This document shows, piece after piece, positions 1 through 55,356 of a stretch of 55,356 nucleotides of DNA. How positions within the stretch are numbered: the stretch's first letter is position 1; each line of letters opens with the position of its first letter. The notes beneath the pieces are model-generated. The model worked only from the letters and a program-made list of their open reading frames with translations, was not told the DNA's origin and did not search any database. This DNA is from an uncultured Gammaproteobacteria bacterium (lineage in GTDB: Bacteria > Patescibacteriota > Microgenomatia > Levybacterales > UBA12049), in NCBI GenBank assembly GCA_964637955.1, contig CAZWXQ010000007.1, positions 1-55,356 of the forward strand. Direction: 5' to 3'. The translations under genes were made by a program, and so were the position numbers.

Positions 1-451
1 AAGTAATATAGTTTGTGGTCGTGTTTTTATTTAAATTTACAAAGTCATTTATGTTGTAAACTCCACCGCGCATAAATACAACATCTCCGCCAACTGCATT
101 ATTTGCTCCGGTTATTAAGCTACAAGGATTAGTCTGCGTGCAGCTGGTACCTGTTCCAGTAGGGGAAACAAATTTAGTTCCAGAAGATAATGGAGTCGAA
201 GCAACAGCTTGAGGTCCAATACTGATGGATCCATTTGTACCAAATTCTATATAGCCTCCGTCTGAAGCTAGGGAATCTTGTTTAGTAATAACATTTCCTC
301 CTATAACTCCACCTTCGGCTTCAAGTTTATCAGCAGTTGCAGCACGTGATCTATTATCTGAGGTTTGTTTTAAGGCTAGTAGAAAGATTGGAAAAGCAAT
401 TATTAATAATAGTAAAAGTAAAAATAGTTTTCGATTATTTGGGAGCTTCAT
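1..451 (-). CDS. secreted protein, N-terminal part only (signal-anchor, carbohydrate-binding-like segment, start of a right-handed beta-helix/pectate-lyase-fold region); runs off the window
   Basis: Not in the ORF track because it is open at the window edge. Hand translation of the minus strand from ATG at 451-449 gives MKLPNNRKLFLLLLLLIIAFPIFLLALKQTSDNRSRAATADKLEAEGGVIGGNVITKQDSLASDGGYIEFG...TSCTQTNPCSLITGANNAVGGDVVFMRGGVYNINDF... with no stop down to position 2. The start is 1 nt after the stop of the upstream gene. Confidence 0.5.
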   Translation of the reverse strand, partial: MKLPNNRKLFLLLLLLIIAFPIFLLALKQTSDNRSRAATADKLEAEGGVIGGNVITKQDSLASDGGYIEFGTNGSISIGPQAVASTPLSSGTKFVSPTGTGTSCTQTNPCSLITGANNAVGGDVVFMRGGVYNINDFVNLNKNTTTNYIT

Positions 452-452
452 A

Positions 453-1574
453 TTAATCTCCGCTCACAATAGAAAGCTCTCTAAGGAAGTCGTTATAGTC
501 ATCTTGATCAACTTTTCCATCGTCTGATAAATCAGCTGATATTTTTTTATTTGGATCTGTGCAATTTTTTGCAGGTAATAGTTCTGAGTAGCAATCCATA
601 AGGATATTAAAATCAAGAATAGAAAGCGCGTTATCATTGCTTATATCTCCCGTGACCAAGACTACTGTTGGCATTGTGTTTATGCTAGCTTTATTAATTT
701 TAGGTATACCAAATAGTTGTTTTTTAAGATACTGTGGAGACTTAACTTTGATGAGATAATTATTATTTGAACTATCGATCGTTATTGATGGATCAACTAC
801 GATATCTCCTGAAAAATCTCCGGTTGCTGGTTTGTAGATAAGATTGCCTGAGAACGCTGGAAGAGAATTTCCTGAGCTATCAATTAATTCTACAGTAAGA
901 GTTCTAGAAGTTCTTAAAGGATTTTGAGTTCCAGGAAGATTTGGGTTAGTGTTGTCTCCGCCATTTCCAATTCCGTGTAGTTTTACAGAGTTAAATCTAA
1001 GAATTGTACTATTTGGGATTGGTGTTGGCGAGACTGTTGGAGTAGGTGAGACAGTTGGTGTCAGTGTTGGAGTTGGAGTAGGAATAGCCGTATTCGTGGG
1101 AGTTAGAATTGGCGTAGAAGTAGGCGTATTGGTTACCCCTGTTGTAGGAGTTGCAATTATTTCAGCAGGGCAGTTATCGCCACTTATTCCAGTTGGTATA
1201 CAGTTTAAGTTTTTTGTTAGTAGTAGTTTATCTACGCCTACTCCTGGTTGATTTCCAATTATAGTTATCACATGAGTTCCTGCCGTTAAGACTAAATTAT
1301 TGGAATTTGCTACCCAAACCCAAGAAGCTGAAGAGTTTTGAACCAATACAGGACAGGTGCTATCTATTTTAAGGTAAAAAGAATTGTTTGTTGAATCTTG
1401 TGCTTTCATTCTGCTCCAAACTCGATATGTTCCCGCAGTTGCATCAGCAGAAAGAGTTACATTTCCAGTATTTGTCGGTGGGGTAACAGTGCATGTTTGT
1501 GCATGCACGTTTTCAGGTTTGTATTTTAAAAAGATTGTTGACAGTAGTAATAAAGCTAAAAATATTTTTTTCAT
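453..1574 (-). CDS. secreted protein: signal peptide, carbohydrate-binding-like domain, Pro/Thr linker, Ig-like module, dockerin-like C-terminus
   Basis: 373 aa. N-terminal signal MKKIFLALLLLSTIF...VHAQ, then a PT-rich linker (TPTSTPILTPTNTAIPTPTPT). The C-terminus has two Ca-loop-like repeats, GDISNDNALSILDFNILMDCY and ADLSDDGKVDQDDYNDFLREL, typical of dockerins. Confidence 0.6.
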   Translation of the reverse strand: MKKIFLALLLLSTIFLKYKPENVHAQTCTVTPPTNTGNVTLSADATAGTYRVWSRMKAQDSTNNSFYLKIDSTCPVLVQNSSASWVWVANSNNLVLTAGTHVITIIGNQPGVGVDKLLLTKNLNCIPTGISGDNCPAEIIATPTTGVTNTPTSTPILTPTNTAIPTPTPTLTPTVSPTPTVSPTPIPNSTILRFNSVKLHGIGNGGDNTNPNLPGTQNPLRTSRTLTVELIDSSGNSLPAFSGNLIYKPATGDFSGDIVVDPSITIDSSNNNYLIKVKSPQYLKKQLFGIPKINKASINTMPTVVLVTGDISNDNALSILDFNILMDCYSELLPAKNCTDPNKKISADLSDDGKVDQDDYNDFLRELSIVSGD

Positions 1575-2885
1575 TTAATCTCCTTGCTGAACTGAAAGCT
1601 CTCTTAAGAATAGGTTGTAGTCATTTTGATTAACTTTTCCGTCATCTGAGATATCGGCTGCAAGTTTTTTATTTTCGTCACATGTAGGTTTTGCAGGAAG
1701 CAGATCAGAATAGCATTCCATAATAAGATTATAGTCGTCACCGGTTTCAAGTTTATTATCGCTATCAACATCTCCGGCAACTAGATCAACTAAAGCAGCG
1801 TTATTCGCCTGACCCAGAGTAGGTACTAAAAATCCTGGTAATTGTTTTTTCAAATAGAACGGAGTTTTAATTTTTAATATATAGCTTCCATTTACAAAAG
1901 AATTAGGCAAGACGATTTGTCCATCAAAAGTTCCTTGAGTAGCACCGTTGTATACCAAGTTGCCTGATAATGTATGAATAAGAGTTTCGTTTGCATCGTA
2001 GATTTCTAGAGAAAATGGTCTAGTTGTTCTAAGTATATTGAGTGTTCCAACACTGTTTTGATTTGCTGTATCTCCACCTTTTCCAAGCCCATGGAGCTTG
2101 ATGTTGGTGAAGTTAATTACAGTACTAGCTGCAGTTGGCATAGGCGTGCTTGTAGGCACAATTGTAGGCGTAGGAGTGGGGGTTTTTGTTGGAGATGGAG
2201 TTGGCGTAGGTGTTTTAGTAGGAGTTGGTGAATTTGTTGGTGTTGGGATAGGAGTATTGGTTGGTGAAGGTGTGCTTGTGGGCAAATTTGTAGGAGTTGG
2301 TGTGTTGGTAGGAGCTGTATTAATTTTTACAAAAGCAGGAATTGTGGCAGAGAGAACATTTTCATTCGATGAATCACTTGGGGCAATTGAGAGTAATGAA
2401 TTATTTGTACCAAATGCGATTTGTGTAGAATTTACAGGAGCGGTTGCCTTAAAAGTAATTGTCATTATTTTTGTTGGCGTTTGGATTACTTTTGTTTGAT
2501 CAGATCCGATAGAAACGACTATTTGAATTTTTCCACCAGATAAAACTGGACCTTCGATTGTAGTTGGAAATGCTGCAGAATTTACTACAACTTGATTGGC
2601 GTTTGTAACCGATAGTTTAGATGGATCGTATGTTATATCCAATTTTGCTAAGGAAACTAAATTCGTGCCAGGGTCGACCATTACATCCACTACTACATCT
2701 TCATTAATATTTTTTGTGATCGGTGAATTTGATGTTGTTTGTGGAGAAAAATATAAAGTAGAGGCTTTTGAAGCTTGAGTTTGCGAATCTTGTCTTGTTT
2801 TTACAACCAGAAGTATGAGAGGGAGAGCGATAAGTTGAATTATGACTGTTGCAACAATTAGCTTGTGGCTATGTATGAAGTCCAT
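1575..2885 (-). CDS. membrane-anchored cohesin-like domain protein with PT linker, Ig-like module and dockerin-like C-terminus (adaptor-scaffoldin-like)
   Basis: 436 aa. N-terminal TM helix, then a cohesin-like segment [30 protein letters not shown]...[11 protein letters not shown] and a long PT linker. The C-terminus [22 protein letters not shown]...[21 protein letters not shown] is dockerin-like. Confidence 0.55.
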
Positions 2886-2963
2886 AATGTTAGCTTAGAT
2901 AAAATATCTAAACCAGTCAATAGGGCTTACCTTGAAGGCTTACCTTTTCCAGGACCCTGCTTA

Positions 2964-3557
2964 CTAGTTACTAGTAGAATTGGAGATTGTAATATAGGCA
3001 GGAGAAGTTGTAGATAGGACGTTTTCGCCACTGAGATCATTTGAAGCTACTGAATATACAGAATTACCACTTCCAAAAGAAACTAGAGTTTGCTTTGAAG
3101 TGGTATTAGCTATGAAGTTAACTGTTGCAGCTTTGCTTTGTGTGGAAATTGCCTTAGAAAGATCAGCTCCTACTGAAAGAACAACTTGAACTCTGCCATA
3201 TGAATACACAGGACCTTCTATTATCTGAGGAAATACCGCTTCATTTATGACTAAAGGATTTGATGGGGAAATTGAAATTAAGGTCGGGTCATATTGAATA
3301 TCAAGTTTTATTAATGATACAAGATTTTTACCTGGATTTAACATAACATCAAGAGAAAAAGTTTCTCCTACTGCTTTTTGCATGGGAGAGTTTGGAGCGG
3401 ATACTGGAATAAAAGATAGAGTAGTAGATTTTTCTGCTCGACTTCTCGTATCTCTTTGTTGGTTATTGATTACTAGAAATAGAGGCAACATTATTATCAT
3501 AACTACCGCAGAGAAAGCGAAATATTTATGCTTAATTATATTTATAAAACCTCTCAT
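2964..3557 (-). CDS. membrane-anchored cohesin-like domain protein (anchoring-scaffoldin-like, no dockerin)
   Basis: 197 aa. TM helix, then FSLDVMLNPGKNLVSLIKLDIQYDPTLISI...AATVNFIANTT, alignable by eye with the cohesin-like part of the 436-aa neighbour. Confidence 0.5.
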   Translation of the reverse strand: MRGFINIIKHKYFAFSAVVMIIMLPLFLVINNQQRDTRSRAEKSTTLSFIPVSAPNSPMQKAVGETFSLDVMLNPGKNLVSLIKLDIQYDPTLISISPSNPLVINEAVFPQIIEGPVYSYGRVQVVLSVGADLSKAISTQSKAATVNFIANTTSKQTLVSFGSGNSVYSVASNDLSGENVLSTTSPAYITISNSTSN

Positions 3558-3606
3558 ATCATAACAATATGTAATTTAGCCTTAAGTGTCAAGTAACTAT
3601 GGGCAA

Positions 3607-6600
3607 TTAGTCTCCTGATTTTATTGATAACTCTCTTAAGTAAAGATTATAGTCATCTTGATCAACTTTTCCATCATCCGAAATATCAGCGGCATTTTTT
3701 TTATTTTGATCCGAGCAGTTTTTGGCAGGCAAAAAATCTGAATAACAGTCAGATATTAGCTTAAAGTCTAAAATAGATAAAATATTATCATTATTTACAT
3801 CACCTGAAACTAGGATTATTGCTGGCAAGTTAGTAATAGATCCCTTAGTTACGTTAATTATTCCATTATATTGTTTTTTTAGAAATTGTGGTGACTTGAT
3901 TTTGATTAAGTAATTGCCAGTATCAATTGAGGAAGGTAGGGTGATAATGCCAGAAAAATCTCCGGTGTTAGGTGAGTAATTAATATTTCCCTGAGCTGTC
4001 ATGATTAGGGATCCGGAGCTGTTGTTTAATTCAAGTGTCACGCTTCTCGAGATTCTTGCGGGGTTTAAATTACCCCCAGATTTATTATTGGTCGCATCTC
4101 CACCAGAGCCAATTCCGTGAAGTTTTACTGAATTTAATTTTAGTTTAGTAGTGTTTGGAATTGGACTCGGCGTTTGAGTATTTGTGGGTGTTTTAGTGGG
4201 GTTTGGTGAAGGAGTAGGGGTTTTGGTTGGAGTTAAAGTGTATATGGGTGTAGTTGTATTGTTTTTAGAAAAAGATATTTTAAAGCTATTTCCAAGAGAA
4301 TTTTTCATATTAACAGAAAATTTAATAGGTGAAGTTGAGGTAACATTAATTTGAGGGTCTTTTGAGATTACGTCAGTCGCGTTTTTATTGATTGTAATAT
4401 TTACAGAATCATTTTCTTGCGTAGGATCAGCAATAGAAATATTAATAGATTCAGGTTCTTCGTCGACTATTATTGAAGAATTGCCAGAAGAAGATATGTC
4501 TCCTGCATTTCCAGAGCCAAAGAAATTTGCTGCGGTTATATTCAATTTGTTTTCTTTAACAGCATGAGCAGCTGAATTTTGTGCGAGGATTGAAATGTCG
4601 GGTTTCTGTGCATAAGATGAGGTTGTAGACTGACTGCTATTTGGCAAAAATACATATGCATATTTTTCATTTGTAGGATTTACACCATGGTTTATTAAAA
4701 TTTGTGCATAATTTCTTATTGGAGTAGTTAGATCACTTGCAGTATTTTTAATTTGTTTCCAGTTCCCAGATCTTGATTGTTTTTGAGCTGATATATTGCC
4801 ACTAATTGGAAAATAATAGCCACCTGTGCCTTCTAGAAATGCCCACTTTGGATTTAAAATATTAGTAGGGGAGGAGATTGATTTGTTGTCAATCTGAAAT
4901 ATATTTGAATTATCATTTTTAATTTTCCTATTTTCTATGATAGTTTGTACATTTTGATTATTGGTTGCGCTAATATTTGAACCAAGTGCGACAAGCTCAT
5001 TGTCGAATATGAAATATGATTTTTTTGCAAAAACATTTAGCTTTGATTTAAAATTCATTCCAACTGCAACATATGTATTTAATGTTGAGCCTCCTGCGTA
5101 TAATTTTGGAGACATATAATTATTTAGTTTGGAGTCAAAATTTTCGCTTAAATATGTATTGCTTGCTGAAAGCTTGATGGTTTCATCAATTGTTGTTCCT
5201 GGGAGTTTAGTTTTATCAACTGTTGCCCAGAAGTAATCATTGTATTGGCCTGGGTCAGTTTTATTATAAAAATAAATCATACCGTCACTTGTATACCATC
5301 CTTTTTTATTATCGCCATTTATTGATTCATAATTACCAATTCTTCCAGAAGACATGCTTATTCCAAATGCGTAATCATTTTTTAAGCTTACAAGTTTGTC
5401 TATTCTTGGAAAAAGTTTGGTAATTTCATAATTGTTGACAGAGATTAGATTTGGATCTTTGATTAATTTATAAGTTTCGATTATTGTAAAAATACTATCT
5501 CTTATTATTTGTTTATTTGTTTTGTTTAAAATTTCAGAGCCTAAATCTTTATACTGATTACCAGATAGTGAGCTAATGAATCCAGCTAAGCTACTTATTA
5601 GAGGTAAATCTGAATTTGTGACTTCTGTTCTTGGATAGCTTATTAATCTCCCCATAACCATGTCCATGGGAGATTCATTAAACATAAATGGTTGAAAGCT
5701 ATCTTTGTAATATCTATAGAGTTTATCTGTATTTGCAGATGCAAGGTTAGATTGTGATAAAACACGTGAAATTTCAACTACGTTTCTAAAAAATATAGAA
5801 CCGTACCACATATTATACGGATGAATTTCATGCTGAATGAAAGACCCATCACTATAAATTCCATCACTGCTATTCGTATATTGCATGAGCTTTTGATTGT
5901 AGTTGTAAATTGCTTCATCTAGAGCTATGGGATCATTGCTAATTCCTGCTCTTAAAAGTAAAGGAACAGTTGTCATGGCTAGGTTGCCAGCTGTATCGTG
6001 TACGCCATTTCCTTTATAAAATTCATTGCTAGAATTACTTCTTGGATTAGGATAAAAGCGTTCCACAGCGTTCATATTTTTAGTTATAAATTCTGTAAAA
6101 TCAGGATCTTGAGAAAGCCTGTCATATATTAGGATAATATTTGTTGTTAATGATCTTGGAATTCCAACTTCGTAAATTAGATTAGTTGAGCATTGATTTT
6201 CGATTGATTTAGGAGAGTTAAAAACGTTTCCTTTACATGTTTCAGAGTTGTACCAGTTGTTGTTTAACCAAATTAGTGAATCTTTTATTGCGATATAAAA
6301 AGCCTCTTTTTCATTAGGGTCCGTAATTGCTCCTTTAGTGGAGTAGGCAAGTGCCATTTTTTCAATTCTTTCATAAGTATCTGCAACCCAGTCTCCTCCA
6401 TTTGGACCATTTTTGTCGCTAAATAAATATTTTCTATCGGAGGAAGTTATTAATTGAGATTTTATGCTTCTGCCATCGCTTGCAATTTTTGTCACTTTTG
6501 CAGCAATTAAGCCGTTTAATTCTGGGTTTGATGTGTCATAGTTTCCGCCTGTTTCGTAGTTAAACCATGATTCACGAATTTTTGCATAATCATTTCCGCT

Positions 6601-6732
6601 AAAGTCTGCTCTCGTATTAATTTGTTGTTTTTGCTGAGTAGAAAAAATTATAAATGGGAGTGTTATGAGTAGAATGATAAAGGAGACTAAAGCTATTTTT
6701 TTATATTTAGTATTATGCCACAGTTTCCTCAT
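3607..6732 (-). CDS. polysaccharide lyase family 8-like enzyme (hyaluronate/chondroitin/xanthan lyase type) with PT linker, Ig-like module and dockerin-like C-terminus
   Basis: 1041 aa. N-terminal anchor, a PL8-type core including the DGSFIQHEIHPYNMWYGSIF motif region, and beta-sandwich C-domains. This is followed by [17 protein letters not shown] and GDVNNDNILSILDFKLISDCY...[21 protein letters not shown]. Confidence 0.7.
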   Translation of the reverse strand: MRKLWHNTKYKKIALVSFIILLITLPFIIFSTQQKQQINTRADFSGNDYAKIRESWFNYETGGNYDTSNPELNGLIAAKVTKIASDGRSIKSQLITSSDRKYLFSDKNGPNGGDWVADTYERIEKMALAYSTKGAITDPNEKEAFYIAIKDSLIWLNNNWYNSETCKGNVFNSPKSIENQCSTNLIYEVGIPRSLTTNIILIYDRLSQDPDFTEFITKNMNAVERFYPNPRSNSSNEFYKGNGVHDTAGNLAMTTVPLLLRAGISNDPIALDEAIYNYNQKLMQYTNSSDGIYSDGSFIQHEIHPYNMWYGSIFFRNVVEISRVLSQSNLASANTDKLYRYYKDSFQPFMFNESPMDMVMGRLISYPRTEVTNSDLPLISSLAGFISSLSGNQYKDLGSEILNKTNKQIIRDSIFTIIETYKLIKDPNLISVNNYEITKLFPRIDKLVSLKNDYAFGISMSSGRIGNYESINGDNKKGWYTSDGMIYFYNKTDPGQYNDYFWATVDKTKLPGTTIDETIKLSASNTYLSENFDSKLNNYMSPKLYAGGSTLNTYVAVGMNFKSKLNVFAKKSYFIFDNELVALGSNISATNNQNVQTIIENRKIKNDNSNIFQIDNKSISSPTNILNPKWAFLEGTGGYYFPISGNISAQKQSRSGNWKQIKNTASDLTTPIRNYAQILINHGVNPTNEKYAYVFLPNSSQSTTSSYAQKPDISILAQNSAAHAVKENKLNITAANFFGSGNAGDISSSGNSSIIVDEEPESINISIADPTQENDSVNITINKNATDVISKDPQINVTSTSPIKFSVNMKNSLGNSFKISFSKNNTTTPIYTLTPTKTPTPSPNPTKTPTNTQTPSPIPNTTKLKLNSVKLHGIGSGGDATNNKSGGNLNPARISRSVTLELNNSSGSLIMTAQGNINYSPNTGDFSGIITLPSSIDTGNYLIKIKSPQFLKKQYNGIINVTKGSITNLPAIILVSGDVNNDNILSILDFKLISDCYSDFLPAKNCSDQNKKNAADISDDGKVDQDDYNLYLRELSIKSGD

Positions 6733-6833
6733 AATTTAAGAGTAAGTCAGTATTGGTTAGCCTGTCAAGAAAATAGATTTTATGCGTTAAGATGGTTAAG
6801 TGTTATAGCTTCTGCAAAATTAAATGTGAATTA

Positions 6834-6853
6834 ACCCTTTTACTAAAAAGGGT
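6834..6853. terminator. stem-loop ACCCTTTT-ACTA-AAAAGGGT downstream of rplA
   Basis: An 8-bp inverted repeat with T-rich flanks on both strands, in the 168-bp gap between the rplA stop and the PL8 gene start. Confidence 0.3.
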
Positions 6854-6900
6854 CTATTTTGAAAACTTAATGTGGAAATGAAGCAGGATTAGAAGACAAA

Positions 6901-7722
6901 TTAAACTTGGATTCTGATTCCAGGAGACATGGTGGATTTGAGTGTAACTTTTCTAATTCTGTCTTTTTTGATAGCTTGAATTGCAGTTTTTATATTCTCT
7001 TGAAGCTGTTTGTCATCAAAAGATGTTTTTCCAACTGAAAGGTGAATGAGAGGATTTTTACTTTCTGTCTTAAAGCCCATTTGACCTCCTTGAAATTTTT
7101 TAGCAGCTTCTTCAGGTTTTTCTGAAATTGTTCCATTTTTAGGATTTGGCATAAGTCCACGTGGACCTAAAACTCTTGCTACCTTAGCAAGTTTAGGCAT
7201 TTGTACAGGAGTTGCGATAAGAACATCAAAATTAATTTTTCCTTTTTCTACTTCAGCTAGTACAGCGTCATCTGCTATTACAACTCTTATTTCTTTACCT
7301 GTTCCGTGAGGAAGAATCATAGTTCCTGAAATTCCAGGAGTTACAGTATTTATATGGAGTTCAACAGTCTCATCAAATTTCGCCATTTTTACTTTTCTGA
7401 GTAATTCCAAGCCCTCAGCTAGGGGATAAATCTTATTTTTATCCACTTGGATAACTTTTGCAGTGTAATTTGCGGATCTAGATGGACCTTTTTTAAGAAA
7501 TTTTTCCTTTTTTCCTTTTTTAGGAGCTGCTTTTACTTCTTCACTAGAAGCTTCTGATTGATTATTTGCCGATGAATTTTCTGATTGATCTTCGCTTAAA
7601 GTCCCATCAGTGCTATTAGATTCTTCTCGAGCTTTTTTCTCAGCTCTTTTTAAATCTTTTTCAGCTTTTTGCTCTGCTTCCAAGGATTCATCACCGATTA
7701 CATTTACTCTTACTTTTCCCAT
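6901..7722 (-). CDS. rplA: 50S ribosomal protein L1 with ~70-aa charged N-terminal extension
   Basis: L1 motifs GTMILPHGTGK and GPRGLMPNPKNGT. It overlaps rplK by 1 nt. The first ~70 residues are a low-complexity Lys/Glu/Ser-rich extension. Confidence 0.93.
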   Translation of the reverse strand: MGKVRVNVIGDESLEAEQKAEKDLKRAEKKAREESNSTDGTLSEDQSENSSANNQSEASSEEVKAAPKKGKKEKFLKKGPSRSANYTAKVIQVDKNKIYPLAEGLELLRKVKMAKFDETVELHINTVTPGISGTMILPHGTGKEIRVVIADDAVLAEVEKGKINFDVLIATPVQMPKLAKVARVLGPRGLMPNPKNGTISEKPEEAAKKFQGGQMGFKTESKNPLIHLSVGKTSFDDKQLQENIKTAIQAIKKDRIRKVTLKSTMSPGIRIQV

Positions 7723-8144
7723 TATTGTACTTTTACCCCCATACTTCTTGCCGTTCCTTCAACGATTCTCATTGCTTGATTTACATCAGTAGTGTTAAGA
7801 TCTTCTAATTTTGCTTTTGCAATTTCTTCTACCTGAAGCTTGGAAAGTGTTGCTGCAACTTCTTTTCCTGGATTATTTGCGCCGCCGCGGCCAATAGCTT
7901 TTTTAATTAGCTCTGACATAGGGGATTTTTTGGTGATGAAAGAGAAAGTTCTGTCTTCATAAACTGTGATAACCGCAGGAATTATATTTCCTTTTTGATC
8001 AGCCGTTTTTTCATTAAACGCTGTAACGAATTCCATGATTGGAAGTCCGTGAGGACCTAATGCTGTTCCAACAGGAGGTGCAGGAGTTGCTGCTCCAGCT
8101 GGAATATTAATTTTTATAATTGTTTTTATCTTCTTAGCTGCCAT
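7722..8144 (-). CDS. rplK: 50S ribosomal protein L11
   Basis: 140 aa. IKINIPAGAATPAPPVGTALGPHG and the hinge and C-domain are typical of L11. It lies immediately upstream of rplA. Confidence 0.95.
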   Translation of the reverse strand: MAAKKIKTIIKINIPAGAATPAPPVGTALGPHGLPIMEFVTAFNEKTADQKGNIIPAVITVYEDRTFSFITKKSPMSELIKKAIGRGGANNPGKEVAATLSKLQVEEIAKAKLEDLNTTDVNQAMRIVEGTARSMGVKVQ

Positions 8145-8217
8145 ATCGTCAAGTCACAGCTTGGTGTCTTTGCGCTCGCTTCGCTCGCGCTTCGACTTTC
8201 AGTTGGCCTTTCCTCTT

Positions 8218-8307
8218 CAAAATTCTGAAAGAATTTTGATAAGAACATTGGGAAATGGGAACGAGTAGAGAAGAGGTCTAATTAATTAGATCCGATTCTT
8301 ATCTACT
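8218..8307. promoter_or_regulatory. structured divergent intergenic region: hairpin 8218-8238 and long imperfect hairpin 8264-8307 centred on the perfect 14-bp palindrome TCTAATTAATTAGA (8277-8290)
   Basis: Inverted repeats read directly: CAAAATTCT/AGAATTTTG, AGTAGAGAAG/CTTATCTACT, and the 14-bp palindrome. The region lies between the rplK start and the plus-strand orphan gene. Confidence 0.3.
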
Positions 8308-8399
8308 GGTTCAAGCAATCTAAATCAGAGTTTAAATCTCCCAGATATTCAATAAGTGTTTGTATTATACCCCAGCCACAAATAATTAGCAACTATCGA

Positions 8400-8428
8400 T
8401 TGATTCAAGCCCTATAGTATGATAGAAT
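8400..8428 (+). promoter_or_regulatory. sigma70-type promoter TTGATT-N17-TAGAAT, 7 nt before ATG 8436 (leaderless geometry)
   Basis: TTGATT at 8400-8405, a 17-nt spacer containing TGa, TAGAAT at 8423-8428, then TTGAGCT and ATG. Confidence 0.5.
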
Positions 8429-8435
8429 TTGAGCT

Positions 8436-8534
8436 ATGGAAACACTTAATGACATGATGAGAACATATGGTGAAGTTTCTTTAGGGGAACCTCCTTCTGA
8501 TTGCTATGCTCATTGTCCAGTTATGCAGAGTTAA
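8436..8534 (+). CDS. 32-codon ORF (METLNDMMRTYGEVSLGEPPSDCYAHCPVMQS) ending in TAA, in frame with the 8568 ORF
   Basis: Hand translation. It starts at the leaderless-type promoter. The TAA at 8532-8534 is followed by 11 sense codons and then ATG 8568 in the same frame. Confidence 0.3.
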   Translation: METLNDMMRTYGEVSLGEPPSDCYAHCPVMQS

Positions 8535-8567
8535 ATAACACGAGAGCATAAAGATCCTGATCTACAT

Positions 8568-8975
8568 ATGCAACTTGAAGGGTTACGGTTAGCGGTTTAT
8601 TCTTTAGCTGAGCAAGAATTAAATGGACATGAATCAGCAGACGATTTGGCTCCTGGTTATGTGGAAGATTTAGGTGAAGAGGGATTGCGACAAGCGCAGT
8701 ATTGTGCAAGTCATGTAGCTCATGGTGAATGTTCCTTGTTAGATATAGTACCTAGGAGTTTAAATGGAATGGCAGTCTATACTACGAATAATTCTACAAT
8801 GTCTCTTTTAGAAGGAATTGTGCGTCCAAGTGAGATTGTTGATACTGGAGTGCAAGTTTTAGTTGATGGTGAATCAGCAGTTATTGTAGCCCCACGACGC
8901 AAGCTTCCAGCACATCCAAATGATGCATTTAGAAGAGTAATGAGCGGGATTATCGATAAATTAAAGAGGGAATAA
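8568..8975 (+). CDS. hypothetical protein (135 aa), inserted between nusG and rplK on the opposite strand
   Basis: ORF track. No motif recognised. It may be the distal part of an interrupted 8436-8975 reading frame. Confidence 0.45.
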   Translation: MQLEGLRLAVYSLAEQELNGHESADDLAPGYVEDLGEEGLRQAQYCASHVAHGECSLLDIVPRSLNGMAVYTTNNSTMSLLEGIVRPSEIVDTGVQVLVDGESAVIVAPRRKLPAHPNDAFRRVMSGIIDKLKRE

Positions 8976-8977
8976 GT

Positions 8978-9943
8978 TTATAGTTTATTTACTTGTAAAA
9001 AATCAAGCTCAACAGGTGTTTCGCGACCGAAAATAGAGACTAATACTTTAAGTTTTCCTTTAGCTTCATCGATGTTATCAATAGTTCCTAAGAAGTCTGA
9101 GAAAGGTCCATCAACTATCTTTACAGCTTCGCCAATAGTGAATGAAGTCTTGTAAAGAGGTTCTTCCTCGTTCATAAACTTCATGATTGCTTCAACTTCT
9201 TTTTCTGAAATTGGAGTAGGTTTGTTGCCAGCTCCGATAAATGCAGTTACTCCTTGAGTGGTTCTAATAAGAAGCCATGATTCATCGTCAAGCGCCATAT
9301 TTACAAGAACATATCCTGGAAATATCTTTTCTTTTACAGTTTCTTTTTTACCCTGAGAAACTTTAATAGTATTTCTAGTAGGGACTATGATGTCAAAAAT
9401 TCTATTTTCAAATCCTAGAGACTGAACTCTTTGCTTTATAGACTTTGCAACTTTGTTTTCATGTCCAGAATAAGTGTGGACGATGTACCATCTAGCATTA
9501 ACGTTATCATCTTGATTTAAAATTTTCTTAGCTTCTTCAAGTTTTTCATCAGGATCTTCAACGGGAAGCATTTGCGTATCTTCTTTGATCATCTCTTCTG
9601 TAAGAGTTTCTGGAGTTTCATTTATTTCTTCAGGTTTTTGATTTGCGCCTTTCATCTCGACCATTTGAGTATCTTCTTTAATCTGATCTTCTGTTAAGCT
9701 TTCTGGAGCATCATTTACTTCTTCTACATCATCAGATAAGCCTTCAGTAGAAGCCATCTGTACATCTTCCTTGATCATCTCTGCTGTTAATTCATCAGCA
9801 GGTTCATTTGGAGCTTCATTTGAATTCGCATCATCAGGAAGGGGAACCATGTTTGTGTCTTCCTGGATTTGCTCATCAGTTAAGACCGAAGTTTGATCTT
9901 CGGTTGTGTCTTTTTGGTTCTGTATTTTTTTATTGTCGTCCAT
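8978..9943 (-). CDS. nusG: transcription termination/antitermination factor NusG with ~150-aa acidic repeat N-terminal extension
   Basis: The C-terminal ~170 aa form the NGN domain (WYIVHTYSGHENKV) and KOW domain (GEAVKIVDGPFSDFLGTIDNID...KLKVLVSIFGRETPVEL). It sits directly downstream of secE. Confidence 0.9.
   Translation of the reverse strand: MDDNKKIQNQKDTTEDQTSVLTDEQIQEDTNMVPLPDDANSNEAPNEPADELTAEMIKEDVQMASTEGLSDDVEEVNDAPESLTEDQIKEDTQMVEMKGANQKPEEINETPETLTEEMIKEDTQMLPVEDPDEKLEEAKKILNQDDNVNARWYIVHTYSGHENKVAKSIKQRVQSLGFENRIFDIIVPTRNTIKVSQGKKETVKEKIFPGYVLVNMALDDESWLLIRTTQGVTAFIGAGNKPTPISEKEVEAIMKFMNEEEPLYKTSFTIGEAVKIVDGPFSDFLGTIDNIDEAKGKLKVLVSIFGRETPVELDFLQVNKL
9524..9889 (-). repeat. about 4 tandem coding repeats (~31-33 aa each) of LT(E/A)(E/D)(Q/M)I(K/Q)ED(T/V)(Q/N)M... 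within the nusG 5' part
   Basis: Protein repeats: LTDEQIQEDTNMV, LTAEMIKEDVQMA, LTEDQIKEDTQMV and LTEEMIKEDTQML, with acidic spacers. Confidence 0.6.
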
Positions 9944-9944
9944 A

Positions 9945-10136
9945 TTATCTACTTACAAGTCTTTCTAGGACTTTAGTTAATAGTAAGTCTATGCCTCCTA
10001 AGAATACTCCAACGATTGCACTTATTACAATAACTGCAACAGTTAGTCTCATGATTTCAGCACGTGTTGGCCATGTAACTTTTTTTAATTCATCTATAGA
10101 TTCTTTTCCAAAGGTAATAGGTGAAATAAATGCCAT
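9945..10136 (-). CDS. secE: preprotein translocase subunit SecE
   Basis: 63 aa with a single C-terminal TM helix preceded by KKVTWPTRAEI. It lies 1 nt upstream of nusG. Confidence 0.8.
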   Translation of the reverse strand: MAFISPITFGKESIDELKKVTWPTRAEIMRLTVAVIVISAIVGVFLGGIDLLLTKVLERLVSR

Positions 10137-10147
10137 AGATATTTAAA

Positions 10148-10168
10148 ATCCGCCCATTTTTGGCGGAT
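10148..10168 (-). promoter_or_regulatory. hairpin ATCCGCC-N7-GGCGGAT just upstream of the secE start
   Basis: A 7-bp perfect inverted repeat. On the minus strand it is followed by TTTAAAT. It could be a 5' UTR structure or attenuator. Confidence 0.25.
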
Positions 10169-10308
10169 ATGTCAATTATTTTAGCAAATAATTGAAGATT
10201 TATCAATAACAAGAGCTTGATGTCAAAAATTGTAGCAATAATTTTGATTGTGATTTTTTCTAAATGATTGAAATTGTTTTCTGAATCAACTATTATTAAA
10301 CTTATCTT

Positions 10309-11202
10309 ATGAAGAAAATTAGAAAGGCAGTTATTCCTTCAGCCGGATTTGGAACCCGTTTTTTGCCTCAGACAAAAGCAATGCCTAAAGAAATGCTTCC
10401 TCTCGTAGACAAGCCCGTCATTCAATTTGTAGTAGAAGAATTAGTTGATGCTGGAATTACTGACATAATTCTTGTTACCGGATACCATAAAAGAACGATT
10501 GAGGATCACTTTGATCAAGCAAGTAAAGATTTGGTAGAAAATCTTAAAGCTGGAGGAGAGAAAAAGGCACCTCTTCTTGAGCAAATAGAAAATATATCAA
10601 AGATGGCCAATTTCGTTTATGTGCGTCAAAAAGGTCCATATGGAAACGGAACTCCACTTATGAATGTCAGGCATCTTATTGGAGACGAGCCTTTTATTTA
10701 TACTTTTTCTGACGATTTTATAGTTGCTGATCCATCTAGATTCAAGCAAATGATCGAACTTTATGAGAGATATGACTCATCTGTTATGGGAAGTATTCGA
10801 GCTAAAACAGATGAGGATTACTCCCGATATGGATTTGCTGGAGGAGATATGCTTGAGGATGGATCAATAGATGTGAAAACATTAATTGAAAAGCCCGGAA
10901 AAGAAAATGCGCCTTCAGATTTAGCTACTGTATCAGGTTCTATATTTACACCAGATATTTTTGATTATTTAGATCAAGTTATGGAAAATTTATCTGAAGG
11001 TCAAGAATTTTATTATAATGATGCATTAAAACTTATGCTTGCAGATGGTAAAAGAATAATTGCTACTGAAATTAGAGGCGGAAAATATTATGATACTGGA
11101 AATAAGCTCGAATATATGAAGACTATTGTAGATCTCGCATTGGAGCATCCTGAAGTTAAGGATCAATTTAGGGAGTATCTTAAAAATCTAAACTTAAATT
11201 AA
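10309..11202 (+). CDS. galU: UTP--glucose-1-phosphate uridylyltransferase
   Basis: N-terminal KAVIPSAGFGTRFLPQTKAMPKEMLPLVDKPVIQ and overall length are typical of GalU. Confidence 0.9.
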   Translation: MKKIRKAVIPSAGFGTRFLPQTKAMPKEMLPLVDKPVIQFVVEELVDAGITDIILVTGYHKRTIEDHFDQASKDLVENLKAGGEKKAPLLEQIENISKMANFVYVRQKGPYGNGTPLMNVRHLIGDEPFIYTFSDDFIVADPSRFKQMIELYERYDSSVMGSIRAKTDEDYSRYGFAGGDMLEDGSIDVKTLIEKPGKENAPSDLATVSGSIFTPDIFDYLDQVMENLSEGQEFYYNDALKLMLADGKRIIATEIRGGKYYDTGNKLEYMKTIVDLALEHPEVKDQFREYLKNLNLN

Positions 11203-14200
11203 TTAGGCCTTGTAACTCGTTCATTTATCATTCTTCCTCTTTCCCATCTTCTTTCTTGTAATTGTTTTGTTGGTAGGTCATCTAGTTTTTCTAATTCCAT
11301 TTTAATCCAGTCACGTAGAAAGCGCACTGAAACTCTAGGGTCTTTGTGAGCTCCACCTTTTCCTTCAGGAATAATTGCATCAATTTGTCCTGTTTCCATT
11401 CTCCCTTGCGATGTCGCATCATGTAATTGATTAAGAAATTCTTCCAAATTATTTTCATCTTTCCATTGCCCAGTCATAATCCACCACTGGACAACCGGAG
11501 CGGAAACAAAGCTTAGAGCATTCTCAAAGTCTGCAGCTGCGTCTGCTGGGTGAATAATAGTATGTCCACCACCGCTGCCATCTATCCCAGTATTTATGCT
11601 CAAAACAGGGTAGGGATAGAGATCTGTTAATTTTATTATTTCAGCAATGTTATTTGATTGTCCTGCTGATTCAGCTTCAGGAGAAGGGTCGGCGCCCTTA
11701 GTATCTCCCAAAAGAATAAGGGGTAATTTTCTTTTTTCAGCAAGTTCCATGATGTGTTTCATGTAAACCCAGTCTTTGGGTTTTTGAGGATCATATACCT
11801 TTTTTTCATTTCCATCACTATTTTTTACTCTTTGTGTCTGATGACCTATTACGCACATTGGTCGACCCTCGATAGAAGTTATAGCTGCAACAACTGTTGG
11901 GTATTGATCAACTCCATCAACGCGTATTGAATTGCTTAAGAAAAAAGCATCATCAAATAGTTCAGAGCGAGTATCTATTAAGTCAGCTGTTGTAGGTCTA
12001 TCCGGATGCTGAATGATTTCAAGACGTTTCATTATGGGTAGATTTTCAGGTCTTGGAGGTAAAATAATTTCTCCTTTTGAAGGTTTATGACTATCCCAAA
12101 GTGTTCCTCCTACTTTATTTCTGATCCATGCAACGAAAGTTTGTCCTGGTTGATCAGGTTTAGTTGTTCTGTCAAATGCTTCTCTCTGTCCAATTGTTTC
12201 TCTAGGTGCAAAAACTATATTAGGATCTGTAATTGTCGCTGGATCATTTAAGATGTGCATTAAATGAGCAATTTTTTCAGAAGCAACTTCAAGATTTGGA
12301 GTAACAATATCAACTGTTCTATCCCAGAAGCAACTTATGGAGGTATGTGTTCCAGGAGGTAGGACTTGATATGCGTCACTTGCTCTATCAGATTGTGGAT
12401 CAAGTCCAAGAGATTTTGCTACAATAAAAGGACCTGTAAAGCCCTTTCTCGTATTTGCTTCAACTATAATTTTTAAATCAGCAACTCCGGCAAAGCTTGC
12501 AGGAACTCCTCCATATACTCCTCCAACGTCAACATTTATATGCATAGAAGGGGGATACTTGTTAAGTGCCTGGATAGTGGTTCTCATTTGGTGGAGAGCT
12601 ATTGTGTTTTGTTGTTGCTCAGCGCCTCCTGAGCTAACTATCGTAACTAGTGGTAACCCTTCTGAATTAGCAAGTTTACATGCATCTTCAAAAGCAGTGC
12701 CTTCATCGATTCCTAGTTGTCCATCAAGGCGATAGAGTATGTATCTAATTCCGTCACGTTCATAAAATCCATATTCAGCATAGGATTCACTGTCTCTTCT
12801 TGCAGCCATTTCTTGCCTGTACTGACTATATGATATAGGTTCATCAGAATTTCTTCTTGGAACTTTTACGTCCTGAGGAAGAAGTTCAATTGCGAGCTTT
12901 CTAGAAGGAGGAAGTACAGTAAAGACTCCGCCATCAATAAATCTTTCTAATCCTCTTGATTTTTCTTTAAGTTTATTATTCCACCACCTTTCTATAAAAG
13001 TTGTTGTCATGGTGGAATTGGTAAATTCTGGGGTAGCTAATAACTCAATTAATAGCTCTCTGTTGCTGGATACTCCAGTGAGCTCTAATTTTATCAAGAA
13101 CTCAATTAATTTGTTTCTCGCATCCTCTCTATTTTCCCCATGAGCAATTGCTTTAAGTACTGTTGGATCATACCAAGAAGAAATTTCGTCCCCCTCAGAA
13201 ACACCTGCTTCTACGCGTATGCCTGGAGTTTCTGGAACTCGAAGCATATCAAGTTTTCCAGGGCTTAATTCAAATCCTTTTCTCGGGTTCTCAGCATAAA
13301 CACGAGCTTCTATAGTGTGACCATTGGGGGAAATGTCTTTTTGGGCTAATTTTAGTTTTCTTCCTTCAGCAATGTCTATCATCAGCCCTACTATGTCGAC
13401 TCCTGTTTGCTCTTCGGTTACAGGATGTTCGACCTGAATTCGAGGATTTATTTCCATAAAATACCAAGCAGGTTCATTTGTCTTGCCTTGTCTATCTGTA
13501 TCCACGATAAATTCCCAAGTGCCAACTCCTCTATAATCAATATCTTTTGCAAAGTTAATAGCAGCTTTTTGAATAGTACGAGCAAGCTTTGGACTTATAT
13601 TTGGAGAAGGAGATTCCTCAATGATTTTCTGGTGACGGCGTTGCATGGTGCAATCCCTTTCGCCAAGTGAAACAACATTGCCATAGTTATCCGCTGCAAT
13701 TTGAACTTCAACATGAACAGCATTTGCTATCAAGTGTTCCATATAAACTTCCCTGTTGCCGTCTCTCATGCGAAGTTGACGATATGCGCTTTCAAGTTCT
13801 GCTTTGTCTTTGACCACTAAATTGCCCATGCCTCCACCAGTATCTGGATCTTTAAGCATGACTGGATAAGTTAAAGCCTCAGCGCTCTTGGATGCGTCTC
13901 GAAATGTAGCGAGATTACCAGTTCCTTCTAAAACCGGAATGTGAGATAAGGGTCCAATTTTTACCTTTTTTGCGGTTTCGCGGGCTTTTATTTTATTTCC
14001 TGCTAAATCCATAACAGGGGAAGGGGGAGCAAGTACTCTTATTTTTGCTTCCTCACATTTTCTTATGAAGTCTGCATTTTCTGAAAGAAATCCATATCCT
14101 AAAAAGATAGCGTCACACTGTCGAAATGTTGCTTCTTCCAGAATTTTATCAGGATCAGAATAAGACTCTTGTGCAGAAGTTCCTCCTATTGGAGCGAGTT

Positions 14201-14393
14201 CCCATCCCTGTTGATCTGCAATTCTAGTAATCAGTGCATCTGAATCTTCGAGAGAATAAGGAATTACAGCAGAAATATTTCTTTCTTGACAGGCGCGAGC
14301 TGCTCTTACTGCTATTTCTCCTCGATTGGCAATAAAAAGTTTCTGTATTGGAGTAATAACTTCGGCTTGATGTTCATGTTCTATAGTTGGCAT
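11199..14393 (-). CDS. fused biotin carboxylase (ATP-grasp) + carboxyltransferase (AccD-like and AccA-like halves) protein, no carrier domain
   Basis: 1064 aa. The N-terminal part (KLFIANRGEIAVRAARA...EMNPRIQVEHPVTE) is biotin carboxylase. The middle part (SSGGAEQQQNTIALHQM...GFTGPFIV) is AccD-like. The C-terminal part (LLGDTKGADPSPEAESAGQSNNIAE...GSGGGH) is AccA-like. Confidence 0.8.
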   Translation of the reverse strand: MPTIEHEHQAEVITPIQKLFIANRGEIAVRAARACQERNISAVIPYSLEDSDALITRIADQQGWELAPIGGTSAQESYSDPDKILEEATFRQCDAIFLGYGFLSENADFIRKCEEAKIRVLAPPSPVMDLAGNKIKARETAKKVKIGPLSHIPVLEGTGNLATFRDASKSAEALTYPVMLKDPDTGGGMGNLVVKDKAELESAYRQLRMRDGNREVYMEHLIANAVHVEVQIAADNYGNVVSLGERDCTMQRRHQKIIEESPSPNISPKLARTIQKAAINFAKDIDYRGVGTWEFIVDTDRQGKTNEPAWYFMEINPRIQVEHPVTEEQTGVDIVGLMIDIAEGRKLKLAQKDISPNGHTIEARVYAENPRKGFELSPGKLDMLRVPETPGIRVEAGVSEGDEISSWYDPTVLKAIAHGENREDARNKLIEFLIKLELTGVSSNRELLIELLATPEFTNSTMTTTFIERWWNNKLKEKSRGLERFIDGGVFTVLPPSRKLAIELLPQDVKVPRRNSDEPISYSQYRQEMAARRDSESYAEYGFYERDGIRYILYRLDGQLGIDEGTAFEDACKLANSEGLPLVTIVSSGGAEQQQNTIALHQMRTTIQALNKYPPSMHINVDVGGVYGGVPASFAGVADLKIIVEANTRKGFTGPFIVAKSLGLDPQSDRASDAYQVLPPGTHTSISCFWDRTVDIVTPNLEVASEKIAHLMHILNDPATITDPNIVFAPRETIGQREAFDRTTKPDQPGQTFVAWIRNKVGGTLWDSHKPSKGEIILPPRPENLPIMKRLEIIQHPDRPTTADLIDTRSELFDDAFFLSNSIRVDGVDQYPTVVAAITSIEGRPMCVIGHQTQRVKNSDGNEKKVYDPQKPKDWVYMKHIMELAEKRKLPLILLGDTKGADPSPEAESAGQSNNIAEIIKLTDLYPYPVLSINTGIDGSGGGHTIIHPADAAADFENALSFVSAPVVQWWIMTGQWKDENNLEEFLNQLHDATSQGRMETGQIDAIIPEGKGGAHKDPRVSVRFLRDWIKMELEKLDDLPTKQLQERRWERGRMINERVTRPN

Positions 14394-14398
14394 ATATA

Positions 14399-14947
14399 TT
14401 ATGATCTTTCAGTTTTTTCTACGTAACAAAGCACAGTTCCTGGCTCTACATCTTGTCCATCAGTTGCCGCATATCCAATAAAAGTTGCACCTTGAGGAAA
14501 TTTATCTCTTGGAAGTCTTATCATAAATCTTGTACCTTTTCCCTTTGTTGCTACTCCCAGCGGAGCATCAGCTGCAATCCAATCATCTGCTCCTACCATC
14601 GGATTTCCGTCAGTTGGATTTATCGTAGAAAATTTTCCGTTATAACCTGCCATAAGAGGAGTGCCGCTACGTAGCTCAGCGCCTTTATCCCAGTCCCCAG
14701 TAAGTTCGATTCTGAGTTCGCGGGTAGCTCCATCTCTTGAGAGATTAACACTTAACACTTGAGGATTTTCTCCAAGGGACGTAACTTGCAAAGAAGCTGA
14801 AACATCAGTTCCACTTTCGACTAGACCAACGACTGCATCTATTAAAGGTTTTCCAAAAATAGGAGTAGCTGCCTGAAGTCGTTCCGCAGGGGTTCCAACT
14901 TGTGGGTAAATTTCACTTCGACTTGCTCGATTTTCTCTTTCTGCCAT
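14399..14947 (-). CDS. possible atypical biotin/lipoyl-carrier-like protein
   Basis: 182 aa. The C-terminal ~85 aa (TPLMAGYNGKF...PLGVATKGKGTRFMIRLP...GATFIGYAATDGQDVEPGTVLCYVEK) resemble a biotinyl-domain hairpin. ATKGKG replaces the canonical (E)AMKM. It sits between birA and the carboxylase. Confidence 0.35.
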   Translation of the reverse strand: MAERENRASRSEIYPQVGTPAERLQAATPIFGKPLIDAVVGLVESGTDVSASLQVTSLGENPQVLSVNLSRDGATRELRIELTGDWDKGAELRSGTPLMAGYNGKFSTINPTDGNPMVGADDWIAADAPLGVATKGKGTRFMIRLPRDKFPQGATFIGYAATDGQDVEPGTVLCYVEKTERS

Positions 14948-15790
14948 TTAAATAATCCTCACTTTCATATTTGTGTTAAATTGATTAAATACGACTAGGC
15001 CTTTTGAGGTTTCTACTCTAAGTCCAAGGCCAATTTTCGCTTCAATGGCTCTACCAATTGTCGTATTTTCACCGTGAGTCACTTCAACATCTCTTCCTAA
15101 AACAGAAGATAATTTTTGCCAAAGCTCGTCGTATGTTTCTCGAGCTGCCGGATTTGTCTGTATAATTTCTGCATCAGGCCCAATATCTGCGATATTACTT
15201 AAAATTCCTAAAACCAAATTTTTCCTTGAAACTGGGTTTGTCTGCAAAATATCAAGGGATACTGCTCCATAATCAGAAGGAGGGAGTTCAGATTTTTCTT
15301 GATGCACATTAATGCCAATTCCTACATTTGCACCCAAAAATTTATTTTGATCATCATAGATAGCTCTAGTTAAGATTCCTCCAAGTTTTTTATCTTCATA
15401 AACGATGTCGTTGGGCCACTTAAGTTGTATTGGCAGGCCACTTAACTCTCTTAATGTCTGACATGCGTTTAGGGCTACGAGATCTGCATAGGTCGTTAGA
15501 CTGCTTTCGTCTGGGTTCAGTCGAATACTCATTAAAACTGATTTTCCCGGACTGTCGTGCCATGCTCGTCCTTCGCGCCCAACTCCATTAGTTTGATGAT
15601 CAGTAAGTGCAACAATGTTAGAAGCATCTCCACTAAGAGCATGTTCATCAACGGTAGACATAGTAGTAGGAGTTTGAGGAGAAAAAATCAGCTTAAAGCC
15701 AAGACGTTCTATTTCTTGAGTTAATTCAAGAACATCATAAGCGTCAATTAATAAAGGAGCAGGAGCTAATTCAAATGGGCTTGTAGACAT
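14948..15790 (-). CDS. birA: biotin--[acetyl-CoA-carboxylase] ligase, class I (no N-terminal HTH)
   Basis: GVGREGRAW (a GRGRxGRxW-type loop) and KWPNDI motifs. 280 aa. Confidence 0.85.
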   Translation of the reverse strand: MSTSPFELAPAPLLIDAYDVLELTQEIERLGFKLIFSPQTPTTMSTVDEHALSGDASNIVALTDHQTNGVGREGRAWHDSPGKSVLMSIRLNPDESSLTTYADLVALNACQTLRELSGLPIQLKWPNDIVYEDKKLGGILTRAIYDDQNKFLGANVGIGINVHQEKSELPPSDYGAVSLDILQTNPVSRKNLVLGILSNIADIGPDAEIIQTNPAARETYDELWQKLSSVLGRDVEVTHGENTTIGRAIEAKIGLGLRVETSKGLVVFNQFNTNMKVRII

Positions 15791-15800
15791 AAAGTGCCTT

Positions 15801-16529
15801 GTGGGGCATTTTATATCAAAAAAAGGAACTAATCAAGGCTATTTAAGCTTCTTTGCGCTTGGTATAATAATAATTGTGAAGCGGGCTTCCTTATTACAAC
15901 TTTCATTATTCATGTTTTTTCTCTTTTTTGTGTTTACTTTTTTTGTTTACTTAAATATAAGTGCACTTGCAACGCTTGATTACAAAACTACTGAATTATC
16001 TCAAAAACTAATTCCAAATTTATTCATAATGCCATTTTCTTTTTTCAGTGTTTTAGGATCTGCTGAATTTACAGGAATCTTTTTGCTTATATTATTATTT
16101 CTGTTTCTTAGGACCAAGAAGTTGGTAATAGTTGTTTTCATGTTCGTTTTTATGGGACTTGTTGAAATCTTTGGTAAAACTGTAATAAATCAGCCAGGTC
16201 CACCATTATATTTTCATAAAACTAGTATGCTTTTAGGTTTGCCTTCAAGTGGCGTTTCTGCAGATTTTTTCGCTTATCCATCAGGACATAGTGCACGTAC
16301 TGCATTTGTATCAGGCATTTTAATTCTTGTGATTTGGTTAAATTCCAGGCTTTCAAGAGAAATTAAAATGATTCTGATAGGCGGAGTTTTAATTTTTGAT
16401 TTAATTATGTTTTCAAGTAGAGTTTATTTGGGCGAGCATTGGGCAAGCGATGTTTTGGGAGGATTATTATTAGGTTTTTCTATGGCACTACTAACCTCAT
16501 TTTTCCTTATCAAGGAGTCATCTAAGTAA
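15801..16529 (+). CDS. PAP2-family membrane phosphatase
   Basis: Multi-TM protein with the PSGHSARTAF and SRVYLGEHWASDV acid-phosphatase motifs. The GTG start in the track is uncertain. Confidence 0.7.
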   Translation: MGHFISKKGTNQGYLSFFALGIIIIVKRASLLQLSLFMFFLFFVFTFFVYLNISALATLDYKTTELSQKLIPNLFIMPFSFFSVLGSAEFTGIFLLILLFLFLRTKKLVIVVFMFVFMGLVEIFGKTVINQPGPPLYFHKTSMLLGLPSSGVSADFFAYPSGHSARTAFVSGILILVIWLNSRLSREIKMILIGGVLIFDLIMFSSRVYLGEHWASDVLGGLLLGFSMALLTSFFLIKESSK

Positions 16530-16550
16530 TTTGAAATAACTTGGCAATAC

Positions 16551-16568
16551 CTTTGGTCATGACCAAAA
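16551..16568 (+). terminator. 18-nt perfect palindrome CTTTGGTCATGACCAAAG 22 nt after the PAP2 gene stop
   Basis: Read directly. There is no clear U-tract, so the terminator call is weak. Confidence 0.25.
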
Positions 16569-16652
16569 GTATAAGTAGCTCTAGAACTCGTTACGGCATC
16601 TCTCGTTAAGAAGTTACTAATAAGAAAAACTAAAACTCATCGCCTCTGGCAA

Positions 16653-16664
16653 TTGGTTAATAGA
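16653..16664 (+). repeat. left copy of the direct repeat flanking the high-GC island (TTGGTTA-ATAGA, core GTTAATAGA 16656-16664)
   Basis: The same 9-mer GTTAATAGA recurs at 19253-19261. TTGGTTA also recurs at 19246-19252. Confidence 0.35.
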
Positions 16665-16670
16665 TTTTTA

Positions 16671-16741
16671 AGCAAGAAAAGCCCCCTCTATTATGAATTA
16701 TCCCGCGAAACGCGGACCCGCCTGTTGGCGGGAGAGGGGGC
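16671..16741 (-). terminator. branched GC-rich terminator after lemA
   Basis: The outer stem is GCCCCCTCT (16681-16689) / AGAGGGGGC (16733-16741). It encloses hairpins CCGCG-AAA-CGCGG (16703-16715) and CCCGCC-TGTT-GGCGGG (16717-16732). On the minus strand it is followed by TTTTCTT. All read directly. Confidence 0.5.
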
Positions 16742-16774
16742 ACTAAGTCGGCTACATGGGTCTAGGCACGTTTC

Positions 16775-17356
16775 CTAGGGTGCCGGAGAGACTCCGACTC
16801 TGCTGGGCGGCAAGGTCGCCCGAGGGTTTTCGTCTTCCCCGAGAACGTGCTCGTCCGGCCAGAAGAGGCCGATGGGCACGAAGAGCACGCGGCTTCGGTT
16901 GTACGCGGTCTGCGCGTTGATCAGCTCACCCCTGGCATAGGTGATGCGGTTGACCGAGCCTGCGGTCTCATCGAAGAGTCCACGCTGGATCTCCGTGAGC
17001 CCGATGTTCGGGTAGTTCTCCACGAAGGAGCGGAGTGCGAAGAAGGCCTGCGCGGCGTTCTCCACGTTGCCAGGATCGGATGTGTCGCCTTGCGACGCTG
17101 TGTCGAAGGCACTTCGAGCGCTGGCGATCTCCTCGATGAGATCTCGCTGGAGATCGACGGTCACGTTGAACTGCTGCTCAAGCCTGGGCAGTAGTTCGCT
17201 TGCGCGTTCGATCTGGTTCCAGATCTCAGCGGTTTTGCCGCGGATAGTCTCTTGGCCACCAGCGAGGGATGCGTATCCCACGACCTGGTAGGCACCGAAG
17301 AGCCCCGCGATGACGAGTACGATGAGGGAGATCATCCCACATCCACGCATGATCAC
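16775..17356 (-). CDS. lemA: LemA-family protein
   Basis: 193 aa. N-terminal TM helix, then a helical region with ...VENYPNIGLTEIQRGLFDETAGSVNRITYARGELINAQTAYNRSRVLFVP..., resembling the LemA consensus. GTG start. Located upstream of the terminator and downstream of two TPM genes, the usual neighbourhood. Confidence 0.65.
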   Translation of the reverse strand: MIMRGCGMISLIVLVIAGLFGAYQVVGYASLAGGQETIRGKTAEIWNQIERASELLPRLEQQFNVTVDLQRDLIEEIASARSAFDTASQGDTSDPGNVENAAQAFFALRSFVENYPNIGLTEIQRGLFDETAGSVNRITYARGELINAQTAYNRSRVLFVPIGLFWPDEHVLGEDENPRATLPPSRVGVSPAP

Positions 17357-17376
17357 CTTGTGATCCCTTTCTGGCG

Positions 17377-18111
17377 TTAGCCGCCTGAACCGCCGCCGCC
17401 GGAGCTTCCTCCGCCGCCGAATGAACCACCACCCGAGCTCGAGCTAGATGAACTGCCCGAGTAGTAAGACCCCCCGTATCCAGTAGCGCCTCTTAGAGCA
17501 CCAGCTAGGACTACGAGGCCCAAGAAGATGAGTACCCATACCCACCATGGCCAGCCCGAGTCGGGAGATTTGAGGTCTCTGAACTCATCGGCTTCCGGTT
17601 GGGTGAGGAAGTCAGCGAACTTCGTAGCAAGTTGGACGAGTCCGTCTTGCCACTTTCCGTCCTTCCGTAGAGGGTTGAAGAAGTTCTCCCGAAAAAGGGT
17701 GAACTTTGAATCGGGAAGAAGTCCTTCCATGCCTTTGCCGGTAGCGACGAAGATGTAGGGCTTGGGGTCGTTCTTGGATCCCGGACGGTCGAGAAGTACC
17801 ATGATCGTGAGACCATTGTCCTTTTCGGCCGAGCCGATACCGTTCTCATTGGCGACTTTGGTCGCGAACTGAGCCGGATCTGAGTTGATGTCCTTGAAGA
17901 ACACGCCTGCGAGCTGGAAGCCCAGAGTGCCAATCCTATCGGACTGTGCCCTCAATGCCTCCAGGGTTTCGCCGGGAACAGTGCCTGTGGTATCCACCCA
18001 GCCTCGATCACTCTTCGTGATTTGAGGAATGGAGGGATCCGCGGACCCTGAGCAGCCAGCGAGCAGTAGGGTCAGGAAGATGATTACGCCGAAGAGATTC
18101 CGGAGCCTCAT
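17377..18111 (-). CDS. TPM-domain (YgcG-like) lipoprotein with TM helix and Gly/Ser-rich tail
   Basis: Lipobox LLLAGCSG. TPM-like core GIGSAEKDNGLTIMVLLDR...YIFVATGKGMEGLLPDS...FNPLRKDGKWQDGL. TM helix and a GGGSFGGGGSSGGGGSGG tail. Confidence 0.75.
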   Translation of the reverse strand: MRLRNLFGVIIFLTLLLAGCSGSADPSIPQITKSDRGWVDTTGTVPGETLEALRAQSDRIGTLGFQLAGVFFKDINSDPAQFATKVANENGIGSAEKDNGLTIMVLLDRPGSKNDPKPYIFVATGKGMEGLLPDSKFTLFRENFFNPLRKDGKWQDGLVQLATKFADFLTQPEADEFRDLKSPDSGWPWWVWVLIFLGLVVLAGALRGATGYGGSYYSGSSSSSSSGGGSFGGGGSSGGGGSGG

Positions 18112-18119
18112 CTTACTGG

Positions 18120-19154
18120 TTATCCACCCGAGCCTGAGCCGCCGAAGTCTCCACCTCCGCCGAAGGATTCTCCTCCGCCGATGTTGAAGCCTCCAGAGCT
18201 GCCGCTGTCGAATCCTGAGCCGCCGAAGCTGCTCCCGAAAGAATTGCCGCTGTCATCGTCATGATGATGCGAGCTTCTGTGCGGTGGGTCGTCGTCACGG
18301 TCTTCTGGCTCGTCTCTGCGAGTCGAGTGCCCGGCTGAAGCCAGAGTCGCTGCCGTTCCCAGATATGTGAGACCATGGGAAGGGTACGGATCTGGCTGGG
18401 GCGTGTACGACGTTCGCGTGGACGAACTGCTGATTGGGTAGGACACGGGGTCGAAGTAGGGATCCTGCTTCTGGGACTTCCTTGCAAGGACGACCAAGAA
18501 GATCACGACTGCCGCTACGATCGCCCCGAAGATGAGGATCACCCACATGAGGGCGTTCCCATCATTGGTGCTTTGGGTCGGTTGGGGGTTGGGGCTCTGG
18601 GATTCTGGGTTGGACAAGTCCACCATGAAGTTTGCCAGTTCCCTGGAAAGGCTTATGAGGCCTTCTTCCCACCGTCCCTGGGCGCGAAGGGGGTTGAAGT
18701 ACTTCTCCCGGAAGCGGGTCACCGCTGAGTCAGGGAGGTCTCCTTCGAGTCCTCGGCCTGGCGCCACAAAGATGTACGGCTTGTTGCCGTCCGAGCCTTT
18801 GCGGTCCAGGAGGACCAGGATCATGAGACCGTTGTCCTTTTCGGCCGAGCCGATCCCGTTCACGTTACCTACGTCTGAGGTGAACTGGCTGGGGTCGGAT
18901 TCGATGTCCGAAAAGAACACGCCGGCCAATTGATAGCCGCCCGCATGAACCCTGTCGGATTCCTTGCGAAGAGCTTCCATGGTTGCGGCGGGAACTGTTT
19001 CCGTCGTATCCACCCATCCGCGGTCACTGACCGTGATGTGGGGGATGGCGGGGTCTGCTGCTTGTGCGGTGATTCCGACAAGCGACAGCAGGATCACTGC
19101 CACGAAGGGCAAGATCCTTACGAGCCGTGTGGTCACGATGTCCTTTCTGTGCAC
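18120..19154 (-). CDS. TPM-domain (YgcG-like) protein, paralog of the preceding gene, longer Pro/Ser/Gly-rich tail
   Basis: GIGSAEKDNGLMILVLLDR...YIFVAPGRGLEGDLPDS...FNPLRAQGRWEEGL aligns with the neighbour over ~150 aa. Signal peptide and a TM helix. GTG start. Confidence 0.75.
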   Translation of the reverse strand: MHRKDIVTTRLVRILPFVAVILLSLVGITAQAADPAIPHITVSDRGWVDTTETVPAATMEALRKESDRVHAGGYQLAGVFFSDIESDPSQFTSDVGNVNGIGSAEKDNGLMILVLLDRKGSDGNKPYIFVAPGRGLEGDLPDSAVTRFREKYFNPLRAQGRWEEGLISLSRELANFMVDLSNPESQSPNPQPTQSTNDGNALMWVILIFGAIVAAVVIFLVVLARKSQKQDPYFDPVSYPISSSSTRTSYTPQPDPYPSHGLTYLGTAATLASAGHSTRRDEPEDRDDDPPHRSSHHHDDDSGNSFGSSFGGSGFDSGSSGGFNIGGGESFGGGGDFGGSGSGG

Positions 19155-19245
19155 TGCGTGTGCACGCTATGTGTTGTAGCCGATGTTAAAGAGCTGCTAT
19201 GAACCCTCCTTTCGACACGCTAGTGTCAGTTGTCTGACTGTGTCT

Positions 19246-19261
19246 TTGGTTAGTTAATAGA
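19246..19261 (+). repeat. right copy of the direct repeat flanking the high-GC island (TTGGTTAGTTAATAGA)
   Basis: Contains TTGGTTA and GTTAATAGA, matching 16653-16664. Confidence 0.35.
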
Positions 19262-19410
19262 CCGGGGAATTATAGCAGAAATGAGCCTGATAGTCAAAAC
19301 TATAAGTCTTAATTTTTTAAAAATAATGGATTTTATTCGCTTCAAATATTTATACGTAGGTCTTACCATATTTTTGCATAGATTAGATTATTAACTGTTA
19401 AATTAAGCAA

Positions 19411-19638
19411 ATGGACTTTCAAAATATTTTTTACTTCGTGGGCACGATATTTATGGTAACGATGATAGCTCTTATGATTGGTATCGGGATTCTTCTTTTC
19501 AGAATGAGGGAAAATTTAGCCCTATTATCGAAGCTAACTCATAAGCCCGTGGATACGGTTACAGAGCTTGGTGCGGGTATAGCAGAAGGTGTCGCACTAA
19601 AACTTAAAGAATGGACAACTAAAAAAGCCTCCGATTAA
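19411..19638 (+). CDS. small membrane protein (75 aa), hypothetical
   Basis: One N-terminal TM helix (IFYFVGTIFMVTMIALMIGIGILLF). No motif recognised. Confidence 0.4.
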   Translation: MDFQNIFYFVGTIFMVTMIALMIGIGILLFRMRENLALLSKLTHKPVDTVTELGAGIAEGVALKLKEWTTKKASD

Positions 19639-19666
19639 GGAAGCTTTTTATAGAGCTAAAATTTCT

Positions 19667-19984
19667 TTATTTTTTTGAACCCTTTTTATCTAGTTTGTCT
19701 GCTGCGACACTAGAAACTTGATTTATATTTTTCCTAACATCTTCCTTCATTCCTGAAGTTTCTAAATTTACATTATTTAGCACATCACCTGCTGTATCAA
19801 TTGCTTTATCTTTAACTACGGCAAGGTTTTCACGAGTTTTTTGGTTTGCGAGCATTAATCCTGCTACACCACCGATTGCGGCTCCAGTCATAGCGCCTAC
19901 TATTTCAGGAGAGATCATACTTACTCCACCTTTTTTGCCTGTAGTAGAAGTTACCTTAGATTTAGATTTTGTTGTCTTAGCCAT
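19667..19984 (-). CDS. YtxH-like glycine-zipper membrane protein
   Basis: 105 aa. GAMTGAAIGGVAGLMLANQKTRENL followed by a helical tail, resembling the YtxH family. Confidence 0.4.
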   Translation of the reverse strand: MAKTTKSKSKVTSTTGKKGGVSMISPEIVGAMTGAAIGGVAGLMLANQKTRENLAVVKDKAIDTAGDVLNNVNLETSGMKEDVRKNINQVSSVAADKLDKKGSKK

Positions 19985-20086
19985 TAATTTTCACCTCCTT
20001 TCTTATTGCTAAAAAAAGTATAGATTTTCTTAGCATTAATCTAGCAAAAGGTAGGTAAGAGTTCGGAAAGAAAATTTTTATTTTAT

Positions 20087-20368
20087 TTAAGAGTTGTCTT
20101 TTAATTCAACAGGGCTCACGTAAGGAAATATGCCTTTTTGTAACTCGCTAGATCGTAGCTCGAGTTCTCTTAATAATTCTTCTTGTGCAAGCTGGGATGA
20201 AATTATCGGCAATTTTTCCTGCGCCCATAGAGGTATTGGAAAATCTAGAGGTAAATGTTCATAATAAGGCGTAAAAGCGGGTTGATCGGGGCTGGAAACG
20301 GGTTCTAAAATTATGTCTAAAAAATGCTGAAACCCAGTAATATAGGCTGCATTAAGGGTTAAAAGCAA
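20087..20368 (-). CDS. hypothetical protein (93 aa)
   Basis: ORF track only. Confidence 0.3.
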   Translation of the reverse strand: MLLTLNAAYITGFQHFLDIILEPVSSPDQPAFTPYYEHLPLDFPIPLWAQEKLPIISSQLAQEELLRELELRSSELQKGIFPYVSPVELKDNS

Positions 20369-20541
20369 AGGAATAACCGTTCTTCAAGGTAGATGGTCTA
20401 TGAGCTTGAGTAGTCTCAGGCGATCTTACAAGCAAAATATAACAAAATAAATTTTTACAATCAATTAGCAATTTTAAATTTCCACTTAGCAATTGACAAG
20501 ATAAATTTACAGTAGTATATTCATCAGGCTGCTCAAAAAAA

Positions 20542-21540
20542 ATGGAAAGAAGAGGACCATCATTACTCGAGAGCATGCCCCAAAGACCTTCGTATGAGAT
20601 TGTTGCGGGAACTTCAAATCCCGAACTCGCTAAAAGTATAGGTGAAATACTTCATAGAACAGTTGATGGGTCAGCAGGAGAGTTCCTAAATCATGAGACT
20701 AAAGTTCAAATTACCCCAAATCTTCGAAAAAGAGATGTATTTGTAATCAATTCCATGCAGGATCCTGCCAATAATTATTTTATGGAGCTATTGACTATGG
20801 TTCAGGCTGCGAAGCTGGCATCTGCTGCAGAAGTCACAGCTGTTATTCCTTATTATGGATATGGAAGACAGGATAAAAAAGACGCACCGCACGTTCCTAT
20901 TACTGCAGATTTAGTGGCTAAAGCTCTTGTAAATGCAGGAGCAGACAGAATCTTCACTCTTGATATACATGCAGAGCAAACGATGGGCTCCATAGCACCT
21001 AGACCCTGGGATAATCTCTATGGCAGTCGAGTTTTACTTCCTGCCGTTAGCGCATTAGGGCTCGATAATCCAGTTGTGGCTTCAGCTGATGCCGGGGGGG
21101 TAAAAAAAGCTGAAAAATTTTCACTCTTGCTTGATGGATCCGGCGAAGTAGTTATGGTACATAAAAGAAGAAGCGGGGCAGATGTAAAAGCTAAAGCTGT
21201 TGTAGGAGATGTGGAAGGCAGGGATGTAATAATGGTTGATGATATGATAGATACGGCAGGAACTCTTAGAGAGGCGTCCCAACTCATAAAAGCACATGGG
21301 GCAAATAGAATTATTGCTTTAGCAACACATGGTCAGTTCACTGGTCCGGCTCTTGATAGAATTTCAGATTCACCAATCGATAGAGTTCTTGTAACGGACA
21401 CTATTCGCCAATCAGATGAGGTTAGAAATAATCCTAAAATTCAGATTGTAACTGTAGCTGCGCTCATAGCAGAGGCAATTAAAAGAATTCACAGAGGTGG
21501 ATCATTAAGTGCGTTAATTCCAATGCCTCCAAAGAGTTAG
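20542..21540 (+). CDS. prs: ribose-phosphate pyrophosphokinase
   Basis: YYGYGRQDKK, DIHAEQ and VDDMIDTAGT motifs. The true start may be ATG 20575. TTGACA-N17-TATATT lies upstream at ~20494-20522. Confidence 0.9.
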   Translation: MERRGPSLLESMPQRPSYEIVAGTSNPELAKSIGEILHRTVDGSAGEFLNHETKVQITPNLRKRDVFVINSMQDPANNYFMELLTMVQAAKLASAAEVTAVIPYYGYGRQDKKDAPHVPITADLVAKALVNAGADRIFTLDIHAEQTMGSIAPRPWDNLYGSRVLLPAVSALGLDNPVVASADAGGVKKAEKFSLLLDGSGEVVMVHKRRSGADVKAKAVVGDVEGRDVIMVDDMIDTAGTLREASQLIKAHGANRIIALATHGQFTGPALDRISDSPIDRVLVTDTIRQSDEVRNNPKIQIVTVAALIAEAIKRIHRGGSLSALIPMPPKS

Positions 21541-21920
21541 ATTTTTGGAGTTATAAAGTGAACTACGAAAACCTCACCTTTATAATTAAATGGAGTCATA
21601 ATTAATTCAACTTCAACTTCGGATCCACCTTTAGTTTTAATATTGACTGATAGGAAAGAGGCAGTAAGTTCTTCGCTGGCTTTTCCATAAGCTTCAATTA
21701 CAGTATTTTGATCACCTTCTACGACATCATCTATCGGACTTTCGACTTCAACCCATTTATCGATTGATTCGTAACCAAGTAGATCTGCGAAATTTTGATT
21801 GCAGATTTTATGTGTGTCATCTAGATAAATATAAATAGCTTGAGGGGAATCAGAAAGGATAGGTTCAAATATTTCTGCAATTTCTTTTATGAGATGTTCA
21901 TGGTGTTCATCGTGTGCCAT
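21537..21920 (-). CDS. small PAS-like domain protein
   Basis: 127 aa. SPQAIYIYLDDTHKICNQNFADLLGYES... resembles a PAS core. Confidence 0.35.
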   Translation of the reverse strand: MAHDEHHEHLIKEIAEIFEPILSDSPQAIYIYLDDTHKICNQNFADLLGYESIDKWVEVESPIDDVVEGDQNTVIEAYGKASEELTASFLSVNIKTKGGSEVEVELIMTPFNYKGEVFVVHFITPKI

Positions 21921-21959
21921 TTTTTAATATTACAAAAATAAATATGATTTGACAATCGC

Positions 21960-22700
21960 TTAAAAAATAGAATCAACGTCATTGTTTGAAGAAGAAAGAA
22001 TGCCCTGATGATAAGCTAAATTTACTCCGTTTATTTTATCTTGAATCATGAATGGGTGATTCCCAAAATATCTATCTCCAAAATCTCCCAAGCCTGGCAC
22101 AATATAATTTTTATCATTTAATCTTTCATCTACGGCAGTAGTAGTTATTTTAATTTCTGGATAAAGCTCATTAATTCTTACTATTCCTTCAGGTGCGGAA
22201 ACTAGGGAGTAGATTTGCATTTGATTAAATTTTGCTCCCATATTTTTTAATATTTCAATTGCCATACTTGCCGATCCGCCTGTCGCAAGCATGGGGTCAG
22301 GAATAATTATTTTATTGAATTTTTTAAGATCTAATTTTTTTAACCCATTATAATTTAAGCTTGGAAGCGAAGTTTCATGGCTTCTTTTTATGTCAAGTAG
22401 ACCCAGTGTAGCATCTGGCATTGAAGATTTAATTCCTTCTGCTGCAGGTAACCCAGATCTCAGAATTCCCACGAGTAAAACATTTGCTGAATCACTTATT
22501 TCATAATTCTTGAATGAATCATCTACGGGCGTAGGTATTTGCACATTTATTTTCGGAAGATCATTTAATATTTCTTCACCTACTATTTTAAATATTCTAT
22601 CAGCATGAAATTTAAAATCGTTTATATTTGTATTCTTATTTCTTAATATTGCAAAAGAATCAATTATTGCTTGAGTTTCAAATAATTTTACTTTATACAT
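21960..22700 (-). CDS. upp: uracil phosphoribosyltransferase
   Basis: PRPP loop IIPDPMLATGGS and C-terminal GLGDFGDRYFG. Confidence 0.85.
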   Translation of the reverse strand: MYKVKLFETQAIIDSFAILRNKNTNINDFKFHADRIFKIVGEEILNDLPKINVQIPTPVDDSFKNYEISDSANVLLVGILRSGLPAAEGIKSSMPDATLGLLDIKRSHETSLPSLNYNGLKKLDLKKFNKIIIPDPMLATGGSASMAIEILKNMGAKFNQMQIYSLVSAPEGIVRINELYPEIKITTTAVDERLNDKNYIVPGLGDFGDRYFGNHPFMIQDKINGVNLAYHQGILSSSNNDVDSIF

Positions 22701-22757
22701 TTTTAAAGCCTGAATAATCCTAAGAGAATGTTATATGTTTTCCGATAAATAGTAAAG

Positions 22758-23777
22758 TTATTTTATGTTTTTATAATAATAATTAAATCTATTTTTTATT
22801 TCTACAGCACACATGATAAAAATTATAGATAGCGTTGTGTATATGATAGTGTAATATTCATTTCTAAAATTAACTAAGTTCTTTGACGGATGGAATAAAA
22901 AGAAAACTTTACTTAAATAGATAAACACGAAATAATGCCATATGAAAAGTGGCATAGTGTTTTTACCTAGATATTCCAGCACTTTATTCTTATTAATATA
23001 TTTGCTTATAAAAATAGTAGCTAGGATTCCAGAAATAGCAGCTATATAAAAGTAGAAATAATTATTAAGTCTGTTTAGTCTTAAATCAACTTGCACACCA
23101 AAGTTATCAAAATTAAGATTGGCAAAGAAAAAAGTTGTGATTATAAAAATTGCCATTAAGAAAATTGAATACTTATTGAATGTTTGATTAATTCTTTCCG
23201 GGAGAAAATTCCAAAGATATCCCATCCCAAAAAATACAATTCCAGTTAAAACCGTTTCAAAACCAAAGGGGAATTTTATGTAAGAAAAGTAATGAGAAAT
23301 TAAAAAACCTAGTATAGAAAAAATAATTAGACTTAGGATTAAAGATTTTATACTTAATTTTGATAAGAACCAGAAGATCTGTTTAGTTAAAAATAGACAT
23401 GGTAAAAACCAAAGAACAGTGTTTATCGCCAAATATCCATGATTTGCATTTCCATAAAATATCCCAAATATTTGCTTAGAGATGTAGTAAATCGTTTGAT
23501 CTTGGGAAGGTAATATTATAAACCATAAAATGAGACTTGCGAACGCGAAAATAAAATAGGGAATCAAAATTCTCTTAATATCTTTTCTTAAAGAATCTTT
23601 ATATGTTTCATTTGACCTGGTATGAAAAACTAGTCCGGAAAGAAAAAAGAAGAGTGGCATGTGGAATGAATAGATCAAGTATCTATAACCCTCAGAGCCA
23701 AGTGTATGACCATAAATAACCAAAATAATTCCTATGCCGCGAGCAACATCAATCCATGAAAATCGTTCTCTTATCAT
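22758..23777 (-). CDS. acyltransferase family 3 membrane protein
   Basis: About 10 TM segments. The N-terminal WIDVARGIGIILVIYGH is typical of Acyl_transf_3. Confidence 0.7.
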   Translation of the reverse strand: MIRERFSWIDVARGIGIILVIYGHTLGSEGYRYLIYSFHMPLFFFLSGLVFHTRSNETYKDSLRKDIKRILIPYFIFAFASLILWFIILPSQDQTIYYISKQIFGIFYGNANHGYLAINTVLWFLPCLFLTKQIFWFLSKLSIKSLILSLIIFSILGFLISHYFSYIKFPFGFETVLTGIVFFGMGYLWNFLPERINQTFNKYSIFLMAIFIITTFFFANLNFDNFGVQVDLRLNRLNNYFYFYIAAISGILATIFISKYINKNKVLEYLGKNTMPLFIWHYFVFIYLSKVFFLFHPSKNLVNFRNEYYTIIYTTLSIIFIMCAVEIKNRFNYYYKNIK

Positions 23778-23830
23778 AAATTTATTGTAGCAATGTTTGA
23801 GTAAGTAAAATGAGCGAAGAGAGTATTACA

Positions 23831-24562
23831 TTATGGCTTTAATTGTTTAGGTTCATCCCACCATGTATTCGAACTTCTTTGAGATGAACCTCTAACTTCT
23901 TGAATTAGTAATCCTCCTTTTGCTCTGTCTATTAGTCTCATAGTCTCGCTTGTATCTCCAGCAAACGATAGACCTGATTTTAGAAAACTTTTTGGATCCT
24001 GTGTGTTGCTGGTTATAAAAAGTCTTCCGCCTTTGTTATGCATTAAGGTAATAGCTTTTCGTACGAAAGCTGATCCACTACCATACTCTGAATTCCAATC
24101 GTCAATAATCAGCACGTCAAATTCTTGCCTCAGAATTTCATTGCCAAGTCCTTTAAGTTCAGCGAGATTTATATACATCGATTTTTTACCTTCTGCTATA
24201 GCTTTCTTTGCAAAAGCAACACTTAGATGAGTTTTTCCAACTCCTGGATCTCCATGAACAAACATTCCTGCCAGTTTTCCATCAGCTGTCTGTAAAAGTC
24301 TTTCCATCATTCTCGTAAGGTCTGTCTGAGATTGATTTTGTGGAGAATAATTATCCCATCGTGAAGAAGCATTTTCCAAAGGTAAATCAGGATGAAGTTG
24401 GGAGAATGTTATATCAACTCGCATTTTACTTAATTGATCTGCTGAAAATTTTCCATCCGGTCCTTTTTCGTAGGAATTAATTATGGAATCAAACTTAACC
24501 TCAGGAAGTCCAGTTGTTGCTGGAGTATATTCAAATACTGAAATTGGTGCCCCTTCATTCAT
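23831..24562 (-). CDS. DnaC/IstB-like P-loop ATPase (array gene 1)
   Basis: Walker A HGDPGVGKTHL and Walker B VLIIDDW. There is no adjacent transposase or helicase. Confidence 0.55.
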   Translation of the reverse strand: MNEGAPISVFEYTPATTGLPEVKFDSIINSYEKGPDGKFSADQLSKMRVDITFSQLHPDLPLENASSRWDNYSPQNQSQTDLTRMMERLLQTADGKLAGMFVHGDPGVGKTHLSVAFAKKAIAEGKKSMYINLAELKGLGNEILRQEFDVLIIDDWNSEYGSGSAFVRKAITLMHNKGGRLFITSNTQDPKSFLKSGLSFAGDTSETMRLIDRAKGGLLIQEVRGSSQRSSNTWWDEPKQLKP

Positions 24563-24570
24563 AGTGGGAA

Positions 24571-24599
24571 ATTATATCAAAAAGGGGAGAGTATATCAA
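24571..24599 (-). promoter_or_regulatory. promoter TTGATA-N17-TATAAT, 8 nt before ATG 24562
   Basis: Minus strand reads TTGATATACTCTCCCCTTTTTGATATAATTTCCCACTATG. Confidence 0.55.
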
Positions 24600-24604
24600 A
24601 ATGT

Positions 24605-24638
24605 ATCAGCAGGTCTAAAGTAACTACTCTGTTAGGAA
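24605..24638 (-). repeat. conserved intergenic box, copy A (divergent)
   Basis: Plus strand ATCAGCAGGTCTAAAGTAACTACTCTGTTAGGAA. It overlaps the stop codon of the 121-aa gene. Confidence 0.6.
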
Positions 24639-24997
24639 TTATTATCAGTACTAGATGCAAATTCTAGTTGCTCAGTTGAGTCAAACCATCTTACTACTGT
24701 TCTAACTGTTGCTTCGTGATCAATTAGACCTCTAACTAAGTTTTCCAATTCTAGATCTAATTCTTCTCGCTCAGCAAAGCTTACACCAATTGAATCTTCA
24801 GACACATATGGTTCATAATCAGAATAGTTTCCATTTCTCTCTACAACGACTGCACCAACTCTTCCAATAGCAGGTCCAATAAGTGCTTTAACTAAATCAC
24901 CTCGTTGAAAAATAGTAGGCGTAGGTGTTTCTACTCTTCTTATAGGAGTGGGATAAAAACTATCTGCTGACACAAATCTCAGAACTTCTTCATTCAT
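24632..24997 (-). CDS. hypothetical protein (121 aa, array gene 2)
   Basis: ORF track. Begins MNEEV. It has its own promoter. Confidence 0.5.
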   Translation of the reverse strand: MNEEVLRFVSADSFYPTPIRRVETPTPTIFQRGDLVKALIGPAIGRVGAVVVERNGNYSDYEPYVSEDSIGVSFAEREELDLELENLVRGLIDHEATVRTVVRWFDSTEQLEFASSTDNNS

Positions 24998-25004
24998 GAC
25001 GGAG

Positions 25005-25033
25005 AGTATAGCAGACTAGTCACTATATCACAA
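25005..25033 (-). promoter_or_regulatory. promoter TTGTGA-N17-TATACT, 7 nt before ATG 24997
   Basis: Minus strand reads TTGTGATATAGTGACTAGTCTGCTATACTCTCCGTCATG. Confidence 0.45.
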
Positions 25034-25036
25034 TAT

Positions 25037-25067
25037 ATCAGCAGGTCTAAGGCGACCATACTAGAAA
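25037..25067 (-). repeat. conserved intergenic box, copy B (divergent)
   Basis: Plus strand ATCAGCAGGTCTAAGGCGACCATACTAGAAA. Confidence 0.55.
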
Positions 25068-25098
25068 TTATTTTTATTATCTTTGATATACTCATTTC

Positions 25099-25710
25099 GT
25101 GATAAAAGCAATAATTTTTGATATAGGAGGAGTAATTGTTTCTCCAGAAGTTGAAAAAATTACTCAGCGAGTTTCTGTATACGCTGGAGTAGATTTCGAA
25201 TCTTTTAATAAGTATTATGAACAATATAAATCAGATCTTACAAAAGGAAAGATTTCTCTAATTGATGTATATTCTGAAATAGTTAATCATTTCAAGTTAA
25301 CTAGTCTAACAGGTCAAAATCTTGTAGATGAACACCTTAGGCTTTTCAGGGAAGTTATAGAAAATTTGGATGAAGAAGTTATAGCTTTAGTTGAAAATCT
25401 AAAACAGAAATATGAAGTTTTTTGTTTGGTAAATGCTGAAAAAGATGTTGTGCCTTTGGTAAGGAAAAGGGGAATTTATTCTCATTTTCAAAAAGCATAT
25501 ATTTCTACGGAAATGGGTATGGAAAAGCCAGATCTAGAAATATATGAAGCTGTTCTAAAAGATATAAATTTCGTTCCTGAAGAAACATTATTTATTGATG
25601 ATAAGAAGCCAAATGTTGATGCGGCAGACAAGCTTGGTATTCATACAATTTTATATAAAAACTACAAAGACTTAAAAGAAGAATTAGTTAATCTGAAAGT
25701 GGATTTTTAA
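25099..25710 (+). CDS. HAD-superfamily hydrolase
   Basis: IIFDIGGVIV (motif I variant) and FIDDKKPNVDAA (motif IV). GTG start 6 nt after TATACT (25087-25092). Confidence 0.75.
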   Translation: MIKAIIFDIGGVIVSPEVEKITQRVSVYAGVDFESFNKYYEQYKSDLTKGKISLIDVYSEIVNHFKLTSLTGQNLVDEHLRLFREVIENLDEEVIALVENLKQKYEVFCLVNAEKDVVPLVRKRGIYSHFQKAYISTEMGMEKPDLEIYEAVLKDINFVPEETLFIDDKKPNVDAADKLGIHTILYKNYKDLKEELVNLKVDF

Positions 25711-25713
25711 TCT

Positions 25714-25744
25714 ATCAGCAGGCCTTAAGTGACTATGTTGGAAG
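25714..25744 (-). repeat. conserved intergenic box, copy C
   Basis: The 33 nt TCTATCAGCAGGCCTTAAGTGACTATGTTGGAA (25711-25743) are identical to the equivalent stretch at copy D (26613-26645). It lies directly after the stop of the 274-aa gene. No promoter half is present because the HAD gene converges here. Confidence 0.7.
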
Positions 25745-25747
25745 CTA

Positions 25748-26572
25748 TTATCTCTTTGCTCTTCTTAATGCTGATTCAAGTTTATCTTTTAATAATTCCA
25801 TAACTTTTTCTCTAGTCAGTCTAATATAGCTTCCATCTTTTTCAGAGACATAGAAACCCATTTTATAAATTTCAGCAAGATTTATCGAATCAATAAAGCT
25901 TGAATAATATGCCTCAAAATCTCCATCAGGAAATTCAAGCTGAGCTATTTCGAAGAGTCTTCTAAAATCTGAAGATCTGTCCTTGGGAATTAATGCTCCA
26001 GTATCTGTGCCGAATCGTATGAAATTTCTTCTAGTGGATTGTGGGTTAGCGTTCCACGCATTCTTATATACTTCGTGACGATCTTCTTGCGAAGTTTCAT
26101 TACTTTTTAGCATTAAATAATTATGTTCTGGCGTTGAAACTAACATTCCTGTGGGAAGAACTAGTCCTCTACTATCTGACCATCCGGAAAGTAAAGCTGT
26201 TAAATCAGCATAAGCTCCTGAAAAGCTAATGTCATATGGATGAGAGTGAGTATTGATGCTTATTTTAGATCCTGGTTCGTCATAAATTGCCCAATCACAT
26301 TCAGCATCATCACCAATCTCAGGATTTTCGGGAAACAATAACTGCCCATCAGTGCTAATGCTTATAAGAGATCCTCGTTCGCGTCCATCAGTGTCATTTT
26401 GAGTTAATTCCGATAACCAGTTTGCATAAGTTTCAATAGTAGTTGAAGTTAGTTGCTGTGGTAAATCCGAATAAGCTGGATAAATACCAGATACACTGTC
26501 AACGACATATCTTTCTAAAAGATAATTATTTCCAATCAGCTCTGAATGTTTGAGAGTTAAACCTTCTGTCAT
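25748..26572 (-). CDS. hypothetical protein with JAB/MPN-like HSHP motif (array gene 3)
   Basis: 274 aa. NTHSHPYDISFSGAYAD resembles the JAMM HxH...S..D signature, with an upstream Glu (GRERGS). The spacing is not exact. Confidence 0.5.
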   Translation of the reverse strand: MTEGLTLKHSELIGNNYLLERYVVDSVSGIYPAYSDLPQQLTSTTIETYANWLSELTQNDTDGRERGSLISISTDGQLLFPENPEIGDDAECDWAIYDEPGSKISINTHSHPYDISFSGAYADLTALLSGWSDSRGLVLPTGMLVSTPEHNYLMLKSNETSQEDRHEVYKNAWNANPQSTRRNFIRFGTDTGALIPKDRSSDFRRLFEIAQLEFPDGDFEAYYSSFIDSINLAEIYKMGFYVSEKDGSYIRLTREKVMELLKDKLESALRRAKR

Positions 26573-26580
26573 CGGAGGGA

Positions 26581-26610
26581 ATTATATCAAGAAAGAGGAG
26601 AGTATATCAA
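26581..26610 (-). promoter_or_regulatory. promoter TTGATA-N18-TATAAT, 8 nt before ATG 26572
   Basis: Minus strand reads TTGATATACTCTCCTCTTTCTTGATATAATTCCCTCCGATG, nearly identical to the promoter at 24571-24599. Confidence 0.55.
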
Positions 26611-26615
26611 AATCT

Positions 26616-26645
26616 ATCAGCAGGCCTTAAGTGACTATGTTGGAA
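26616..26645 (-). repeat. conserved intergenic box, copy D
   Basis: Plus strand ATCAGCAGGCCTTAAGTGACTATGTTGGAA. Confidence 0.7.
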
Positions 26646-26659
26646 ATTATTTTATTATT

Positions 26660-27499
26660 CTAACTTCCAAATAGTCTACGGAAGCGGCTCGGAGGTTGAA
26701 TTGGGCCATGTGTAGCAGCTTCTGCTAATGAATCGTTTATTCTAGTAATGACTTTCCACGCATCAGACTCGGTGAAATCTAGAAGTGTTGCGACACGTGA
26801 ATAAACTTGGCTAACAGCTTCGGTAAATTCTCCGTCAGCTGTAAGTTCTGCAAGCTGTTTTAGTCTCAGTTCTTCGATTTCTCGACTATGGTTAATATTA
26901 ATCATTCCTTTAGGGGCAGAGATTTTTGCTTTTCTCGCAAGCCTAGCTCGAGCTGCTTCTACTTCTTCTTGAGTCCAAAGTTTAGGAGTGAATGTTTCGG
27001 TAGTAATCATGGCTCCTGAGTGAGGATAGTGGCTGTATTTAAATCCATACATTCCATGTTTGTATTCCTGAACATTATTGGCCAAAGTAGATTTTCCACG
27101 TGACACAGATAATTCCACAGGATCCATGTTGCCTGAAGGATTTCCAGGTCTGAGCTCTACGTGAGTACTTAAATCTTCATCTTCCCATCCAAGTAATATT
27201 CCTCTGCCACCTTGTGCCCAGAGTCCTGCATCTGGTTGATTCAAAGGCCAGGGTAATTTAGCAGGATCTAATTTAGAATCGTAACTAATTTCCCATAGTG
27301 AACTTTTTGCAGGTTTCCTGGTTACTTTTGGAGAAATCTGGAAACCAACTTCATTAGGATGTTGCTGGATTATTCCTAAATTAGACAGTGATCCAGTTAA
27401 AGAAGTATGAGCAGTTTGCACCCATTTATCTAATTTTTCAGCTGTTAAATCTTCTGGAGTCAGTACTTCGCGACCGTCAGTTTGTTCAGTCATAAACAA
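26660..27499 (-). CDS. hypothetical protein (array gene 4); likely start ATG at 27493
   Basis: The track start is TTG. ATG two codons later gives MTEQTDG, 6 nt after TGcTATAAT (the -10 TATAAT hexamer at 27500-27505). Confidence 0.5.
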   Translation of the reverse strand: MFMTEQTDGREVLTPEDLTAEKLDKWVQTAHTSLTGSLSNLGIIQQHPNEVGFQISPKVTRKPAKSSLWEISYDSKLDPAKLPWPLNQPDAGLWAQGGRGILLGWEDEDLSTHVELRPGNPSGNMDPVELSVSRGKSTLANNVQEYKHGMYGFKYSHYPHSGAMITTETFTPKLWTQEEVEAARARLARKAKISAPKGMININHSREIEELRLKQLAELTADGEFTEAVSQVYSRVATLLDFTESDAWKVITRINDSLAEAATHGPIQPPSRFRRLFGS

Positions 27500-27526
27500 A
27501 TTATAGCAAATGAGGTTTGATTCTGT

Positions 27527-27556
27527 TATGCAGGCCCTGAGTGACTATGTTGGAAG
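27527..27556 (-). repeat. conserved intergenic box, copy E
   Basis: Plus strand TATGCAGGCCCTGAGTGACTATGTTGGAAG. Confidence 0.6.
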
Positions 27557-27581
27557 TTTTTATTTAAATTCGTGATGGGAG

Positions 27582-28460
27582 TTATTTGCATTCTGTTTTT
27601 GAGCCATTTCCATCCTCAGTTCCAGAAGTATTACAAGTTTCTATTCTCGATACTGCTTCGGTAACTAATGATAATTTATATATTGAAGCCGAGGATCCTG
27701 GGCCATCACCACCGCCGCAAGTAAAATAGAAAATGTTGTTTTTCGTAAGTTGTAGAGGTTGTCTGCAGCCAAAATAAGCCATGCCTTGATCTTCGAGTTT
27801 TGAAATATTTGCAATTTCTTTTATTTCTTCGCCGTTGACAATTCCTACATACGGTACGCCTGAGCACCCGCCTCCACAAGGTCCAAGGCTGTATAAAATA
27901 ATTATTTTATCTTCTTTTGGGGCGCAAGTGGATATTTCCATAACAGATCTATCCTCAGATTTATATTTTTCTTCTAGAGTCTTAATGTAATTTAGAGTTT
28001 CAAGATCATCCAATGTAATAGTTTTATTAGTTTCATCACTTGAAGTATATTTATCGCCATACTTAGTATAGTTAGGCGTGCAATAAATAGGAGTCAGTGA
28101 ATCATCTGAGGCTTGTGTTATTTCAGTTGGATATTTTTCATTTTCAGGTGCAAAATCTTCTGTAATATCAAAATGACGTATTTTATATTCTTTAGGTAGA
28201 CTTGAGGAGAAAGTTGAGACTTGAGTAGGTATAGGAGTTGCTGTTGATTCTATATATTTTGCTTTATCAAGAGTCATGGATTTTTTTTGATGAGAGCTAA
28301 AATAAAATGCTCCAAATCCAATTAAGATCAGAAGCAAGATTATGCCACCGATAATAAGTCCCACATTTTTCTTTGAGCTCTTTTTTTCATGAATTGGGGC
28401 GGGAATGGGGCTTGTTGGAAGCGGTTGATTTTCCATGATTGAGGTATTATTTTCTTCCAT
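27582..28460 (-). CDS. membrane-anchored Cys-rich extracytoplasmic protein, hypothetical (array gene 5)
   Basis: 292 aa. TM helix VGLIIGGIILLLILIGFGAFYF. CGGGCSG and CGGGDGPGSS motifs. Confidence 0.5.
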   Translation of the reverse strand: MEENNTSIMENQPLPTSPIPAPIHEKKSSKKNVGLIIGGIILLLILIGFGAFYFSSHQKKSMTLDKAKYIESTATPIPTQVSTFSSSLPKEYKIRHFDITEDFAPENEKYPTEITQASDDSLTPIYCTPNYTKYGDKYTSSDETNKTITLDDLETLNYIKTLEEKYKSEDRSVMEISTCAPKEDKIIILYSLGPCGGGCSGVPYVGIVNGEEIKEIANISKLEDQGMAYFGCRQPLQLTKNNIFYFTCGGGDGPGSSASIYKLSLVTEAVSRIETCNTSGTEDGNGSKTECK

Positions 28461-28466
28461 GAATCA

Positions 28467-28495
28467 AGTATTCCAGCAAGGGTTTTAAATGTCAA
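28467..28495 (-). promoter_or_regulatory. promoter TTGACA-N17-AATACT, 6 nt before ATG 28460
   Basis: Minus strand reads TTGACATTTAAAACCCTTGCTGGAATACTTGATTCATG. Confidence 0.5.
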
Positions 28496-28604
28496 TGAAG
28501 GAGATTTAAACAAGGATGGAGATTTTCTTACATCTTGATTATTCGATATTGTGCGCCAAAACATTGATTAAAAACTACTTTAAAAGTATAATTGTTTTTA
28601 CTCT

Positions 28605-28676
28605 AGGGGTGTGGTGAAATGGCTATCACAGCAGTCTCCAAAACTGCTTTTCACAGTTCGAGTCTGTGCGCCCCTG
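28605..28676 (+). tRNA. tRNA-Trp (anticodon CCA)
   Basis: Hand-folded cloverleaf: acceptor AGGGGTG/CGCCCCT, D arm GTGA/TCAC, anticodon arm GCAGT-CTCCAAA-ACTGC, T arm CACAG-TTCGAGT-CTGTG. 72 nt. CCA is not encoded. Confidence 0.85.
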
Positions 28677-28681
28677 CAAGC

Positions 28682-31666
28682 TTAGTTTACGAGGAACTCC
28701 GTATCTGCTTGACCCACATCTGTAGATTCATCAGATCCTACCACTAGAGCCTTCCAGATAGTCTGTGACTGTCCAAGTGGAACAGAGAGGGTTACTTCAC
28801 CATTTGAGTCTGTTTGGACATTTGGATTCCAGTAGAGAGTATCCACAAGCCTATTAAGGCTTTCAGCTCCACCTCCACCACCGCCTCCACCACCACCGTA
28901 TGATCCGACCCACGTGAGAGAAGAAGATGCGTTTGTGGTTCTAGGTCTAAAGTAATAGAAAGAAGAATGAATTGCAGGCGTCGCGCTTTTTTTAAGTGCG
29001 TAAATTGCTTTATCTACGATGCCAAGTGATAGCTGGGCAGAAACAGGATTTCCAGAAGCATCTTTTACTTTTATTTTTACTTCTGCATTTTCACCTTTTT
29101 TATATTCACTTTTATTTGATGCTACAGAAACATTAAGAAGCTTGTGCATAGAAGGAACATTTAGACTTAAGCCTTCAGAATAGTAATTACCATTATAGAA
29201 AAAGCTAAAGACAGGTGTAATAGATGGACTGTGCTCTGCGGTAACTGGAATAGAAACTTTATTATTTCCTTTTTGGAGATGAAGGATTTGAGGATTGTAT
29301 ACTCTTCCTCTTTCAAATGTAAGTAAGACATCAAGATCAGCAGGAGAATTGACTGTGAGATTTATATTCTGTCCAAGCTGATATGAATTTTGCGCGCTTG
29401 ATATTTTTAGGAAAGTATCATATTGGTTTTGCCAAATATTCTGGACATTTGCGGTAGAATTGTTCGTAATATAAAGAGATTTTCTATTTTCTACTTTATT
29501 TCCAAACCTGTCAGTTCCTTCTATAATTACATAATTATAGCTGTCTGGTGTTAAGGTTGGTGGAAGAGTAAACGAGACTGTTCCTTTTCCATTTTCATCA
29601 GAGTTAGTTTTTCCTGATATTATTTCTTTTTCGTTTGTTCTTTCACCTGAGTAAGTGTTTTCGATTAGTCTGTAGCTAAATTCTTTATTTGCTACTTTTT
29701 CGCCATTTAACTCTTCTGTATAAAATGGAATCGAAATACTGTCACCTGGTTTGTAATCGTCTGAAGAGGGGATAAGAAATAGGTTGAATGCTCCTGCATG
29801 TCTTGTGCTGGTTGCAGCTCCTAGAATCTCATTCCCTGAGCTATCTGTCTTTTTAGCTGTAATTGTTACACTTTGACTAAGAAGTGCTTTGGAGTCCGTT
29901 GGAAATTCGACTGTAGCTTTTCCATTTTCATCAAGCTTAATTTTTTTCTTTTCTCCAAGCGGGGTGCCATAGTAGTCGTCTCCAAAACCAAAACCACCAC
30001 CACACATTCCACCAAATGAATTAATATTGAAATTTTTGTTATATACCATTTTTTCTGATTCATAATAATCAGTAGTAAATGCTTCATATTCTACTTCCTG
30101 ATTTGCCATAGGCTTGCCAGTGAAATATTTTCCAGTTATGACAAATTTAGGGCTTTCATTCCTTAAAGACTCTGGATTTTGGGCTTCGACTTTTAATTCA
30201 AAATCCGGTTTTACATATTTTGCTAGAGTATAGTACGCATAAGAACTTGAATCGTAGTAATTATTTTCTGAAGAGCTGTTTAAAGTAGCATATAGTGCTT
30301 CTGAATTATATTGCTCAGTGGGTTTTGCATCCTTTGGAATAACGAAATTTCCAGAAAACACTCCTTTTCCGTCAGTAAGAACTGTAATTTTTTCTGCTCC
30401 TTCTTGTCCGTTATAACCCCTGGTTATATAGACGGGAGTTCCACTTGAAGGCATTTTATAAAGTGAATCCGAATCCATTCTTACGATTCCTCTAAAAAAT
30501 ACTGTATCTCCTGGTTTATAAATTGGTCGATCTGTATAGAGGAAAATTTTGGTTGTTTTTTCAAGATCCTGTCTTGCTCTTATATCAGCAAGTGAAAGCG
30601 GGAGTTTTAGTGGAATAAAAACAGTTTCTCCGTCGATCGTAACTAAAGCTGCATCAACTCGCTGAGAAAAGGGAATATTAAATTCTCTCTCCATTTCATT
30701 AAATTTAGTTTCGCCAATTCTTGTAGGAGAATCTTTAAGATTATAAAAAACAGCTTCAGTTTCAGTGTTTTGTTTATTGCCATTTGAAAGATTAAAACTT
30801 GCTAAAGTTATTTTCTTATCATCTTGTCTTAAGGCCACGCCATTTTTGCTAACTATAATAAAGCTAGCTCCGTATATATTATCTTTACCATTTGTAGCTT
30901 CAAGATAATAAACTCCCGGGCCTAAATTAAATTTTTCATTTGAAGATTTAGTGGTAATTTTTTTTGTTGTGATTAAGTTGCTTTTTTGATGAGGAATGTT
31001 TTTACGAATAAACTGTTCTTCTGTGTATTTATATTGGTCTCCTTTTTCTACTTCTTTGTATGATAAGAAATTTAAAAGACTAGCGTTATCTGATTTATAA
31101 AGATTTATGGTCATTTCAGGAGATCTAGTATATTTTTGTACAGTTATTTCGACAGGTTTATCCGCAGAAAAAGACATTACTTTTCCGGTTACACTATCTT
31201 TAGAAAAAAGACTTTCTGCGTTCGTTGTGTTATCAAAGCTCATGTAATAATCTTCAATAAATGGTTTTCTGTTTTCGCTCGTAAGTCCTCCAAGAATGGT
31301 GACAGAAATATATGCATTCTCAGGCAGACTTTCTTTCGCAACAAATTTAAACTTTTTATTTCCGCTTCCATCTTTCTGAAGTGAGCCTTCTATTTCTGGG
31401 GAGATTATGAAATGATGTTGAAGCAACTCTAGATTCACAGGATCACTAAATTCAAATTTTAAGGTTTTTGGTTGATCCATTCGGTAGTCTGTAATATAAA
31501 GATATCTGCTTTCTTCGACTTGGGTTGATTCATTTTTTTGACCTAATTGCACAAATGTAATTGATCCAATAAGTACGGGGATTAAGATTAGGAGAGCAAC
31601 TAAAGTTAAGATTCTTACTTTATCATCTTTAAATTTTTGTTTTAGGAAAACCCATTTAGTGCTCAC
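28682..31666 (-). CDS. alpha-2-macroglobulin-like MG-domain protein, membrane-anchored, no thioester motif seen
   Basis: 994 aa. LYTDRPIYKPGDTVFFRGIVR is the classic MG2-domain motif. No CGEQ/CxEQ was found. A G10 run lies near the C-terminus. GTG start. Confidence 0.6.
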   Translation of the reverse strand: MSTKWVFLKQKFKDDKVRILTLVALLILIPVLIGSITFVQLGQKNESTQVEESRYLYITDYRMDQPKTLKFEFSDPVNLELLQHHFIISPEIEGSLQKDGSGNKKFKFVAKESLPENAYISVTILGGLTSENRKPFIEDYYMSFDNTTNAESLFSKDSVTGKVMSFSADKPVEITVQKYTRSPEMTINLYKSDNASLLNFLSYKEVEKGDQYKYTEEQFIRKNIPHQKSNLITTKKITTKSSNEKFNLGPGVYYLEATNGKDNIYGASFIIVSKNGVALRQDDKKITLASFNLSNGNKQNTETEAVFYNLKDSPTRIGETKFNEMEREFNIPFSQRVDAALVTIDGETVFIPLKLPLSLADIRARQDLEKTTKIFLYTDRPIYKPGDTVFFRGIVRMDSDSLYKMPSSGTPVYITRGYNGQEGAEKITVLTDGKGVFSGNFVIPKDAKPTEQYNSEALYATLNSSSENNYYDSSSYAYYTLAKYVKPDFELKVEAQNPESLRNESPKFVITGKYFTGKPMANQEVEYEAFTTDYYESEKMVYNKNFNINSFGGMCGGGFGFGDDYYGTPLGEKKKIKLDENGKATVEFPTDSKALLSQSVTITAKKTDSSGNEILGAATSTRHAGAFNLFLIPSSDDYKPGDSISIPFYTEELNGEKVANKEFSYRLIENTYSGERTNEKEIISGKTNSDENGKGTVSFTLPPTLTPDSYNYVIIEGTDRFGNKVENRKSLYITNNSTANVQNIWQNQYDTFLKISSAQNSYQLGQNINLTVNSPADLDVLLTFERGRVYNPQILHLQKGNNKVSIPVTAEHSPSITPVFSFFYNGNYYSEGLSLNVPSMHKLLNVSVASNKSEYKKGENAEVKIKVKDASGNPVSAQLSLGIVDKAIYALKKSATPAIHSSFYYFRPRTTNASSSLTWVGSYGGGGGGGGGGAESLNRLVDTLYWNPNVQTDSNGEVTLSVPLGQSQTIWKALVVGSDESTDVGQADTEFLVN

Positions 31667-31785
31667 ATATCCAGTTTATTTTAAGAATTTTAATTTTGCA
31701 ACGAGTACTTGGAAGAGGCTTTGCAGAGGATAAGTAGCTCTAAGTCTAACTCCTTACGGTGTTCGAAAGAGATTATATAAGAGGA

Positions 31786-31962
31786 TTACTTTAGCTTATC
31801 AATTTCTTTGTGTTCTGTAACTTTTCTGCAAACTTTGCAGTACTTTTTAAGTAAAAGTTTTGCTTCTGTGTTTATTTTATTTCTTTCCGTGATGTAATTT
31901 ACGTGTTTGCAAACGCTACATTTTAGTCCGAAATTTTGTCTGTGTTCACCTTTTTTTGCCAT
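31786..31962 (-). CDS. rpmG: 50S ribosomal protein L33 (zinc-ribbon form)
   Basis: Below the ORF-track length cut-off. Hand translation gives MAKKGEHRQNFGLKCSVCKHVNYITERNKINTEAKLLLKKYCKVCRKVTEHKEIDKLK, with CxxC...CxxC. Confidence 0.85.
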   Translation of the reverse strand: MAKKGEHRQNFGLKCSVCKHVNYITERNKINTEAKLLLKKYCKVCRKVTEHKEIDKLK

Positions 31963-32162
31963 ATTTTTCCCTTTGAAGTCTCAATTATAGCAGAAGTAGC
32001 TTCGAATTTAAATACCTTAGAGTTGATTGTAGGAATTCTTTCTATGCTACTCATGAGAGAAAGAAATCTCATTCGGTAAACTAGATTCGATAATTCAACG
32101 TGAATGGTGAGTAGTTCGATAAGCTCACTATCCTGATTAATCGAAGGACTTGTCGAATCCAG

Positions 32163-32234
32163 AGCCGACTGTGGGAATCGAACCCACGATCTAGTCATTA
32201 CCAATGACTTGCTCTACCACTGAGCCAAGTCGGC
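32163..32234 (-). tRNA. tRNA-Thr (anticodon GGT)
   Basis: Hand fold: acceptor GCCGACT/AGTCGGC, GCTC-AGTGGTA-GAGC, AGTCA-TTGGTAA-TGACT, GTGGG-TTCGATT-CCCAC. Confidence 0.85.
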
Positions 32235-32254
32235 GATGCCACACAGTGGCTTAG

Positions 32255-32339
32255 TGCTGAGTAAGAGATTTGCACTCCTGTAGGCCTTCCGGCCGCGTGA
32301 TCTACAGTCACGTGCGATTGACTACTCCGCCAACTCAGC
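32255..32339 (-). tRNA. tRNA-Tyr (anticodon GTA), long variable arm, unusual T-loop TGCAAAT
   Basis: Hand fold: acceptor GCTGAGT/ACTCAGC, CGTGA-CTGTAGA-TCACG, variable arm GGCC-GGAA-GGCC, T arm AGGAG-TGCAAAT-CTCTT. Confidence 0.7.
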
Positions 32340-32380
32340 GCGTCTTGGGAATGATCCTTTCGGCAATCCCAACCTTTCCT

Positions 32381-32425
32381 TTAAAAGATGCGCGGGTAGG
32401 TAATCTTCAGAGACTAAATCCGCGC
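32381..32425 (-). terminator. hairpin GCGCGG-N24-CCGCGC followed by ATCTTTT between tRNA-Thr(TGT) and tRNA-Tyr
   Basis: Inverted repeat at 32390-32395/32420-32425 with an inner stem TAGTCT/AGATTA, and a T-run on the minus strand. Confidence 0.3.
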
Positions 32426-32454
32426 GATTTGTTTAGATTTATAGATGGAATGTG

Positions 32455-32526
32455 AGCCGAGACGCGGATTTGAACCCCGGACCTGCTGTTTACAAAACAG
32501 CTGCTCTACCACTGAGCTATCTCGGC
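32455..32526 (-). tRNA. tRNA-Thr (anticodon TGT)
   Basis: Hand fold: acceptor GCCGAGA/TCTCGGC, GCTC-AGTGGTA-GAGC, GCTGT-TTTGTAA-ACAGC, T arm CGGGG-TTCAAAT-CCGCG (one G-G mismatch). Confidence 0.75.
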
Positions 32527-32589
32527 TTAGATTTAGACGCATTGCAATTTTACCAAAAATAGGAGATTTGAAGCAATGACAAGCTTGGA

Positions 32590-32851
32590 ATAGATAAATA
32601 AAAATTAATACGCCCTTTGACTAGCGCCGAAGCGCAGTCCCGTCGTCTGACGGGATACCGAGTGAGATTATCGTTTTCCCCTTGAGAAAAATAGGAAAAG
32701 CTGTTTGACTAACCTAAGTTAACCAAAACTCCGCCTCGTTGCCCCAATTTCTTGGAACTACCTCAAGGAAACTAACATAGAGGAAAAATCATAATCCTCT
32801 CTAATATCAAAGGACAGAAATAGTATATGTTTGAAATGTCTAGATGTCAAC
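32590..32851 (-). other. ORF-free region with a promoter-like element and GC-rich hairpins (candidate small RNA or tRNA-operon leader)
   Basis: Minus strand TTGACA (32845-32850)-N17-TATACT (32822-27) with no start codon following. Hairpins GCGC-CGAA-GCGC (32624-35) and CCCGTC-GTCT-GACGGG (32639-54). Direct repeat TTTGACTA x2. Confidence 0.2.
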
Positions 32852-32881
32852 GCCTTGACAGGTAATTTTAACTGTGAATTT

Positions 32882-34789
32882 TTACTCCGTAGCCCCAGGA
32901 GCTACTTCAATTCTTTTTGAATTCGAAGTTCTGAACAAGAGAGGGGAATTAAGAACAAAATCTGGTCGATAATTTATCTGAACACCAGCTTTAGTTATAT
33001 TTAACGATCCAAGATCCCTCCTTCCTGTAAGAGAGCCAAGCCCAGTATTCTTAGCATTTATAATTATACTTCCGTTTATTATAAGATCCGAATCAGCCCC
33101 AGGTCCTTTGCTTTCTATGTTAAAATTATTTTCTGCTGAGTAAATTCCTTCAATGATAGAAACATTCGGATCAACTGTAATATTACCTTGAGTGACTATA
33201 TCTCCCCCAACAATAAAAATAGCAACAGTGCCTTGTTGAACTTTTATATTACTTTTAATTGTCAGATTGCCTTTAATAAGGAAAATATAATACTTATGAT
33301 CAGATCCGCTTGTAAAAGTAATAGGTGAATTTATCGAAACATCACTTTCTGTAGCATAAATTCCTTGCGTCATGGATGATGAAAGTGTATCACTACTAAA
33401 GCTTTTCTTATTATTGAAGTTTCCTGATCTCTTTAAATTTTCTATAACATTTGTATAAGAAGTATTAAGCTCTTTTGTATCACTTGGATTTTTAAACGGA
33501 GCATTTGCGACTAACTGTTTTTGTTCATTTGCCTTGCTTGGATCATTTTGATTACTCGGTAGAGTAGTAAAGTTAAAATTATGCATTAGAAATACAATCC
33601 CATGCATCATTTTTCCAGGTAGCGTATTAGAAAAATATTGACTAGCAACCGGAATAATGTTGGTAAAGGTAGGACTCTTATATCGATCTAGCCTCATGTT
33701 TCCACCGGTTCCCTGGATCCAGCCGTCGCTGACAGGCCCAGGAGTAATAGTTACAACAGGAGTAGGAGTATTAGTTATTATAACGGCTTTTTTATTTCCA
33801 AATATATATCCAGACATTGATTTACCTTTCATCTTTAGATTGTATCCGCCAGAAGATGGTACTGTTTGTGCATATCCTACCCGAGCAGTTTGAGTTAATT
33901 CATAATCTCCATCACATATTTTTTCAAAATTAAAATTACCATTAGAATCTGTAGTTGTTGTTTTAGTGCTAGTAGTATTTGTCTTGTCTTTAAGTTTTAC
34001 GGGCCATCCCGGTAGTTTTGTGTCTTGACCTTCATCAAATGATCCAAAGTTTATTTTATCTTCAAAAACAAACCCGCTTATACTATTTGGTGAGAATATG
34101 TCTTCTGTAATATTTTTATAAATATTTGTAAGAGTCCCAACGGTTATATCTTTATTTGGATAATATTTTCCTTTACCAGTTTTTTCTCTGGATTTTTTTA
34201 CAATATCTTTTAGAAAAGTTTCGTCTGCATCTTTACCTAAGCCTATTGTGTAGTAAATTGCAGATGAATTTTTGACTTCATTTAAAGCTGCATTTTCTGC
34301 TTCTTTTTGACCTACTACATTTGGCTGGCTTTCCTGAGTTACATTTGCAATTCCATCTGTGAGAAGAATTATTACTTTATCTACATCATTATTTCCGCTT
34401 CTGTTTAATATATATTTACCTTTAAAAATACCACATTCAACACAAGTTTTACTCCCCTGGCTATTAGTAGATATATCATTAATAGATTTAATCGCTTTAT
34501 TAAAATCACTTGTTAAATAGTTTTCAATTGTAGATGATGTGGCGTATGTTGCTATTCCGACACGATTTTTTGGGTTATTTAATCTTAACATGTCTACAAA
34601 ATTTTTAGCTGAATCTTTTGCCTTTTGTAATTTTGAACCGTACATACTTGATGATCTATCGATTACCAATACAACATCAACAGGGGTGGTAGAGCAAACT
34701 TCAGCCGCATCTGATGGCCTTGGGTTTAGGATTGGAAAAAGAAAAAGTATTCCCAGGAAGAAAAATATGAGCAGGATTTTTCGAGACAT
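32882..34789 (-). CDS. secreted von Willebrand factor A domain protein with SdrD-B/Cna-B-like and beta-helix-like C-terminal regions
   Basis: Signal peptide. MIDAS VVLVIDRSSSM and LLTDGIAN. ISGFVFEDK...TTDSNGNFNFEKICDGDYEL is SdrD B-like. Confidence 0.7.
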   Translation of the reverse strand: MSRKILLIFFFLGILFLFPILNPRPSDAAEVCSTTPVDVVLVIDRSSSMYGSKLQKAKDSAKNFVDMLRLNNPKNRVGIATYATSSTIENYLTSDFNKAIKSINDISTNSQGSKTCVECGIFKGKYILNRSGNNDVDKVIILLTDGIANVTQESQPNVVGQKEAENAALNEVKNSSAIYYTIGLGKDADETFLKDIVKKSREKTGKGKYYPNKDITVGTLTNIYKNITEDIFSPNSISGFVFEDKINFGSFDEGQDTKLPGWPVKLKDKTNTTSTKTTTTDSNGNFNFEKICDGDYELTQTARVGYAQTVPSSGGYNLKMKGKSMSGYIFGNKKAVIITNTPTPVVTITPGPVSDGWIQGTGGNMRLDRYKSPTFTNIIPVASQYFSNTLPGKMMHGIVFLMHNFNFTTLPSNQNDPSKANEQKQLVANAPFKNPSDTKELNTSYTNVIENLKRSGNFNNKKSFSSDTLSSSMTQGIYATESDVSINSPITFTSGSDHKYYIFLIKGNLTIKSNIKVQQGTVAIFIVGGDIVTQGNITVDPNVSIIEGIYSAENNFNIESKGPGADSDLIINGSIIINAKNTGLGSLTGRRDLGSLNITKAGVQINYRPDFVLNSPLLFRTSNSKRIEVAPGATE

Positions 34790-34863
34790 AATAATAGGCT
34801 AAACTAAGAGTAATATAGATTCAAAGTTAAAGTCAACTCAAAACGAGGTTTTAAATGTAAAAT

Positions 34864-35484
34864 TTACATTCCCAAAAGCCGCATTATAGAACTTACTGTG
34901 TTGCCGATAATTGAAAATGGTAACGGACTAAGATACATAATTGAAAAAATAATAGCTATACCAAAACTTCCGATACTTAAATATGTCTTAGCTAAATCTT
35001 CCGGCAAAATTATCGCAAGTATTTTACTACCATCAAGAGGAGGGATTGGTATCAAATTAAATACACCCAAGACAAGATTTATGTAAACAGTATATTCGAA
35101 AATTCTAAGAATAAAAACATTTCCGATAAATGGCTCTAAAAGATTAAATACTAATGCGGCGCTAAAGGCGATCAGAAAATTAGTTAAAGGTCCAGCCATA
35201 GAGACTAATGCCATATCTTTTTTTGGCTCTTTAAGATTAAACGGATCTACAGGAACTGGTTTTGCACCTCCAAAAATAACAGGGGATTGGATGACGATTA
35301 AAATTAAAGGCAATAAGATTGTCATTATGGGATCAATATGAGGAATAGGATTAAGAGTGAGGCGTCCAAGAAGTCTGGCAGTTGGATCGCCAAGTCTTTC
35401 TGCTACAAAGCCATGTGCAATTTCATGCAAAATTGCTGAAAAAACGAGAATTATTAATGAAATAAAGATAAAACTTAAGTCCAT
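34864..35484 (-). CDS. site-2 protease family (M50) zinc metalloprotease
   Basis: HEIAHG (HExxH) in TM1 and NLIPIPPLDGSKI (NxxPxxxLDG). Confidence 0.8.
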   Translation of the reverse strand: MDLSFIFISLIILVFSAILHEIAHGFVAERLGDPTARLLGRLTLNPIPHIDPIMTILLPLILIVIQSPVIFGGAKPVPVDPFNLKEPKKDMALVSMAGPLTNFLIAFSAALVFNLLEPFIGNVFILRIFEYTVYINLVLGVFNLIPIPPLDGSKILAIILPEDLAKTYLSIGSFGIAIIFSIMYLSPLPFSIIGNTVSSIMRLLGM

Positions 35485-35536
35485 CTGCTTATTTTATCAG
35501 ATGGATTGAGTTTGAGGAAGCAATCTTGTATAATAT

Positions 35537-35800
35537 ATGCCTATGGCAACTGGAATGAAATGTTTTAACTGCGGAAAAGGTATTATGATAGGTCATAATG
35601 TTTCTCATGCTAAAAACAGAACAAGAAAAGTTTTTAAACCAAATTTGCATGCAGCAAGAATCACTGTGGGGGGAACTCCTATGAGAGTTAGACTTTGTAC
35701 AAAATGTCTTAGAATGGTAAAAGGAACAACTAAATCTACTAAAGAAGTAAAAAACGTGGAAGTTTCTTCAATTGCTCCAGCAGCCTCAGGATTAGCCTAA
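35537..35800 (+). CDS. rpmB: 50S ribosomal protein L28
   Basis: KCFNCGKGIMIGHNVSHAKNRTRKVFKPNL...VRLCTKCLR. Confidence 0.85.
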   Translation: MPMATGMKCFNCGKGIMIGHNVSHAKNRTRKVFKPNLHAARITVGGTPMRVRLCTKCLRMVKGTTKSTKEVKNVEVSSIAPAASGLA

Positions 35801-35913
35801 TCGCTTCGCTATAATTTATAATTTTCAGTTTTTAATTTTCAATAAAAATTTCAAATTTAAGATTTGGTCATTTGGATTTGTTTAGAAATTAGGATTTAGT
35901 AATTAGAAATTAA

Positions 35914-36732
35914 TTATACGAGGCCGAGTTTCTTCAAAAATTCTTCGCCTTTTTCATATCCATTTTTAAAGTCTTTATAGCTCATGGGTTTTTTCCCCTC
36001 AACATGAATAATTCCGCCTGGGTGAAGTTTTACTATTACTTCCTTTGAAGATAAAGTATATTTGGTCCAAACTCCAGGCCAGAATGCGAGAGCATTTATC
36101 TTTCTGTTCAATTCATCAATATTGGGAGGATTATTAATATCAATATAGCCGTCTTGCTTGGATAACTGATTTGTATAAGTGGCTTGATCGTCATCTTGCA
36201 TGTGAAGTGTAATTTCTTCATCAATATAATTATTTATTACATCAACTAAAACTTGAGCAGATCTTTCAAAGAGGCTTTTAAGTAAGTAAGGGGTAGTTTC
36301 ACCAGGATTTATTATTCTTTCTTCCTGATAAAGTATAGGGCCATGATCTAATTCTTCGTCAATTTTAATTATTGATAATCCTGTTTTAGCATCTCCGTTA
36401 AGAAGAGCCGTTTGGACTGGTGTAGGGCCTCTGTATTTTGGAAGTAGGGAAGGGTGAATATTTAAAATTCCATAAGGAAAAACATCAATTAATTCTTGCG
36501 GAATAATAAGACCGAAGTCAGCTACTATTCCCAAATCTGGATCTAGTTTTTTAATTTCAGAAATTATCTTTTCGTCAATATTTAAGACTTGAGCGTAATT
36601 ATCACCAGAAAGTTGCGCAGTCTTTATGACGTGAGAACTAGTAGTGATAGTCAGTTCTAAATCAAAAGAGTCCTTGAGGGCATTTGAGATAGGTGCATAA
36701 GTGTTATTTCCTGCAAAAAAGATTACCTTCAT
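35914..36732 (-). CDS. fmt: methionyl-tRNA formyltransferase
   Basis: NIHPSLLPKYRGPTPVQTALLNGD motif. Overlaps def by 4 nt. Confidence 0.85.
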   Translation of the reverse strand: MKVIFFAGNNTYAPISNALKDSFDLELTITTSSHVIKTAQLSGDNYAQVLNIDEKIISEIKKLDPDLGIVADFGLIIPQELIDVFPYGILNIHPSLLPKYRGPTPVQTALLNGDAKTGLSIIKIDEELDHGPILYQEERIINPGETTPYLLKSLFERSAQVLVDVINNYIDEEITLHMQDDDQATYTNQLSKQDGYIDINNPPNIDELNRKINALAFWPGVWTKYTLSSKEVIVKLHPGGIIHVEGKKPMSYKDFKNGYEKGEEFLKKLGLV

Positions 36733-37307
36733 ATTGTAAGTTCTTCGAACTCATCTTCGCCTTTTTCATTTTTAGAGCTTTTATAGAGAGTTCCTTTTTG
36801 CTCTAGTACATGCTTGGGAAATAATATTCCATTCAAGTGGTCTGTTTCATGTTGAACTATAGTTGCCATAAATCCTGTAAATTTTTTAATATAATTTTTG
36901 CCCTTTTTATCATAGTATGAAAGTGTTACTTCAGGAGCTCGAAGAACTTCACCCCAGATATTTGGAAGAGAAAGGCAGCCTTCAAGTTTTTTAACTTTTT
37001 CTTTCTCATTTTTTTCTGGAGCTTTTTCTGCATCTAAGATTACTGGATTTATAAATTCTGTAATCTTAGATTTATCTGTAGGTTTGGTGATAAAAACTGC
37101 GATAGATTTTCCTATTTGAGGTGCAGCAAGACCTACACCTTTTGGATCGCTTGCAGAGAGGAGAGCGATCTCCATTTCTTTAAGAAGCTTTTCAAGCGCG
37201 CTTTTATCTTTCCCGAAAATAAAATCAGGAGCTTTTTGACTTAGAACCGAATCTGGAGCAGAAATAATTTTAGACATTAAGCATGGATTATAGCATAAGA
37301 AATGCAA
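36729..37307 (-). CDS. def: peptide deformylase (likely start ATG at 37277)
   Basis: GVGLAAPQIG, EGCLS and HETDHL motifs. The track start is TTG. ATG 37277 (MSKIIS) lies 9 nt after TGcTATAAT. Confidence 0.85.
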   Translation of the reverse strand: MHFLCYNPCLMSKIISAPDSVLSQKAPDFIFGKDKSALEKLLKEMEIALLSASDPKGVGLAAPQIGKSIAVFITKPTDKSKITEFINPVILDAEKAPEKNEKEKVKKLEGCLSLPNIWGEVLRAPEVTLSYYDKKGKNYIKKFTGFMATIVQHETDHLNGILFPKHVLEQKGTLYKSSKNEKGEDEFEELTI

Positions 37308-37428
37308 ATTAATTTGCTATCTGATTTTTTAATTTACAATTTATAATTTTCAATTAAATCTAAATGTTTTAAATTTTACAAATTAAATCATTGAAAAATC
37401 ATAAAAATTGAGAATTTATAATTAAAAA

Positions 37429-39750
37429 TTACTTTTCATTCTCCCACGCGCTAAGAGAATCTTTGGCTTGTTGATAGTTTGGATCAAGCTTGGTTAATAT
37501 GAAATTAAGTTCATCTAGAGCTTTTTGGCGCATAACTGGGTTTATGATTTGCCCTGTCTTAGCATCTACACCGAGGTCGTGATAGAAGAGTGCAAGGGCA
37601 TAGTGAGCTTCTCTGTAAGCTGGTCTATATGCTACGGTTTGTTGTAATACTTTTACAGCAGAAGCAGAGTCTCCATTTTGGCCATACAAAACTCCAAGAT
37701 TATAAAGAATAGATGCATCAGTAGGAGCGAGTTTGGAGGCTGCTTGAATTGCTTGAAGAGCAGCTGGCATGAATTGAGGATCTAGATTAGCAAGGGTATA
37801 TAGAATTCTTACTCTAGATTTAAGATAAAGAATATTATTTGGATGTTCTTTAACCAATTTTTCATTCATTGCCAGAGACTCTTGGGCAAGTTGAGAGATC
37901 GTCTGAGCTGATTCACTACCTTGTTGTTGTTGGGCGATGCCTAGAGCGAGTGTAGCTTTGTTTACTGCGAGTTCGTCCTCAAATACAGGTTCTTTTCTTT
38001 GATCCACAGCTTTTTGAAGGAGAGGATAGGCAGTTTGATAATCACCAGCTTTATTATAGTTTGAGCCAAGTGCGTAGCTTGTGTCTGCGATCCAGAATTT
38101 GATAAGTATAAATATTATTACAAATGCTGCAAAGAAAAACCCTGCAACTGCAGTCCATTGGACATAGTCGATTCCCAGAATCTTATCGGGTCTTTCATCC
38201 TGCTTAATTAAGTTTAGTAAGAGTAGTGCGAATGCAGGAATTAAAAATAGATAAATATTTAAAATTACGACCGAAAAACCGAAGAAATTAATTATGAGAA
38301 TAAAAATAAATGAAGTCAAAAGAGAAAGGAATAATGGATCAGATTTATCGAGATTAAAAGGAGCCTTTATAGCCCCAATATATTTGTTATTTTTTATTTT
38401 AATATTTAGTAAATTTACTAACGCGAGAAAGATAAATAGAATTATGAATGCCATGTAAGTAAGGAATCCAAAAAGTCCTGTTGTAGCAAGATAGTTTATA
38501 TATTCGTTATGGGCTTTGTTATAGAGAAAATTCCATTCTGAAACATTATTATGCTCTACAGGTCGATATTTATAATATGCAAAAGCATATGTTTCTACTC
38601 CGGTTCCAAAAATAGGATTGGCTTTGAACGCGTCGAGTCCACCACGCCAAACAATCTTTCTAATTTCAAATGAATTTGATCCGCCTGAGTCTAGTGCAGA
38701 CATGGCTGGAGCTGGCTCTTCGACCTGTTTGGCTTCTTGAGCTTTTTGCGTAACCGGTTCAGGATCAGGGCGACTTATCACTATTTGAAAATGACTAAGT
38801 GAGAATTTGTCTAGTATTGGAATATTTACTTGAATAACAAAGATCGGAATTATGAGTATGACTAAATAAATAGGTACAAATATATTTCTTAAGAACTTTA
38901 GGTTTTTTATGTTTAAGGCAATATATGTTATGGCCATAAAAATCATGGAAAGGAAAAATGCCAAAATGCCAGCGCGGGACCTAGTATAAAGAAGCGCTAC
39001 GTAGAATAGGAAAAATAATACGGAGTAGGATATAAGAAATGGATTTAATAATTTCTTTGATTCCCGAAGATTTCTTATCAAAAATGCAGCCGCTATTGGA
39101 AGAAGAATTCCCAAATATCCTGCAAGCCAATCAGGCTGGCCAAGAGGTCCAAAAATTCTGACTTTTGGCATAAAATCTGCAGTCCAACATGATACATCAA
39201 AAGTTCCTCTGAAAACTAAGCAAGTTGGATCATAGCCGAAATGTGAAGGGAGCGCCCAAATTACAGAAATTAATCCTGCAATTAAAGAAACATAAAGAGA
39301 TCTTCTAATTACAGTTTCAGATGTTGGGTTTTTATCAAGCCAGTTCTGTTTATCATAATCTTTTTCTTCAGTATTGTTATAAAAGTTACTTATAAATCCG
39401 TAGAAAAGAATAATATAAGTTATTGTTGAGAGAAGTCCGCCATTCCATCTTGAGTAATACCCCCAAAGTGAAATATGAGGATCAAGAGATAGGAAGGTGG
39501 ATATTATTTGAGAAATTAGAAATAAAAGAATCGGGATATCAAATATAGTTCTTCTAAAAATAGGTTTTTTAAGGATGACCATTTTTGAGAACCAAAGCGC
39601 TGAAATGAGCGCAGTAATTCCAAAAGTTAACCACATTTTATTGAATTCAAAAAGTTCTGAGGTGTTTCCGGCGAAGATTAAAGGAACAAAGAGAAATAAA
39701 GAGTAGTAGAGATATTCGATAGATCTATTTATATAATTTAAAATCTTCAT
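37429..39750 (-). CDS. O-antigen ligase/polymerase-like multi-TM protein with C-terminal TPR repeats
   Basis: 773 aa, more than 10 TM segments, with a Wzy_C-like loop (YTRSRAGILAF). The C-terminal ~230 aa are TPR-like (AYPLLQKAV..., YNLGVLYGQNGD...). Confidence 0.6.
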   Translation of the reverse strand: MKILNYINRSIEYLYYSLFLFVPLIFAGNTSELFEFNKMWLTFGITALISALWFSKMVILKKPIFRRTIFDIPILLFLISQIISTFLSLDPHISLWGYYSRWNGGLLSTITYIILFYGFISNFYNNTEEKDYDKQNWLDKNPTSETVIRRSLYVSLIAGLISVIWALPSHFGYDPTCLVFRGTFDVSCWTADFMPKVRIFGPLGQPDWLAGYLGILLPIAAAFLIRNLRESKKLLNPFLISYSVLFFLFYVALLYTRSRAGILAFFLSMIFMAITYIALNIKNLKFLRNIFVPIYLVILIIPIFVIQVNIPILDKFSLSHFQIVISRPDPEPVTQKAQEAKQVEEPAPAMSALDSGGSNSFEIRKIVWRGGLDAFKANPIFGTGVETYAFAYYKYRPVEHNNVSEWNFLYNKAHNEYINYLATTGLFGFLTYMAFIILFIFLALVNLLNIKIKNNKYIGAIKAPFNLDKSDPLFLSLLTSFIFILIINFFGFSVVILNIYLFLIPAFALLLLNLIKQDERPDKILGIDYVQWTAVAGFFFAAFVIIFILIKFWIADTSYALGSNYNKAGDYQTAYPLLQKAVDQRKEPVFEDELAVNKATLALGIAQQQQGSESAQTISQLAQESLAMNEKLVKEHPNNILYLKSRVRILYTLANLDPQFMPAALQAIQAASKLAPTDASILYNLGVLYGQNGDSASAVKVLQQTVAYRPAYREAHYALALFYHDLGVDAKTGQIINPVMRQKALDELNFILTKLDPNYQQAKDSLSAWENEK

Positions 39751-39835
39751 ATTTCGACTACGCTCAATATCTTGTGAAGTTATCTAGTAGACTATTTTGC
39801 TATTCTAGCAACTGGAGAAATTTTCATCAAGACTT

Positions 39836-40117
39836 TTATTGATTTGAATCCGAATCAGCCTCGGGGGCGGTAGGTAGGGGAGGTCTCCTAGTAAACCGTT
39901 GTTTTAAGATTTTAGCTTCCGTGATCTCTCGTGGAATACCAAATAGAGAACTTTCTTCAGCTAGAGGAGGAAGTCCTTGAAAATATTCATCGCCAACTGA
40001 AATAGCGCTAGATTCATCTGTTGATCTTAGAACCTCTTGCACTAGCTCGTCAAAAGCCGCCAGCTCTTCATCTATAAGCGGTTGTGTTGCTCCATTGTCA
40101 ATCCTTACTTCTGGCAT
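39836..40117 (-). CDS. hypothetical acidic protein (93 aa), overlaps the upstream gene by 20 nt
   Basis: ORF track. Begins MPEVR. Confidence 0.4.
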   Translation of the reverse strand: MPEVRIDNGATQPLIDEELAAFDELVQEVLRSTDESSAISVGDEYFQGLPPLAEESSLFGIPREITEAKILKQRFTRRPPLPTAPEADSDSNQ

Positions 40118-41123
40118 CTTTTATCGCTCCTGTTAGACCCTCTATTATAGCATCTTGGTGTCTTTGTTGCAGAGCTCCGAACTTTTTCAGACCTTCTTTT
40201 TTATCTGCTGAATTAGTAGAATCTCCAAGTCTCCCCATTTCTGTGGGTCCTGTAGGAACAATTATTGTAGCTTTTACAATCGATTTGTTACTAAGTTTTT
40301 TCTCATGCCTAATTCTGTTTATAGATTTTCTAAGTGCAGTTAGTCTTTTAGGAATAGGATTTTCTCTTGGTAAAACTCCGAAAGTTATATCAACCCTATC
40401 TCTAGTTTGTTGGGGTGCATCAGGATTTCGAGGATCCTTTGGGAAATAGCTTTGACCTTTCGCATCAATGAGAAGCATTCTACCATCAGCTGTAACAGCT
40501 ATAAAATCAGTGGCAAACTCCAGATCCCAATCCAGAGTTTCAGATCTTAAGCCGCTTTGCGGGTCGGATTTCGTAGTGTAATCGGGAAGATAAATAGTGC
40601 ATCCTTTCTCTGCTAATGTTCTTATGATTCCAATTTCGCTTCTTATTGCGCTAATGAACAAATTAGGGCCCGTAGGTTTTCCGATTGACATTCTGGATAG
40701 TTTTTCATATTGGGCGATGAGATTATAAGCATTTTCAGTATAGCTTGGAGCTGCATTATCACTAGCTCCAAAAAGAACAGTATGTACTACATGTTGTTGA
40801 ATTCTGGAGCTTAGTTCTTTTTTATCTTGATTTGCTGATTCAATTCTAAAAACATTTTCACTCATCCAAGGGCCAAAAGCCAGATGAGACATGAGTTCAA
40901 TTTTTTCAGGCGAGAGATTTGGATGAGCTATGCTTATTTTTCTTTGTGCTAATTTTATTCTCTGAGTAATCTCTGAAGAGTCAAGAATTTCAGTTCCAGT
41001 TGGTGCAGCTACACTTTCAAGTAATCCACTTAAATTTGAATTGGCTAAAACGGGTGTGGTTTTTGGTGGTTCGCTGATTTCCGGCACAATTAAAATCATA
41101 AATTGTGGAACGAAATAAGTCAA
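40098..41123 (-). CDS. hypothetical protein with possible PD-(D/E)xK nuclease-like motif; likely start ATG 41099
   Basis: ...SEIGIIRTL...ATDFIAVTADGRMLLIDAKGQ fits the E...D...(D/E)xK pattern. The track start is TTG. Confidence 0.45.
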   Translation of the reverse strand: MTYFVPQFMILIVPEISEPPKTTPVLANSNLSGLLESVAAPTGTEILDSSEITQRIKLAQRKISIAHPNLSPEKIELMSHLAFGPWMSENVFRIESANQDKKELSSRIQQHVVHTVLFGASDNAAPSYTENAYNLIAQYEKLSRMSIGKPTGPNLFISAIRSEIGIIRTLAEKGCTIYLPDYTTKSDPQSGLRSETLDWDLEFATDFIAVTADGRMLLIDAKGQSYFPKDPRNPDAPQQTRDRVDITFGVLPRENPIPKRLTALRKSINRIRHEKKLSNKSIVKATIIVPTGPTEMGRLGDSTNSADKKEGLKKFGALQQRHQDAIIEGLTGAIKDARSKD

Positions 41124-41197
41124 CGAAGTCAGCTTGTTGCAAATAGTCAGCAGTGACGATAGAATGGTTTTGATTCTGCTTATGCAGCTTTTTTGGT

Positions 41198-42319
41198 ATG
41201 ATCAGACGTTTTTTTGGATTTTTTAGTCATGATATTGGTATAGATTTAGGCACTGCAAATACTCTTGTTTGGGTAAGAGGTAAAGGGATTGTAATTCGTG
41301 AGCCTTCGATAATAGCTCTTCATAAAAAGACAAAAAAAGTAATTGCGCTTGGAAGTGAGGCTAAGAAAATGCTTGGAAAGACTCCTGAATCTATAATTAC
41401 AGTAAAGCCTCTTAGGTCTGGTGTAATTTCAGACTTTGATGCAACAAGTGCCATGATAAGCCGTTTTGTTTCTGACGTTCATTCGATGGGCAGTCCACTT
41501 CCTTTGGCTATTTCTCGTCCCCGAGTCGTGATCGGAATTCCATCTGCTGTAACTGAAGTTCAAAGACGTGCTGTTTGGGAAGCTGCACTTTCTGCAGGAG
41601 CTCGTGAAGCATTTCTTATAGAAGAGCCAATGGCAGCGGCAATTGGAGAAGGTGTTTCTGTTTTTGCTCCGACTGGAAAAATGGTAGTAGATATTGGTGG
41701 CGGAACTACCGAGATTGCAGTTATATCACTTGGAGGAATTGTGGTTTCCCGGTCACTTAAAGTTGCTGGGGATGATATGGATGTAGCGATAGGACATTAC
41801 ATAAGACTTCGTCATGGCTTACTCCTTGGTGAAAAAACTATAGAAGAGCTTAAGATAAAGCTAGGAACAGCATATGAGAGAAAAATTAGAAAGGTTGTAA
41901 AATCTAAAACTGAGGAGCCAGAGCTTCTTTCTAAGATTAAAAAAGATGAAGAGAGCGATAATCGCGCTGCGATTGTTCGCGGTCGAGATCTAGAGTCAGG
42001 TCTACCTAAAAGCTTGAAGGTAACAGAAGACGAAGTAAGAGAGGCACTTGCCCCTGTTATTTCAAAGATTATTGAAGCGGTAGCAGATGTTCTTGAGGAG
42101 GCTCCGCCAGAACTTACTTCAGATATTCTAGAAAACGGAATCTTGTTAACCGGCGGAGGATCAATGCTGTATGGAATGGATAAGCTAATCGTAGACCGCA
42201 CACATATTCCTGTAATTAGAGCAGATGATCCACTAACTACTGTGGTTAGGGGAACAGGAAAAGTGCTTGAAGATGACGCACTCCTTGAGAGAGTAAAAGT
42301 AATCGGCGGACTAAAATAG
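41198..42319 (+). CDS. mreB: rod-shape-determining protein MreB (with ~25-aa charged insertion)
   Basis: DLGTANTLV, DIGGGTTEIAV and LTGGGS motifs. The insertion KIRKVVKSKTEEPELLSKIKKDEESDNRA lies before VRGRDL. Confidence 0.9.
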   Translation: MIRRFFGFFSHDIGIDLGTANTLVWVRGKGIVIREPSIIALHKKTKKVIALGSEAKKMLGKTPESIITVKPLRSGVISDFDATSAMISRFVSDVHSMGSPLPLAISRPRVVIGIPSAVTEVQRRAVWEAALSAGAREAFLIEEPMAAAIGEGVSVFAPTGKMVVDIGGGTTEIAVISLGGIVVSRSLKVAGDDMDVAIGHYIRLRHGLLLGEKTIEELKIKLGTAYERKIRKVVKSKTEEPELLSKIKKDEESDNRAAIVRGRDLESGLPKSLKVTEDEVREALAPVISKIIEAVADVLEEAPPELTSDILENGILLTGGGSMLYGMDKLIVDRTHIPVIRADDPLTTVVRGTGKVLEDDALLERVKVIGGLK

Positions 42320-42320
42320 G

Positions 42321-43547
42321 TTATTCCTTATGCGTTCTTAAATATTCTTCTCTGGACTGCGTGGTGCCATTTGATCTAATAATGTCGCCAGTAGGGAATC
42401 TGTCCGGTAAACTTCCAGCATATTTTATGGCATCTTCAATCTGTTCATCTTCCTTTTTTCTTCCCAAAGCCTTGATTGGTCTCATTAATGCCCAACCTCC
42501 TTTTTGCAAATCCAGTCTTCCTTTCCCATCTATAAATGCAGTCCTAAGAGCATCCCTTGTATCATCATCAGTTGGTGAATACCAATCGCCTTTTACAAAC
42601 ACTCTTCCATCTAAAGTAGCAAAATCAACCAGGCATAGAGCAGAAAGTTTGCCTACAAATTTGACGAGGAATACAGGTCTGTCTTGAATAGTAACTGCCA
42701 ATCCTGAATTATCCTCCATAGTAGTCTGTAGTCTCGGCTCTGCATTGCTGCATAGATACCAAGAGCCTTGTTCGGGTTTAACATCGAGCTCTAAGTCTGT
42801 AAATAATGGCGCTAATTTTTCCCTTAATTCATCTGGAACTCTCCTTATGTCTACTTGGCTAAGTATTACACCTAAGTGCATTCGATATTTTTCGGGATGT
42901 TCAAGCATTACAGTAAGGATTGAGTTAATGCCAGGTCCAAACAAAAGATCGGGAAGTTCTCCTAAATTTATTTGTTGATTCTTTAGTCTTCTTGCAAGTT
43001 CATTTGAGTCTCCCATGTTAAATAACGCTTGAAGAAAAGCAGCTTGTCTTTTTCCTTCAGGAGTTTCAAAATTTTCCCCAACACGACTTATTATGGAATC
43101 TGCATCTTCAGGAGGTAGTGCTGATAAAACTTGTCTTAAAACAGCTACTCCATCTACAGCTTCTCTCATTCTTTCAGCTGCAACTGGGTTAACATCTCGA
43201 GGAATAGCTATTGATCCTAGAGCGGGATATAAATCAGCTAGTTGAGTTAGTGCTGCTCCCAGTGGAATTCTTGTTTCTAATGATTCTGAGACATGGAAAG
43301 AGTCGAATAATTCCCCTAGTCTGTGTCTATTTCTTTGAATATTTTCAGCTTCTCTTGCTCTTCCTAGATCGATCGTGTTAATTATTCTTTCTGAAGTTGG
43401 AATTCTAGTAATGTCATTAGTTACTTTTTTATTTGTGTTTCTGTCAAATTGCGATAAACTTAAAATTTCTCTTCTTCCTAAACTAATAAAATTTTCTAAA
43501 TAAAGCGACCTATCCAAATTGATTTCATTTTCAAAACCTTCAGGCAT
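42321..43547 (-). CDS. hypothetical protein (408 aa) inserted between mreB and mreC on the opposite strand
   Basis: ORF track. Begins MPEGF. No motif recognised. Confidence 0.55.
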   Translation of the reverse strand: MPEGFENEINLDRSLYLENFISLGRREILSLSQFDRNTNKKVTNDITRIPTSERIINTIDLGRAREAENIQRNRHRLGELFDSFHVSESLETRIPLGAALTQLADLYPALGSIAIPRDVNPVAAERMREAVDGVAVLRQVLSALPPEDADSIISRVGENFETPEGKRQAAFLQALFNMGDSNELARRLKNQQINLGELPDLLFGPGINSILTVMLEHPEKYRMHLGVILSQVDIRRVPDELREKLAPLFTDLELDVKPEQGSWYLCSNAEPRLQTTMEDNSGLAVTIQDRPVFLVKFVGKLSALCLVDFATLDGRVFVKGDWYSPTDDDTRDALRTAFIDGKGRLDLQKGGWALMRPIKALGRKKEDEQIEDAIKYAGSLPDRFPTGDIIRSNGTTQSREEYLRTHKE

Positions 43548-43553
43548 AAGTTC

Positions 43554-43582
43554 AGTGTAAAGTCTGTATTTTAGAATGTCAA
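43554..43582 (-). promoter_or_regulatory. promoter TTGACA-N17-TACACT, 6 nt before ATG 43547
   Basis: Minus strand reads TTGACATTCTAAAATACAGACTTTACACTGAACTTATG. Confidence 0.55.
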
Positions 43583-43653
43583 TTAAAAATTATACTGAGG
43601 TAAAGAGCCTTGTCTTGGCTTTGTAAAAGTTCTAGAATAGGTAGAATTCCAAG

Positions 43654-44442
43654 ATGAAACAAAAAGATAATTTTTTACCATTTTTTTTAGTTTTTTTTAC
43701 GCTTAGTTTTGTCTTAATATTATTTGGTACTTCCGGAATTTATAAAAATATTTCCTCATTTTTTAATCACTCTACAGAAACGGGTAGGAATATTACAAAC
43801 GCCTTAACTCTTAAGAGTATTCAAAATAATTATGTAAAAGAGTTGGTCGCTCAGAATTTAAAAATGAAAAAACAGTTGTCTGATGAAAAAAACATTTTGA
43901 TTGAAAATTCTGCTTTAAAAAATCAATTCGAAACTGCACCTGATAAAAGTGCAGAAATGCTTCCAGTAAAAGTTATTGGTTCACCAGGATTTATGCCAGG
44001 GATAAGTTTACCTACATATCTAATTTTAAATAAAGGTGAAAAGGCAGGAATTAGAGTTGGAAATACTGTAATTTCAAATAATTATTTAGTTGGAAAAATT
44101 ACTTATACTTCTGCGGATATTTCAAAAGTGGAATTAATTACAAATAAAAACTCTTCATTTACGGCGAAGGTTCAAGGAGCGGAGGACGCAAACGGAATCG
44201 TTAAAGGACAAGGTGAGGATGAAATAATTTTTGATAATGTTCTTCTTACCACCAAACTTAAAAAGGATGATGAAATAGTTACAAAAGGAGACAAGAATGA
44301 GAAAAATGAGGGATATCCTCCTGATATTAGTGTAGGAAAAATTATATCAATTGAGAAAAAGCAAAGTGATTTATTTCAGAAAGCTACGATTTTAAGTCCT
44401 ATTGATTTTAAAAACTTAACTTTGGTTTTCGTAATGAAGTAA
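43654..44442 (+). CDS. mreC: rod-shape-determining protein MreC
   Basis: N-terminal TM helix, coiled region, then beta-rich domains (GIRVGNTVISNNYLVGKI...). Position before mreD/PBP2. TAGAAT lies 6 nt before the ATG. Confidence 0.7.
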   Translation: MKQKDNFLPFFLVFFTLSFVLILFGTSGIYKNISSFFNHSTETGRNITNALTLKSIQNNYVKELVAQNLKMKKQLSDEKNILIENSALKNQFETAPDKSAEMLPVKVIGSPGFMPGISLPTYLILNKGEKAGIRVGNTVISNNYLVGKITYTSADISKVELITNKNSSFTAKVQGAEDANGIVKGQGEDEIIFDNVLLTTKLKKDDEIVTKGDKNEKNEGYPPDISVGKIISIEKKQSDLFQKATILSPIDFKNLTLVFVMK

Positions 44443-44455
44443 ATATTGTTCGAGC

Positions 44456-44923
44456 TTGTCGAGAACTTCTCGACTCACTATTGTTCGCTCGAAGAATATA
44501 TTTAATTCTATGAAATTAATAATTCTAACTATAATTATTTCTATAATTCTTGAGGCAAGCATAACGACTTTGCCATTAGTTTTGCTTTCAATTCTTTTTC
44601 TCGCAGTTATTTTTAGAACAAGTGATGTTTATTTAATCGCTTTTATTTCAGGAGTATTTTTGGATTTACTAACGCTCGGAAGATTTGGTTTTTCAAGTCT
44701 TTATTTTACTGCGTTTGTGTTTTTAATTTATACCTATCAAAGGAAATTTGAGATCGAAACTATTTATTTCATGCTATTGTTTGCATTTTTCGGATCATTT
44801 ATTTATCTTTTAATTCAAGGTGGAACGAGTATAATTTTGCAGAGCCTTGTTTCAACGGGAATAATAACAGCATCATTTATTGCCTTTAAAAAATTTAACA
44901 AAAAAGCTTCAAAATACGCTTAA
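44456..44923 (+). CDS. mreD: rod-shape-determining protein MreD (likely start ATG 44510)
   Basis: Small polytopic membrane protein between mreC and PBP2. The track start is TTG. Confidence 0.55.
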   Translation: MSRTSRLTIVRSKNIFNSMKLIILTIIISIILEASITTLPLVLLSILFLAVIFRTSDVYLIAFISGVFLDLLTLGRFGFSSLYFTAFVFLIYTYQRKFEIETIYFMLLFAFFGSFIYLLIQGGTSIILQSLVSTGIITASFIAFKKFNKKASKYA

Positions 44924-44925
44924 AT

Positions 44926-46710
44926 ATGGATAAAATTAGCCCAATTTTCGGCGAGTCTATTTCAACTGGAAAAATAAAAAGGAGAAATTATGAGAGTAAA
45001 GAAGCTCCTCGTGGAATTCGATTTTATTTAGTTCCGCTTATAATTATAGTAGTAGTATTTTTTATAATTTTAAGACTTTTTTTCCTCCAAATAGTTCAAG
45101 GTAGTTACTATCGAATGCTCTCAGATGGAAATAGAAAAAAGACTATCGTTATTCATGCGCCTCGAGGAATAATTTTTGATCGGAATGGTGTACCACTTGT
45201 TTATAACGTTCCTGGATTTAGAGAGACTGTGAATGGAAAAACGAAACTTGTCAGCGAAGATGAGGCGATAGAGCTTCTCGCAGAAGGGAAAAAAGATCTT
45301 GAGATAGATAGTCTTAGAAAATATCCCGAAAAAGAAGCAACGTCGCATCTACTCGGTTATCTCGGTCAAATTTCTCCTGAAGAATTAAAGCAGTCTGATT
45401 TTACTGGTTATTCGTCAGGGGATGTAATTGGAAAAATGGGAATCGAAAAACAGTACGAAAGTTTTTTGAAAGGAGAAGATGGGAGGCAGCTTGCTGAAAT
45501 AGATAGTCAAGGGAAAATTATTAGAAAACTTGGAGAAACAGATCCGACAGCTGGGAAAAATATCACATTAACTATTGATTCAAAATTGCAAAAAAAAGCT
45601 TATGAAGCACTTAAAAAAGTTAAAAGAGGAGCGGTAGTTGTATCAACTCCGAATGGTGAAATTCTGGCGCTAGTTTCTATGCCTTCATTTGATCCAAATC
45701 TTTTTACTTTGGGAAATGATTATAAAACTGCAACGGATAGTGCATATCCTACTATTGAAAGTATTTTTACTGCCTCGGATCAGCCTTTTCTGAATAGGAG
45801 TATTTCAGGACTTTATCCCCCAGGTTCTACATACAAGTTAATTACAGCCGCAACTGGCCTTGAAGACAAAATTATTGATACTAGTTATAGCGTGAAAGAT
45901 ACTGGAATTGTGAAAATAGGTGAATTTTCTTTTGCCAATTGGTATTACACAAATAACGGAGGAACAGATGGAGATGTAAATGTGGTGAAAGGAATTAAGC
46001 GTTCAAATGACATCTTCTTTTATAAATTAGCTGAAAAGATTGGAATCGAGAAACTCGCAAGTATGAGTCGAGAATTTAAAATAGATAAAGGTCTTGGAAT
46101 TGATTTGGCAGGTGAGTCAAAAGGAGTAGTTCCGGATGATGGCTGGAAGAGAAAAAATATTGGAGAGCAGTGGTATCTGGGAGACACATATCACATGGGA
46201 ATCGGACAAGGTTATCTTCTTTCTACACCACTTCTTGTAAATTCTTGGGCACAAACTATAGCTGCGAACGGGACTCTTTATAAGCCACATATTCTTAAGG
46301 ATTTAGGGCCAGAAAAATTAAATGCGAATTTCTTAAGTGAAAAAACATTAAAACCTATTAGAGAGGGAATGATAGAAGCATGTGCGCCAACTGGGGTTGC
46401 TTATCCACTTTATAATTTTAAAGTTAAAAATAAAAATTTAAAAATTGATGGATTAAACTATCTGGAAGTTAAGCAGTCTTCGGTGTCAGGAAATTTTAAA
46501 GATTATCGGGAAATTCCGGTAGCATGTAAAACTGGAACTGCACAGCATGGAGGTGAAAAAACTCTCCCTCATGCATGGATTACGCTTTTTGCTCCTGCGT
46601 ATGACCCGAAGATAGTCGTTACAGTTCTTGCCGAAGAATCGGGAGAAGGAAGTAATATAGCAGCTCCAATTGCAAAAGAAATTTTGACAGAGTGGTTTAG
46701 TGAAAAGTAA
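44926..46710 (+). CDS. mrdA: penicillin-binding protein 2 (elongation transpeptidase)
   Basis: N-terminal TM helix and PBP dimerisation region. SxxK (GSTYK) and KTGTAQ motifs. Confidence 0.85.
   Translation: MDKISPIFGESISTGKIKRRNYESKEAPRGIRFYLVPLIIIVVVFFIILRLFFLQIVQGSYYRMLSDGNRKKTIVIHAPRGIIFDRNGVPLVYNVPGFRETVNGKTKLVSEDEAIELLAEGKKDLEIDSLRKYPEKEATSHLLGYLGQISPEELKQSDFTGYSSGDVIGKMGIEKQYESFLKGEDGRQLAEIDSQGKIIRKLGETDPTAGKNITLTIDSKLQKKAYEALKKVKRGAVVVSTPNGEILALVSMPSFDPNLFTLGNDYKTATDSAYPTIESIFTASDQPFLNRSISGLYPPGSTYKLITAATGLEDKIIDTSYSVKDTGIVKIGEFSFANWYYTNNGGTDGDVNVVKGIKRSNDIFFYKLAEKIGIEKLASMSREFKIDKGLGIDLAGESKGVVPDDGWKRKNIGEQWYLGDTYHMGIGQGYLLSTPLLVNSWAQTIAANGTLYKPHILKDLGPEKLNANFLSEKTLKPIREGMIEACAPTGVAYPLYNFKVKNKNLKIDGLNYLEVKQSSVSGNFKDYREIPVACKTGTAQHGGEKTLPHAWITLFAPAYDPKIVVTVLAEESGEGSNIAAPIAKEILTEWFSEK
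46678..46710 (+). repeat. last 33 nt of mrdA (GAAATTTTGACAGAGTGGTTTAGTGAAAAGTAA), duplicated at 48274-48306
   Basis: 31/33 identical to the downstream copy, read directly. Confidence 0.8.
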
Positions 46711-46713
46711 TAT
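46684..46713 (+). promoter_or_regulatory. promoter TTGACA-N18-TAATAT embedded in the mrdA 3' end/stop codon, 6 nt before ATG 46720
   Basis: TTGACA at 46684-89. TAATAT at 46708-13 overlaps the mrdA TAA stop. Confidence 0.5.
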
Positions 46714-46719
46714 ATTATT

Positions 46720-48261
46720 ATGCCCGAACCACAATTGGATGCAAGTTTTATTAGACCAGATAAAGCAATTGCAACTCCTTCTACTCCAGAGTATAAAAAT
46801 ACGGCAGAAATGAATCCTTCAGATTACAAGCTTCAGTGTGAAGAGCTCATAAAAGTAAATAATACTCTGTCTATTCCAAACCCAGAATTTGTTAACACGT
46901 TAAAGGGCTGGAGTCCACGTGTTGAGGAAGGTTATTTGGGTTCAACGCTTAATGTTATTAAAAATATTAATTCAAATAGGTTCGATGTAAGCGAAAAAGA
47001 TCAAAATTCTCAAACAGCTTATGATTCTAAAAATAAGTTAAGTCGTTTTAAGATAGATTTTGTTAACTCAAATTCTCCACTACTCAGACAAGTTTATTCT
47101 GCTACTCAAGATGAAGCGCTCAGAAAAGAGATTGTTGCCGTATTTGAAGGTCAACTTCTCGGTGCAAATGGTCTTGAAGTTAAATCTGCCTTAGAGTTTT
47201 TTATAGATACATATGAAGAAATTGGTTATTCTATGTGGCCAGTTTTGAGAAAATATTTTTTTCGAAAAGGATTAAGTTGGGATCAATTTAGAAAAGAATA
47301 TAATGAAGGTCGGGATGAAACAATAGGAGATTCAGTTTTTAAGTTAGCAAAAAAAACCTTGCAGAATTCAAAAGATTTTGCAGAAATAAATGCAACTATT
47401 GCTGGCGTAGTAGGATCTACTTATCCACTTGATATAGAAAAAGAAATTGATGAAATACTTACTCAGCAAGTGAGTCAATTTGGGATTGATGGGTATGAGA
47501 CTGTTAGAGCATGGAAGGAAAATCAAACAGGAGATAACCGTATGGAATTATTCGGTGAGTTTGTTGCTAATAGTCTTAATAGTATGAGAATAATTGAGAC
47601 TGAAAGGCCGGGGATTTGCAACGTGCTTTTTACTGAGTATGGAATTAGAAACTTCGGTAGATATCCTGCAGTTTCATTAATTGCTCAATATGATAACCGC
47701 GATCAACAGATTCCTTACGGAGTTTTAATTTATCCAGAAAGTGATTACAATGGAGCTTTTTCAGAACACGAAATAGCAATAGAAGGACTTTTTAGAGACC
47801 TTTCAGCAATGAATCATGGATTAAGAATTTATGAGAGTGGAAGTAGGCAAGAAGTAGTTCGAGCACTTATTTCAGCAGACAAGAGGTACGGCAAACAAAA
47901 TAAAATTTCATTTGCAGTTTTGGGAGGACACGGGGAACCAGATTCAATAGCTATGGGAGGAAGAAGATCAAATGGGGATCTGGAAATTTCTCAAAAAGAT
48001 TTAGAAAATCCCCGAACTAAAAAAATTAAGGACCTTTTCATAGAAGACCCGACGCTTATTTTAATTTCATGCAGTACCGGGGTTGAGGCAGGGATAGGTG
48101 AGGATATGTCTAGTTTAGGTGTAAATGTTATTGCGCCAGATAGTAGTACAAATTTAGATCAAATTAGAGCTTTTAGGCAAAGAAATGGAAGTCTGAAGTT
48201 TGATGTTGTTTTTGAGGGTAAAGCTAATGCTGCGCATTTTCCAAAAGAATCAAAAAACTAA
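46720..48261 (+). CDS. hypothetical protein, paralog A: helical N-domain + C-domain with caspase-like His/Cys dyad
   Basis: 513 aa. Strand-HG (FAVLGGHG, His404, codon 47929-31) and strand-C (LILISCSTG, Cys451, codon 48070-72), 47 residues apart. Confidence 0.6.
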   Translation: MPEPQLDASFIRPDKAIATPSTPEYKNTAEMNPSDYKLQCEELIKVNNTLSIPNPEFVNTLKGWSPRVEEGYLGSTLNVIKNINSNRFDVSEKDQNSQTAYDSKNKLSRFKIDFVNSNSPLLRQVYSATQDEALRKEIVAVFEGQLLGANGLEVKSALEFFIDTYEEIGYSMWPVLRKYFFRKGLSWDQFRKEYNEGRDETIGDSVFKLAKKTLQNSKDFAEINATIAGVVGSTYPLDIEKEIDEILTQQVSQFGIDGYETVRAWKENQTGDNRMELFGEFVANSLNSMRIIETERPGICNVLFTEYGIRNFGRYPAVSLIAQYDNRDQQIPYGVLIYPESDYNGAFSEHEIAIEGLFRDLSAMNHGLRIYESGSRQEVVRALISADKRYGKQNKISFAVLGGHGEPDSIAMGGRRSNGDLEISQKDLENPRTKKIKDLFIEDPTLILISCSTGVEAGIGEDMSSLGVNVIAPDSSTNLDQIRAFRQRNGSLKFDVVFEGKANAAHFPKESKN

Positions 48262-48273
48262 TTTATTAGACCT

Positions 48274-48306
48274 GAAATTTTGACAGAATGGTTTAGTGAA
48301 AAATAA
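48274..48306 (+). repeat. intergenic copy of the mrdA 3' end (GAAATTTTGACAGAATGGTTTAGTGAAAAATAA)
   Basis: 31/33 identical to 46678-46710. Followed by TATAAT (48312-17) 6 nt before ATG 48324. Confidence 0.8.
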
Positions 48307-48323
48307 TAAACTATAATTGAACT

Positions 48324-50078
48324 ATGCCAGAACAACAGGAATCTCCTTTTAGCCAGCCATCACTAAGAGAAGCGCCATTAAGAATTACAGATTTTGCATC
48401 ATCGGCTACAGTTTCAAATGTGGAAGAAAAAACGCCTTATCAAATGGTGCATGAGATGGGTTTTGAAGAATACTCTTTTTATTGTAATAAGATCGCTGAA
48501 GCAGGAATCGATAGAAATGTTACGAATGATGATTTACTAGCCAGATTATCTTCATTTCAACCGAGATTTGATGGAGAATTTATAATTCCTACTTTAAGAA
48601 CTATAAGAGACATTGATGCAAAAAGAGCTGAAAGATTTGATAAGGAAAAGCAGGATTTAAAACATGCAGTTCAAGATTCAACAGGCTTAAGAGACTTTAA
48701 AATTAATTGGGTAAATAATTATGCAGATCAAATGAGAAAAATTTATGGAAGTAGTTCCAGCGTTGAGGTTGACTGGGCGATATCGGGAGTTTTTATTAAT
48801 CAATTATCTTATTTTTTTGAAGAGGGTTTTACTCCTTCTCAGATAAGACCTACTATTGAGTTTTTTGCAGAAAATTTTGCAGTATTTAAAGACAACCTTT
48901 TTCCTGCTTACATAAAGCAATTTTTTAAGAAAGGAATGATAGCAAGTAATCTTGGAAAAGATGAATTGAAAATGGATTCCAGATCTGAAGTCTCTAGAGA
49001 CGTGTTAAGCTTGGCAATAGATGTGTTTGAAGATCCTCAATCGACACCTCACTTAAGGAGGGTAGCGATAGAGGGATTGGCCGTAGCGCAAAGTGATTCG
49101 GATAATAAGGATATAAGAGCGTTTGCCGATTCGTATCTTGCGTATCAAGTTAAAAAATTCGGGATTGATCCAGAACCAATTCTAAGAGTATGGAGCCAAA
49201 ATTATGATGATCCTGATCCGGAACTTTCAGCCCGATATCCTGAATTTATCGCTAAAAATTTTGATGTAATGGCGAAGCTTGAAGCTGAAAGACCTGGAAT
49301 CTGCCAGGTTTTGTATAAAGAATTTGGAATTCACAATTTCTCAAGATATCCCCTAAAAGCACTTATTGATCAATATGATTATCGGGATAGAGACATGCCA
49401 TACGGAGTACTGATCTATCCTCATTCCGATAATAATGGTGCTTTTAATAACCCAGAAGTTTTAGATGATCTTTTTACGGATGTAGATCATGCGAGATATG
49501 GGCTAAGAATTTATGAAAGCGGAAGTGGATTTGGAACATTAAGAAGATTGGGTGAAGCCAACGGTAGGTATGGTGGATTAAATAAGATTTCATTTGTCGT
49601 TATTGGAGGGCATGGAGCTAAAGATCAAATAGCATTTGGTAAAAGTATTGAACATAGATTACCTGAATATCCTGATATCAGAAACCATAAGGTGGATAAA
49701 AAAGATCTTAGAGGAACTGTTTCTCGTGCTGGAATGAAAGATTGGTTTATTAAGCATCCTAGAATCGTTCTTAATTCTTGCTCTACGGGATTAGACTCAG
49801 GAATAGGAAATGAAATTTATGAAATAGGCGCGGATATTACTGCTCCTAAAGTTCCAGCGGCAATTAAAAATATAAGTATGGGGAAAAGAAGTAATGGAAC
49901 ATTATGGTTTGCTGTTGAGTATATTTTAACAGATAAAAAAGGTATTCCTATTAAAATTACTAAATATATTCCTAAAGGAGAAGTAGATCCATATTCAAAA
50001 GAAGAAAGAGAAGAAGAGCTTAAAAAAGCGCTTGAATTTTCAGGTCGTTTTAGACGTTCTCCATATAGAGATAATTAA
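48324..50078 (+). CDS. hypothetical protein, paralog B of the 46720 gene (same His/Cys dyad)
   Basis: 584 aa. ERPGICQVLYKEFGIHNFSRYP...YGVLIYPHSDNNGAF...GLRIYESGS...ISFVVIGGHG (His430)...IVLNSCSTG (Cys486) aligns with paralog A. Confidence 0.6.
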   Translation: MPEQQESPFSQPSLREAPLRITDFASSATVSNVEEKTPYQMVHEMGFEEYSFYCNKIAEAGIDRNVTNDDLLARLSSFQPRFDGEFIIPTLRTIRDIDAKRAERFDKEKQDLKHAVQDSTGLRDFKINWVNNYADQMRKIYGSSSSVEVDWAISGVFINQLSYFFEEGFTPSQIRPTIEFFAENFAVFKDNLFPAYIKQFFKKGMIASNLGKDELKMDSRSEVSRDVLSLAIDVFEDPQSTPHLRRVAIEGLAVAQSDSDNKDIRAFADSYLAYQVKKFGIDPEPILRVWSQNYDDPDPELSARYPEFIAKNFDVMAKLEAERPGICQVLYKEFGIHNFSRYPLKALIDQYDYRDRDMPYGVLIYPHSDNNGAFNNPEVLDDLFTDVDHARYGLRIYESGSGFGTLRRLGEANGRYGGLNKISFVVIGGHGAKDQIAFGKSIEHRLPEYPDIRNHKVDKKDLRGTVSRAGMKDWFIKHPRIVLNSCSTGLDSGIGNEIYEIGADITAPKVPAAIKNISMGKRSNGTLWFAVEYILTDKKGIPIKITKYIPKGEVDPYSKEEREEELKKALEFSGRFRRSPYRDN

Positions 50079-50297
50079 TTATTGGATATCCTTAAGTTCT
50101 TCAAGTGATTTTTCATAATCATTTTTGTTGTCAATATTATATATATCCATGCCTGTTTCTTTATTAACTTCTTCCATTTGTGAATAATATGCTCCAATAA
50201 TCTTTTTCTCCATGTTTTTTTTGACATCAAGCATTTTGTTGGCAAAATAAAGCATGACAACTGTTAAAATTAATAAAGATATTAATGTATATTTCAT
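50079..50297 (-). CDS. small membrane protein (72 aa), hypothetical
   Basis: N-terminal TM helix MKYTLISLLILTVVMLYFA. An alternative overlapping ORF (50075-50260) is judged less likely. Confidence 0.35.
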   Translation of the reverse strand: MKYTLISLLILTVVMLYFANKMLDVKKNMEKKIIGAYYSQMEEVNKETGMDIYNIDNKNDYEKSLEELKDIQ

Positions 50298-50394
50298 TAC
50301 TTTTTGGGAGCAGGAAGGCAGGTAGTAAATTATAAATGGCAGATAATTAACGTAGGAGCATTATAAAGTAAAAATGTTTTAAGTCAAGTGCAAA

Positions 50395-51477
50395 ATGAGC
50401 GAAAAATCTTATTATCTGGCATTTTCCAATTTTTCAGGAATTGGGCCTATCAAATTTGAGAAGCTTCTTCATGCGTTTGGATCTGCAGAAAGTATCTGGA
50501 ATGCTTCTAGTGAAGATCTTGAATTGATATTAAAGCCAGTATTAACCTCAAAGTTTGAAGCGTTTCGAAAAGAGTTTGATATCGAAAAATCTGAAAAGAA
50601 TTTAGTAAAAAAGAAAATAAACTATATATGTTCCTTTGAAGATGAGTATCCTAAGAGTTTAAAAGAAATCAAAAATCCTCCGATAATTTTGTATTCAAAA
50701 GGGAAAGTAAGTTTTAATTCTGAACACAAATTTTTGGCAGTGGTTGGGACAAGAAGAGTTACAAGTTATGGTAGGAACGTGACTGAAATGTTTGCGGGAG
50801 ATCTGGCTTCCCAAGGTTTGATTATTATCTCCGGTTTGGCAATAGGTGTTGATTCTCTTGCGCATACTGCATGCTTGGATGCAGGCGGAATCACTGTCGC
50901 AGTTTTGGGTAATGGAGTGGATATTTGTTATCCGCGGGAAAATCAGAAAATTTATGATCGAATTATTGATTTAGGTGGAATGATAATTTCTGAATATCCG
51001 CCTGGCACTCAACCATCAGTTGGCTCGTTTCCTGCTAGAAACAGAATCGTAGCTGGATTATCTGACGGAATTCTGGTTACAGAAGGAGCTCAGGACTCAG
51101 GAAGTCTGATTACTGCAAATTTTGGACTAGAGTTTGATCGTAAAGTCTTCGCAGTTCCAGGACCTGTGACAAGTTCACTTTCTGCGGCGCCATTAAAACT
51201 GATAAAAAAAGGAGCAAAGCTGGTAGTGACACCGGAAGATGTAATAAAAGAACTTGGAATAAAAACATCTGAACTTCCGAAAAATAAGAAAAATTTTGAA
51301 GGTTTGTCTTCTGAAGAAAAGAAAATAATTGAACTCATCGAAAATGAACCGATGGGATTTAATGAAATCGTTCGAAGTTTGAAACTCGATTCCGCGAAGC
51401 TAGCGACAATTCTCTCAATGATGGAGATAAAGGGGATAATTAAAAATTCTGGAGGAAGTTATTCGGTAGGTCATTAA
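50395..51477 (+). CDS. dprA: DNA-processing protein DprA
   Basis: Rossmann-like core GTRRVTSYG...SGLAIGVDSLAH...GSFPARNRI and a C-terminal winged-helix region. Confidence 0.85.
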   Translation: MSEKSYYLAFSNFSGIGPIKFEKLLHAFGSAESIWNASSEDLELILKPVLTSKFEAFRKEFDIEKSEKNLVKKKINYICSFEDEYPKSLKEIKNPPIILYSKGKVSFNSEHKFLAVVGTRRVTSYGRNVTEMFAGDLASQGLIIISGLAIGVDSLAHTACLDAGGITVAVLGNGVDICYPRENQKIYDRIIDLGGMIISEYPPGTQPSVGSFPARNRIVAGLSDGILVTEGAQDSGSLITANFGLEFDRKVFAVPGPVTSSLSAAPLKLIKKGAKLVVTPEDVIKELGIKTSELPKNKKNFEGLSSEEKKIIELIENEPMGFNEIVRSLKLDSAKLATILSMMEIKGIIKNSGGSYSVGH

Positions 51478-51497
51478 TTATTTGATATAATTTATGC

Positions 51498-52091
51498 ATG
51501 GAAGTTGGATTTAAAGAAGGAGATGTTGACCAGATTTTAAGAGTAGCTATTGAAGAGGCAGATAAGGCGATGGGAGAGCCTAGAGAGCCAGGAAGAAGAT
51601 TTGGAGCGTGTGGATTGGCATCAGACTTGGTAAGAAGGTCTGCAGAGCTACAAGGAATATCCGCTGAAACCCGTCAGCTCTTATATGTGCATAGGGATTT
51701 AGGTGGAATGGAAAACGCTTTTCAGCATGGTTTCAATATCCTGAGTATAGGCGGCAAAAGATTATTAGTCGATGTATCATTTGTTCAGTTTATAGATCCT
51801 CAAACACAAGAAATTTATCAAGGAATAAATACTGAAGGGAGACCCAGGCATCCAATAAGTGGAAAATTAGATGAGCACCCAGTGGCACAATCACTTTTAA
51901 GAGATGGCTACGCTGAGCTTAATGATGATTCTTTTAAGGAATACTTGAGAGTTACAACTTCAGCAGTAGATAAAAGCTATATAGAAGCAGCAACGGTGGA
52001 AAAATTGATCGCAGATCCTTCATCGATTATGCCCTATGATCATACGCTAGTTTGGCTTGATCAAAGATTAGGCAGAAGCTCTGTTCTATAA
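51498..52091 (+). CDS. hypothetical protein with transglutaminase/papain-like Cys-His-Asp pattern
   Basis: FGACGLASDLVRRSAELQGISAE ... FQHGFNILSIGGKRLLVDVSF matches the G-x-C...H...D order and spacing of transglutaminase-core proteases. TGaTATAAT lies 6 nt before the ATG. Confidence 0.4.
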   Translation: MEVGFKEGDVDQILRVAIEEADKAMGEPREPGRRFGACGLASDLVRRSAELQGISAETRQLLYVHRDLGGMENAFQHGFNILSIGGKRLLVDVSFVQFIDPQTQEIYQGINTEGRPRHPISGKLDEHPVAQSLLRDGYAELNDDSFKEYLRVTTSAVDKSYIEAATVEKLIADPSSIMPYDHTLVWLDQRLGRSSVL

Positions 52092-52316
52092 AGATAACAA
52101 AGGCACTTGTCCTTTTCTCATCTCACTTTTTGATTGTTCAAAAAGTACTTTGAATGAAGCTTATTTAAGCTTCCCCTTGACACACCATGTACAATGTAGA
52201 ATAAACTTATTAAGTTTAAAAAATAAATTATGAATCCCATTAATCTTGCCGATCGCCTTTAGGAACTATTCGTTCACGGCTCACGGAGCGATTTTAACGG
52301 GACAGGGAATTTAAAT

Positions 52317-54347
52317 ATGAAAAATCTTGTTATTGTAGAGTCTCCAACGAAAGCCCGAACAATCGGACGTTTTTTGGGCAGCGATTACGAAGTTATCGCT
52401 TCGATGGGACATATTTATGACCTTCCCAAGTCTACGCTTGCCGTAGATGTGGAGCATGAATTTAGCCCACAATATGAGCTAATGCCAGAAAAGAAAAAGA
52501 CACTTGATGAAATCAAGAGAGCAAGTAAAAATGCCGATCGAATAATTCTCGCAACTGATTTGGATCGTGAAGGAGAAGCTATCGCTTATCATATCGCAGA
52601 AAATATTGGAGCCCAAAATGCTGAGCGAATCGTATTTCATGAGATTACCAAAGAAGCTATTGAAGATGCATTAGCAAATCCTAAGAAGGTTAATAAAGAT
52701 CTTGTGGATGCACAGACAGCGCGTCGCGTTCTTGATCGTTTGGTTGGTTACAAGCTTTCACCGCTTCTTTGGAGTAAAGTTCGTCGTGGATTGTCGGCTG
52801 GACGCGTTCAGTCAGTAGCGCTCCGTTTGATAGTTGAGAGAGAGCGAGAGATTGAGAAGTTTAATAAAGAGTCATATTTTACATTTTTGGTAAATTTGAA
52901 ATCAGATAAATCAGAGATTAAAGATCCAACGGGCTTTGAATTAATAGAGATAAATGGAGAAAAGATTGAGGAAAATAAAAAAATTGATATGTACGATGGA
53001 GAATATAAATATGTTTTAACAACTGTCGATACGCCTGAAAAAGCAAAAGTTATTGAGGATGATTTAAAAACTAAAGATTATGTGGTTGAAAATGTAGGAA
53101 AAAAAGAAATGAGAAGAACTCCGCCACCTCCTTATACTACTTCGACTCTTCAGCAGGACGGCGCAAGACGTATGGGACTTTCAGGAAAGAGGACGATGAG
53201 TCTTGCTCAGAAATTATATGAAGAAGGTTACATTACTTATCACAGAACTGATTCTGTAAGTATTTCAGATGGAGCAAGAAAGCAAATGAGTGAATTTGTT
53301 AATGCAGAATTCGGAGAAAAATATGTATCAAGTGTACCAAGACAATATAAAAATAATGCTAAAAATGCACAGGAAGCTCACGAGGCAATCCGTCCAGCAA
53401 AAGTAAATGTGACAGGGGCCGTCGTTTCAGCAAATCTTGGAGCTCAATTTGGGAAACTTTATGAACTTATCTGGAGAAGAGCGGTTGCGACTGTGATGAG
53501 CGATGCTATTACAGAGTCTACTGTAGTTACAGTAAATGGTGGAAATGGTTCATATAAATTAAAAGCAAATGGTTCAGTTCTTCTATTTGAAGGATTTCTT
53601 AAGGTAAATCCATCCGCTTTAAATGATAATAGACTTCCTGAATTTACAAATGGCGAGAGTCTTAAATTTATTTCTGTAAAAACTGAGCCTCACGAGAGTC
53701 TTCCACCTCCTAGGTATAACGATGCTTCAATTATTAAAACTCTTGAGGAAAAAGGAATTGGGAGACCTTCTACTTATGCAACCATTATTTCGACAATTGA
53801 AGTCAGAAGTTATATCGAGCGCGAAGAATCAAGATTTAGACCAACACCTGTAGGAATTACTGTAAATGATTTCCTGGTAGATAATTTTTCAACAGTTGAT
53901 GATATTCCATTTACTGCTGGGATGGAAGATGAATTGGATCAAATTGCTGGAGGTACTAAGAAATGGGTTCCTGTTATCGCAGAATTTTATAAACCATTTG
54001 AAGAAACGATCGATAAAGTAAAAGATGTAAAAAGAGTAAAAATTGAGACAGAGAAAACTGGGAAAAAATGTCCGACTTGTAGCGAAGGAGACGTAGTAAT
54101 TCGTACTGGAAGATTTGGTAAATTTTTGTCATGTTCAAGATTTCCTGAGTGTAAATATACTGCTCCATTTACTGAAGAAACAAATATTTTGTGTCCGAAA
54201 GATAAGGGAAAAATTATAATTAAAAAAACTAAAAAGGGAAGAAAGTTTTATGGTTGCAGTAATTATCCAAACTGCGACTTCGCTGCATGGCGACTTGACC
54301 AAATAAAAAAAGAAAAAGAGGTAGAAACAGAAGTCGTGACAGCTTAA
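52317..54347 (+). CDS. topA: DNA topoisomerase I
   Basis: Toprim LVIVESPTKARTIGRFLG, DLDREGEAIAYH, the active-site Tyr region GYITYHRTDS, and C-terminal CxxC zinc ribbons. Confidence 0.95.
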   Translation: MKNLVIVESPTKARTIGRFLGSDYEVIASMGHIYDLPKSTLAVDVEHEFSPQYELMPEKKKTLDEIKRASKNADRIILATDLDREGEAIAYHIAENIGAQNAERIVFHEITKEAIEDALANPKKVNKDLVDAQTARRVLDRLVGYKLSPLLWSKVRRGLSAGRVQSVALRLIVEREREIEKFNKESYFTFLVNLKSDKSEIKDPTGFELIEINGEKIEENKKIDMYDGEYKYVLTTVDTPEKAKVIEDDLKTKDYVVENVGKKEMRRTPPPPYTTSTLQQDGARRMGLSGKRTMSLAQKLYEEGYITYHRTDSVSISDGARKQMSEFVNAEFGEKYVSSVPRQYKNNAKNAQEAHEAIRPAKVNVTGAVVSANLGAQFGKLYELIWRRAVATVMSDAITESTVVTVNGGNGSYKLKANGSVLLFEGFLKVNPSALNDNRLPEFTNGESLKFISVKTEPHESLPPPRYNDASIIKTLEEKGIGRPSTYATIISTIEVRSYIEREESRFRPTPVGITVNDFLVDNFSTVDDIPFTAGMEDELDQIAGGTKKWVPVIAEFYKPFEETIDKVKDVKRVKIETEKTGKKCPTCSEGDVVIRTGRFGKFLSCSRFPECKYTAPFTEETNILCPKDKGKIIIKKTKKGRKFYGCSNYPNCDFAAWRLDQIKKEKEVETEVVTA

Positions 54348-55270
54348 TTTTTTTTTGGCATCAATATTTTTAATGCTTTTGGTGCTATTTCAATATCCAC
54401 TGGAGTTTCTCCAATAGTCTCTGCATCTACATGAACAGGTAGCGGAGCGCTTGATGAAATAGAAATTTTACTCACATGAATGTTCTTAATATCTGTATAA
54501 ATTTCTTTTTTTACAATCGTATTTAAACCTTTTAAGAAAATTCCAGGAAAAACATTTCCTTTCATTATTACTACATCAAATAATCCATCATCGAGCTTAG
54601 AATCTTCTGAAATTTTAAAATACTTAGCATAAAGTTTACCATTACTTACAATTATTTGGTTTACTTTTTCGCTAATTAATTTATCATTAAATCTTATTTC
54701 AGATTGAACAGAGGAGAATTTAAATGTTGTTGAAATAGCAGATGAAATCCATTTTAGGAAATTAATATATTTTCCAAAATAAATATCTTTTGGAGATTTT
54801 TTTGATGAGGTAATTGATGCATCAAGTCCCACGCCGCACCACATCAGAAAATATCTGGAAGGATATCTTTTTAATTTAACTATTCCTAAATCAATTTTCC
54901 TAACTTCACTGTCCAGTAAAACTTGAGTAGCAAGCAGAAATGATTTTGAAGTAAATGTGCGGAATGTAGGGATACCAATTTCTTTTGCAAACACATTTGC
55001 GGTGCCAGTGGGGATGACTCCAAGAGTAGAATCAGAATTGGCAAGCCCATTTACGACTTCATTTATAGTTCCATCTCCACCGACTGCTATTACTAGATCG
55101 GATTTTTCTTTTACTGCTTTCTTGGCAAATATTTTGGCGTCACCGGCTTCAATGGTGGTAAATTCTGAAACTTCATAGCCATTTTTTGTTAATAAATTTT
55201 TTGATGATTCAAGGGAAATTTCAGAAGTGCCAAGGCCTGATTTGGGATTTACTATCAAGCAAGCTTTCAT
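54344..55270 (-). CDS. diacylglycerol-kinase-family lipid kinase (YegS/BmrU-like)
   Basis: VIAVGGDGTINEVVNGL and GTANVFA motifs. Overlaps the topA stop by 4 nt. Confidence 0.8.
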   Translation of the reverse strand: MKACLIVNPKSGLGTSEISLESSKNLLTKNGYEVSEFTTIEAGDAKIFAKKAVKEKSDLVIAVGGDGTINEVVNGLANSDSTLGVIPTGTANVFAKEIGIPTFRTFTSKSFLLATQVLLDSEVRKIDLGIVKLKRYPSRYFLMWCGVGLDASITSSKKSPKDIYFGKYINFLKWISSAISTTFKFSSVQSEIRFNDKLISEKVNQIIVSNGKLYAKYFKISEDSKLDDGLFDVVIMKGNVFPGIFLKGLNTIVKKEIYTDIKNIHVSKISISSSAPLPVHVDAETIGETPVDIEIAPKALKILMPKKN

Positions 55271-55277
55271 TTATGTT

Positions 55278-55306
55278 AGTATTTCAAACAGAAGCAGCCA
55301 TGTCAA
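55278..55306 (-). promoter_or_regulatory. promoter TTGACA-N17-AATACT, 7 nt before ATG 55270
   Basis: Minus strand reads TTGACATGGCTGCTTCTGTTTGAAATACTAACATAAATG. Confidence 0.5.
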
Positions 55307-55356
55307 TTAAATGTACTGGCTGACCACATCGGTAAGACTTTGAAGAAGTTATCTTG

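Follow-up and report, generated by a model that had tools for sequence, protein, structure and literature searches.

A candidate minimal cohesin-dockerin assembly system with a PL8 lyase in a Levybacteria-like bacterium

Described systems and the present gene set

In the cellulosome of Clostridium (Acetivibrio) thermocellum, the scaffoldin CipA carries nine cohesins and ends in an X module and a type II dockerin (Coh9-X-DocII; 3KCP, 2B59, 4FL4), whose type II cohesin partners are SdbA, OlpB and Orf2p, while the enzymes bear bare type I dockerins. The toxin and glycosidase complexes of Clostridium perfringens (GH84C, GH33; 2W1N, 2JH2, 2VO8) are non-cellulosomal pairs that join enzymes against acidic or host-type glycans. 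There, the cohesins and dockerins are located on the enzymes themselves, and we know of no dedicated socket proteins. Ruminococcus flavefaciens has a sortase substrate, ScaE, as anchor, the multi-cohesin scaffoldins ScaA and ScaB, and the small proteins ScaC and ScaH, which have one cohesin and one dockerin and act as adaptors or spacers (PMC12484212). The known mechanisms for anchoring cellulosomes are SLH modules and a sortase signal (PMC12484212).

Here we analysed a stretch of 55,356 nucleotides (CAZWXQ010000007.1:1-55356, the window), the start of which probably encodes a cohesin-dockerin assembly system that is minimal and not cellulosomal, in a bioreactor bacterium resembling Levybacteria (Microgenomates, CPR). 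ORF translation gave five co-directional ORFs, p1 to p5, on the minus strand from position 6732 to 1, in agreement with the sequence-only reading; all features described below are on this strand. That reading had the window edge cut the first gene, but p5, the gene that it cuts, comes fifth in the direction of transcription. The domain identities it had proposed (PL8, cohesin, dockerin, CBM-like and pectate-lyase-fold beta-helix) held up in Pfam, in PDB profile searches and in AlphaFold and Foldseek comparisons.

The adaptor-like protein p3 has the same order as the CipA segment, namely cohesin, linker, Ig-like X module and dockerin, and by analogy it would plug a cohesin-bearing protein into another cohesin. 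However, p3 has one cohesin and no CBM3, the X module-dockerin unit (XDoc) is also found on enzymes here, the partner protein has no SLH module, and the dockerin has a longer inter-helix linker and two conserved Cys residues, with a sequence identity to CipA of only 14-19%. The single-cohesin adaptor and the stand-alone cohesin protein p2 recall R. flavefaciens, and its autonomous cohesin protein 4N2O and ScaC cohesins 4UYP and 5LXV are among the Foldseek fold matches, as are cohesins of C. perfringens. Unlike in R. flavefaciens, there is no LPxTG motif, and no relative has more than two cohesins per protein; the organism belongs to an unrelated phylum and has a tiny genome, and its cargo proteins are other than plant-cell-wall cellulases. 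Whereas the C. perfringens enzymes are glycoside hydrolases, those found here are PL8 and PL9-like lyases.

The lyase, the binding module and the beta-helix neighbour

The first gene, p1 (3607-6732, 1041 aa), encodes a secreted, xanthan-lyase-like PL8 polysaccharide lyase. Its signal region (aa 1-42, 6607-6732) is followed by the three-domain PL8 core (aa ~45-819, 4276-6600), a Pro/Thr (PT) linker (aa 826-859, 4156-4257) and a C-terminal XDoc (aa 862-1041, 3610-4149), which was found with the XDoc HMM. The PL8 assignment made earlier is upheld by Lyase_8_N (7e-34), Lyase_8 (1.5e-61) and Lyase_8_C (7e-15), all above their Pfam gathering scores, and p1 has the alpha/alpha N-domain, super-sandwich and C-terminal beta-sandwich of the family together with the catalytic Asn, His, Tyr and Arg. 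These residues (Asn250, His301, Tyr310, Arg362) correspond in the alignment to 169, 221, 230 and 284 of the 1J0M_A chain, which we take to be the catalytic Asn194, His246, Tyr255 and Arg309 in mature XalA numbering. The best PDB sequence matches are xanthan lyases, those of Paenibacillus nanensis (6F2P, 3e-103 over 594 query residues) and of Bacillus sp. GL1 (XalA, 1J0M, 3e-87 over 774), with which p1 has the three-domain PL8 architecture in common; p1 differs in its PT linker and XDoc, whereas 6F2P continues into other C-terminal modules. Chondroitin AC lyase 1RWA matched at 1e-71, and the match to the NCBIfam HylB model was far under the model cutoff. By sequence, p1 is closest to the xanthan lyases and retains the catalytic residues. 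An acidic polysaccharide had been proposed as the target, and the xanthan lyases as closest solved relatives and the PL9-like genes that adjoin p1 support this; the substrate itself is a presumption, as a similarity to xanthan lyases of some 300 bits cannot identify it.

The fourth gene, p4 (453-1574, 373 aa), encodes a non-catalytic protein that consists of a canonical signal peptide (aa 1-25, 1500-1574), a beta-sandwich (aa 26-137, 1164-1499), a PT linker (aa 142-187, 1014-1151) and an XDoc (aa 188-373, 456-1013; XDoc HMM E 2e-102). Pfam gave weak matches to CBM_6 (E 0.16) and GH115_C. The model of the N-terminal domain (pLDDT 71-80) matched CBM35 2VZP and the CBM6 structures 8J3X and 1GMM in Foldseek at E 2e-3 to 5e-3 with probability 1.0. 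A protein with a carbohydrate-binding-like module and a dockerin, as first read, is what p4 looks like from the Foldseek and HMM matches; its CBM call is the weakest of the domain calls.

The window contains only the N-terminal 150 aa of p5 (1-451), the C terminus lying beyond its edge. In another assembly, the gene is complete (L001:1615-4020) and encodes a secreted PL9-like beta-helix protein of 801 aa that matches Beta_helix (9e-11) and has a precomputed Pel9A-like_beta_helix match on record. It also matches 1RU4, the structure of the PL9 pectate lyase Pel9A, at 1.3e-11, but only within residues 174-372. This supports the reading of p5 as a truncated protein of the pectate-lyase fold. The XDoc HMM found no dockerin module in the full protein, so p5 is encoded next to the docked subunits without being one of them.

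The cohesin proteins, the X-dockerin and export

The cohesin-only protein p2 (2964-3557, 197 aa) consists of an N-terminal hydrophobic helix with the motif QQRDTRSRA (aa 1-41, 3435-3557) and a cohesin (aa ~42-191, 2985-3434), and is without linker, dockerin or known anchor. It matches Pfam Cohesin (PF00963) at 26.9 bits against a gathering score of 24.1, and 14 of 19 aligned family members have a Cohesin match (best 2e-07). Its orthologues (n=15, 47-81% identity) indicate a change at the C terminus: a Gly-rich tail with a Lys/Arg-rich end (e.g., GKGKPTK or GKGKPSR) closes 10 of these 15 aligned proteins, and in the window frame translations show that a 7-bp tandem duplication (ACTAGTA followed by ACTAGTA, 2962-2975) creates the p2 stop codon, 3' of which lies an out-of-frame remnant of the basic tail (KQGPGKGKPSR, 2927-2961). 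The duplication is present in contigs from four separate runs, without indel variants. The basic tail of p2 was lost through the duplication.

In p3 (1575-2885, 436 aa), a signal region (aa 1-38, 2772-2885) and a cohesin (aa 39-189, 2319-2771) are followed by a PT linker of 63 residues (aa 190-252, 2130-2318) and the X module and dockerin (aa 253-436, 1578-2129). A Pfam search gave no cohesin call in p3. Residues 4-188, however, are 44% identical to p2 (E 2e-49), and the AlphaFold2 model (mean pLDDT 85, mostly >90 in cohesin residues 42-189) has the nine-stranded beta-sandwich of the cohesin jelly roll. In Foldseek, this cohesin alone matched type I cohesins (6KGE, 6KGC, 1G1K, 1AOH) with TM 0.74-0.81, rmsd 2.3-3.0 A and probability 1.0, and the type II cohesins 5K39 and 3GHP less well (TM 0.51). 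A cohesin profile search of the PDB gave zero sequence matches, and the cohesin assignment therefore rests on a modest Pfam score and the predicted fold. On this basis, a cohesin-only p2 and a p3 with cohesin and dockerin were both found as claimed. The p2-type and p3-type cohesins form distinct orthologous groups. A promoter-like element, read from the sequence and also picked up by a promoter scan, precedes p3 (2886..2920; TTGACT, 17 nt, TAAGCT, 6 nt, ATG), and a similar one precedes p2 (3564-3592; TTGACA, 17 nt, TATTGT, 6 nt, ATG). The p3 orthologues in L002 and L004 have an upstream element of identical geometry, and it is this conservation that supports the element of p3, because the promoter scan overall gave no more sites than expected by chance.

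The dockerin-like tails noted earlier do contain a dockerin, but they are not bare tails. Each is a conserved unit of about 180 aa in which an Ig-like X module directly precedes the dockerin, like the type II XDoc of CipA, as the PDB profile and fold matches show. Dockerin_1 (PF00404, gathering score 22.9) scored 24.2 bits in p1 in context and 27.0 bits with the isolated module. The dockerins of p3 (17.7 bits) and p4 (15.7 bits) fall under the Pfam cutoff, and the final ~180 residues of both proteins are 49-61% identical to the p1 tail; among aligned modules, 12 of 13 score above the gathering score. The dockerin has two duplicated segments, each with a 12-residue EF-hand-like Ca loop and a helix; the loops (DVNNDNILSILD and a second one) have Asp, Asn or Ser at positions 1, 3 and 5 and Asp at position 12. 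In the p3 model, a beta-sandwich (256-362) is followed by a dockerin with three helices (381-391, 404-410, 420-431). When the PDB was searched with a profile of the 13 XDoc modules, the match to 2B59_B and 3KCP_A took in part of the X module and continued through the dockerin (query 77-167, E 1.6e-4), and almost all of the chains matched by this profile bear a dockerin.

In a tree from four genomes, the XDocs of cohesin-bearing proteins form one clade and those of cargo proteins another, and 16 columns fully discriminate the two, including a one-residue shift of a conserved Cys. In a wider set of 236 XDoc modules, the split is not upheld as simple discriminating columns. The two clades would fit an assembly with two tiers.

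A further claim, that of a shared N-terminal motif, was correct for p1, p2, p3 and p5, which carry it exactly as quoted (DNRSRA in p5); in p4, a short canonical signal peptide takes its place. The Leu-Pro of the helix and the final Ala of the motif are invariant among 19 cohesin sequences, and the motif Gln and Ala are at least 90% conserved among 55 p3 orthologues. Measured against the signal-peptidase I pattern (a positively charged n-region, a hydrophobic core and small residues at -3 and -1), all five N termini fit in that they end in SRA, SRA, TRA, TQA and VHA, but the hydrophobic core of 19-20 residues and the polar stretch of 10-12 are longer than usual. The shared motif would thus fit a signal-peptidase I site by the -3/-1 rule, and because in the p3 model the cohesin fold begins four residues past it, p1, p2, p3 and p5 may be cleaved and released. 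The description of the cohesin proteins as membrane anchored was therefore an assumption, as the five proteins contain no SLH module (Pfam), LPxTG-like motif or other recognised anchor. If the signal peptides are cleaved, nothing visible in p2, with its basic tail lost, would keep it on the cell.

Putative assembly, its alternatives and its distribution

We suggest that all five products are exported through Sec, and that p2 and p3 would serve as sockets with one cohesin apiece for two plugs, p1 (PL8, xanthan-lyase branch) and p4 (CBM6/35-like), in both of which a PT linker leads to a terminal, Ca-binding X-dockerin. In this scheme, p3 would bind the p2 cohesin through its adaptor-type XDoc, and the cargo-type XDocs of p1 and p4 would bind the p3 cohesin or go straight into p2, so that the lyase and the binding module would stay joined on the cell surface or close to it. 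As it has no dockerin, p5 could act as a free partner on the same acidic polysaccharide. The hold on the cell may be an uncleaved N-terminal helix or, in p2 orthologues, the basic C-terminal tail. The scaffoldin, adaptor and cargo logic put forward before is supported by p3, a one-cohesin copy of CipA Coh-X-Doc whose whole model has 3KCP_A as its best Foldseek match (E 2e-13). The term cellulosome-style, on the other hand, does not apply in the strict sense. Since p2 and p3 have a single cohesin each, there is no multi-cohesin primary scaffoldin and the multiplication of enzymes seen in true cellulosomes is absent; GH5, GH9, GH48 and CBM3 were not found in the cluster or in related loci; and none of the five proteins has an SLH or sortase signal. 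The comparison with the type II X-dockerin of CipA also has a limit, in that its partner is a type II cohesin on an SLH-anchored scaffoldin, whereas the best cohesin folds here are type I. This is a candidate cohesin-dockerin system, but not a cellulosome in the strict sense.

The family data bear on how these modules may pair. At E<=1e-3 the family numbers 3919 representative proteins, of which 1205 remain at E<=1e-30. Cohesin and XDoc genes lie next to each other, directly after nusG-rplK-rplA, both in the window and in L002, L004, L005, L006 and L008, while the cargo is swapped among related loci (GH26, fn3/Pur_ac_phosph_N, PL8). The combination of cohesin and XDoc is by far the commonest architecture (205 of 264 collected proteins, median 433 aa); two of the 264 relatives have two cohesins and none has more. 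This abundance, the Pro/Thr linker of about 60 residues in every p3 unit and the 44% identity of the paralogous p2 and p3 cohesins, which makes cross-recognition conceivable, could also point to a head-to-tail polymer, in which p3 binds itself into a chain of variable length, with p2 as base and p1 or p4 capping the tip, as a stalk that carries one enzyme past the cell envelope. We consider this unlikely, as the separate clade of p3-type XDocs and the distinct groups of cohesins are expected for two separate specificities and not for one promiscuous pair, and to our knowledge cellulosomal systems avoid self-binding. It is even more improbable that the modules are unpaired, the XDoc being a tail, stabilised by Ca, that binds the wall or a glycan, and the cohesin-like domain a generic Ig-like spacer. 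The Pfam scores are barely above threshold, and isolated cohesin-like or dockerin-like modules without a demonstrated partner occur in many bacteria and archaea, as Peer et al. reportedly described in 2009; here, however, both types stand side by side, are fused in hundreds of clusters, are syntenic across genomes and reproduce the Coh-linker-X-Doc order of CipA.

A slightly better, though still low, chance is given to the idea that the system serves primarily for attachment: adhesins and glycan-active proteins would be displayed on the surface of an episymbiotic CPR cell, which could then grip a host cell and open the capsule or EPS of that host, the lyases being just the cargo of this strain. 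VWA/ChlD-like cargo is frequent among relatives, and 7 of 10 sampled XDoc cargo proteins in distant members are adhesin-like (VWA and SdrD_B). The genome is small and CPR-like, and in the window the cluster is surrounded by housekeeping genes only. In the cultured saccharibacterium Southlakia epibionticum, a dockerin-domain envelope protein proved essential (PMC10633639), and proteome data for a Microgenomates MAG include cohesin as well as dockerin proteins (10.1101/2021.08.21.457207). Against this, the cargo of the window and its nearest relatives is of CAZyme type (PL8, GH26, CBM-like, fn3), the flanking genes are lyases, the XDoc HMM finds no XDoc in the only VWA protein of the window (32882-34789), and no host is known for Levybacteria.

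We prefer the minimal assembly of sockets and plugs, a pared-down relation of the cellulosome, common in this group of bacteria, that has hitherto not been described as a system. The family is large in CPR bacteria. In more distant relatives the module is mostly on VWA adhesin-like proteins, and the system would therefore serve surface assembly in general rather than polysaccharide degradation in particular. A more tentative possibility is that proteins with a cohesin and an X-dockerin are the core of a surface assembly that is widespread in CPR/Patescibacteria (at least 1,200 protein clusters) and, in this lineage, lies beside nusG-rplKA. It would equip ultrasmall episymbiotic cells with cargo of interchangeable kinds (VWA adhesins, lyases, glycosidases, binding modules), and its anchor, neither SLH nor sortase, would be the signal-anchor helix with its conserved Q-E-x-R-x-x-A motif or the Gly/Lys-rich C-terminal tail. 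If this is true, the cohesin and X-dockerin system would be a main tool of these bacteria for attaching to, and feeding on, hosts or substrates.

Gene layout and neighbourhood

The sequence-only reading had described a five-gene cohesin/dockerin set at one end of the contig, and our analysis confirms it. All five genes (p1 to p5) are co-directional on the minus strand, from 6732 to 1, downstream of nusG, rplK and rplA on the same strand, with intergenic spacings of 49, 78, 0 and 1 nt. They encode a PL8 lyase with a dockerin (p1, 3607-6732, 1041 aa), a cohesin-only protein (p2, 2964-3557, 197 aa), an adaptor-like protein with a cohesin and a dockerin (p3, 1575-2885, 436 aa), a CBM6/35-like protein with a dockerin (p4, 453-1574, 373 aa) and a beta-helix protein cut by the window edge (p5, 1-451, first 150 aa only). 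The truncated gene had been taken for the first of the set and is actually the last in transcription order. It was recovered whole from a second, independent assembly of this population (L001:1615-4020), where it encodes 801 aa and an unrelated gene comes next. The contig comes from bioreactor metagenomes. Outside p1-p5 the window holds housekeeping genes, and no further cohesin or XDoc (an Ig-like X module plus dockerin) was found there.

The starts of p4 and p5 lie 0-1 nt past the preceding stop codon (1575-1592 and 453-470, minus strand), and the conserved codons at the XDoc end (S/Q-G-D-stop), AGGAGACTAA, also serve as a Shine-Dalgarno sequence for the following gene. In a promoter and terminator scan, sites were no more numerous than in shuffled sequence, and elements were retained only where their geometry is conserved in other genomes. 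TTGAC(A/T), 17-18 nt, a -10-like hexamer, 6 nt and ATG follow one another before p2 (3564-3592, minus strand) and p3 (2886-2920, minus strand), and again before the p3 orthologues of two other genomes (L002:10625-10667 and L004:10655-10698). No Shine-Dalgarno sequence is visible at the starts of p2, p3 or these orthologues, and the promoter-like geometry would give leaderless or near-leaderless mRNAs. A search for RNA-seq runs containing the locus returned none.

Three other features of the window were observed. NusG (8978-9943, minus strand) has an acidic N-terminal extension of about 140 residues with four repeats of L-T-x-E-x-I-K/Q-E-D-T/V-Q/N-M, and ribosomal protein L1 (rplA, 6901-7722, minus strand) has a Ser/Glu/Lys-rich one of about 60 residues. 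At about 16700-19200, the GC content is 0.50 compared to about 0.35 elsewhere; the genes there encode LemA and two TPM_phosphatase proteins, and one product has a lipoprotein-like signal. An independent contig (L012) has the stretch as well, so this is probably an island gained by horizontal transfer rather than an artefact of chimeric assembly.

Cohesins, XDoc modules and cargo

The Pfam Cohesin match of p2 scores 26.9 bits against a gathering score of 24.1. The p3 cohesin received no Pfam call; p3 shares 44% identity with p2 over residues 4-188 (E 2e-49). Since a cohesin profile had no match among PDB sequences even at E<=1, structure prediction was needed, and it was run on p3 as a single chain. 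The AlphaFold2 model (55 orthologues, mean pLDDT 85) contains an N-terminal helix, a beta-sandwich at 42-189, a disordered Pro/Thr linker, a second beta-sandwich at 256-362 and three helices at 381-431. Its best fold match in the PDB is 3KCP_A, the Coh9-X-DocII fragment of CipA, and the p3 cohesin alone matched type I cohesins with TM scores of 0.75-0.81.

The p1, p3 and p4 proteins end in one conserved module of about 180 residues, 49-61% identical. With a profile of 13 such modules, almost all PDB matches were dockerin-bearing chains, the top ones being the CipA X-module and type II dockerin structures 2B59_B and 3KCP_A. As the match covers both parts, the tail is an XDoc dyad; the dockerin proposed from the sequence stands, also by Pfam (the Dockerin_1 match of p1 exceeds its gathering score), and only the idea of a bare dockerin falls. 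An EF-hand family other than dockerin was rejected, as the Pfam and PDB matches are dockerins. Each of the three dockerins has two conserved Cys residues, one in a CYSD motif ending helix 1 and one in an N-C or T-C pair ten residues on, within an unusually long inter-helix linker (3640-3680, 1610-1650 and 490-530); the two may form a disulfide staple.

In p1, all three PL8 Pfam domains match (1.5e-61, 7e-34 and 7e-15). Its nearest solved relatives by sequence are the xanthan lyases 6F2P (3e-103) and 1J0M (3e-87), ahead of chondroitin AC lyase 1RWA (1e-71) and hyaluronate lyases (about 1e-47), and the catalytic residues of 1J0M align with Asn250, His301, Tyr310 and Arg362. The p4 protein consists of a short canonical signal peptide, a beta-sandwich of about 110 residues, a PT linker and the XDoc. 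Pfam matches of the sandwich are weak (CBM_6, E 0.16; GH115_C, E 0.097), and by sequence the PDB gave only antibody matches at chance level. A model of moderate quality (pLDDT 71-80) resembles structures of CBM35 and CBM6 (E ~2e-3), so the label "carbohydrate-binding-like" appears reasonable, while being the least secure call. The beta-helix assignment of p5 held up, with a Beta_helix match of 9e-11 and a match of 1.3e-11 to Pel9A (1RU4), making it PL9-like; an XDoc HMM search of the full protein found no XDoc.

Dockerin-less enzymes (PL9-like, PL8 and beta-helix) share a stretch of about 35 residues after the signal, A-x-A-D-K-L-E-A-E-G/S-G-x-L...A-S-G-G-Y. It is found in p5 (aa 38-72; window 1-340) and at L002:13393-15957, L002:18493-20580, L008:8700-12458 and L004:16811-19574 in related loci. 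The stretch resembles the opening strands of a CBM6/35 domain, and in p5 it seems too short for a whole one.

N-terminal signals and anchoring

The N-terminal motif proposed for four of the five proteins is indeed present in p1, p2, p3 and p5 and conserved in relatives. A basic stretch precedes a hydrophobic helix of 19-20 residues with an internal Leu/Phe-Pro. After the helix come 10-12 polar residues, rich in Gln, of which the last three are SRA, TRA or TQA. All 19 cohesin proteins compared keep the Leu-Pro and the final Ala; in 55 p3 orthologues, the Gln and Ala of the consensus Q-E-T-R-x-x-A are at least 90% conserved. In related loci, an N-terminus of the same type is found on GH26, PL8, PL9 and beta-helix proteins. 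Ordinary short signal peptides are found instead in p4 and in a 635-aa secreted VWA protein (32882-34789, minus strand), which carries no XDoc.

The small-x-Ala end of the motif agrees with the -3/-1 rule of signal peptidase I, and in the p3 model the first cohesin strand begins 4 residues past the Ala. Based on both, we read the N-terminus as a long Sec signal typical of the lineage, and the processing site suggested earlier is probably a signal peptidase I cleavage site. The long hydrophobic core means that a signal-anchor is still possible, and with these two options the description of p2 and p3 as membrane-anchored is unproven and was overstated. Other signals were rejected: Tat (no RR ahead of the helix), lipoprotein (no lipobox Cys), prepilin-type or SipW-type (motifs absent) and sortase substrate (no LPxTG).

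A 2025 review (PMC12484212) lists SLH domains and sortase signals as the cellulosome anchoring mechanisms, and neither an SLH match nor LPxTG is present in p1-p5. One candidate anchor is the N-terminal helix, if uncleaved. Another candidate is a Gly-rich, Lys/Arg-rich C-terminal tail (e.g., GKGKPTK) found in 10 of 15 aligned p2 orthologues. In the window this tail is lost, as a 7-bp tandem duplication, ACTAGTA|ACTAGTA, makes a stop codon (2927-2975, minus strand); KQGPGKGKPSR is still readable, out of frame, immediately past it. The duplication is present in contigs from four runs with zero variants, indicating a real allele.

Relatives, proposed assembly and significance

A genome scan with a narrow cohesin alignment (A2) gave matches labelled Candidatus Levybacteria or Levyibacteriota; the related proteins carry the names Levybacteria, Daviesbacteria and Patescibacteria. 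The window thus comes from a Levybacteria-like bacterium within the Microgenomates. Five other loci (L002, L004, L005, L006 and L008) have the cluster again downstream of nusG-rplK-rplA, with recurring cohesin-only (not in L008), cohesin + XDoc and CBM-like + XDoc genes, and in L002, L004 and L008 dockerin-less lyases come after it. The cargo varies: L002 has a GH26-XDoc protein at its head and a PL8 without XDoc. The scaffold locus is thus conserved, and the PL8-XDoc fusion of the window is one variant of its cargo.

The family is large. In an exhaustive profile search, 3919 representative proteins matched at E<=1e-3, and 1205 at the stricter cutoff of E<=1e-30; as the 390-position profile includes XDoc columns, these counts cover cohesin and/or XDoc proteins together. 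In a word-indexed homologue search the isolated XDoc gave one match, and cargo was surveyed with the full p3 query and the exhaustive profile. Among 264 collected proteins, 205 are cohesin + XDoc (median 433 aa), 27 cohesin-only and 30 XDoc-only, and 2 have two cohesins. The rare architectures (P0243, P0259 and P0205) comprise two double-cohesin proteins lacking an XDoc (564-567 aa) and a third protein with a cohesin ahead of two XDocs (649 aa).

The simplest reading is that the locus probably encodes a two-tier plug-and-socket system, in which p3 would plug its XDoc into the p2 cohesin, and the p3 cohesin would receive the XDocs of p1 and p4. Close relatives have two XDoc clades, both conserved across four genomes: one sits on cohesin proteins, the other on cargo. 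Sixteen columns tell them apart completely; among the differences are Glu or Asp ahead of the CYS motif and the position of the second conserved Cys, displaced by one residue. Cohesins of the p2 and p3 types also belong to different orthologous groups. Two specificities would be expected to leave such a pattern, which is not proof of them. Across all 236 collected modules, no column separates adaptor from cargo XDocs.

As p3 has a cohesin and an XDoc in one chain, it might form a head-to-tail polymer; next to the separate clades and cohesin groups of close relatives, we consider this rather unlikely. A mainly adhesive role is unlikely. In its favour, adhesin-like VWA + SdrD_B proteins are the most frequent kind of XDoc cargo among more distant CPR relatives (seven of ten sampled); against it, the cargo of the window includes a PL8 lyase. 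That the modules are orphans that do not interact is very unlikely, with both kinds recurring together at the related loci.

According to the predicted structures, the system would work like a cellulosome adaptor/anchor pair, with true cohesin, X and dockerin folds. The cellulosome-style logic proposed earlier appears largely right, and the word cellulosome goes too far, as the system falls short of the strict definition on four counts: the cohesins are single, cellulases and CBM3 are absent, and neither an SLH nor a sortase anchor is present. In architecture its nearest analogue is CipA Coh-X-DocII; in scale, the single-cohesin adaptors ScaC and ScaH and the autonomous cohesin of R. flavefaciens; and in use with non-cellulosic glycans, the non-cellulosomal cohesin-dockerin enzyme complexes of C. 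perfringens. A Shapirobacterales (Microgenomates) MAG expressed cohesin and dockerin proteins, which were read as a cellulosome (10.1101/2021.08.21.457207), and in a cultured Saccharibacterium a dockerin-domain envelope protein was reported to be essential (PMC10633639). The openly accessible literature that we searched contains only passing mentions of cohesins or dockerins in CPR bacteria, and no account of the locus, of XDoc on cargo, of single-cohesin scaffoldins or of the N-terminal motif.

The PL8-XDoc fusion suggests that acidic exopolysaccharides, for example xanthan-like EPS in bioreactor biofilms, are attacked in a targeted way, and the small cohesin and XDoc modules could serve as orthogonal parts in designer enzyme complexes. 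The cohesin-dockerin concept would widen to include an X-dockerin on every cargo protein and single-cohesin scaffoldins that lack both SLH and sortase anchors. CPR/Patescibacteria account for a large part of bacterial diversity; their genomes measure about 1 Mb, and they are believed to rely on other cells. In these bacteria, a small modular set of plugs and sockets with exchangeable cargo would supply a concrete, testable mechanism for surface display and for attachment to hosts or substrates.

Follow-up and report, generated by a model that had tools for sequence, protein, structure and literature searches.

How did three GC-rich genes come to lie in an AT-rich genome, and what kind of source could have supplied them? 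We examined this in one window, by which we mean the whole 55,356-nucleotide stretch of DNA analysed here. Very probably, the segment is an operon ready for expression that reached a Candidatus Levybacteria-like genome (candidate phyla radiation, CPR/Patescibacteria; Microgenomates) by horizontal transfer. LemA and TPM genes are a common pair among bacteria, and the system type is already known; the locus is of value mainly as a clean example and represents no new kind. It offers a nucleotide-level case of fairly recent gene gain by an ultra-small CPR bacterium: the island is un-ameliorated, its two junctions are verified, and the matching site of a sister genome is empty.

Composition and content of the island

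Maximum-likelihood change points of GC content fall at 16702 and 19167, and GC between them is 0.594. In 2.55-kb sub-windows outside the island, GC has a mean of 0.355 (sd 0.023, maximum 0.408), which puts the island about 10 sd away from it. Along the contig, GC moves from 0.25-0.36 to 0.54-0.66 and back down, and only 16702-19167 is compositionally foreign. The first-pass annotation had described an abrupt jump to about 60% GC within about 30% GC. The jump is present at both ends and the inner value is right (59%), but the rest of the window is at 35.5%. The same pattern appears in a comparison of codon usage, where the cassette genes have GC3 of 0.64-0.77 and the 43 other genes average 0.23 (sd 0.036, maximum 0.38), a departure of about 13 sd. 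Because GC3 is elevated, the shift lies in synonymous sites and amino-acid content is not its cause.

The genes and their predicted control elements are as follows.

16670-16755 (-), conserved 3' element: motif GTAGCCGAyTTAGT, then a branched intrinsic terminator, then a U-tract
16775-17356 (-), LemA-family gene: 191-193 aa, LemA domain preceded by an N-terminal transmembrane helix, GC3 0.77
17377-18111 (-), TPM-domain gene B (TPM-B): 244 aa, start ATG, GC3 0.64
18120-19154 (-), TPM-domain gene A (TPM-A): 344 aa from GTG 19154, GC3 0.70
19155-19268 (-), conserved 5' leader, alignable with the leader of the related locus L001
19269-19335 (-), AT-rich sigma-70-type promoter with a conserved upstream block, from a promoter scan and conservation with L001-L006

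The LemA protein matched PF04011 with 38.3 bits (cut-off 26.2, E = 1.4e-9) over residues 42-156 and matched the PDB entry 2ETD, 'lemA protein', at E = 1.3e-12. A single hydrophobic segment, residues 1-29, lies ahead of the domain. Both TPM proteins exceeded the cut-off of 22.1 bits for PF04536, TPM-B with 49.2 bits (E = 6.6e-13) and TPM-A with 46.0 bits (E = 6.6e-12), and the PDB entries 7TBR (E = 2e-5) and 2KW7 were also matched. We take 2ETD, as Thermotoga LemA, and 7TBR and 2KW7, as TPM domains, to be the structural representatives of these families. No NCBIfam model was matched by the cassette proteins.

TPM-A and TPM-B are paralogs with 50% identity over 218 aa (E = 4e-72). Hydropathy and sequence reading give both the YgcG-type architecture of export signal, domain, transmembrane helix and Gly-rich tail. 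TPM-B begins with a lipoprotein-type signal (LLLAGC, with an LAGC lipobox), continues with the TPM domain and a transmembrane helix, and ends in a Gly/Ser tail; its hydrophobic segments are residues 1-25 and 185-212. TPM-A has a signal peptide with an AQA signal-peptidase site, the TPM domain, a transmembrane helix and a long low-complexity tail enriched in Ser, Pro, Asp, His and Gly, and hydrophobic segments flank its domain on both sides. GGGS-type tails occur in both proteins. The profile matches and the identity between the TPM proteins uphold the initial reading of three minus-strand genes, one LemA and two TPM paralogs with Gly/Ser-rich tails. The GTG starts reported with it hold for TPM-A, which needs GTG (alternatives at 19136 and 19103), and fail for TPM-B; LemA may start at either GTG 17356 or ATG 17350.

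The predicted promoter, at 19269-19297, matches the consensus at 11 of 12 positions, with TTGACT, a 17-nt spacer and a TG-extended TATAAT. The block AGACTTATAG..TTGAC..17..TATAATTCyCCGGTCTATTAA is kept in L001-L006 and has a single occurrence in the window. At the other end, the outer stem of the branched terminator, GCCCCCTCT/AGAGGGGGC, surrounds two hairpins. The window, L001 and L020 are all predicted to adopt the same three-way fold, with z-scores of -3.8, -4.6 and -5.2, respectively (0/200 shuffles fold as well), as expected from the earlier description of a GC-rich branched terminator with a U-tract. The inner hairpins vary by compensatory changes (CCCGCC/GGCGGG versus TCACC/GGTGA, and CCGCG/CGCGG versus TCGCA/TGCGA). 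The motif GTAGCCGAyTTAGT is confined to these cassettes. The leader contains TCGGCTACA, complementary to TGTAGCCGA just ahead of the terminator; this 9-nt complementarity is present in the window and L001, in a register shifted between them, and 24/3000 and 37/3000 shuffles attain 9 nt. Neither leader nor terminator matched Rfam at gathering thresholds or at E <= 1, which rules out a known RNA family for either element.

The positions of promoter and terminator coincide with the composition boundaries. The limits first given for the segment were 16665-19252; the functional unit exceeds the GC-rich block slightly, with the AT-rich promoter and upstream block reaching to about 19335.

Host and sister locus

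TopA of the window has 69-74% identity to proteins named Candidatus Levybacteria or Microgenomates. Such protein matches place the host among the CPR bacteria, in the Microgenomates group and near Candidatus Levybacteria. For a sister genome, which shares about 82% nucleotide identity with the window, there is a JGI contig (3300050184, 443,648 bp); the sister loci are L027 and L028. This locus came through P0305, a member of the L11 cluster, since 90% clusters of ten flank proteins contained no ortholog from the sister. Flanking synteny is kept between window and sister, and the flanking orthologs are 96% (L11), 90% (NTP-transferase), 84% (NusG) and 77% (Acyl_transf_3) identical. Three features define where they differ around the cassette.

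11199-19620 (no strand), segment variable against the sister, from blastn, tblastx and tblastn of L027 against the window
19411-19638 (+), 75-aa membrane ORF that adjoins the cassette and stops within the YtxH hairpin
19621-19649 (no strand), hairpin terminator common to YtxH and the converging gene, from comparison of L027 6930-6980 with window 19680-19620

In the window, the variable segment (8.4 kb) holds ACC, a 182-aa gene, BPL, PAP2, the cassette and the 75-aa ORF. Its counterpart in the sister is just a 50%-identical PAP2 (0.65 kb). There, YtxH lies 30 bp from PAP2, the two genes converge on one shared hairpin, and no TPM or LemA gene lies between them. The hairpin at 19621-19649 is the right limit of sister homology, and the match ends directly beyond it. 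ACC, the 182-aa gene, BPL and PAP2 have host-like GC3 (0.21-0.25). The locus also differs from the sister in further genes, namely ACC-BPL, UPRT and PRPP synthase.

The 75-aa ORF was found solely in identical copies of the window; the sister locus has PAP2 in its place. It gave no family match in a profile search, and its GC3 of 0.38 is the highest among non-island genes.

The search for an empty site proposed with the first-pass annotation therefore found one. The sister's syntenic site is empty, and so the same cassette at the same locus of a sister genome, named beforehand as the mark of an ancient acquisition, is not what was found. In principle, the empty site may instead reflect deletion in the sister. 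At fourfold-degenerate sites, window and sister differ at p = 0.454, a Jukes-Cantor distance of 0.70. Because neutral divergence is so large, a rough two-state relaxation estimate makes a GC3 of 0.70 incompatible with residence since the split.

These data favour a scenario in which a promoter-to-terminator unit of about 2.67 kb (approximately 16670-19335) would have been inserted into a variable intergenic hotspot between PAP2 and YtxH after the split from the sister species. The source would have had a GC3 of 0.7 or more, with hardly any amelioration of the unit afterwards. The very recent import from a high-GC donor suggested at first is supported as an import, by the artefact check described below and by the empty site; it is 'very recent' only relative to the sister split, and a host of this organism as the donor is conjectural.

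Relatives of the cassette and its possible source

The first pass had called for BLASTP and phylogeny to name the donor clade. The closest relatives found are TPM-TPM-LemA cassettes elsewhere, with 57-68% amino-acid identity, at least one of them in a related CPR bacterium; no direct donor is among the matches. In the databases searched, the best LemA match has 68% identity, with none higher, and the best TPM match, 70% identity over 62% of the query, is the cassette of L001. In this CPR relative (L001-L006), LemA is 57% and TPM-B 66% identical to the window, compared with 32-59% for housekeeping proteins of the same pair of genomes. Its cassette stands at a different locus and has a GC of 0.52 versus 0.40-0.44. 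Both TPM copies of L001 are nearer to TPM-B of the window than to TPM-A. The promoter and leader are kept in L001-L006 and the terminator in L001-L006 and L020; all three cassettes of the subgroup have the branched terminator.

A genome scan gave 4 loci and a metagenome scan also 4, two of which were known already. In each of the 12 loci examined, LemA has a TPM gene as its immediate upstream neighbour, transcribed in the same direction; the pair has this arrangement in the window and in L001-L006, L008-L013, L020, L023, L025 and L026. Across 12 genomes, flanking GC spans 0.36 to 0.62 and cassette GC 0.49-0.61. More distant relatives have a host-like composition in genomes of 52-61% GC, one of which is Ktedonobacter-like; there (L008, the only related locus whose host could be named through 90% clusters), cassette GC3 equals genome GC3. 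The subfamily is set off from generic TPM proteins: its members have E-values of 1e-68 to 1e-26, and the next matches lie above 1e-20. In a neighbour-joining LemA tree, built without support values and with most host taxa not named, low-GC and high-GC hosts are intermixed. The unit belongs to a distinct TPM-LemA subfamily. In mid- to high-GC bacteria, Ktedonobacteria-like Chloroflexota among them, this subfamily has native composition; in low-GC genomes, of which several are CPR, it recurs as an island of raised GC. Because the cassette is GC-elevated in several low-GC genomes, recurrent and probably adaptive import into reduced genomes is suggested.

The nearest relatives with known context are in low- to mid-GC genomes, none in a high-GC genome, and the promoter they share is AT-rich. 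Since this promoter is common to the cassette and its closest relatives, which lie in other genomes (at least one CPR), the route of import may have been indirect. The immediate donor could even have been an unusually high-GC member of the Patescibacteria carrying the complete unit, rather than a non-CPR host. We regard this as rather unlikely. In its favour, among loci with known context, the layout, promoter/leader and terminator are shared only with L001-L006, L020 also has the terminator, and the LemA proteins of the subgroup form one clade. However, GC3 is 0.70 in the window cassette versus about 0.5-0.55 in both relatives, and because the window value is higher, neither L001-L006 nor L020 resembles the donor. 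CPR genomes of about 60% GC are also uncommon, which counts against such a donor.

Could the cassette instead be an ancient resident, inherited vertically within Microgenomates, lost in the sister and kept at high GC by selection or biased gene conversion? Such a history would fit the conserved non-coding control regions, the cassette GC of 0.49-0.61 irrespective of host GC, and a protein identity between window and L001 (57-66%) similar to or above that of housekeeping proteins (32-59%). It is nevertheless very improbable. The cassette loci differ between window and L001, the syntenic site is empty in the sister, from which neutral divergence is already at least 0.7 per site, and high-GC hosts are nested among low-GC hosts in the LemA tree. 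To our knowledge, no force maintains a GC3 of 0.70 in a genome with a GC3 of 0.23.

The artefact check, proposed as read mapping, was done with assembled Logan contigs from two runs, made with an assembler different from that of the window. A 13,697-bp contig from SRR14271336 matched the window at 100% across both junctions, and a 1,641-bp contig from SRR14271332 matched at 100% across the right junction. A double-junction chimera, in which a fragment from a high-GC organism was misjoined into a CPR contig, would account for the abrupt switch at both ends of a metagenome-assembled genome (sources NCBI and Logan), but it is close to refuted by these junctions, by 15 contigs (JGI, ENA and Logan samples) whose homologous cassettes likewise combine this AT-rich promoter with GC-rich genes, and by promoter and terminator lying exactly at the composition boundaries. 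The cassette is a real part of the genome and no assembly error.

The cassette has no mobility genes or integrase and no terminal or meaningful flanking direct repeats, and no tRNA target lies at it, the nearest tRNA being 9 kb off. A transposon- or integron-like insertion was ruled out by the lack of direct repeats, terminal repeats and integrase and by the unit's own promoter. IMG/VR and phage records held no relative of the cassette and plasmid matches were at most 29% identical, which rules out phage or plasmid carriage. A defence system was ruled out by the absence of a PADLOC match.

Predicted function and known systems

Read from the sequence, transcription would begin at the near-consensus sigma-70 promoter, run via the conserved leader through three tightly spaced genes and end at the conserved three-way-junction terminator. 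From family knowledge, the TPM proteins would be exported and held at the membrane's outer face, one as a lipoprotein and one with a signal peptide; in each, a C-terminal transmembrane helix would lead into a Gly/Ser-rich tail in the cytoplasm. With LemA, a single-pass protein, they would make a membrane-anchored module. Going by family membership alone, this module would likely help to assemble or maintain complexes of the membrane or envelope. A chaperone-like part in assembling membrane complexes has been proposed for TPM domains, and the literature is divided on whether their activity is that of a phosphatase/nucleotidase or a chaperone (PMC11237479). In Flavobacterium, LemA and TPM genes are co-induced under membrane stress (PMC13236525).

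The window shares with known LemA (PF04011) and TPM/YgcG-type (PF04536) neighbourhoods the same families, the same TPM-then-LemA order and a YgcG-like architecture. Compared with such neighbourhoods generally, it has a duplicated TPM gene, a tight subfamily, and a conserved set of promoter, leader and branched terminator that belongs to the cassette itself. Among TPM-domain assembly and repair factors, TLP18.3 and Psb32 (photosystem II), AscF (a mycobacterial CIII-CIV subunit) and Bacillus subtilis YdjH (beside PspA) likewise have a membrane-tethered extracytoplasmic TPM domain. Unlike in those systems, LemA is the partner in the window, genes for a photosystem, a respiratory supercomplex or PspA are absent from its vicinity, and the activity is predicted.

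Saccharibacteria have acquired genes from diverse sources (McLean et al. 2020, PMC7427843), and the window likewise presents a CPR bacterium with a reduced genome and an accessory function from outside its lineage. Compared with such gains, this one has a nucleotide-level record: an un-ameliorated island (GC3 of 0.70 versus 0.23), an empty sister site and a cassette recurring in several low-GC genomes. Independent gains of the cassette in different CPR groups are suggested. As in classical genomic islands, composition is atypical, borders are sharp, a close relative lacks the segment and the site is a variable hotspot. In contrast to them, the cassette spans only 2.6 kb and lacks an integrase, a tRNA target, flanking direct repeats and plasmid or phage relatives.

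A bolder and rather doubtful proposal is that TPM-TPM-LemA might be a self-contained 'portable operon', repeatedly captured by CPR bacteria from higher-GC neighbours, possibly hosts, for a needed membrane-maintenance function. The leader and pre-terminator motif (GGCTACA/TGTAGCC) might then pair the mRNA ends as a host-independent stability or control device. If so, these cassettes would be possible tracers tying CPR symbionts to donor or host lineages. Should a high-identity donor be found, such islands could help to identify which partners uncultured CPR bacteria have.

The conserved control elements of the cassette provide experimental handles on the LemA-TPM pair. The motifs TATAATTCYCCGGTCTATTA and GTAGCCGAYTTAGTGCCCCCTCT are suited to searching at the nucleotide level.

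The GC-rich island and its chromosomal setting

Horizontal gene gain by CPR bacteria is already known (PMC7427843), as is the LemA-TPM gene pair, of which the window cassette is a further instance. What is new here is a clean case of an un-ameliorated island with an empty site in a sister genome, the recurrence of the same cassette in several low-GC genomes, and the conserved control elements that the cassette carries.

In a 200-nt sliding profile, GC stands at 0.25-0.36, climbs to 0.54-0.66 around 16.7 kb and drops back near 19.2 kb. A two-change-point likelihood fit placed the island borders at 16702 and 19167, with a GC of 0.594 inside. The remaining 2.55-kb windows have a mean GC of 0.355 (sd 0.023, maximum 0.408), which corrects the ~30% background of the first-pass annotation to 35.5%, and no 1-kb bin outside the island region exceeds 0.43 across the whole 55 kb. 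The island holds three genes:

16775-17356, minus strand, LemA (PF04011)
17377-18111, minus strand, TPM-B (PF04536)
18120-19154, minus strand, TPM-A (PF04536)

The profile, the fit and the domain matches thus confirm the abrupt GC-rich segment of three minus-strand genes described in that annotation. The two TPM genes are indeed paralogs (50% identity over 218 aa). GTG starts had been claimed for the cassette; TPM-A needs one, and no other cassette gene does. Gaps of 8 nt and about 20-26 nt separate the genes, and therefore the three form an operon. When codon usage was compared with the rest of the contig, GC at third codon positions (GC3) was 0.77, 0.64 and 0.70 in LemA, TPM-B and TPM-A, against 0.23 in the 43 other genes (sd 0.036, maximum 0.38). 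Because GC3 is 0.64-0.77 versus 0.23, the GC shift sits at synonymous sites and does not come from Gly/Ala/Pro-rich proteins.

A double-junction assembly artefact had been offered as an alternative. The window LemA is also encoded on a 13,697-bp Logan contig from run SRR14271336, which matches window 11250-24946 at 100% identity and spans both junctions. A second Logan contig (run SRR14271332, 1,641 bp) matches 18296-19936, again at 100% identity, and spans the right junction. Because Logan assembles runs one by one, and not with the assembler that produced the deposited contig (sources NCBI and Logan), the joins come from two read sets and from a different assembler. These data argue strongly against the artefact.

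The flanks carry housekeeping genes that include ribosomal proteins L11, L1 and L28, NusG, MreB, MreC, a penicillin-binding protein (PBP), Fmt and tRNAs. Topoisomerase I (52317-54347) shares 69-74% identity with proteins that carry the name Candidatus Levybacteria or Microgenomates, and 90% with one on a 443,648-bp JGI contig. This places the island in a Levybacteria-like CPR chromosome.

The empty site in the sister genome and the timing of the gain

The sister contig (JGI 3300050184, Ga0502760_0000024; 35% GC) is ~80-83% identical to the window at the nucleotide level in conserved genes, and the L11 proteins of the two share one 90% cluster. Its locus, L027, also exists as a Logan copy, L028. 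The sister gene order is A2M, tRNA-Trp, several further genes, Acyl_transf_3, a 128-aa gene, a 391-aa gene, YtxH, PAP2 (opposite strand), NTP-transferase, SecE, NusG, L11 and L1.

Amino-acid identity of sister proteins to their window orthologs
L11, 96%
NTP-transferase, 90%
SecE, 87%
L1, 86%
NusG, 84%
Acyl_transf_3, 77%
128-aa protein, 76%
YtxH, 57%
PAP2, 50.5%

A search for the empty site in a related genome, as the first-pass annotation had proposed, succeeded here. In the sister, the YtxH stop lies 30 bp from the PAP2 end, with a single hairpin terminator common to both genes and no cassette between them. The same hairpin stands 3' of YtxH in the window (19621-19649), and homology to the sister breaks directly past it. 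From this hairpin to the NTP-transferase gene the window has 8.4 kb (11199-19620) holding a fused acetyl-CoA-carboxylase-like gene, a 182-aa gene, a biotin ligase gene, PAP2, the cassette and a 75-aa ORF, whereas the sister has PAP2 only. Only the cassette is compositionally foreign among the window-specific material. Searches with LemA and TPM found no match of this subfamily anywhere on the 443,648-bp sister contig. Given the differing gene content, the interval is thus a hotspot of gene turnover, at which the sister lacks the cassette. We found no mobility genes, flanking repeats, phage links or plasmid links for the cassette.

Across nine orthologs, the proportion of fourfold-degenerate sites that differ between window and sister is p = 0.454; the corresponding Jukes-Cantor distance of 0.70 is an underestimate given base bias. 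In a rough, simple two-state relaxation toward the host GC3 of ~0.23, a gene resident since the split would retain about half of the GC3 excess with which it started. To leave the observed excess of 0.47, GC3 would have had to start above 1, which is impossible, and by this rough estimate the gain would postdate the window/sister split. Together with the empty site, this excess supports the earlier reading of a recent, un-ameliorated import, relative to that split.

Several other features of the two genomes were recorded. The YtxH terminator (L027 6935-6978) serves YtxH and whichever gene converges on it, and its arm encodes an identical C-terminal KKASD in the sister PAP2 and the unrelated 75-aa ORF of the window. 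The fused biotin-carboxylase/carboxyltransferase gene (1064 aa), the 182-aa gene and the biotin ligase gene (11199-15790) are of native composition and absent from the syntenic sister locus; for a CPR genome this metabolic module is unusual. Of the sister's 391-aa gene the window retains just a 49-aa remnant (20237-20383), and the window's PRPP synthase and uracil phosphoribosyltransferase genes are absent here in the sister (window 20087-20576, 20542-21540 and 21960-22700). A 408-aa gene between mreB and mreC is likewise missing from the sister, and downstream of the PBP gene the window has genes of 513 and 584 aa where the sister has a DMFA2_C-domain gene (window 42321-43547, 46720-50078). 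Both genomes encode large polysaccharide-degrading and alpha-2-macroglobulin-like proteins (window 3607-6732 and 28682-31666; L027 11272-20423), including a PL8 lyase and, in the sister, GH26 and Pel9A-like enzymes. For a CPR bacterium, this extracellular glycan toolkit is notable.

Related cassettes and the origin of the subfamily

The LemA search returned only six other clusters, at 57-68% identity. The TPM search returned a tight subfamily of about 45 clusters (E 1e-68 to 1e-26), which a gap separates from generic TPM proteins. The closest relative with known context, L001-L006, is one organism on 15 contigs (JGI, ENA, Logan) with the TPM-TPM-LemA order of the window. Its genome is a CPR relative of the window organism: tRNAs are 92% identical, and the M50, L28, Fmt and Def proteins 59%, 56%, 40% and 32%. 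Its cassette occupies a different locus, and the cassette proteins (LemA 57%, TPM-B 66%) equal or exceed the housekeeping identity. Cassette GC is 0.52 versus 0.40-0.44 in the flanks, and GC3 is 0.49-0.54 versus about 0.30-0.45. Four further loci, all in low-GC genomes, carry GC-elevated TPM-LemA pairs:

L010, cassette GC 0.61, flank GC 0.45
L012, cassette GC 0.57, flank GC 0.36-0.41
L023, cassette GC 0.56, flank GC 0.45
L013 (labelled Saccharibacteria), cassette GC 0.49, flank GC 0.41

Elsewhere the pair comes near to the composition of its host. A SecD cluster containing OLC60660.1 marks L008 and L009 as Ktedonobacter-like; in both, cassette GC3 (0.62) matches the genome value. L025 (host genome GC 0.61) and L026 (upstream flanking gene GC3 0.80) have cassettes that lie slightly under the flanks. 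In L011, cassette GC is 0.51 against 0.54 in the flanks, with GC3 somewhat under that of neighbouring genes. Across 12 genomes, cassette GC stays at 0.49-0.61 while host GC spans 0.36-0.62. A LemA neighbour-joining tree, built without support values, placed the window, L020, the related LemA proteins P0003-P0007 and L001 in one clade, neighboured by L010 with a high-GC group and then by L012 and L013. Together, composition across relatives and the tree point to mid- to high-GC bacteria as the home of this TPM-LemA subfamily, and to more than one entry into low-GC lineages, of which several are CPR. Among the databases searched, none yielded the direct donor of the window copy (best LemA identity 68%).

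L010 has another GC-elevated patch (2001-3500, GC 0.57-0.71), and L001 has an ORF whose GC3 is 0.96, along with a run of small genes at GC3 0.53-0.62 (5336-5692 and 13300-16500), suggesting that foreign DNA is common in these genomes. L012 (CAZNVI010000005.1) is a metagenome-assembled genome deposited as 'uncultured Gammaproteobacteria' with flanks of 31-36% GC; its LemA is nearest in the tree to that of a genome labelled Saccharibacteria, and the deposited label may be wrong.

Control elements and encoded proteins

A near-consensus promoter (19269-19297; TTGACT, a 17-nt spacer and a TG-extended TATAAT, 11/12 matches) lies in AT-rich DNA. Alignment with L001-L006 covers the promoter, ~35 nt upstream of it, TCyCCGGTCTATTAA past the -10 box and a large part of the leader. 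The window, L001 and L020 all have GTAGCCGAyTTAGTGCCCCCTCT 3' of LemA, and then two hairpins, AGAGGGGGC and a U-tract. Consistent with the branched terminator noted earlier, all three fold into an identical three-way junction (z-scores -3.8 to -5.2; 0/200 shuffles as good), with compensatory changes between their inner hairpins. Conservation at both ends indicates that the predicted transferred or inherited unit runs from promoter to terminator (~16670-19335), slightly exceeding the GC-rich block.

The leader (19155-19268, minus) holds TCGGCTACA, and its perfect complement TGTAGCCGA stands directly before the terminator (16733-16755, minus). In L001 (8093-8177; 10662-10686), the 9-nt complement is offset by two or three bases (GGCTACATT/AATGTAGCC). 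Complementarity of 9 nt was reached in about 1% of shuffles. As a lead from two sequences, it may reflect pairing of the mRNA 5' and 3' ends or a flanking inverted repeat.

The signal of TPM-B is of the lipoprotein type (LLLAGC), and TPM-A carries a signal peptide with an AQA cleavage site; in each, the TPM domain comes next, then a single transmembrane helix and a Gly/Ser tail of low complexity. LemA has a single N-terminal helix. Among PDB structures, LemA is related to 2ETD, and TPM to 7TBR and 2KW7. The literature takes TPM domains either for phosphatases/nucleotidases or for chaperone-like factors acting on membrane complexes (PMC11237479), and LemA and a TPM gene go up together on membrane stress in Flavobacterium columnare (PMC13236525). 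From these features and reports, we propose that TPM-A, TPM-B and LemA would act as a membrane-anchored module maintaining the envelope or membrane complexes.

Follow-up and report, generated by a model that had tools for sequence, protein, structure and literature searches.

The vsp/vlp loci of Mycoplasma consist of paralogues that encode related lipoproteins and switch by phase variation. The CIMEs (cis-mobilisable elements) of Streptococcus thermophilus are kilobase-scale remnants of known ICEs whose parent elements can be identified, and accrete at ICE att sites. The islands built by tycheposons in Prochlorococcus are tRNA-seeded additive genomic islands (bioRxiv 10.1101/2020.12.28.424599).

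The locus described here lies in a window of 55,356 nt (the whole stretch of DNA that was analysed) and is, with slightly better than even confidence, the tRNA-Trp-proximal portion of a cassette array that is specific to its lineage, in the chromosome of a member of Candidatus Levybacteria (Patescibacteria/CPR). As in integron arrays, unrelated single genes, including toxin-antitoxin-like ones, stand in tandem with occasional reverse-oriented cassettes, a conserved repeat resembling a recombination site closes each cassette, starting at or overlapping the stop codon, and the content varies between relatives while the anchor is fixed. Unlike integron arrays, it has no adjacent intI-type integrase, its ~35-nt repeat (the box) has no attC-like imperfect palindrome or hairpin, each cassette carries a leaderless promoter of its own and does not depend on Pc, and a tRNA gene 3' end takes the place of attI as the anchor. 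As in tycheposon islands, variable DNA piles up right behind one particular full-length tRNA gene, much of it without an integrase of its own, past integrations are marked by partial tRNA repeats, and the genomes are streamlined and carry a small replication-type gene (here a DnaC-like ATPase). The differences are that each unit here is a single 0.4-1.2-kb gene and not a multi-kb element, that the box has its own consensus with ~5-6 nt common with the tRNA instead of being a ~40-nt tRNA copy, that no tyrosine or serine recombinase was seen, and that the window has no partial tRNA repeat. Like CIMEs, the array comprises integrase-less modules between att-like direct repeats, in tandem at one site, with the recombinase presumably acting in trans; unlike CIMEs, it has no parent element that is known to us. 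Like the Mycoplasma loci, its neighbouring genes each have a highly similar promoter and 5' region, but these genes are unrelated to one another, and what is conserved goes with the 3' end of the gene upstream.

Five minus-strand ORFs (243, 121, 274, 277/279, and 292 aa), a HAD gene, an acyltransferase gene, and tRNA-Trp(CCA) are present as the preliminary description had them. The array and its flank on the tRNA side contain the following genes:

31786..31962, minus strand: rpmG (ribosomal protein L33), conserved flank, 71% identical to L170 2645-2827
28682..31666, minus strand: alpha-2-macroglobulin-like protein, 994 aa, ending 4 nt from the tRNA-Trp 3' end
28605..28677, plus strand: tRNA-Trp(CCA) (ARAGORN, Rfam)
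27582..28460, minus strand: 292-aa protein, first gene of the array, with an N-terminal membrane anchor, Cys/Gly-rich (ORF list)
26660..27493, minus strand: 277-aa protein, ATG at 27493
25748..26572, minus strand: 274-aa divergent JAB/MPN-like (JAMM-type) putative metallopeptidase
25099..25710, plus strand: HAD-family hydrolase (Pfam Hydrolase 3.3e-14, HAD_2 6.8e-12)
24632..24997, minus strand: 121-aa protein (ORF list)
23831..24562, minus strand: 243-aa DnaC/IstB-like AAA+ ATPase, final gene of the array

The five proteins are unrelated cargo and not a single functional system, comprising a DnaC-like ATPase, a JAB/MPN-like peptidase, a membrane Cys-rich protein, and two others. Their initial designation as orphans holds for the 121-aa protein, relatives of which were not detectable in the libraries tried (including Pfam, PADLOC, and PHROG), and fails for the 274-aa protein, whose family has ~80 clusters (exhaustive phmmer), and for the 243-, 277-, and 292-aa proteins, which have relatives at 67%, 70%, and 29% identity, respectively. 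The ATPase (Walker A GDPGVGKTH, Walker B LIIDDW; Pfam IstB_IS21, 31.7 bits; PHROG DnaC-like helicase loader, 3.7e-16) has its homologue within the tRNA-Asp-headed array of contig L163, and this gene thus occurs in both a Trp-linked and an Asp-linked array. The homologue of the 277-aa protein (279 aa where the ORF lister begins the gene at TTG 27499 rather than ATG 27493) is P0005 on contig L172, with a degenerate box and a homologous promoter upstream; linked to it there is the relative of the 292-aa protein, which itself has zero Pfam, PADLOC, and PHROG matches. In the 274-aa protein, E65, H109, H111, S118, and D123 are conserved in the family alignment, matches to JAMM and Prok-JAB are weak, and the top PDB fold match of the AF2 model (mean pLDDT, 93.5) is the Cap3 JAB protein (E 0.24). 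No integrase or phage structural gene was found in the window (ORFs of at least 110 aa were checked for integrase or other recombinase), and PADLOC gave no defence matches there, which confirms the earlier statement that such genes and recognised defence genes are absent. DprA is encoded in the window. The N-termini of the array proteins had been thought to echo each other, which is weak evidence since M-x-E starts are common in the window (~10 of 44 genes, read from the gene listing).

The ~35-nt box has the consensus TAATAATTTCYAACATAGTCRCTTARSGCCYGC and reads, in gene orientation, TTCCAACATAGTCACTTAAGGCCTGC. Its copies in the window are the following:

27526-27563, minus strand: box W1, repeat family D1, nhmmer score 35.5
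26615-26653, minus strand: box W2, nhmmer score 42.2
25713-25751, minus strand: box W3, nhmmer score 40.8
25035-25074, minus strand: box W4, nhmmer score 31.8
24604-24645, minus strand: box W5, nhmmer score 28.8

The box occurs 5 times within 4 kb and 0 times in the other 51 kb of the window, and it is far beyond chance (29-mer with up to 3 mismatches, 2 matches versus 0.00 expected; 19-nt degenerate pattern, 4 matches versus 0.02 expected). Only four copies had been counted, the uncounted W3 preceding no gene, and the module ascribed to each gene is lacking in one case, the 292-aa gene having no upstream box. W1 starts ~20 nt past the stop of the 292-aa gene, W5, which has a 3-nt insertion, overlaps the 121-aa gene at its stop codon, and W3 lies directly 3' of the stop of the 274-aa gene, where the convergent HAD gene adjoins it with its 3' end, with no promoter or gene downstream on the minus strand. 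W2 and W3 are identical across at least 29 nt, and their similarity ends 2 nt short of the HAD stop codon (25708-25710). W4 is more divergent (68% identity to W3), and upstream of it lies the divergent HAD start and no same-strand gene. The HAD gene is a reverse-oriented gene between the direct copies W3 and W4, and the same box, reverse gene, box arrangement is seen in L172.

With an nhmmer profile, the box was found to punctuate arrays with gene-sized spacing in contigs L163/L164, L165, L167, L169, L170, and L172, with 0 matches in 458 kb of TopA loci (mostly Patescibacteria) and 0 in viral contigs. The comparison covers about seven independent contigs, mostly short. The array genes in these related Patescibacteria contigs include toxin-antitoxin-like pairs, an M23 peptidase, a racemase, and orphans, and a search of the genes called in L163 and at the other related loci found no integrase or recombinase. 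The start of the box lies at or close to the stop of the same-strand gene before it (ORF of at least 78 codons, stop -20 to +12 nt from the box start) in 17 of 21 copies from seven contigs. This position, the constant placement of the box on the strand of the upstream gene, its retention at most convergent junctions (scores of 40.8, 38.2, and 36.9, and one of 7.4), and its degradation where an upstream gene is missing (divergent junctions, scores of 31.8 and 5.0 and a third copy missed by the profile) would suit a factor-dependent terminator or an RNA processing or stability element of the upstream gene. A box-like copy before the L163 ATPase homologue, after a divergent gene, was seen by eye and missed by the profile. 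Such a 3'-end function is nevertheless highly improbable: the box has no conserved hairpin or U-tract, folding z-scores are ~0 in 8 of 10 copies, Rfam gave zero matches, the box is missing from the other ~40 window genes, and the link to tRNA genes described below would be left unexplained. In L169, a canonical hairpin and T-run follow the box, which is thus not the terminator there.

The box is followed by a promoter, of which two examples are the following:

26573..26614, minus strand: leaderless promoter of the 274-aa gene, promoter half of the W2 module
24563..24603, minus strand: leaderless promoter of the ATPase gene, TTGATA-17-TATAAT

The former has a -35 TTGATA, an 18-nt spacer, and a TG-extended -10 TATAAT 8 nt before the ATG, and a promoter scan gave TTGACA-17-AATACT, also leaderless, for the 292-aa gene. 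The sigma70-like promoters reported 6-8 nt from each ATG are present, but they are not special to the array: 18 of the 44 genes in the window have a TAnnnT hexamer that ends exactly 6 nt upstream of the start codon. A Shine-Dalgarno-like motif precedes only 2 of the 44, and the genome is largely leaderless. The idea of a portable 5' module was only half right: the position of the box follows the 3' end of the gene before it, and the leaderless promoter is genome-wide. Box and promoter are better seen as a single ~80-nt junction module. The W2 module (84 nt from box start to ATG) is 79% identical to the box-1 module of L170, which lies upstream of an unrelated gene in another genome (nusG, 84% amino acid identity between the two), and the two best within-window modules are likewise 79% identical on the same 84-nt span. 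For the upstream regions 24563-24638 and 26573-26645, "near-identical" was an overstatement, because their identity is 82% (63 of 77 columns). The similarity of the promoter halves may be due in part to the general promoter consensus of the clade, as at the non-array gene 2964-3557, which has CCCATAGTTACTTGACA upstream.

The distance from box to next ATG is fairly constant, 70-88 nt in 11 of the 14 copies with a downstream gene, which also fits a promoter-associated protein-binding site. This distance, which places the box just upstream of the -35, the fixed orientation, the strong conservation between genomes, and the absence of RNA structure from the box would agree with an operator or activator site through which a lineage-specific transcription factor co-regulates accessory genes. 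Against this stand the well-conserved copies without a promoter (W3, L163 4329-4366, and L165 2441-2405), other copies with the next start 116-191 nt off, the lack of a linked regulator gene, and the functionally unrelated genes, which differ between genomes. The tRNA adjacency, the core common to box and tRNA, and the partial tRNA fragments would also be unaccounted for, and an operator is quite unlikely.

Relatives vary by whole box-delimited genes. In the window, the order is 292-aa gene, box, 277-aa gene; in L172, two additional genes flanked by boxes, one in reverse orientation, stand between the two homologues. At the syntenic rpmG/tRNA-Trp locus of L170, an M23 peptidase gene, a gene for a 241-aa orphan, and a PIN-domain gene with its upstream partner replace the window genes. 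In L178, tRNA-Asp lies ~30 nt before the PolX gene, and L163 has an array of ~4.9 kb in that gap. These differences could also arise if the modules were ordinary intergenic regions (a regulatory or terminator box plus a promoter) spread by duplication, with no dedicated recombinase; since they are repeated and conserved, they would act as short homology patches for RecA-dependent gene exchange, for example after natural transformation. The mutual identity of the modules (60-82% over ~80 nt, with the stretch of identity between W2 and W3), the DprA of the window, and the lack of a detected recombinase near any array agree with this, and the difference between the window and L172 could be a deletion between direct repeats. 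RecA-dependent exchange of this kind is an unlikely explanation, as it leaves three features of the tRNA link unexplained, namely, the location of arrays exactly at tRNA 3' ends in five contigs, the core match to the tRNA end that co-varies between Trp and Asp arrays, and the CCCTGC junctions at which true partial fragments of the tRNA 3' end meet the same promoter.

Arrays lie at tRNA 3' ends in five contigs. In L165, L169, and L170, the array is headed by a same-strand tRNA-Trp (in the order rpmG, tRNA-Trp, array in L170), and the L163 array is headed by tRNA-Asp. In the window, the array abuts tRNA-Trp in inverted orientation (tRNA plus, array minus); this tRNA gene has its own promoter at 28564-28592, and its 3' end is ...CGCCCCTGC. 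On its other side, the Pfam A2M match of the 994-aa protein, which is C-terminal, covers only model positions 1-50 of 92; the alpha-2-macroglobulin-like gene may be truncated and could itself be an array member. All four tRNA-Trp genes end in CCCTGC, and the boxes of Trp-linked arrays in C(C/T)TGC; in L163, the boxes end in CCCGC and tRNA-Asp in CCCCGC. Beyond CCTGC, box and tRNA-Trp have no significant similarity, and the nhmmer profile misses the tRNAs. In L169, the ~115 nt after the tRNA 3' end are near-identical to the ~115 nt after box 1, the near-identity beginning right after CCTGCA and the left-hand sequences (tRNA versus box) being unrelated. The suggested search for a tRNA-Trp 3'-end repeat gave none in the window array and partial fragments, on the array strand, within the arrays of L169 (twice, 18/18) and L167 (23/24). 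A tRNA fragment in L169 is joined at CCCTGC to the promoter TGATATAGTTTGATATATTCTTC, which is almost the same as the promoter after boxes in L170 and the window.

The locus is thus somewhat more probably than otherwise a cassette array anchored to a tRNA and assembled through recombination at the core of box and tRNA end. The initial readings had been an operator, a cassette array, and the remnant of an element integrated at the tRNA; the last two are supported in combination, and the first misses the promoter-less copies and the tRNA link. A simple tandem-integration model predicts a box after the last gene, and none was found after the ATPase gene of the window or the last gene of the L163 array, which counts against the reading. 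The inverted tRNA-Trp of the window, the lack of a partial tRNA-Trp fragment in its array, and the failure to find a recombinase at any array examined were also counted against it. We infer the recombination mechanism, including its site specificity, the acting enzyme, and a box without an additional regulatory role. In this reading, each unit is one gene or a small operon, sometimes reverse-oriented, and units are separated by the junction module in two halves, the first being the box at or overlapping the preceding stop codon and the second a sigma70-type promoter right after the CCTGC end that starts the leaderless mRNA of the next gene. Units may be gained, lost, and shuffled via recombination at the CCTGC core common to the box and the anchoring tRNA end, which would take the role of attB/attI, and box plus promoter would represent the joined att site of a cassette. 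The favoured agent would be a site-specific recombinase encoded elsewhere, with RecA-dependent exchange between the repeated modules as the fallback. In this lineage of Patescibacteria, the pattern looks like integron-style gene capture at a tRNA end.

All of the elements named in the preliminary description, namely five minus-strand ORFs (encoding proteins of 292, 277, 274, 121 and 243 aa), a plus-strand HAD gene, an acyltransferase gene and tRNA-Trp(CCA) at 28605-28677, are present in the window. The conserved repeat described there in four copies, a box of about 35 nt, is also real, and it occurs in five copies, of which W3 is the added one.

Box copies in the window
W1, 27526-27563, minus strand: found in a direct-repeat family and by profile
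W2, 26615-26653, minus strand: found in a direct-repeat family and by profile
W3, 25713-25751, minus strand: after the 274-aa gene, abutting the convergent HAD gene at its 3' end
W4, 25035-25074, minus strand: found in a direct-repeat family and by profile
W5, 24604-24645, minus strand: found in a direct-repeat family and by profile

In gene orientation, the box reads ...AATAATTTCCAACATAGTCACTTAAGGCCTGC. Degenerate searches of the window returned 2 to 4 matches against 0.00 to 0.02 expected; all five copies lie inside 4 kb, with no box elsewhere in the 55-kb window and no inverted-repeat family corresponding to it. The 292-aa gene has no box upstream. The upstream regions previously described as near-identical are similar, but W2 and W5 with their promoters share 82% identity over 77 columns. 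The identity between W2 and W3 stops 2 nt short of the HAD stop codon.

Box variants were sought with sequence patterns and with an nhmmer profile derived from known copies, and arrays were recovered in contigs of low-GC Patescibacteria.

Box arrays in related contigs
L163/L164 (JGI Ga0502760): three boxes detected, plus two degenerate ones by eye
L165: two boxes
L167: three boxes
L169 (Patescibacteria MAG DASZRC01): two boxes
L170 (Levybacteria MAG CAZUZF01, which also holds the TopA locus L004): three boxes
L172 (GCA_964525395.1): one strong and two weak boxes

The first, window-specific pattern gave a single chance match, in Rheinheimera, and a metagenome scan for the box gave only two true contigs and one chance match. 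No box was found in 458 kb of TopA loci (comparison contigs around topA, mostly from Patescibacteria) or, with two patterns, in viral contigs. The genes lying between boxes are mixed. Among them are a PIN-domain gene and its upstream partner and another pair, in which the second gene matches the CopG antitoxin (both Pfam matches below the curated cut-off), as well as genes for an M23 peptidase, an MpaB-like oxygenase, a DUF6883/DUF4926 pair, an Asp/Glu racemase, a SWEET-like protein (weak match) and many orphans. A different intergenic repeat, GCGGTTCGATA(G/A)AAA(A/-)TGACTTAGG(C/G)TCAC, occurs beside a JAB-family gene in another contig (L184, 810-860 and 1690-1735), each copy following a toxin-antitoxin-like pair (DUF433/DUF5615 and RHH/ParE). 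This repeat contains a GGTTCGA stretch like that of a T-loop, together with a GTGAC...GTCAC hairpin, and because its AGTGACTTAGGG stretch resembles AGTCACTTAAGG of the box, it may represent a related junction family.

The box had been presented as part of a portable 5' module, a framing that needs correcting. Of 21 copies, 17 have the stop of a same-strand ORF (78 codons or longer) between -20 and +12 nt relative to where the box starts, and the stop codon is often furnished by the AT-rich left end of the box itself (TAATAAT). Boxes at convergent junctions, with no downstream gene on that strand, are mostly well conserved (scores of 40.8 for W3, 38.2 for the L165 copy and 36.9 for L163-C), the exception being one L172 copy that scores only 7.4, and boxes after a divergent gene tend toward decay (31.8 for W4, 5.0 for an L172 copy, and L163-D undetected by the profile). 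These stop-codon positions and the conservation at the two kinds of junction indicate that the box tracks the gene upstream of it. To take the box, at such positions, for a 3'-end signal would be a long shot. The box has no Rfam match, even at E values up to 5, and folding of ten copies with their flanks gave z-scores of -0.7 to +1.1 in eight and no common structure, so an RNA element was rejected; W2 alone folds strongly, because it pairs with the last part of the 277-aa gene, and the other copies do not share this fold. Of the 14 copies that have a gene after them, 11 have its start codon at a distance of 70 to 88 nt, counted from the start of the box, and box and promoter form one junction module of about 80 nt. 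This fixed distance is what an operator or activator site of a local regulon should keep, but three well-conserved boxes have no promoter and no linked regulator was identified for the box, which makes a regulatory site improbable.

Each unit does carry a -35/-10 pair 6 to 8 nt from its ATG, as stated in the preliminary description, but this is not special to the array. Of the 44 window genes, 18 have a TAnnnT hexamer whose end lies exactly 6 nt upstream of the start codon, against a chance expectation of about 1.4 genes by our own base-composition estimate, and a Shine-Dalgarno-like motif precedes only two of the 44, which indicates that mRNAs are mostly leaderless in this genome and that the array promoters are typical of it. 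The shared M-x-E at the N termini is likewise weak, since by our count it starts about 10 of the 44 window genes, and it adds little beyond a shared module extending into the first codons. The starts of the four box-preceded genes (27493, 26572, 24997 and 24562) fall in one reading frame, with differences of 921, 1575 and 435 nt; the chance of this is about 1 in 27, and it is probably a coincidence.

The window is a chromosomal contig of 55,356 bp with a G+C content of about 35%, and its housekeeping genes include nusG, rplK, rplA, mreB, mreC, a PBP gene, topA, def, fmt and dprA. Its TopA shares 72 to 77% identity with those of Candidatus Levybacteria/Levyibacteriota MAGs, which places the organism in the Levybacteria group of Patescibacteria (CPR). 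An identical gene arrangement was found in the Logan assemblies of SRR14271336 and SRR14271332. A segment of about 2.4 kb (16775-19154) has a G+C content of 58 to 59%, against about 35% for the genome, and carries genes for a LemA protein and a pair of TPM-domain paralogues that share 50% identity; it is not chimeric, since it is also present in an independent Logan contig (L173), and it resembles DNA recently acquired from a high-GC donor. The PRPP synthetase (20542-21540) has its best relatives among GTDB representatives at no more than 46% identity, all outside Patescibacteria (Christensenellaceae, Alteromonadales, Desulfovibrio and Melainabacteria), and these gave no synteny; this may reflect acquisition of the gene or a failure of the peptide patterns to pick up Levybacteria copies. 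At 46720-50078, two paralogues (513 and 584 aa, 34% identical) lie in tandem and have no Pfam match. Within 453-6732, a C-terminal domain of about 185 aa is common to 453-1574, 1575-2885 and the PL8 polysaccharide lyase at 3607-6732, and the cohesin-domain protein at 2964-3557 shares an N-terminal region with 1575-2885, which suggests a cell-surface module.

The arrays are linked to tRNA genes. According to ARAGORN, the first array gene of L165, L169 and L170 comes directly after a same-strand tRNA-Trp(CCA), and tRNA-Asp lies upstream of the L163 array; the window array adjoins a full-length tRNA-Trp, which is inverted there together with its promoter. All four tRNA-Trp genes end in CCCTGC and the boxes of Trp-linked arrays end in C(C/T)TGC, and in L163 the boxes end in CCCGC and tRNA-Asp in CCCCGC. 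Beyond CCTGC, the box has no significant similarity to tRNA. In L169, about 115 nt following the tRNA 3' end and following box 1 are near-identical from immediately after CCTGCA, and the sequences to the left are unrelated. The last 18 nt of this spacer copy the tRNA-Trp 3' end exactly and are joined at CCCTGC to TGATATAGTTTGATATATTCTTC...TTGATATAAT, a promoter almost the same as the post-box promoters of L170 (TGATATATTTTGATATATTCTTC) and the window (TGATAGATTTTGATATACTCTCC). Since tRNA end, tRNA fragment and box all join the same right-hand sequence, they are interchangeable left partners with a breakpoint at CCTGC. Partial tRNA-Trp 3' fragments occur twice in L169 (18/18) and once in the L167 array (24 nt, 23/24). 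The tRNA-Trp 3'-end repeat proposed earlier as a mark of an island boundary was absent from the window, where no match exceeds 11 nt. The repeated L169 spacer (1440-1577 and 700-837) contains a canonical intrinsic terminator, GTCAGACGAATGTCTGA then T6, along with the 18-nt tRNA copy, and looks like a minimal "empty" unit between att-like copies.

Comparison of related loci reveals turnover at the box boundaries. L170 matches the window in its rpmG (71% identical), nusG (84%), rplK, rplA, NTP-transferase and PAP2 genes. Its order is rpmG, tRNA-Trp, M23 peptidase, box, 241-aa gene, box, a pair of 93-aa and PIN-domain genes, and box, and that of the window is rpmG, A2M-like gene, inverted tRNA-Trp, 292-aa gene, box and onward; the position of the locus is kept and its content is entirely different. 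The tRNA-Asp gene lies about 30 nt upstream of PolX-LemA-M48 in L178/L179, and in L163 a box array of about 4.9 kb separates it from these three genes. L172 has two extra genes, one reversed and each bounded by boxes, between its 292-aa and 277-aa gene homologues, and by our reading of the sequences W1 resembles a fusion of the left part of L172 box 1 with the right flank of box 3. Reverse-oriented genes between direct boxes are found in the window (HAD) and L172, and also in L163, there by eye only, as the second copy was missed by the profile. The DnaC-like ATPase gene occurs in both a Trp-linked array (the window) and an Asp-linked array (L163), and a 375-aa protein of L163 has a 40% identical relative in the L167 array. 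Distant JAB-family genes adjoin box-like sequences (L176 and L177) or sit just downstream of tRNA-Thr (L178-L180). The A2M-like (alpha-2-macroglobulin-like) gene (994 aa, 28682-31666) is convergent with the window tRNA-Trp and ends 4 nt from its 3' end. Its Pfam A2M domain covers only model positions 1 to 50 of 92, with no thioester or receptor-binding domain after it, and a related-locus search with this protein found nothing and gave no synteny. Set against the L170 order, the gene and the inverted tRNA may reflect a reverse-oriented cassette followed by an inversion.

The genes of the window array had been labeled orphans, which does not hold for four of the five. The 243-aa protein matches Pfam IstB_IS21 (31.7 bits, cut-off 24.1) over 36 residues only and the PHROG 50 DnaC-like helicase loader (3.7e-16, residues 65 to 172); with visible Walker motifs (GDPGVGKTH and LIIDDW), it is by sequence a DnaC/IstB-like AAA+ ATPase. 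It has one 67% identical homologue, is absent from viral contigs and has no IstA or TnsB partner beside it. For the 274-aa protein (25748-26572), a word-indexed search returned only itself and an exhaustive phmmer search returned a family of about 80 clusters at 50% identity (P0006-P0084, 264 to 349 aa) without a Pfam model of its own. Among 65 sequences, residues E65, H109, H111, S118 and D123 show either no variation or conservation of at least 90%, and their spacing, HxH-x6-S-x4-D, departs from the canonical one of the E...HxH...S...D metal-binding motif that JAMM proteins carry on an MPN fold. The family profile matches AMSH-like and AfJAMM proteins in PDB at E values of 0.07 to 0.5, Prok-JAB matches five of the 65 members, and the best Foldseek neighbor of the confident AF2 model (pLDDT of 93.5) is the CBASS JAB protein Cap3, at a weak level (E of 0.24, TM of 0.26/0.44). 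These weak but consistent matches suggest a putative member of a divergent JAB/MPN-like family. Most family members lie on contigs of 1 to 5 kb, and L181 has two tandem paralogues. The 277-aa protein has a 70% homologue and the 292-aa protein a 29% relative, and the 121-aa protein had no detected relatives. The scans with Pfam, PHROG and PADLOC agree with the earlier statement that no integrase, phage structural or defense gene is present: the array proteins gave no PADLOC system, no meaningful PADLOC match and no PHROG structural protein. A prophage or defense island was rejected on these results and on the absence of box and ATPase from viral contigs. Nothing indicates that the five proteins form one system, and they are taken as cargo. 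Only the 292-then-277 order is partly kept (L172), and only the ATPase recurs (L163).

The arrays resemble known systems in part. Integrons have an adjacent intI with attI and Pc, whereas the window array lacks such a recombinase; no Phage_integrase/recombinase Pfam match was found in window ORFs of at least 110 aa or in the genes called on L163 and L172. The attC sites of integrons are imperfect inverted repeats (R''/L''...L'/R') that fold as single-stranded DNA hairpins, whereas the box copies have no common fold, and integron cassettes are mostly promoter-less and read from Pc, whereas each unit here has its own promoter. A tRNA-targeted island adjoins a full-length tRNA gene, as do the arrays of the window, L165, L169 and L170 (Trp) and L163 (Asp). 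Such islands also carry partial tRNA repeats, which are found in L169 and L167 but not in the window (the box shares only CCTGC with the tRNA), and a site-specific integrase with or without a replication module, of which only the DnaC-like ATPase is seen here. In Prochlorococcus tycheposons, partial tRNAs mark past integrations and most island material lacks its own integrase (preprint, 10.1101/2020.12.28.424599). REP/MITE repeats are palindromic or bounded by TIRs and dispersed genome-wide, whereas the box is non-palindromic with five copies in 4 kb of 55 kb. Several candidates were rejected by eye: attC- or dif-like dyad symmetry (TTCYAAC has only a loose likeness to the inverse core site of integrons and no partner arm), a DGR IMH (no variable/template repeat, no reverse transcriptase), a DNA uptake sequence (the box is not scattered over the window) and Tn7/IS21 transposon ends (no transposase, wrong spacing). 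Because the integron comparisons fail and an integrase is absent, the arrays appear to be a new variant, neither integron nor integrative element, and the architecture is unusual.

The simplest account is a tRNA-anchored cassette array that mixes features of integron arrays and tRNA-seeded islands. Such an array would consist of promoter-gene-box units that are inserted, deleted and exchanged through recombination at a short core common to the box and the tRNA 3' end. With the tRNA link and the turnover, two readings of the preliminary description, a cassette array recombining at the box and a remnant of a tRNA-integrated element, point in the right direction. Several observations run counter to a site-specific mechanism, for which the contig sample is small. 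The searches gave no recombinase, tRNA fragments are missing from the window and its tRNA is inverted, the last genes of the window and L163 arrays are not followed by a box, the box-tRNA similarity does not extend past CCTGC, and some of the promoter similarity may be a clade-wide consensus. RecA-mediated exchange between functional intergenic modules is an alternative that we consider unlikely, yet worth keeping in mind. It is conceivable, and somewhat short of an even bet, that Levybacteria-group Patescibacteria own an integron-like form of gene capture, with the tRNA 3' end (Trp, sometimes Asp) as insertion site, cassettes in which the partner half of the non-palindromic box of about 35 nt is a leaderless promoter, so that each captured gene would be expressed on arrival, and a recombinase supplied in trans, either by another part of the genome or by a helper element.

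CPR/Patescibacteria have tiny genomes and are thought to be poor in classical mobile elements, so the acquisition of accessory genes in this group is poorly understood. Repeated modules break short-read assemblies, and many family members lie on contigs of 1 to 4 kb, so that the box can serve to mark variable regions that are under-assembled; it is also a simple sequence handle for locating such islands, and the recombinase, in complete genomes. If the proposed gene capture is true, cassette-capture architectures would extend beyond integrons to arrays with no hairpin site and no linked integrase, and box-delimited, tRNA-anchored arrays of single-gene cassettes, each self-expressed, would be a compact route of gene gain and loss in these episymbionts.
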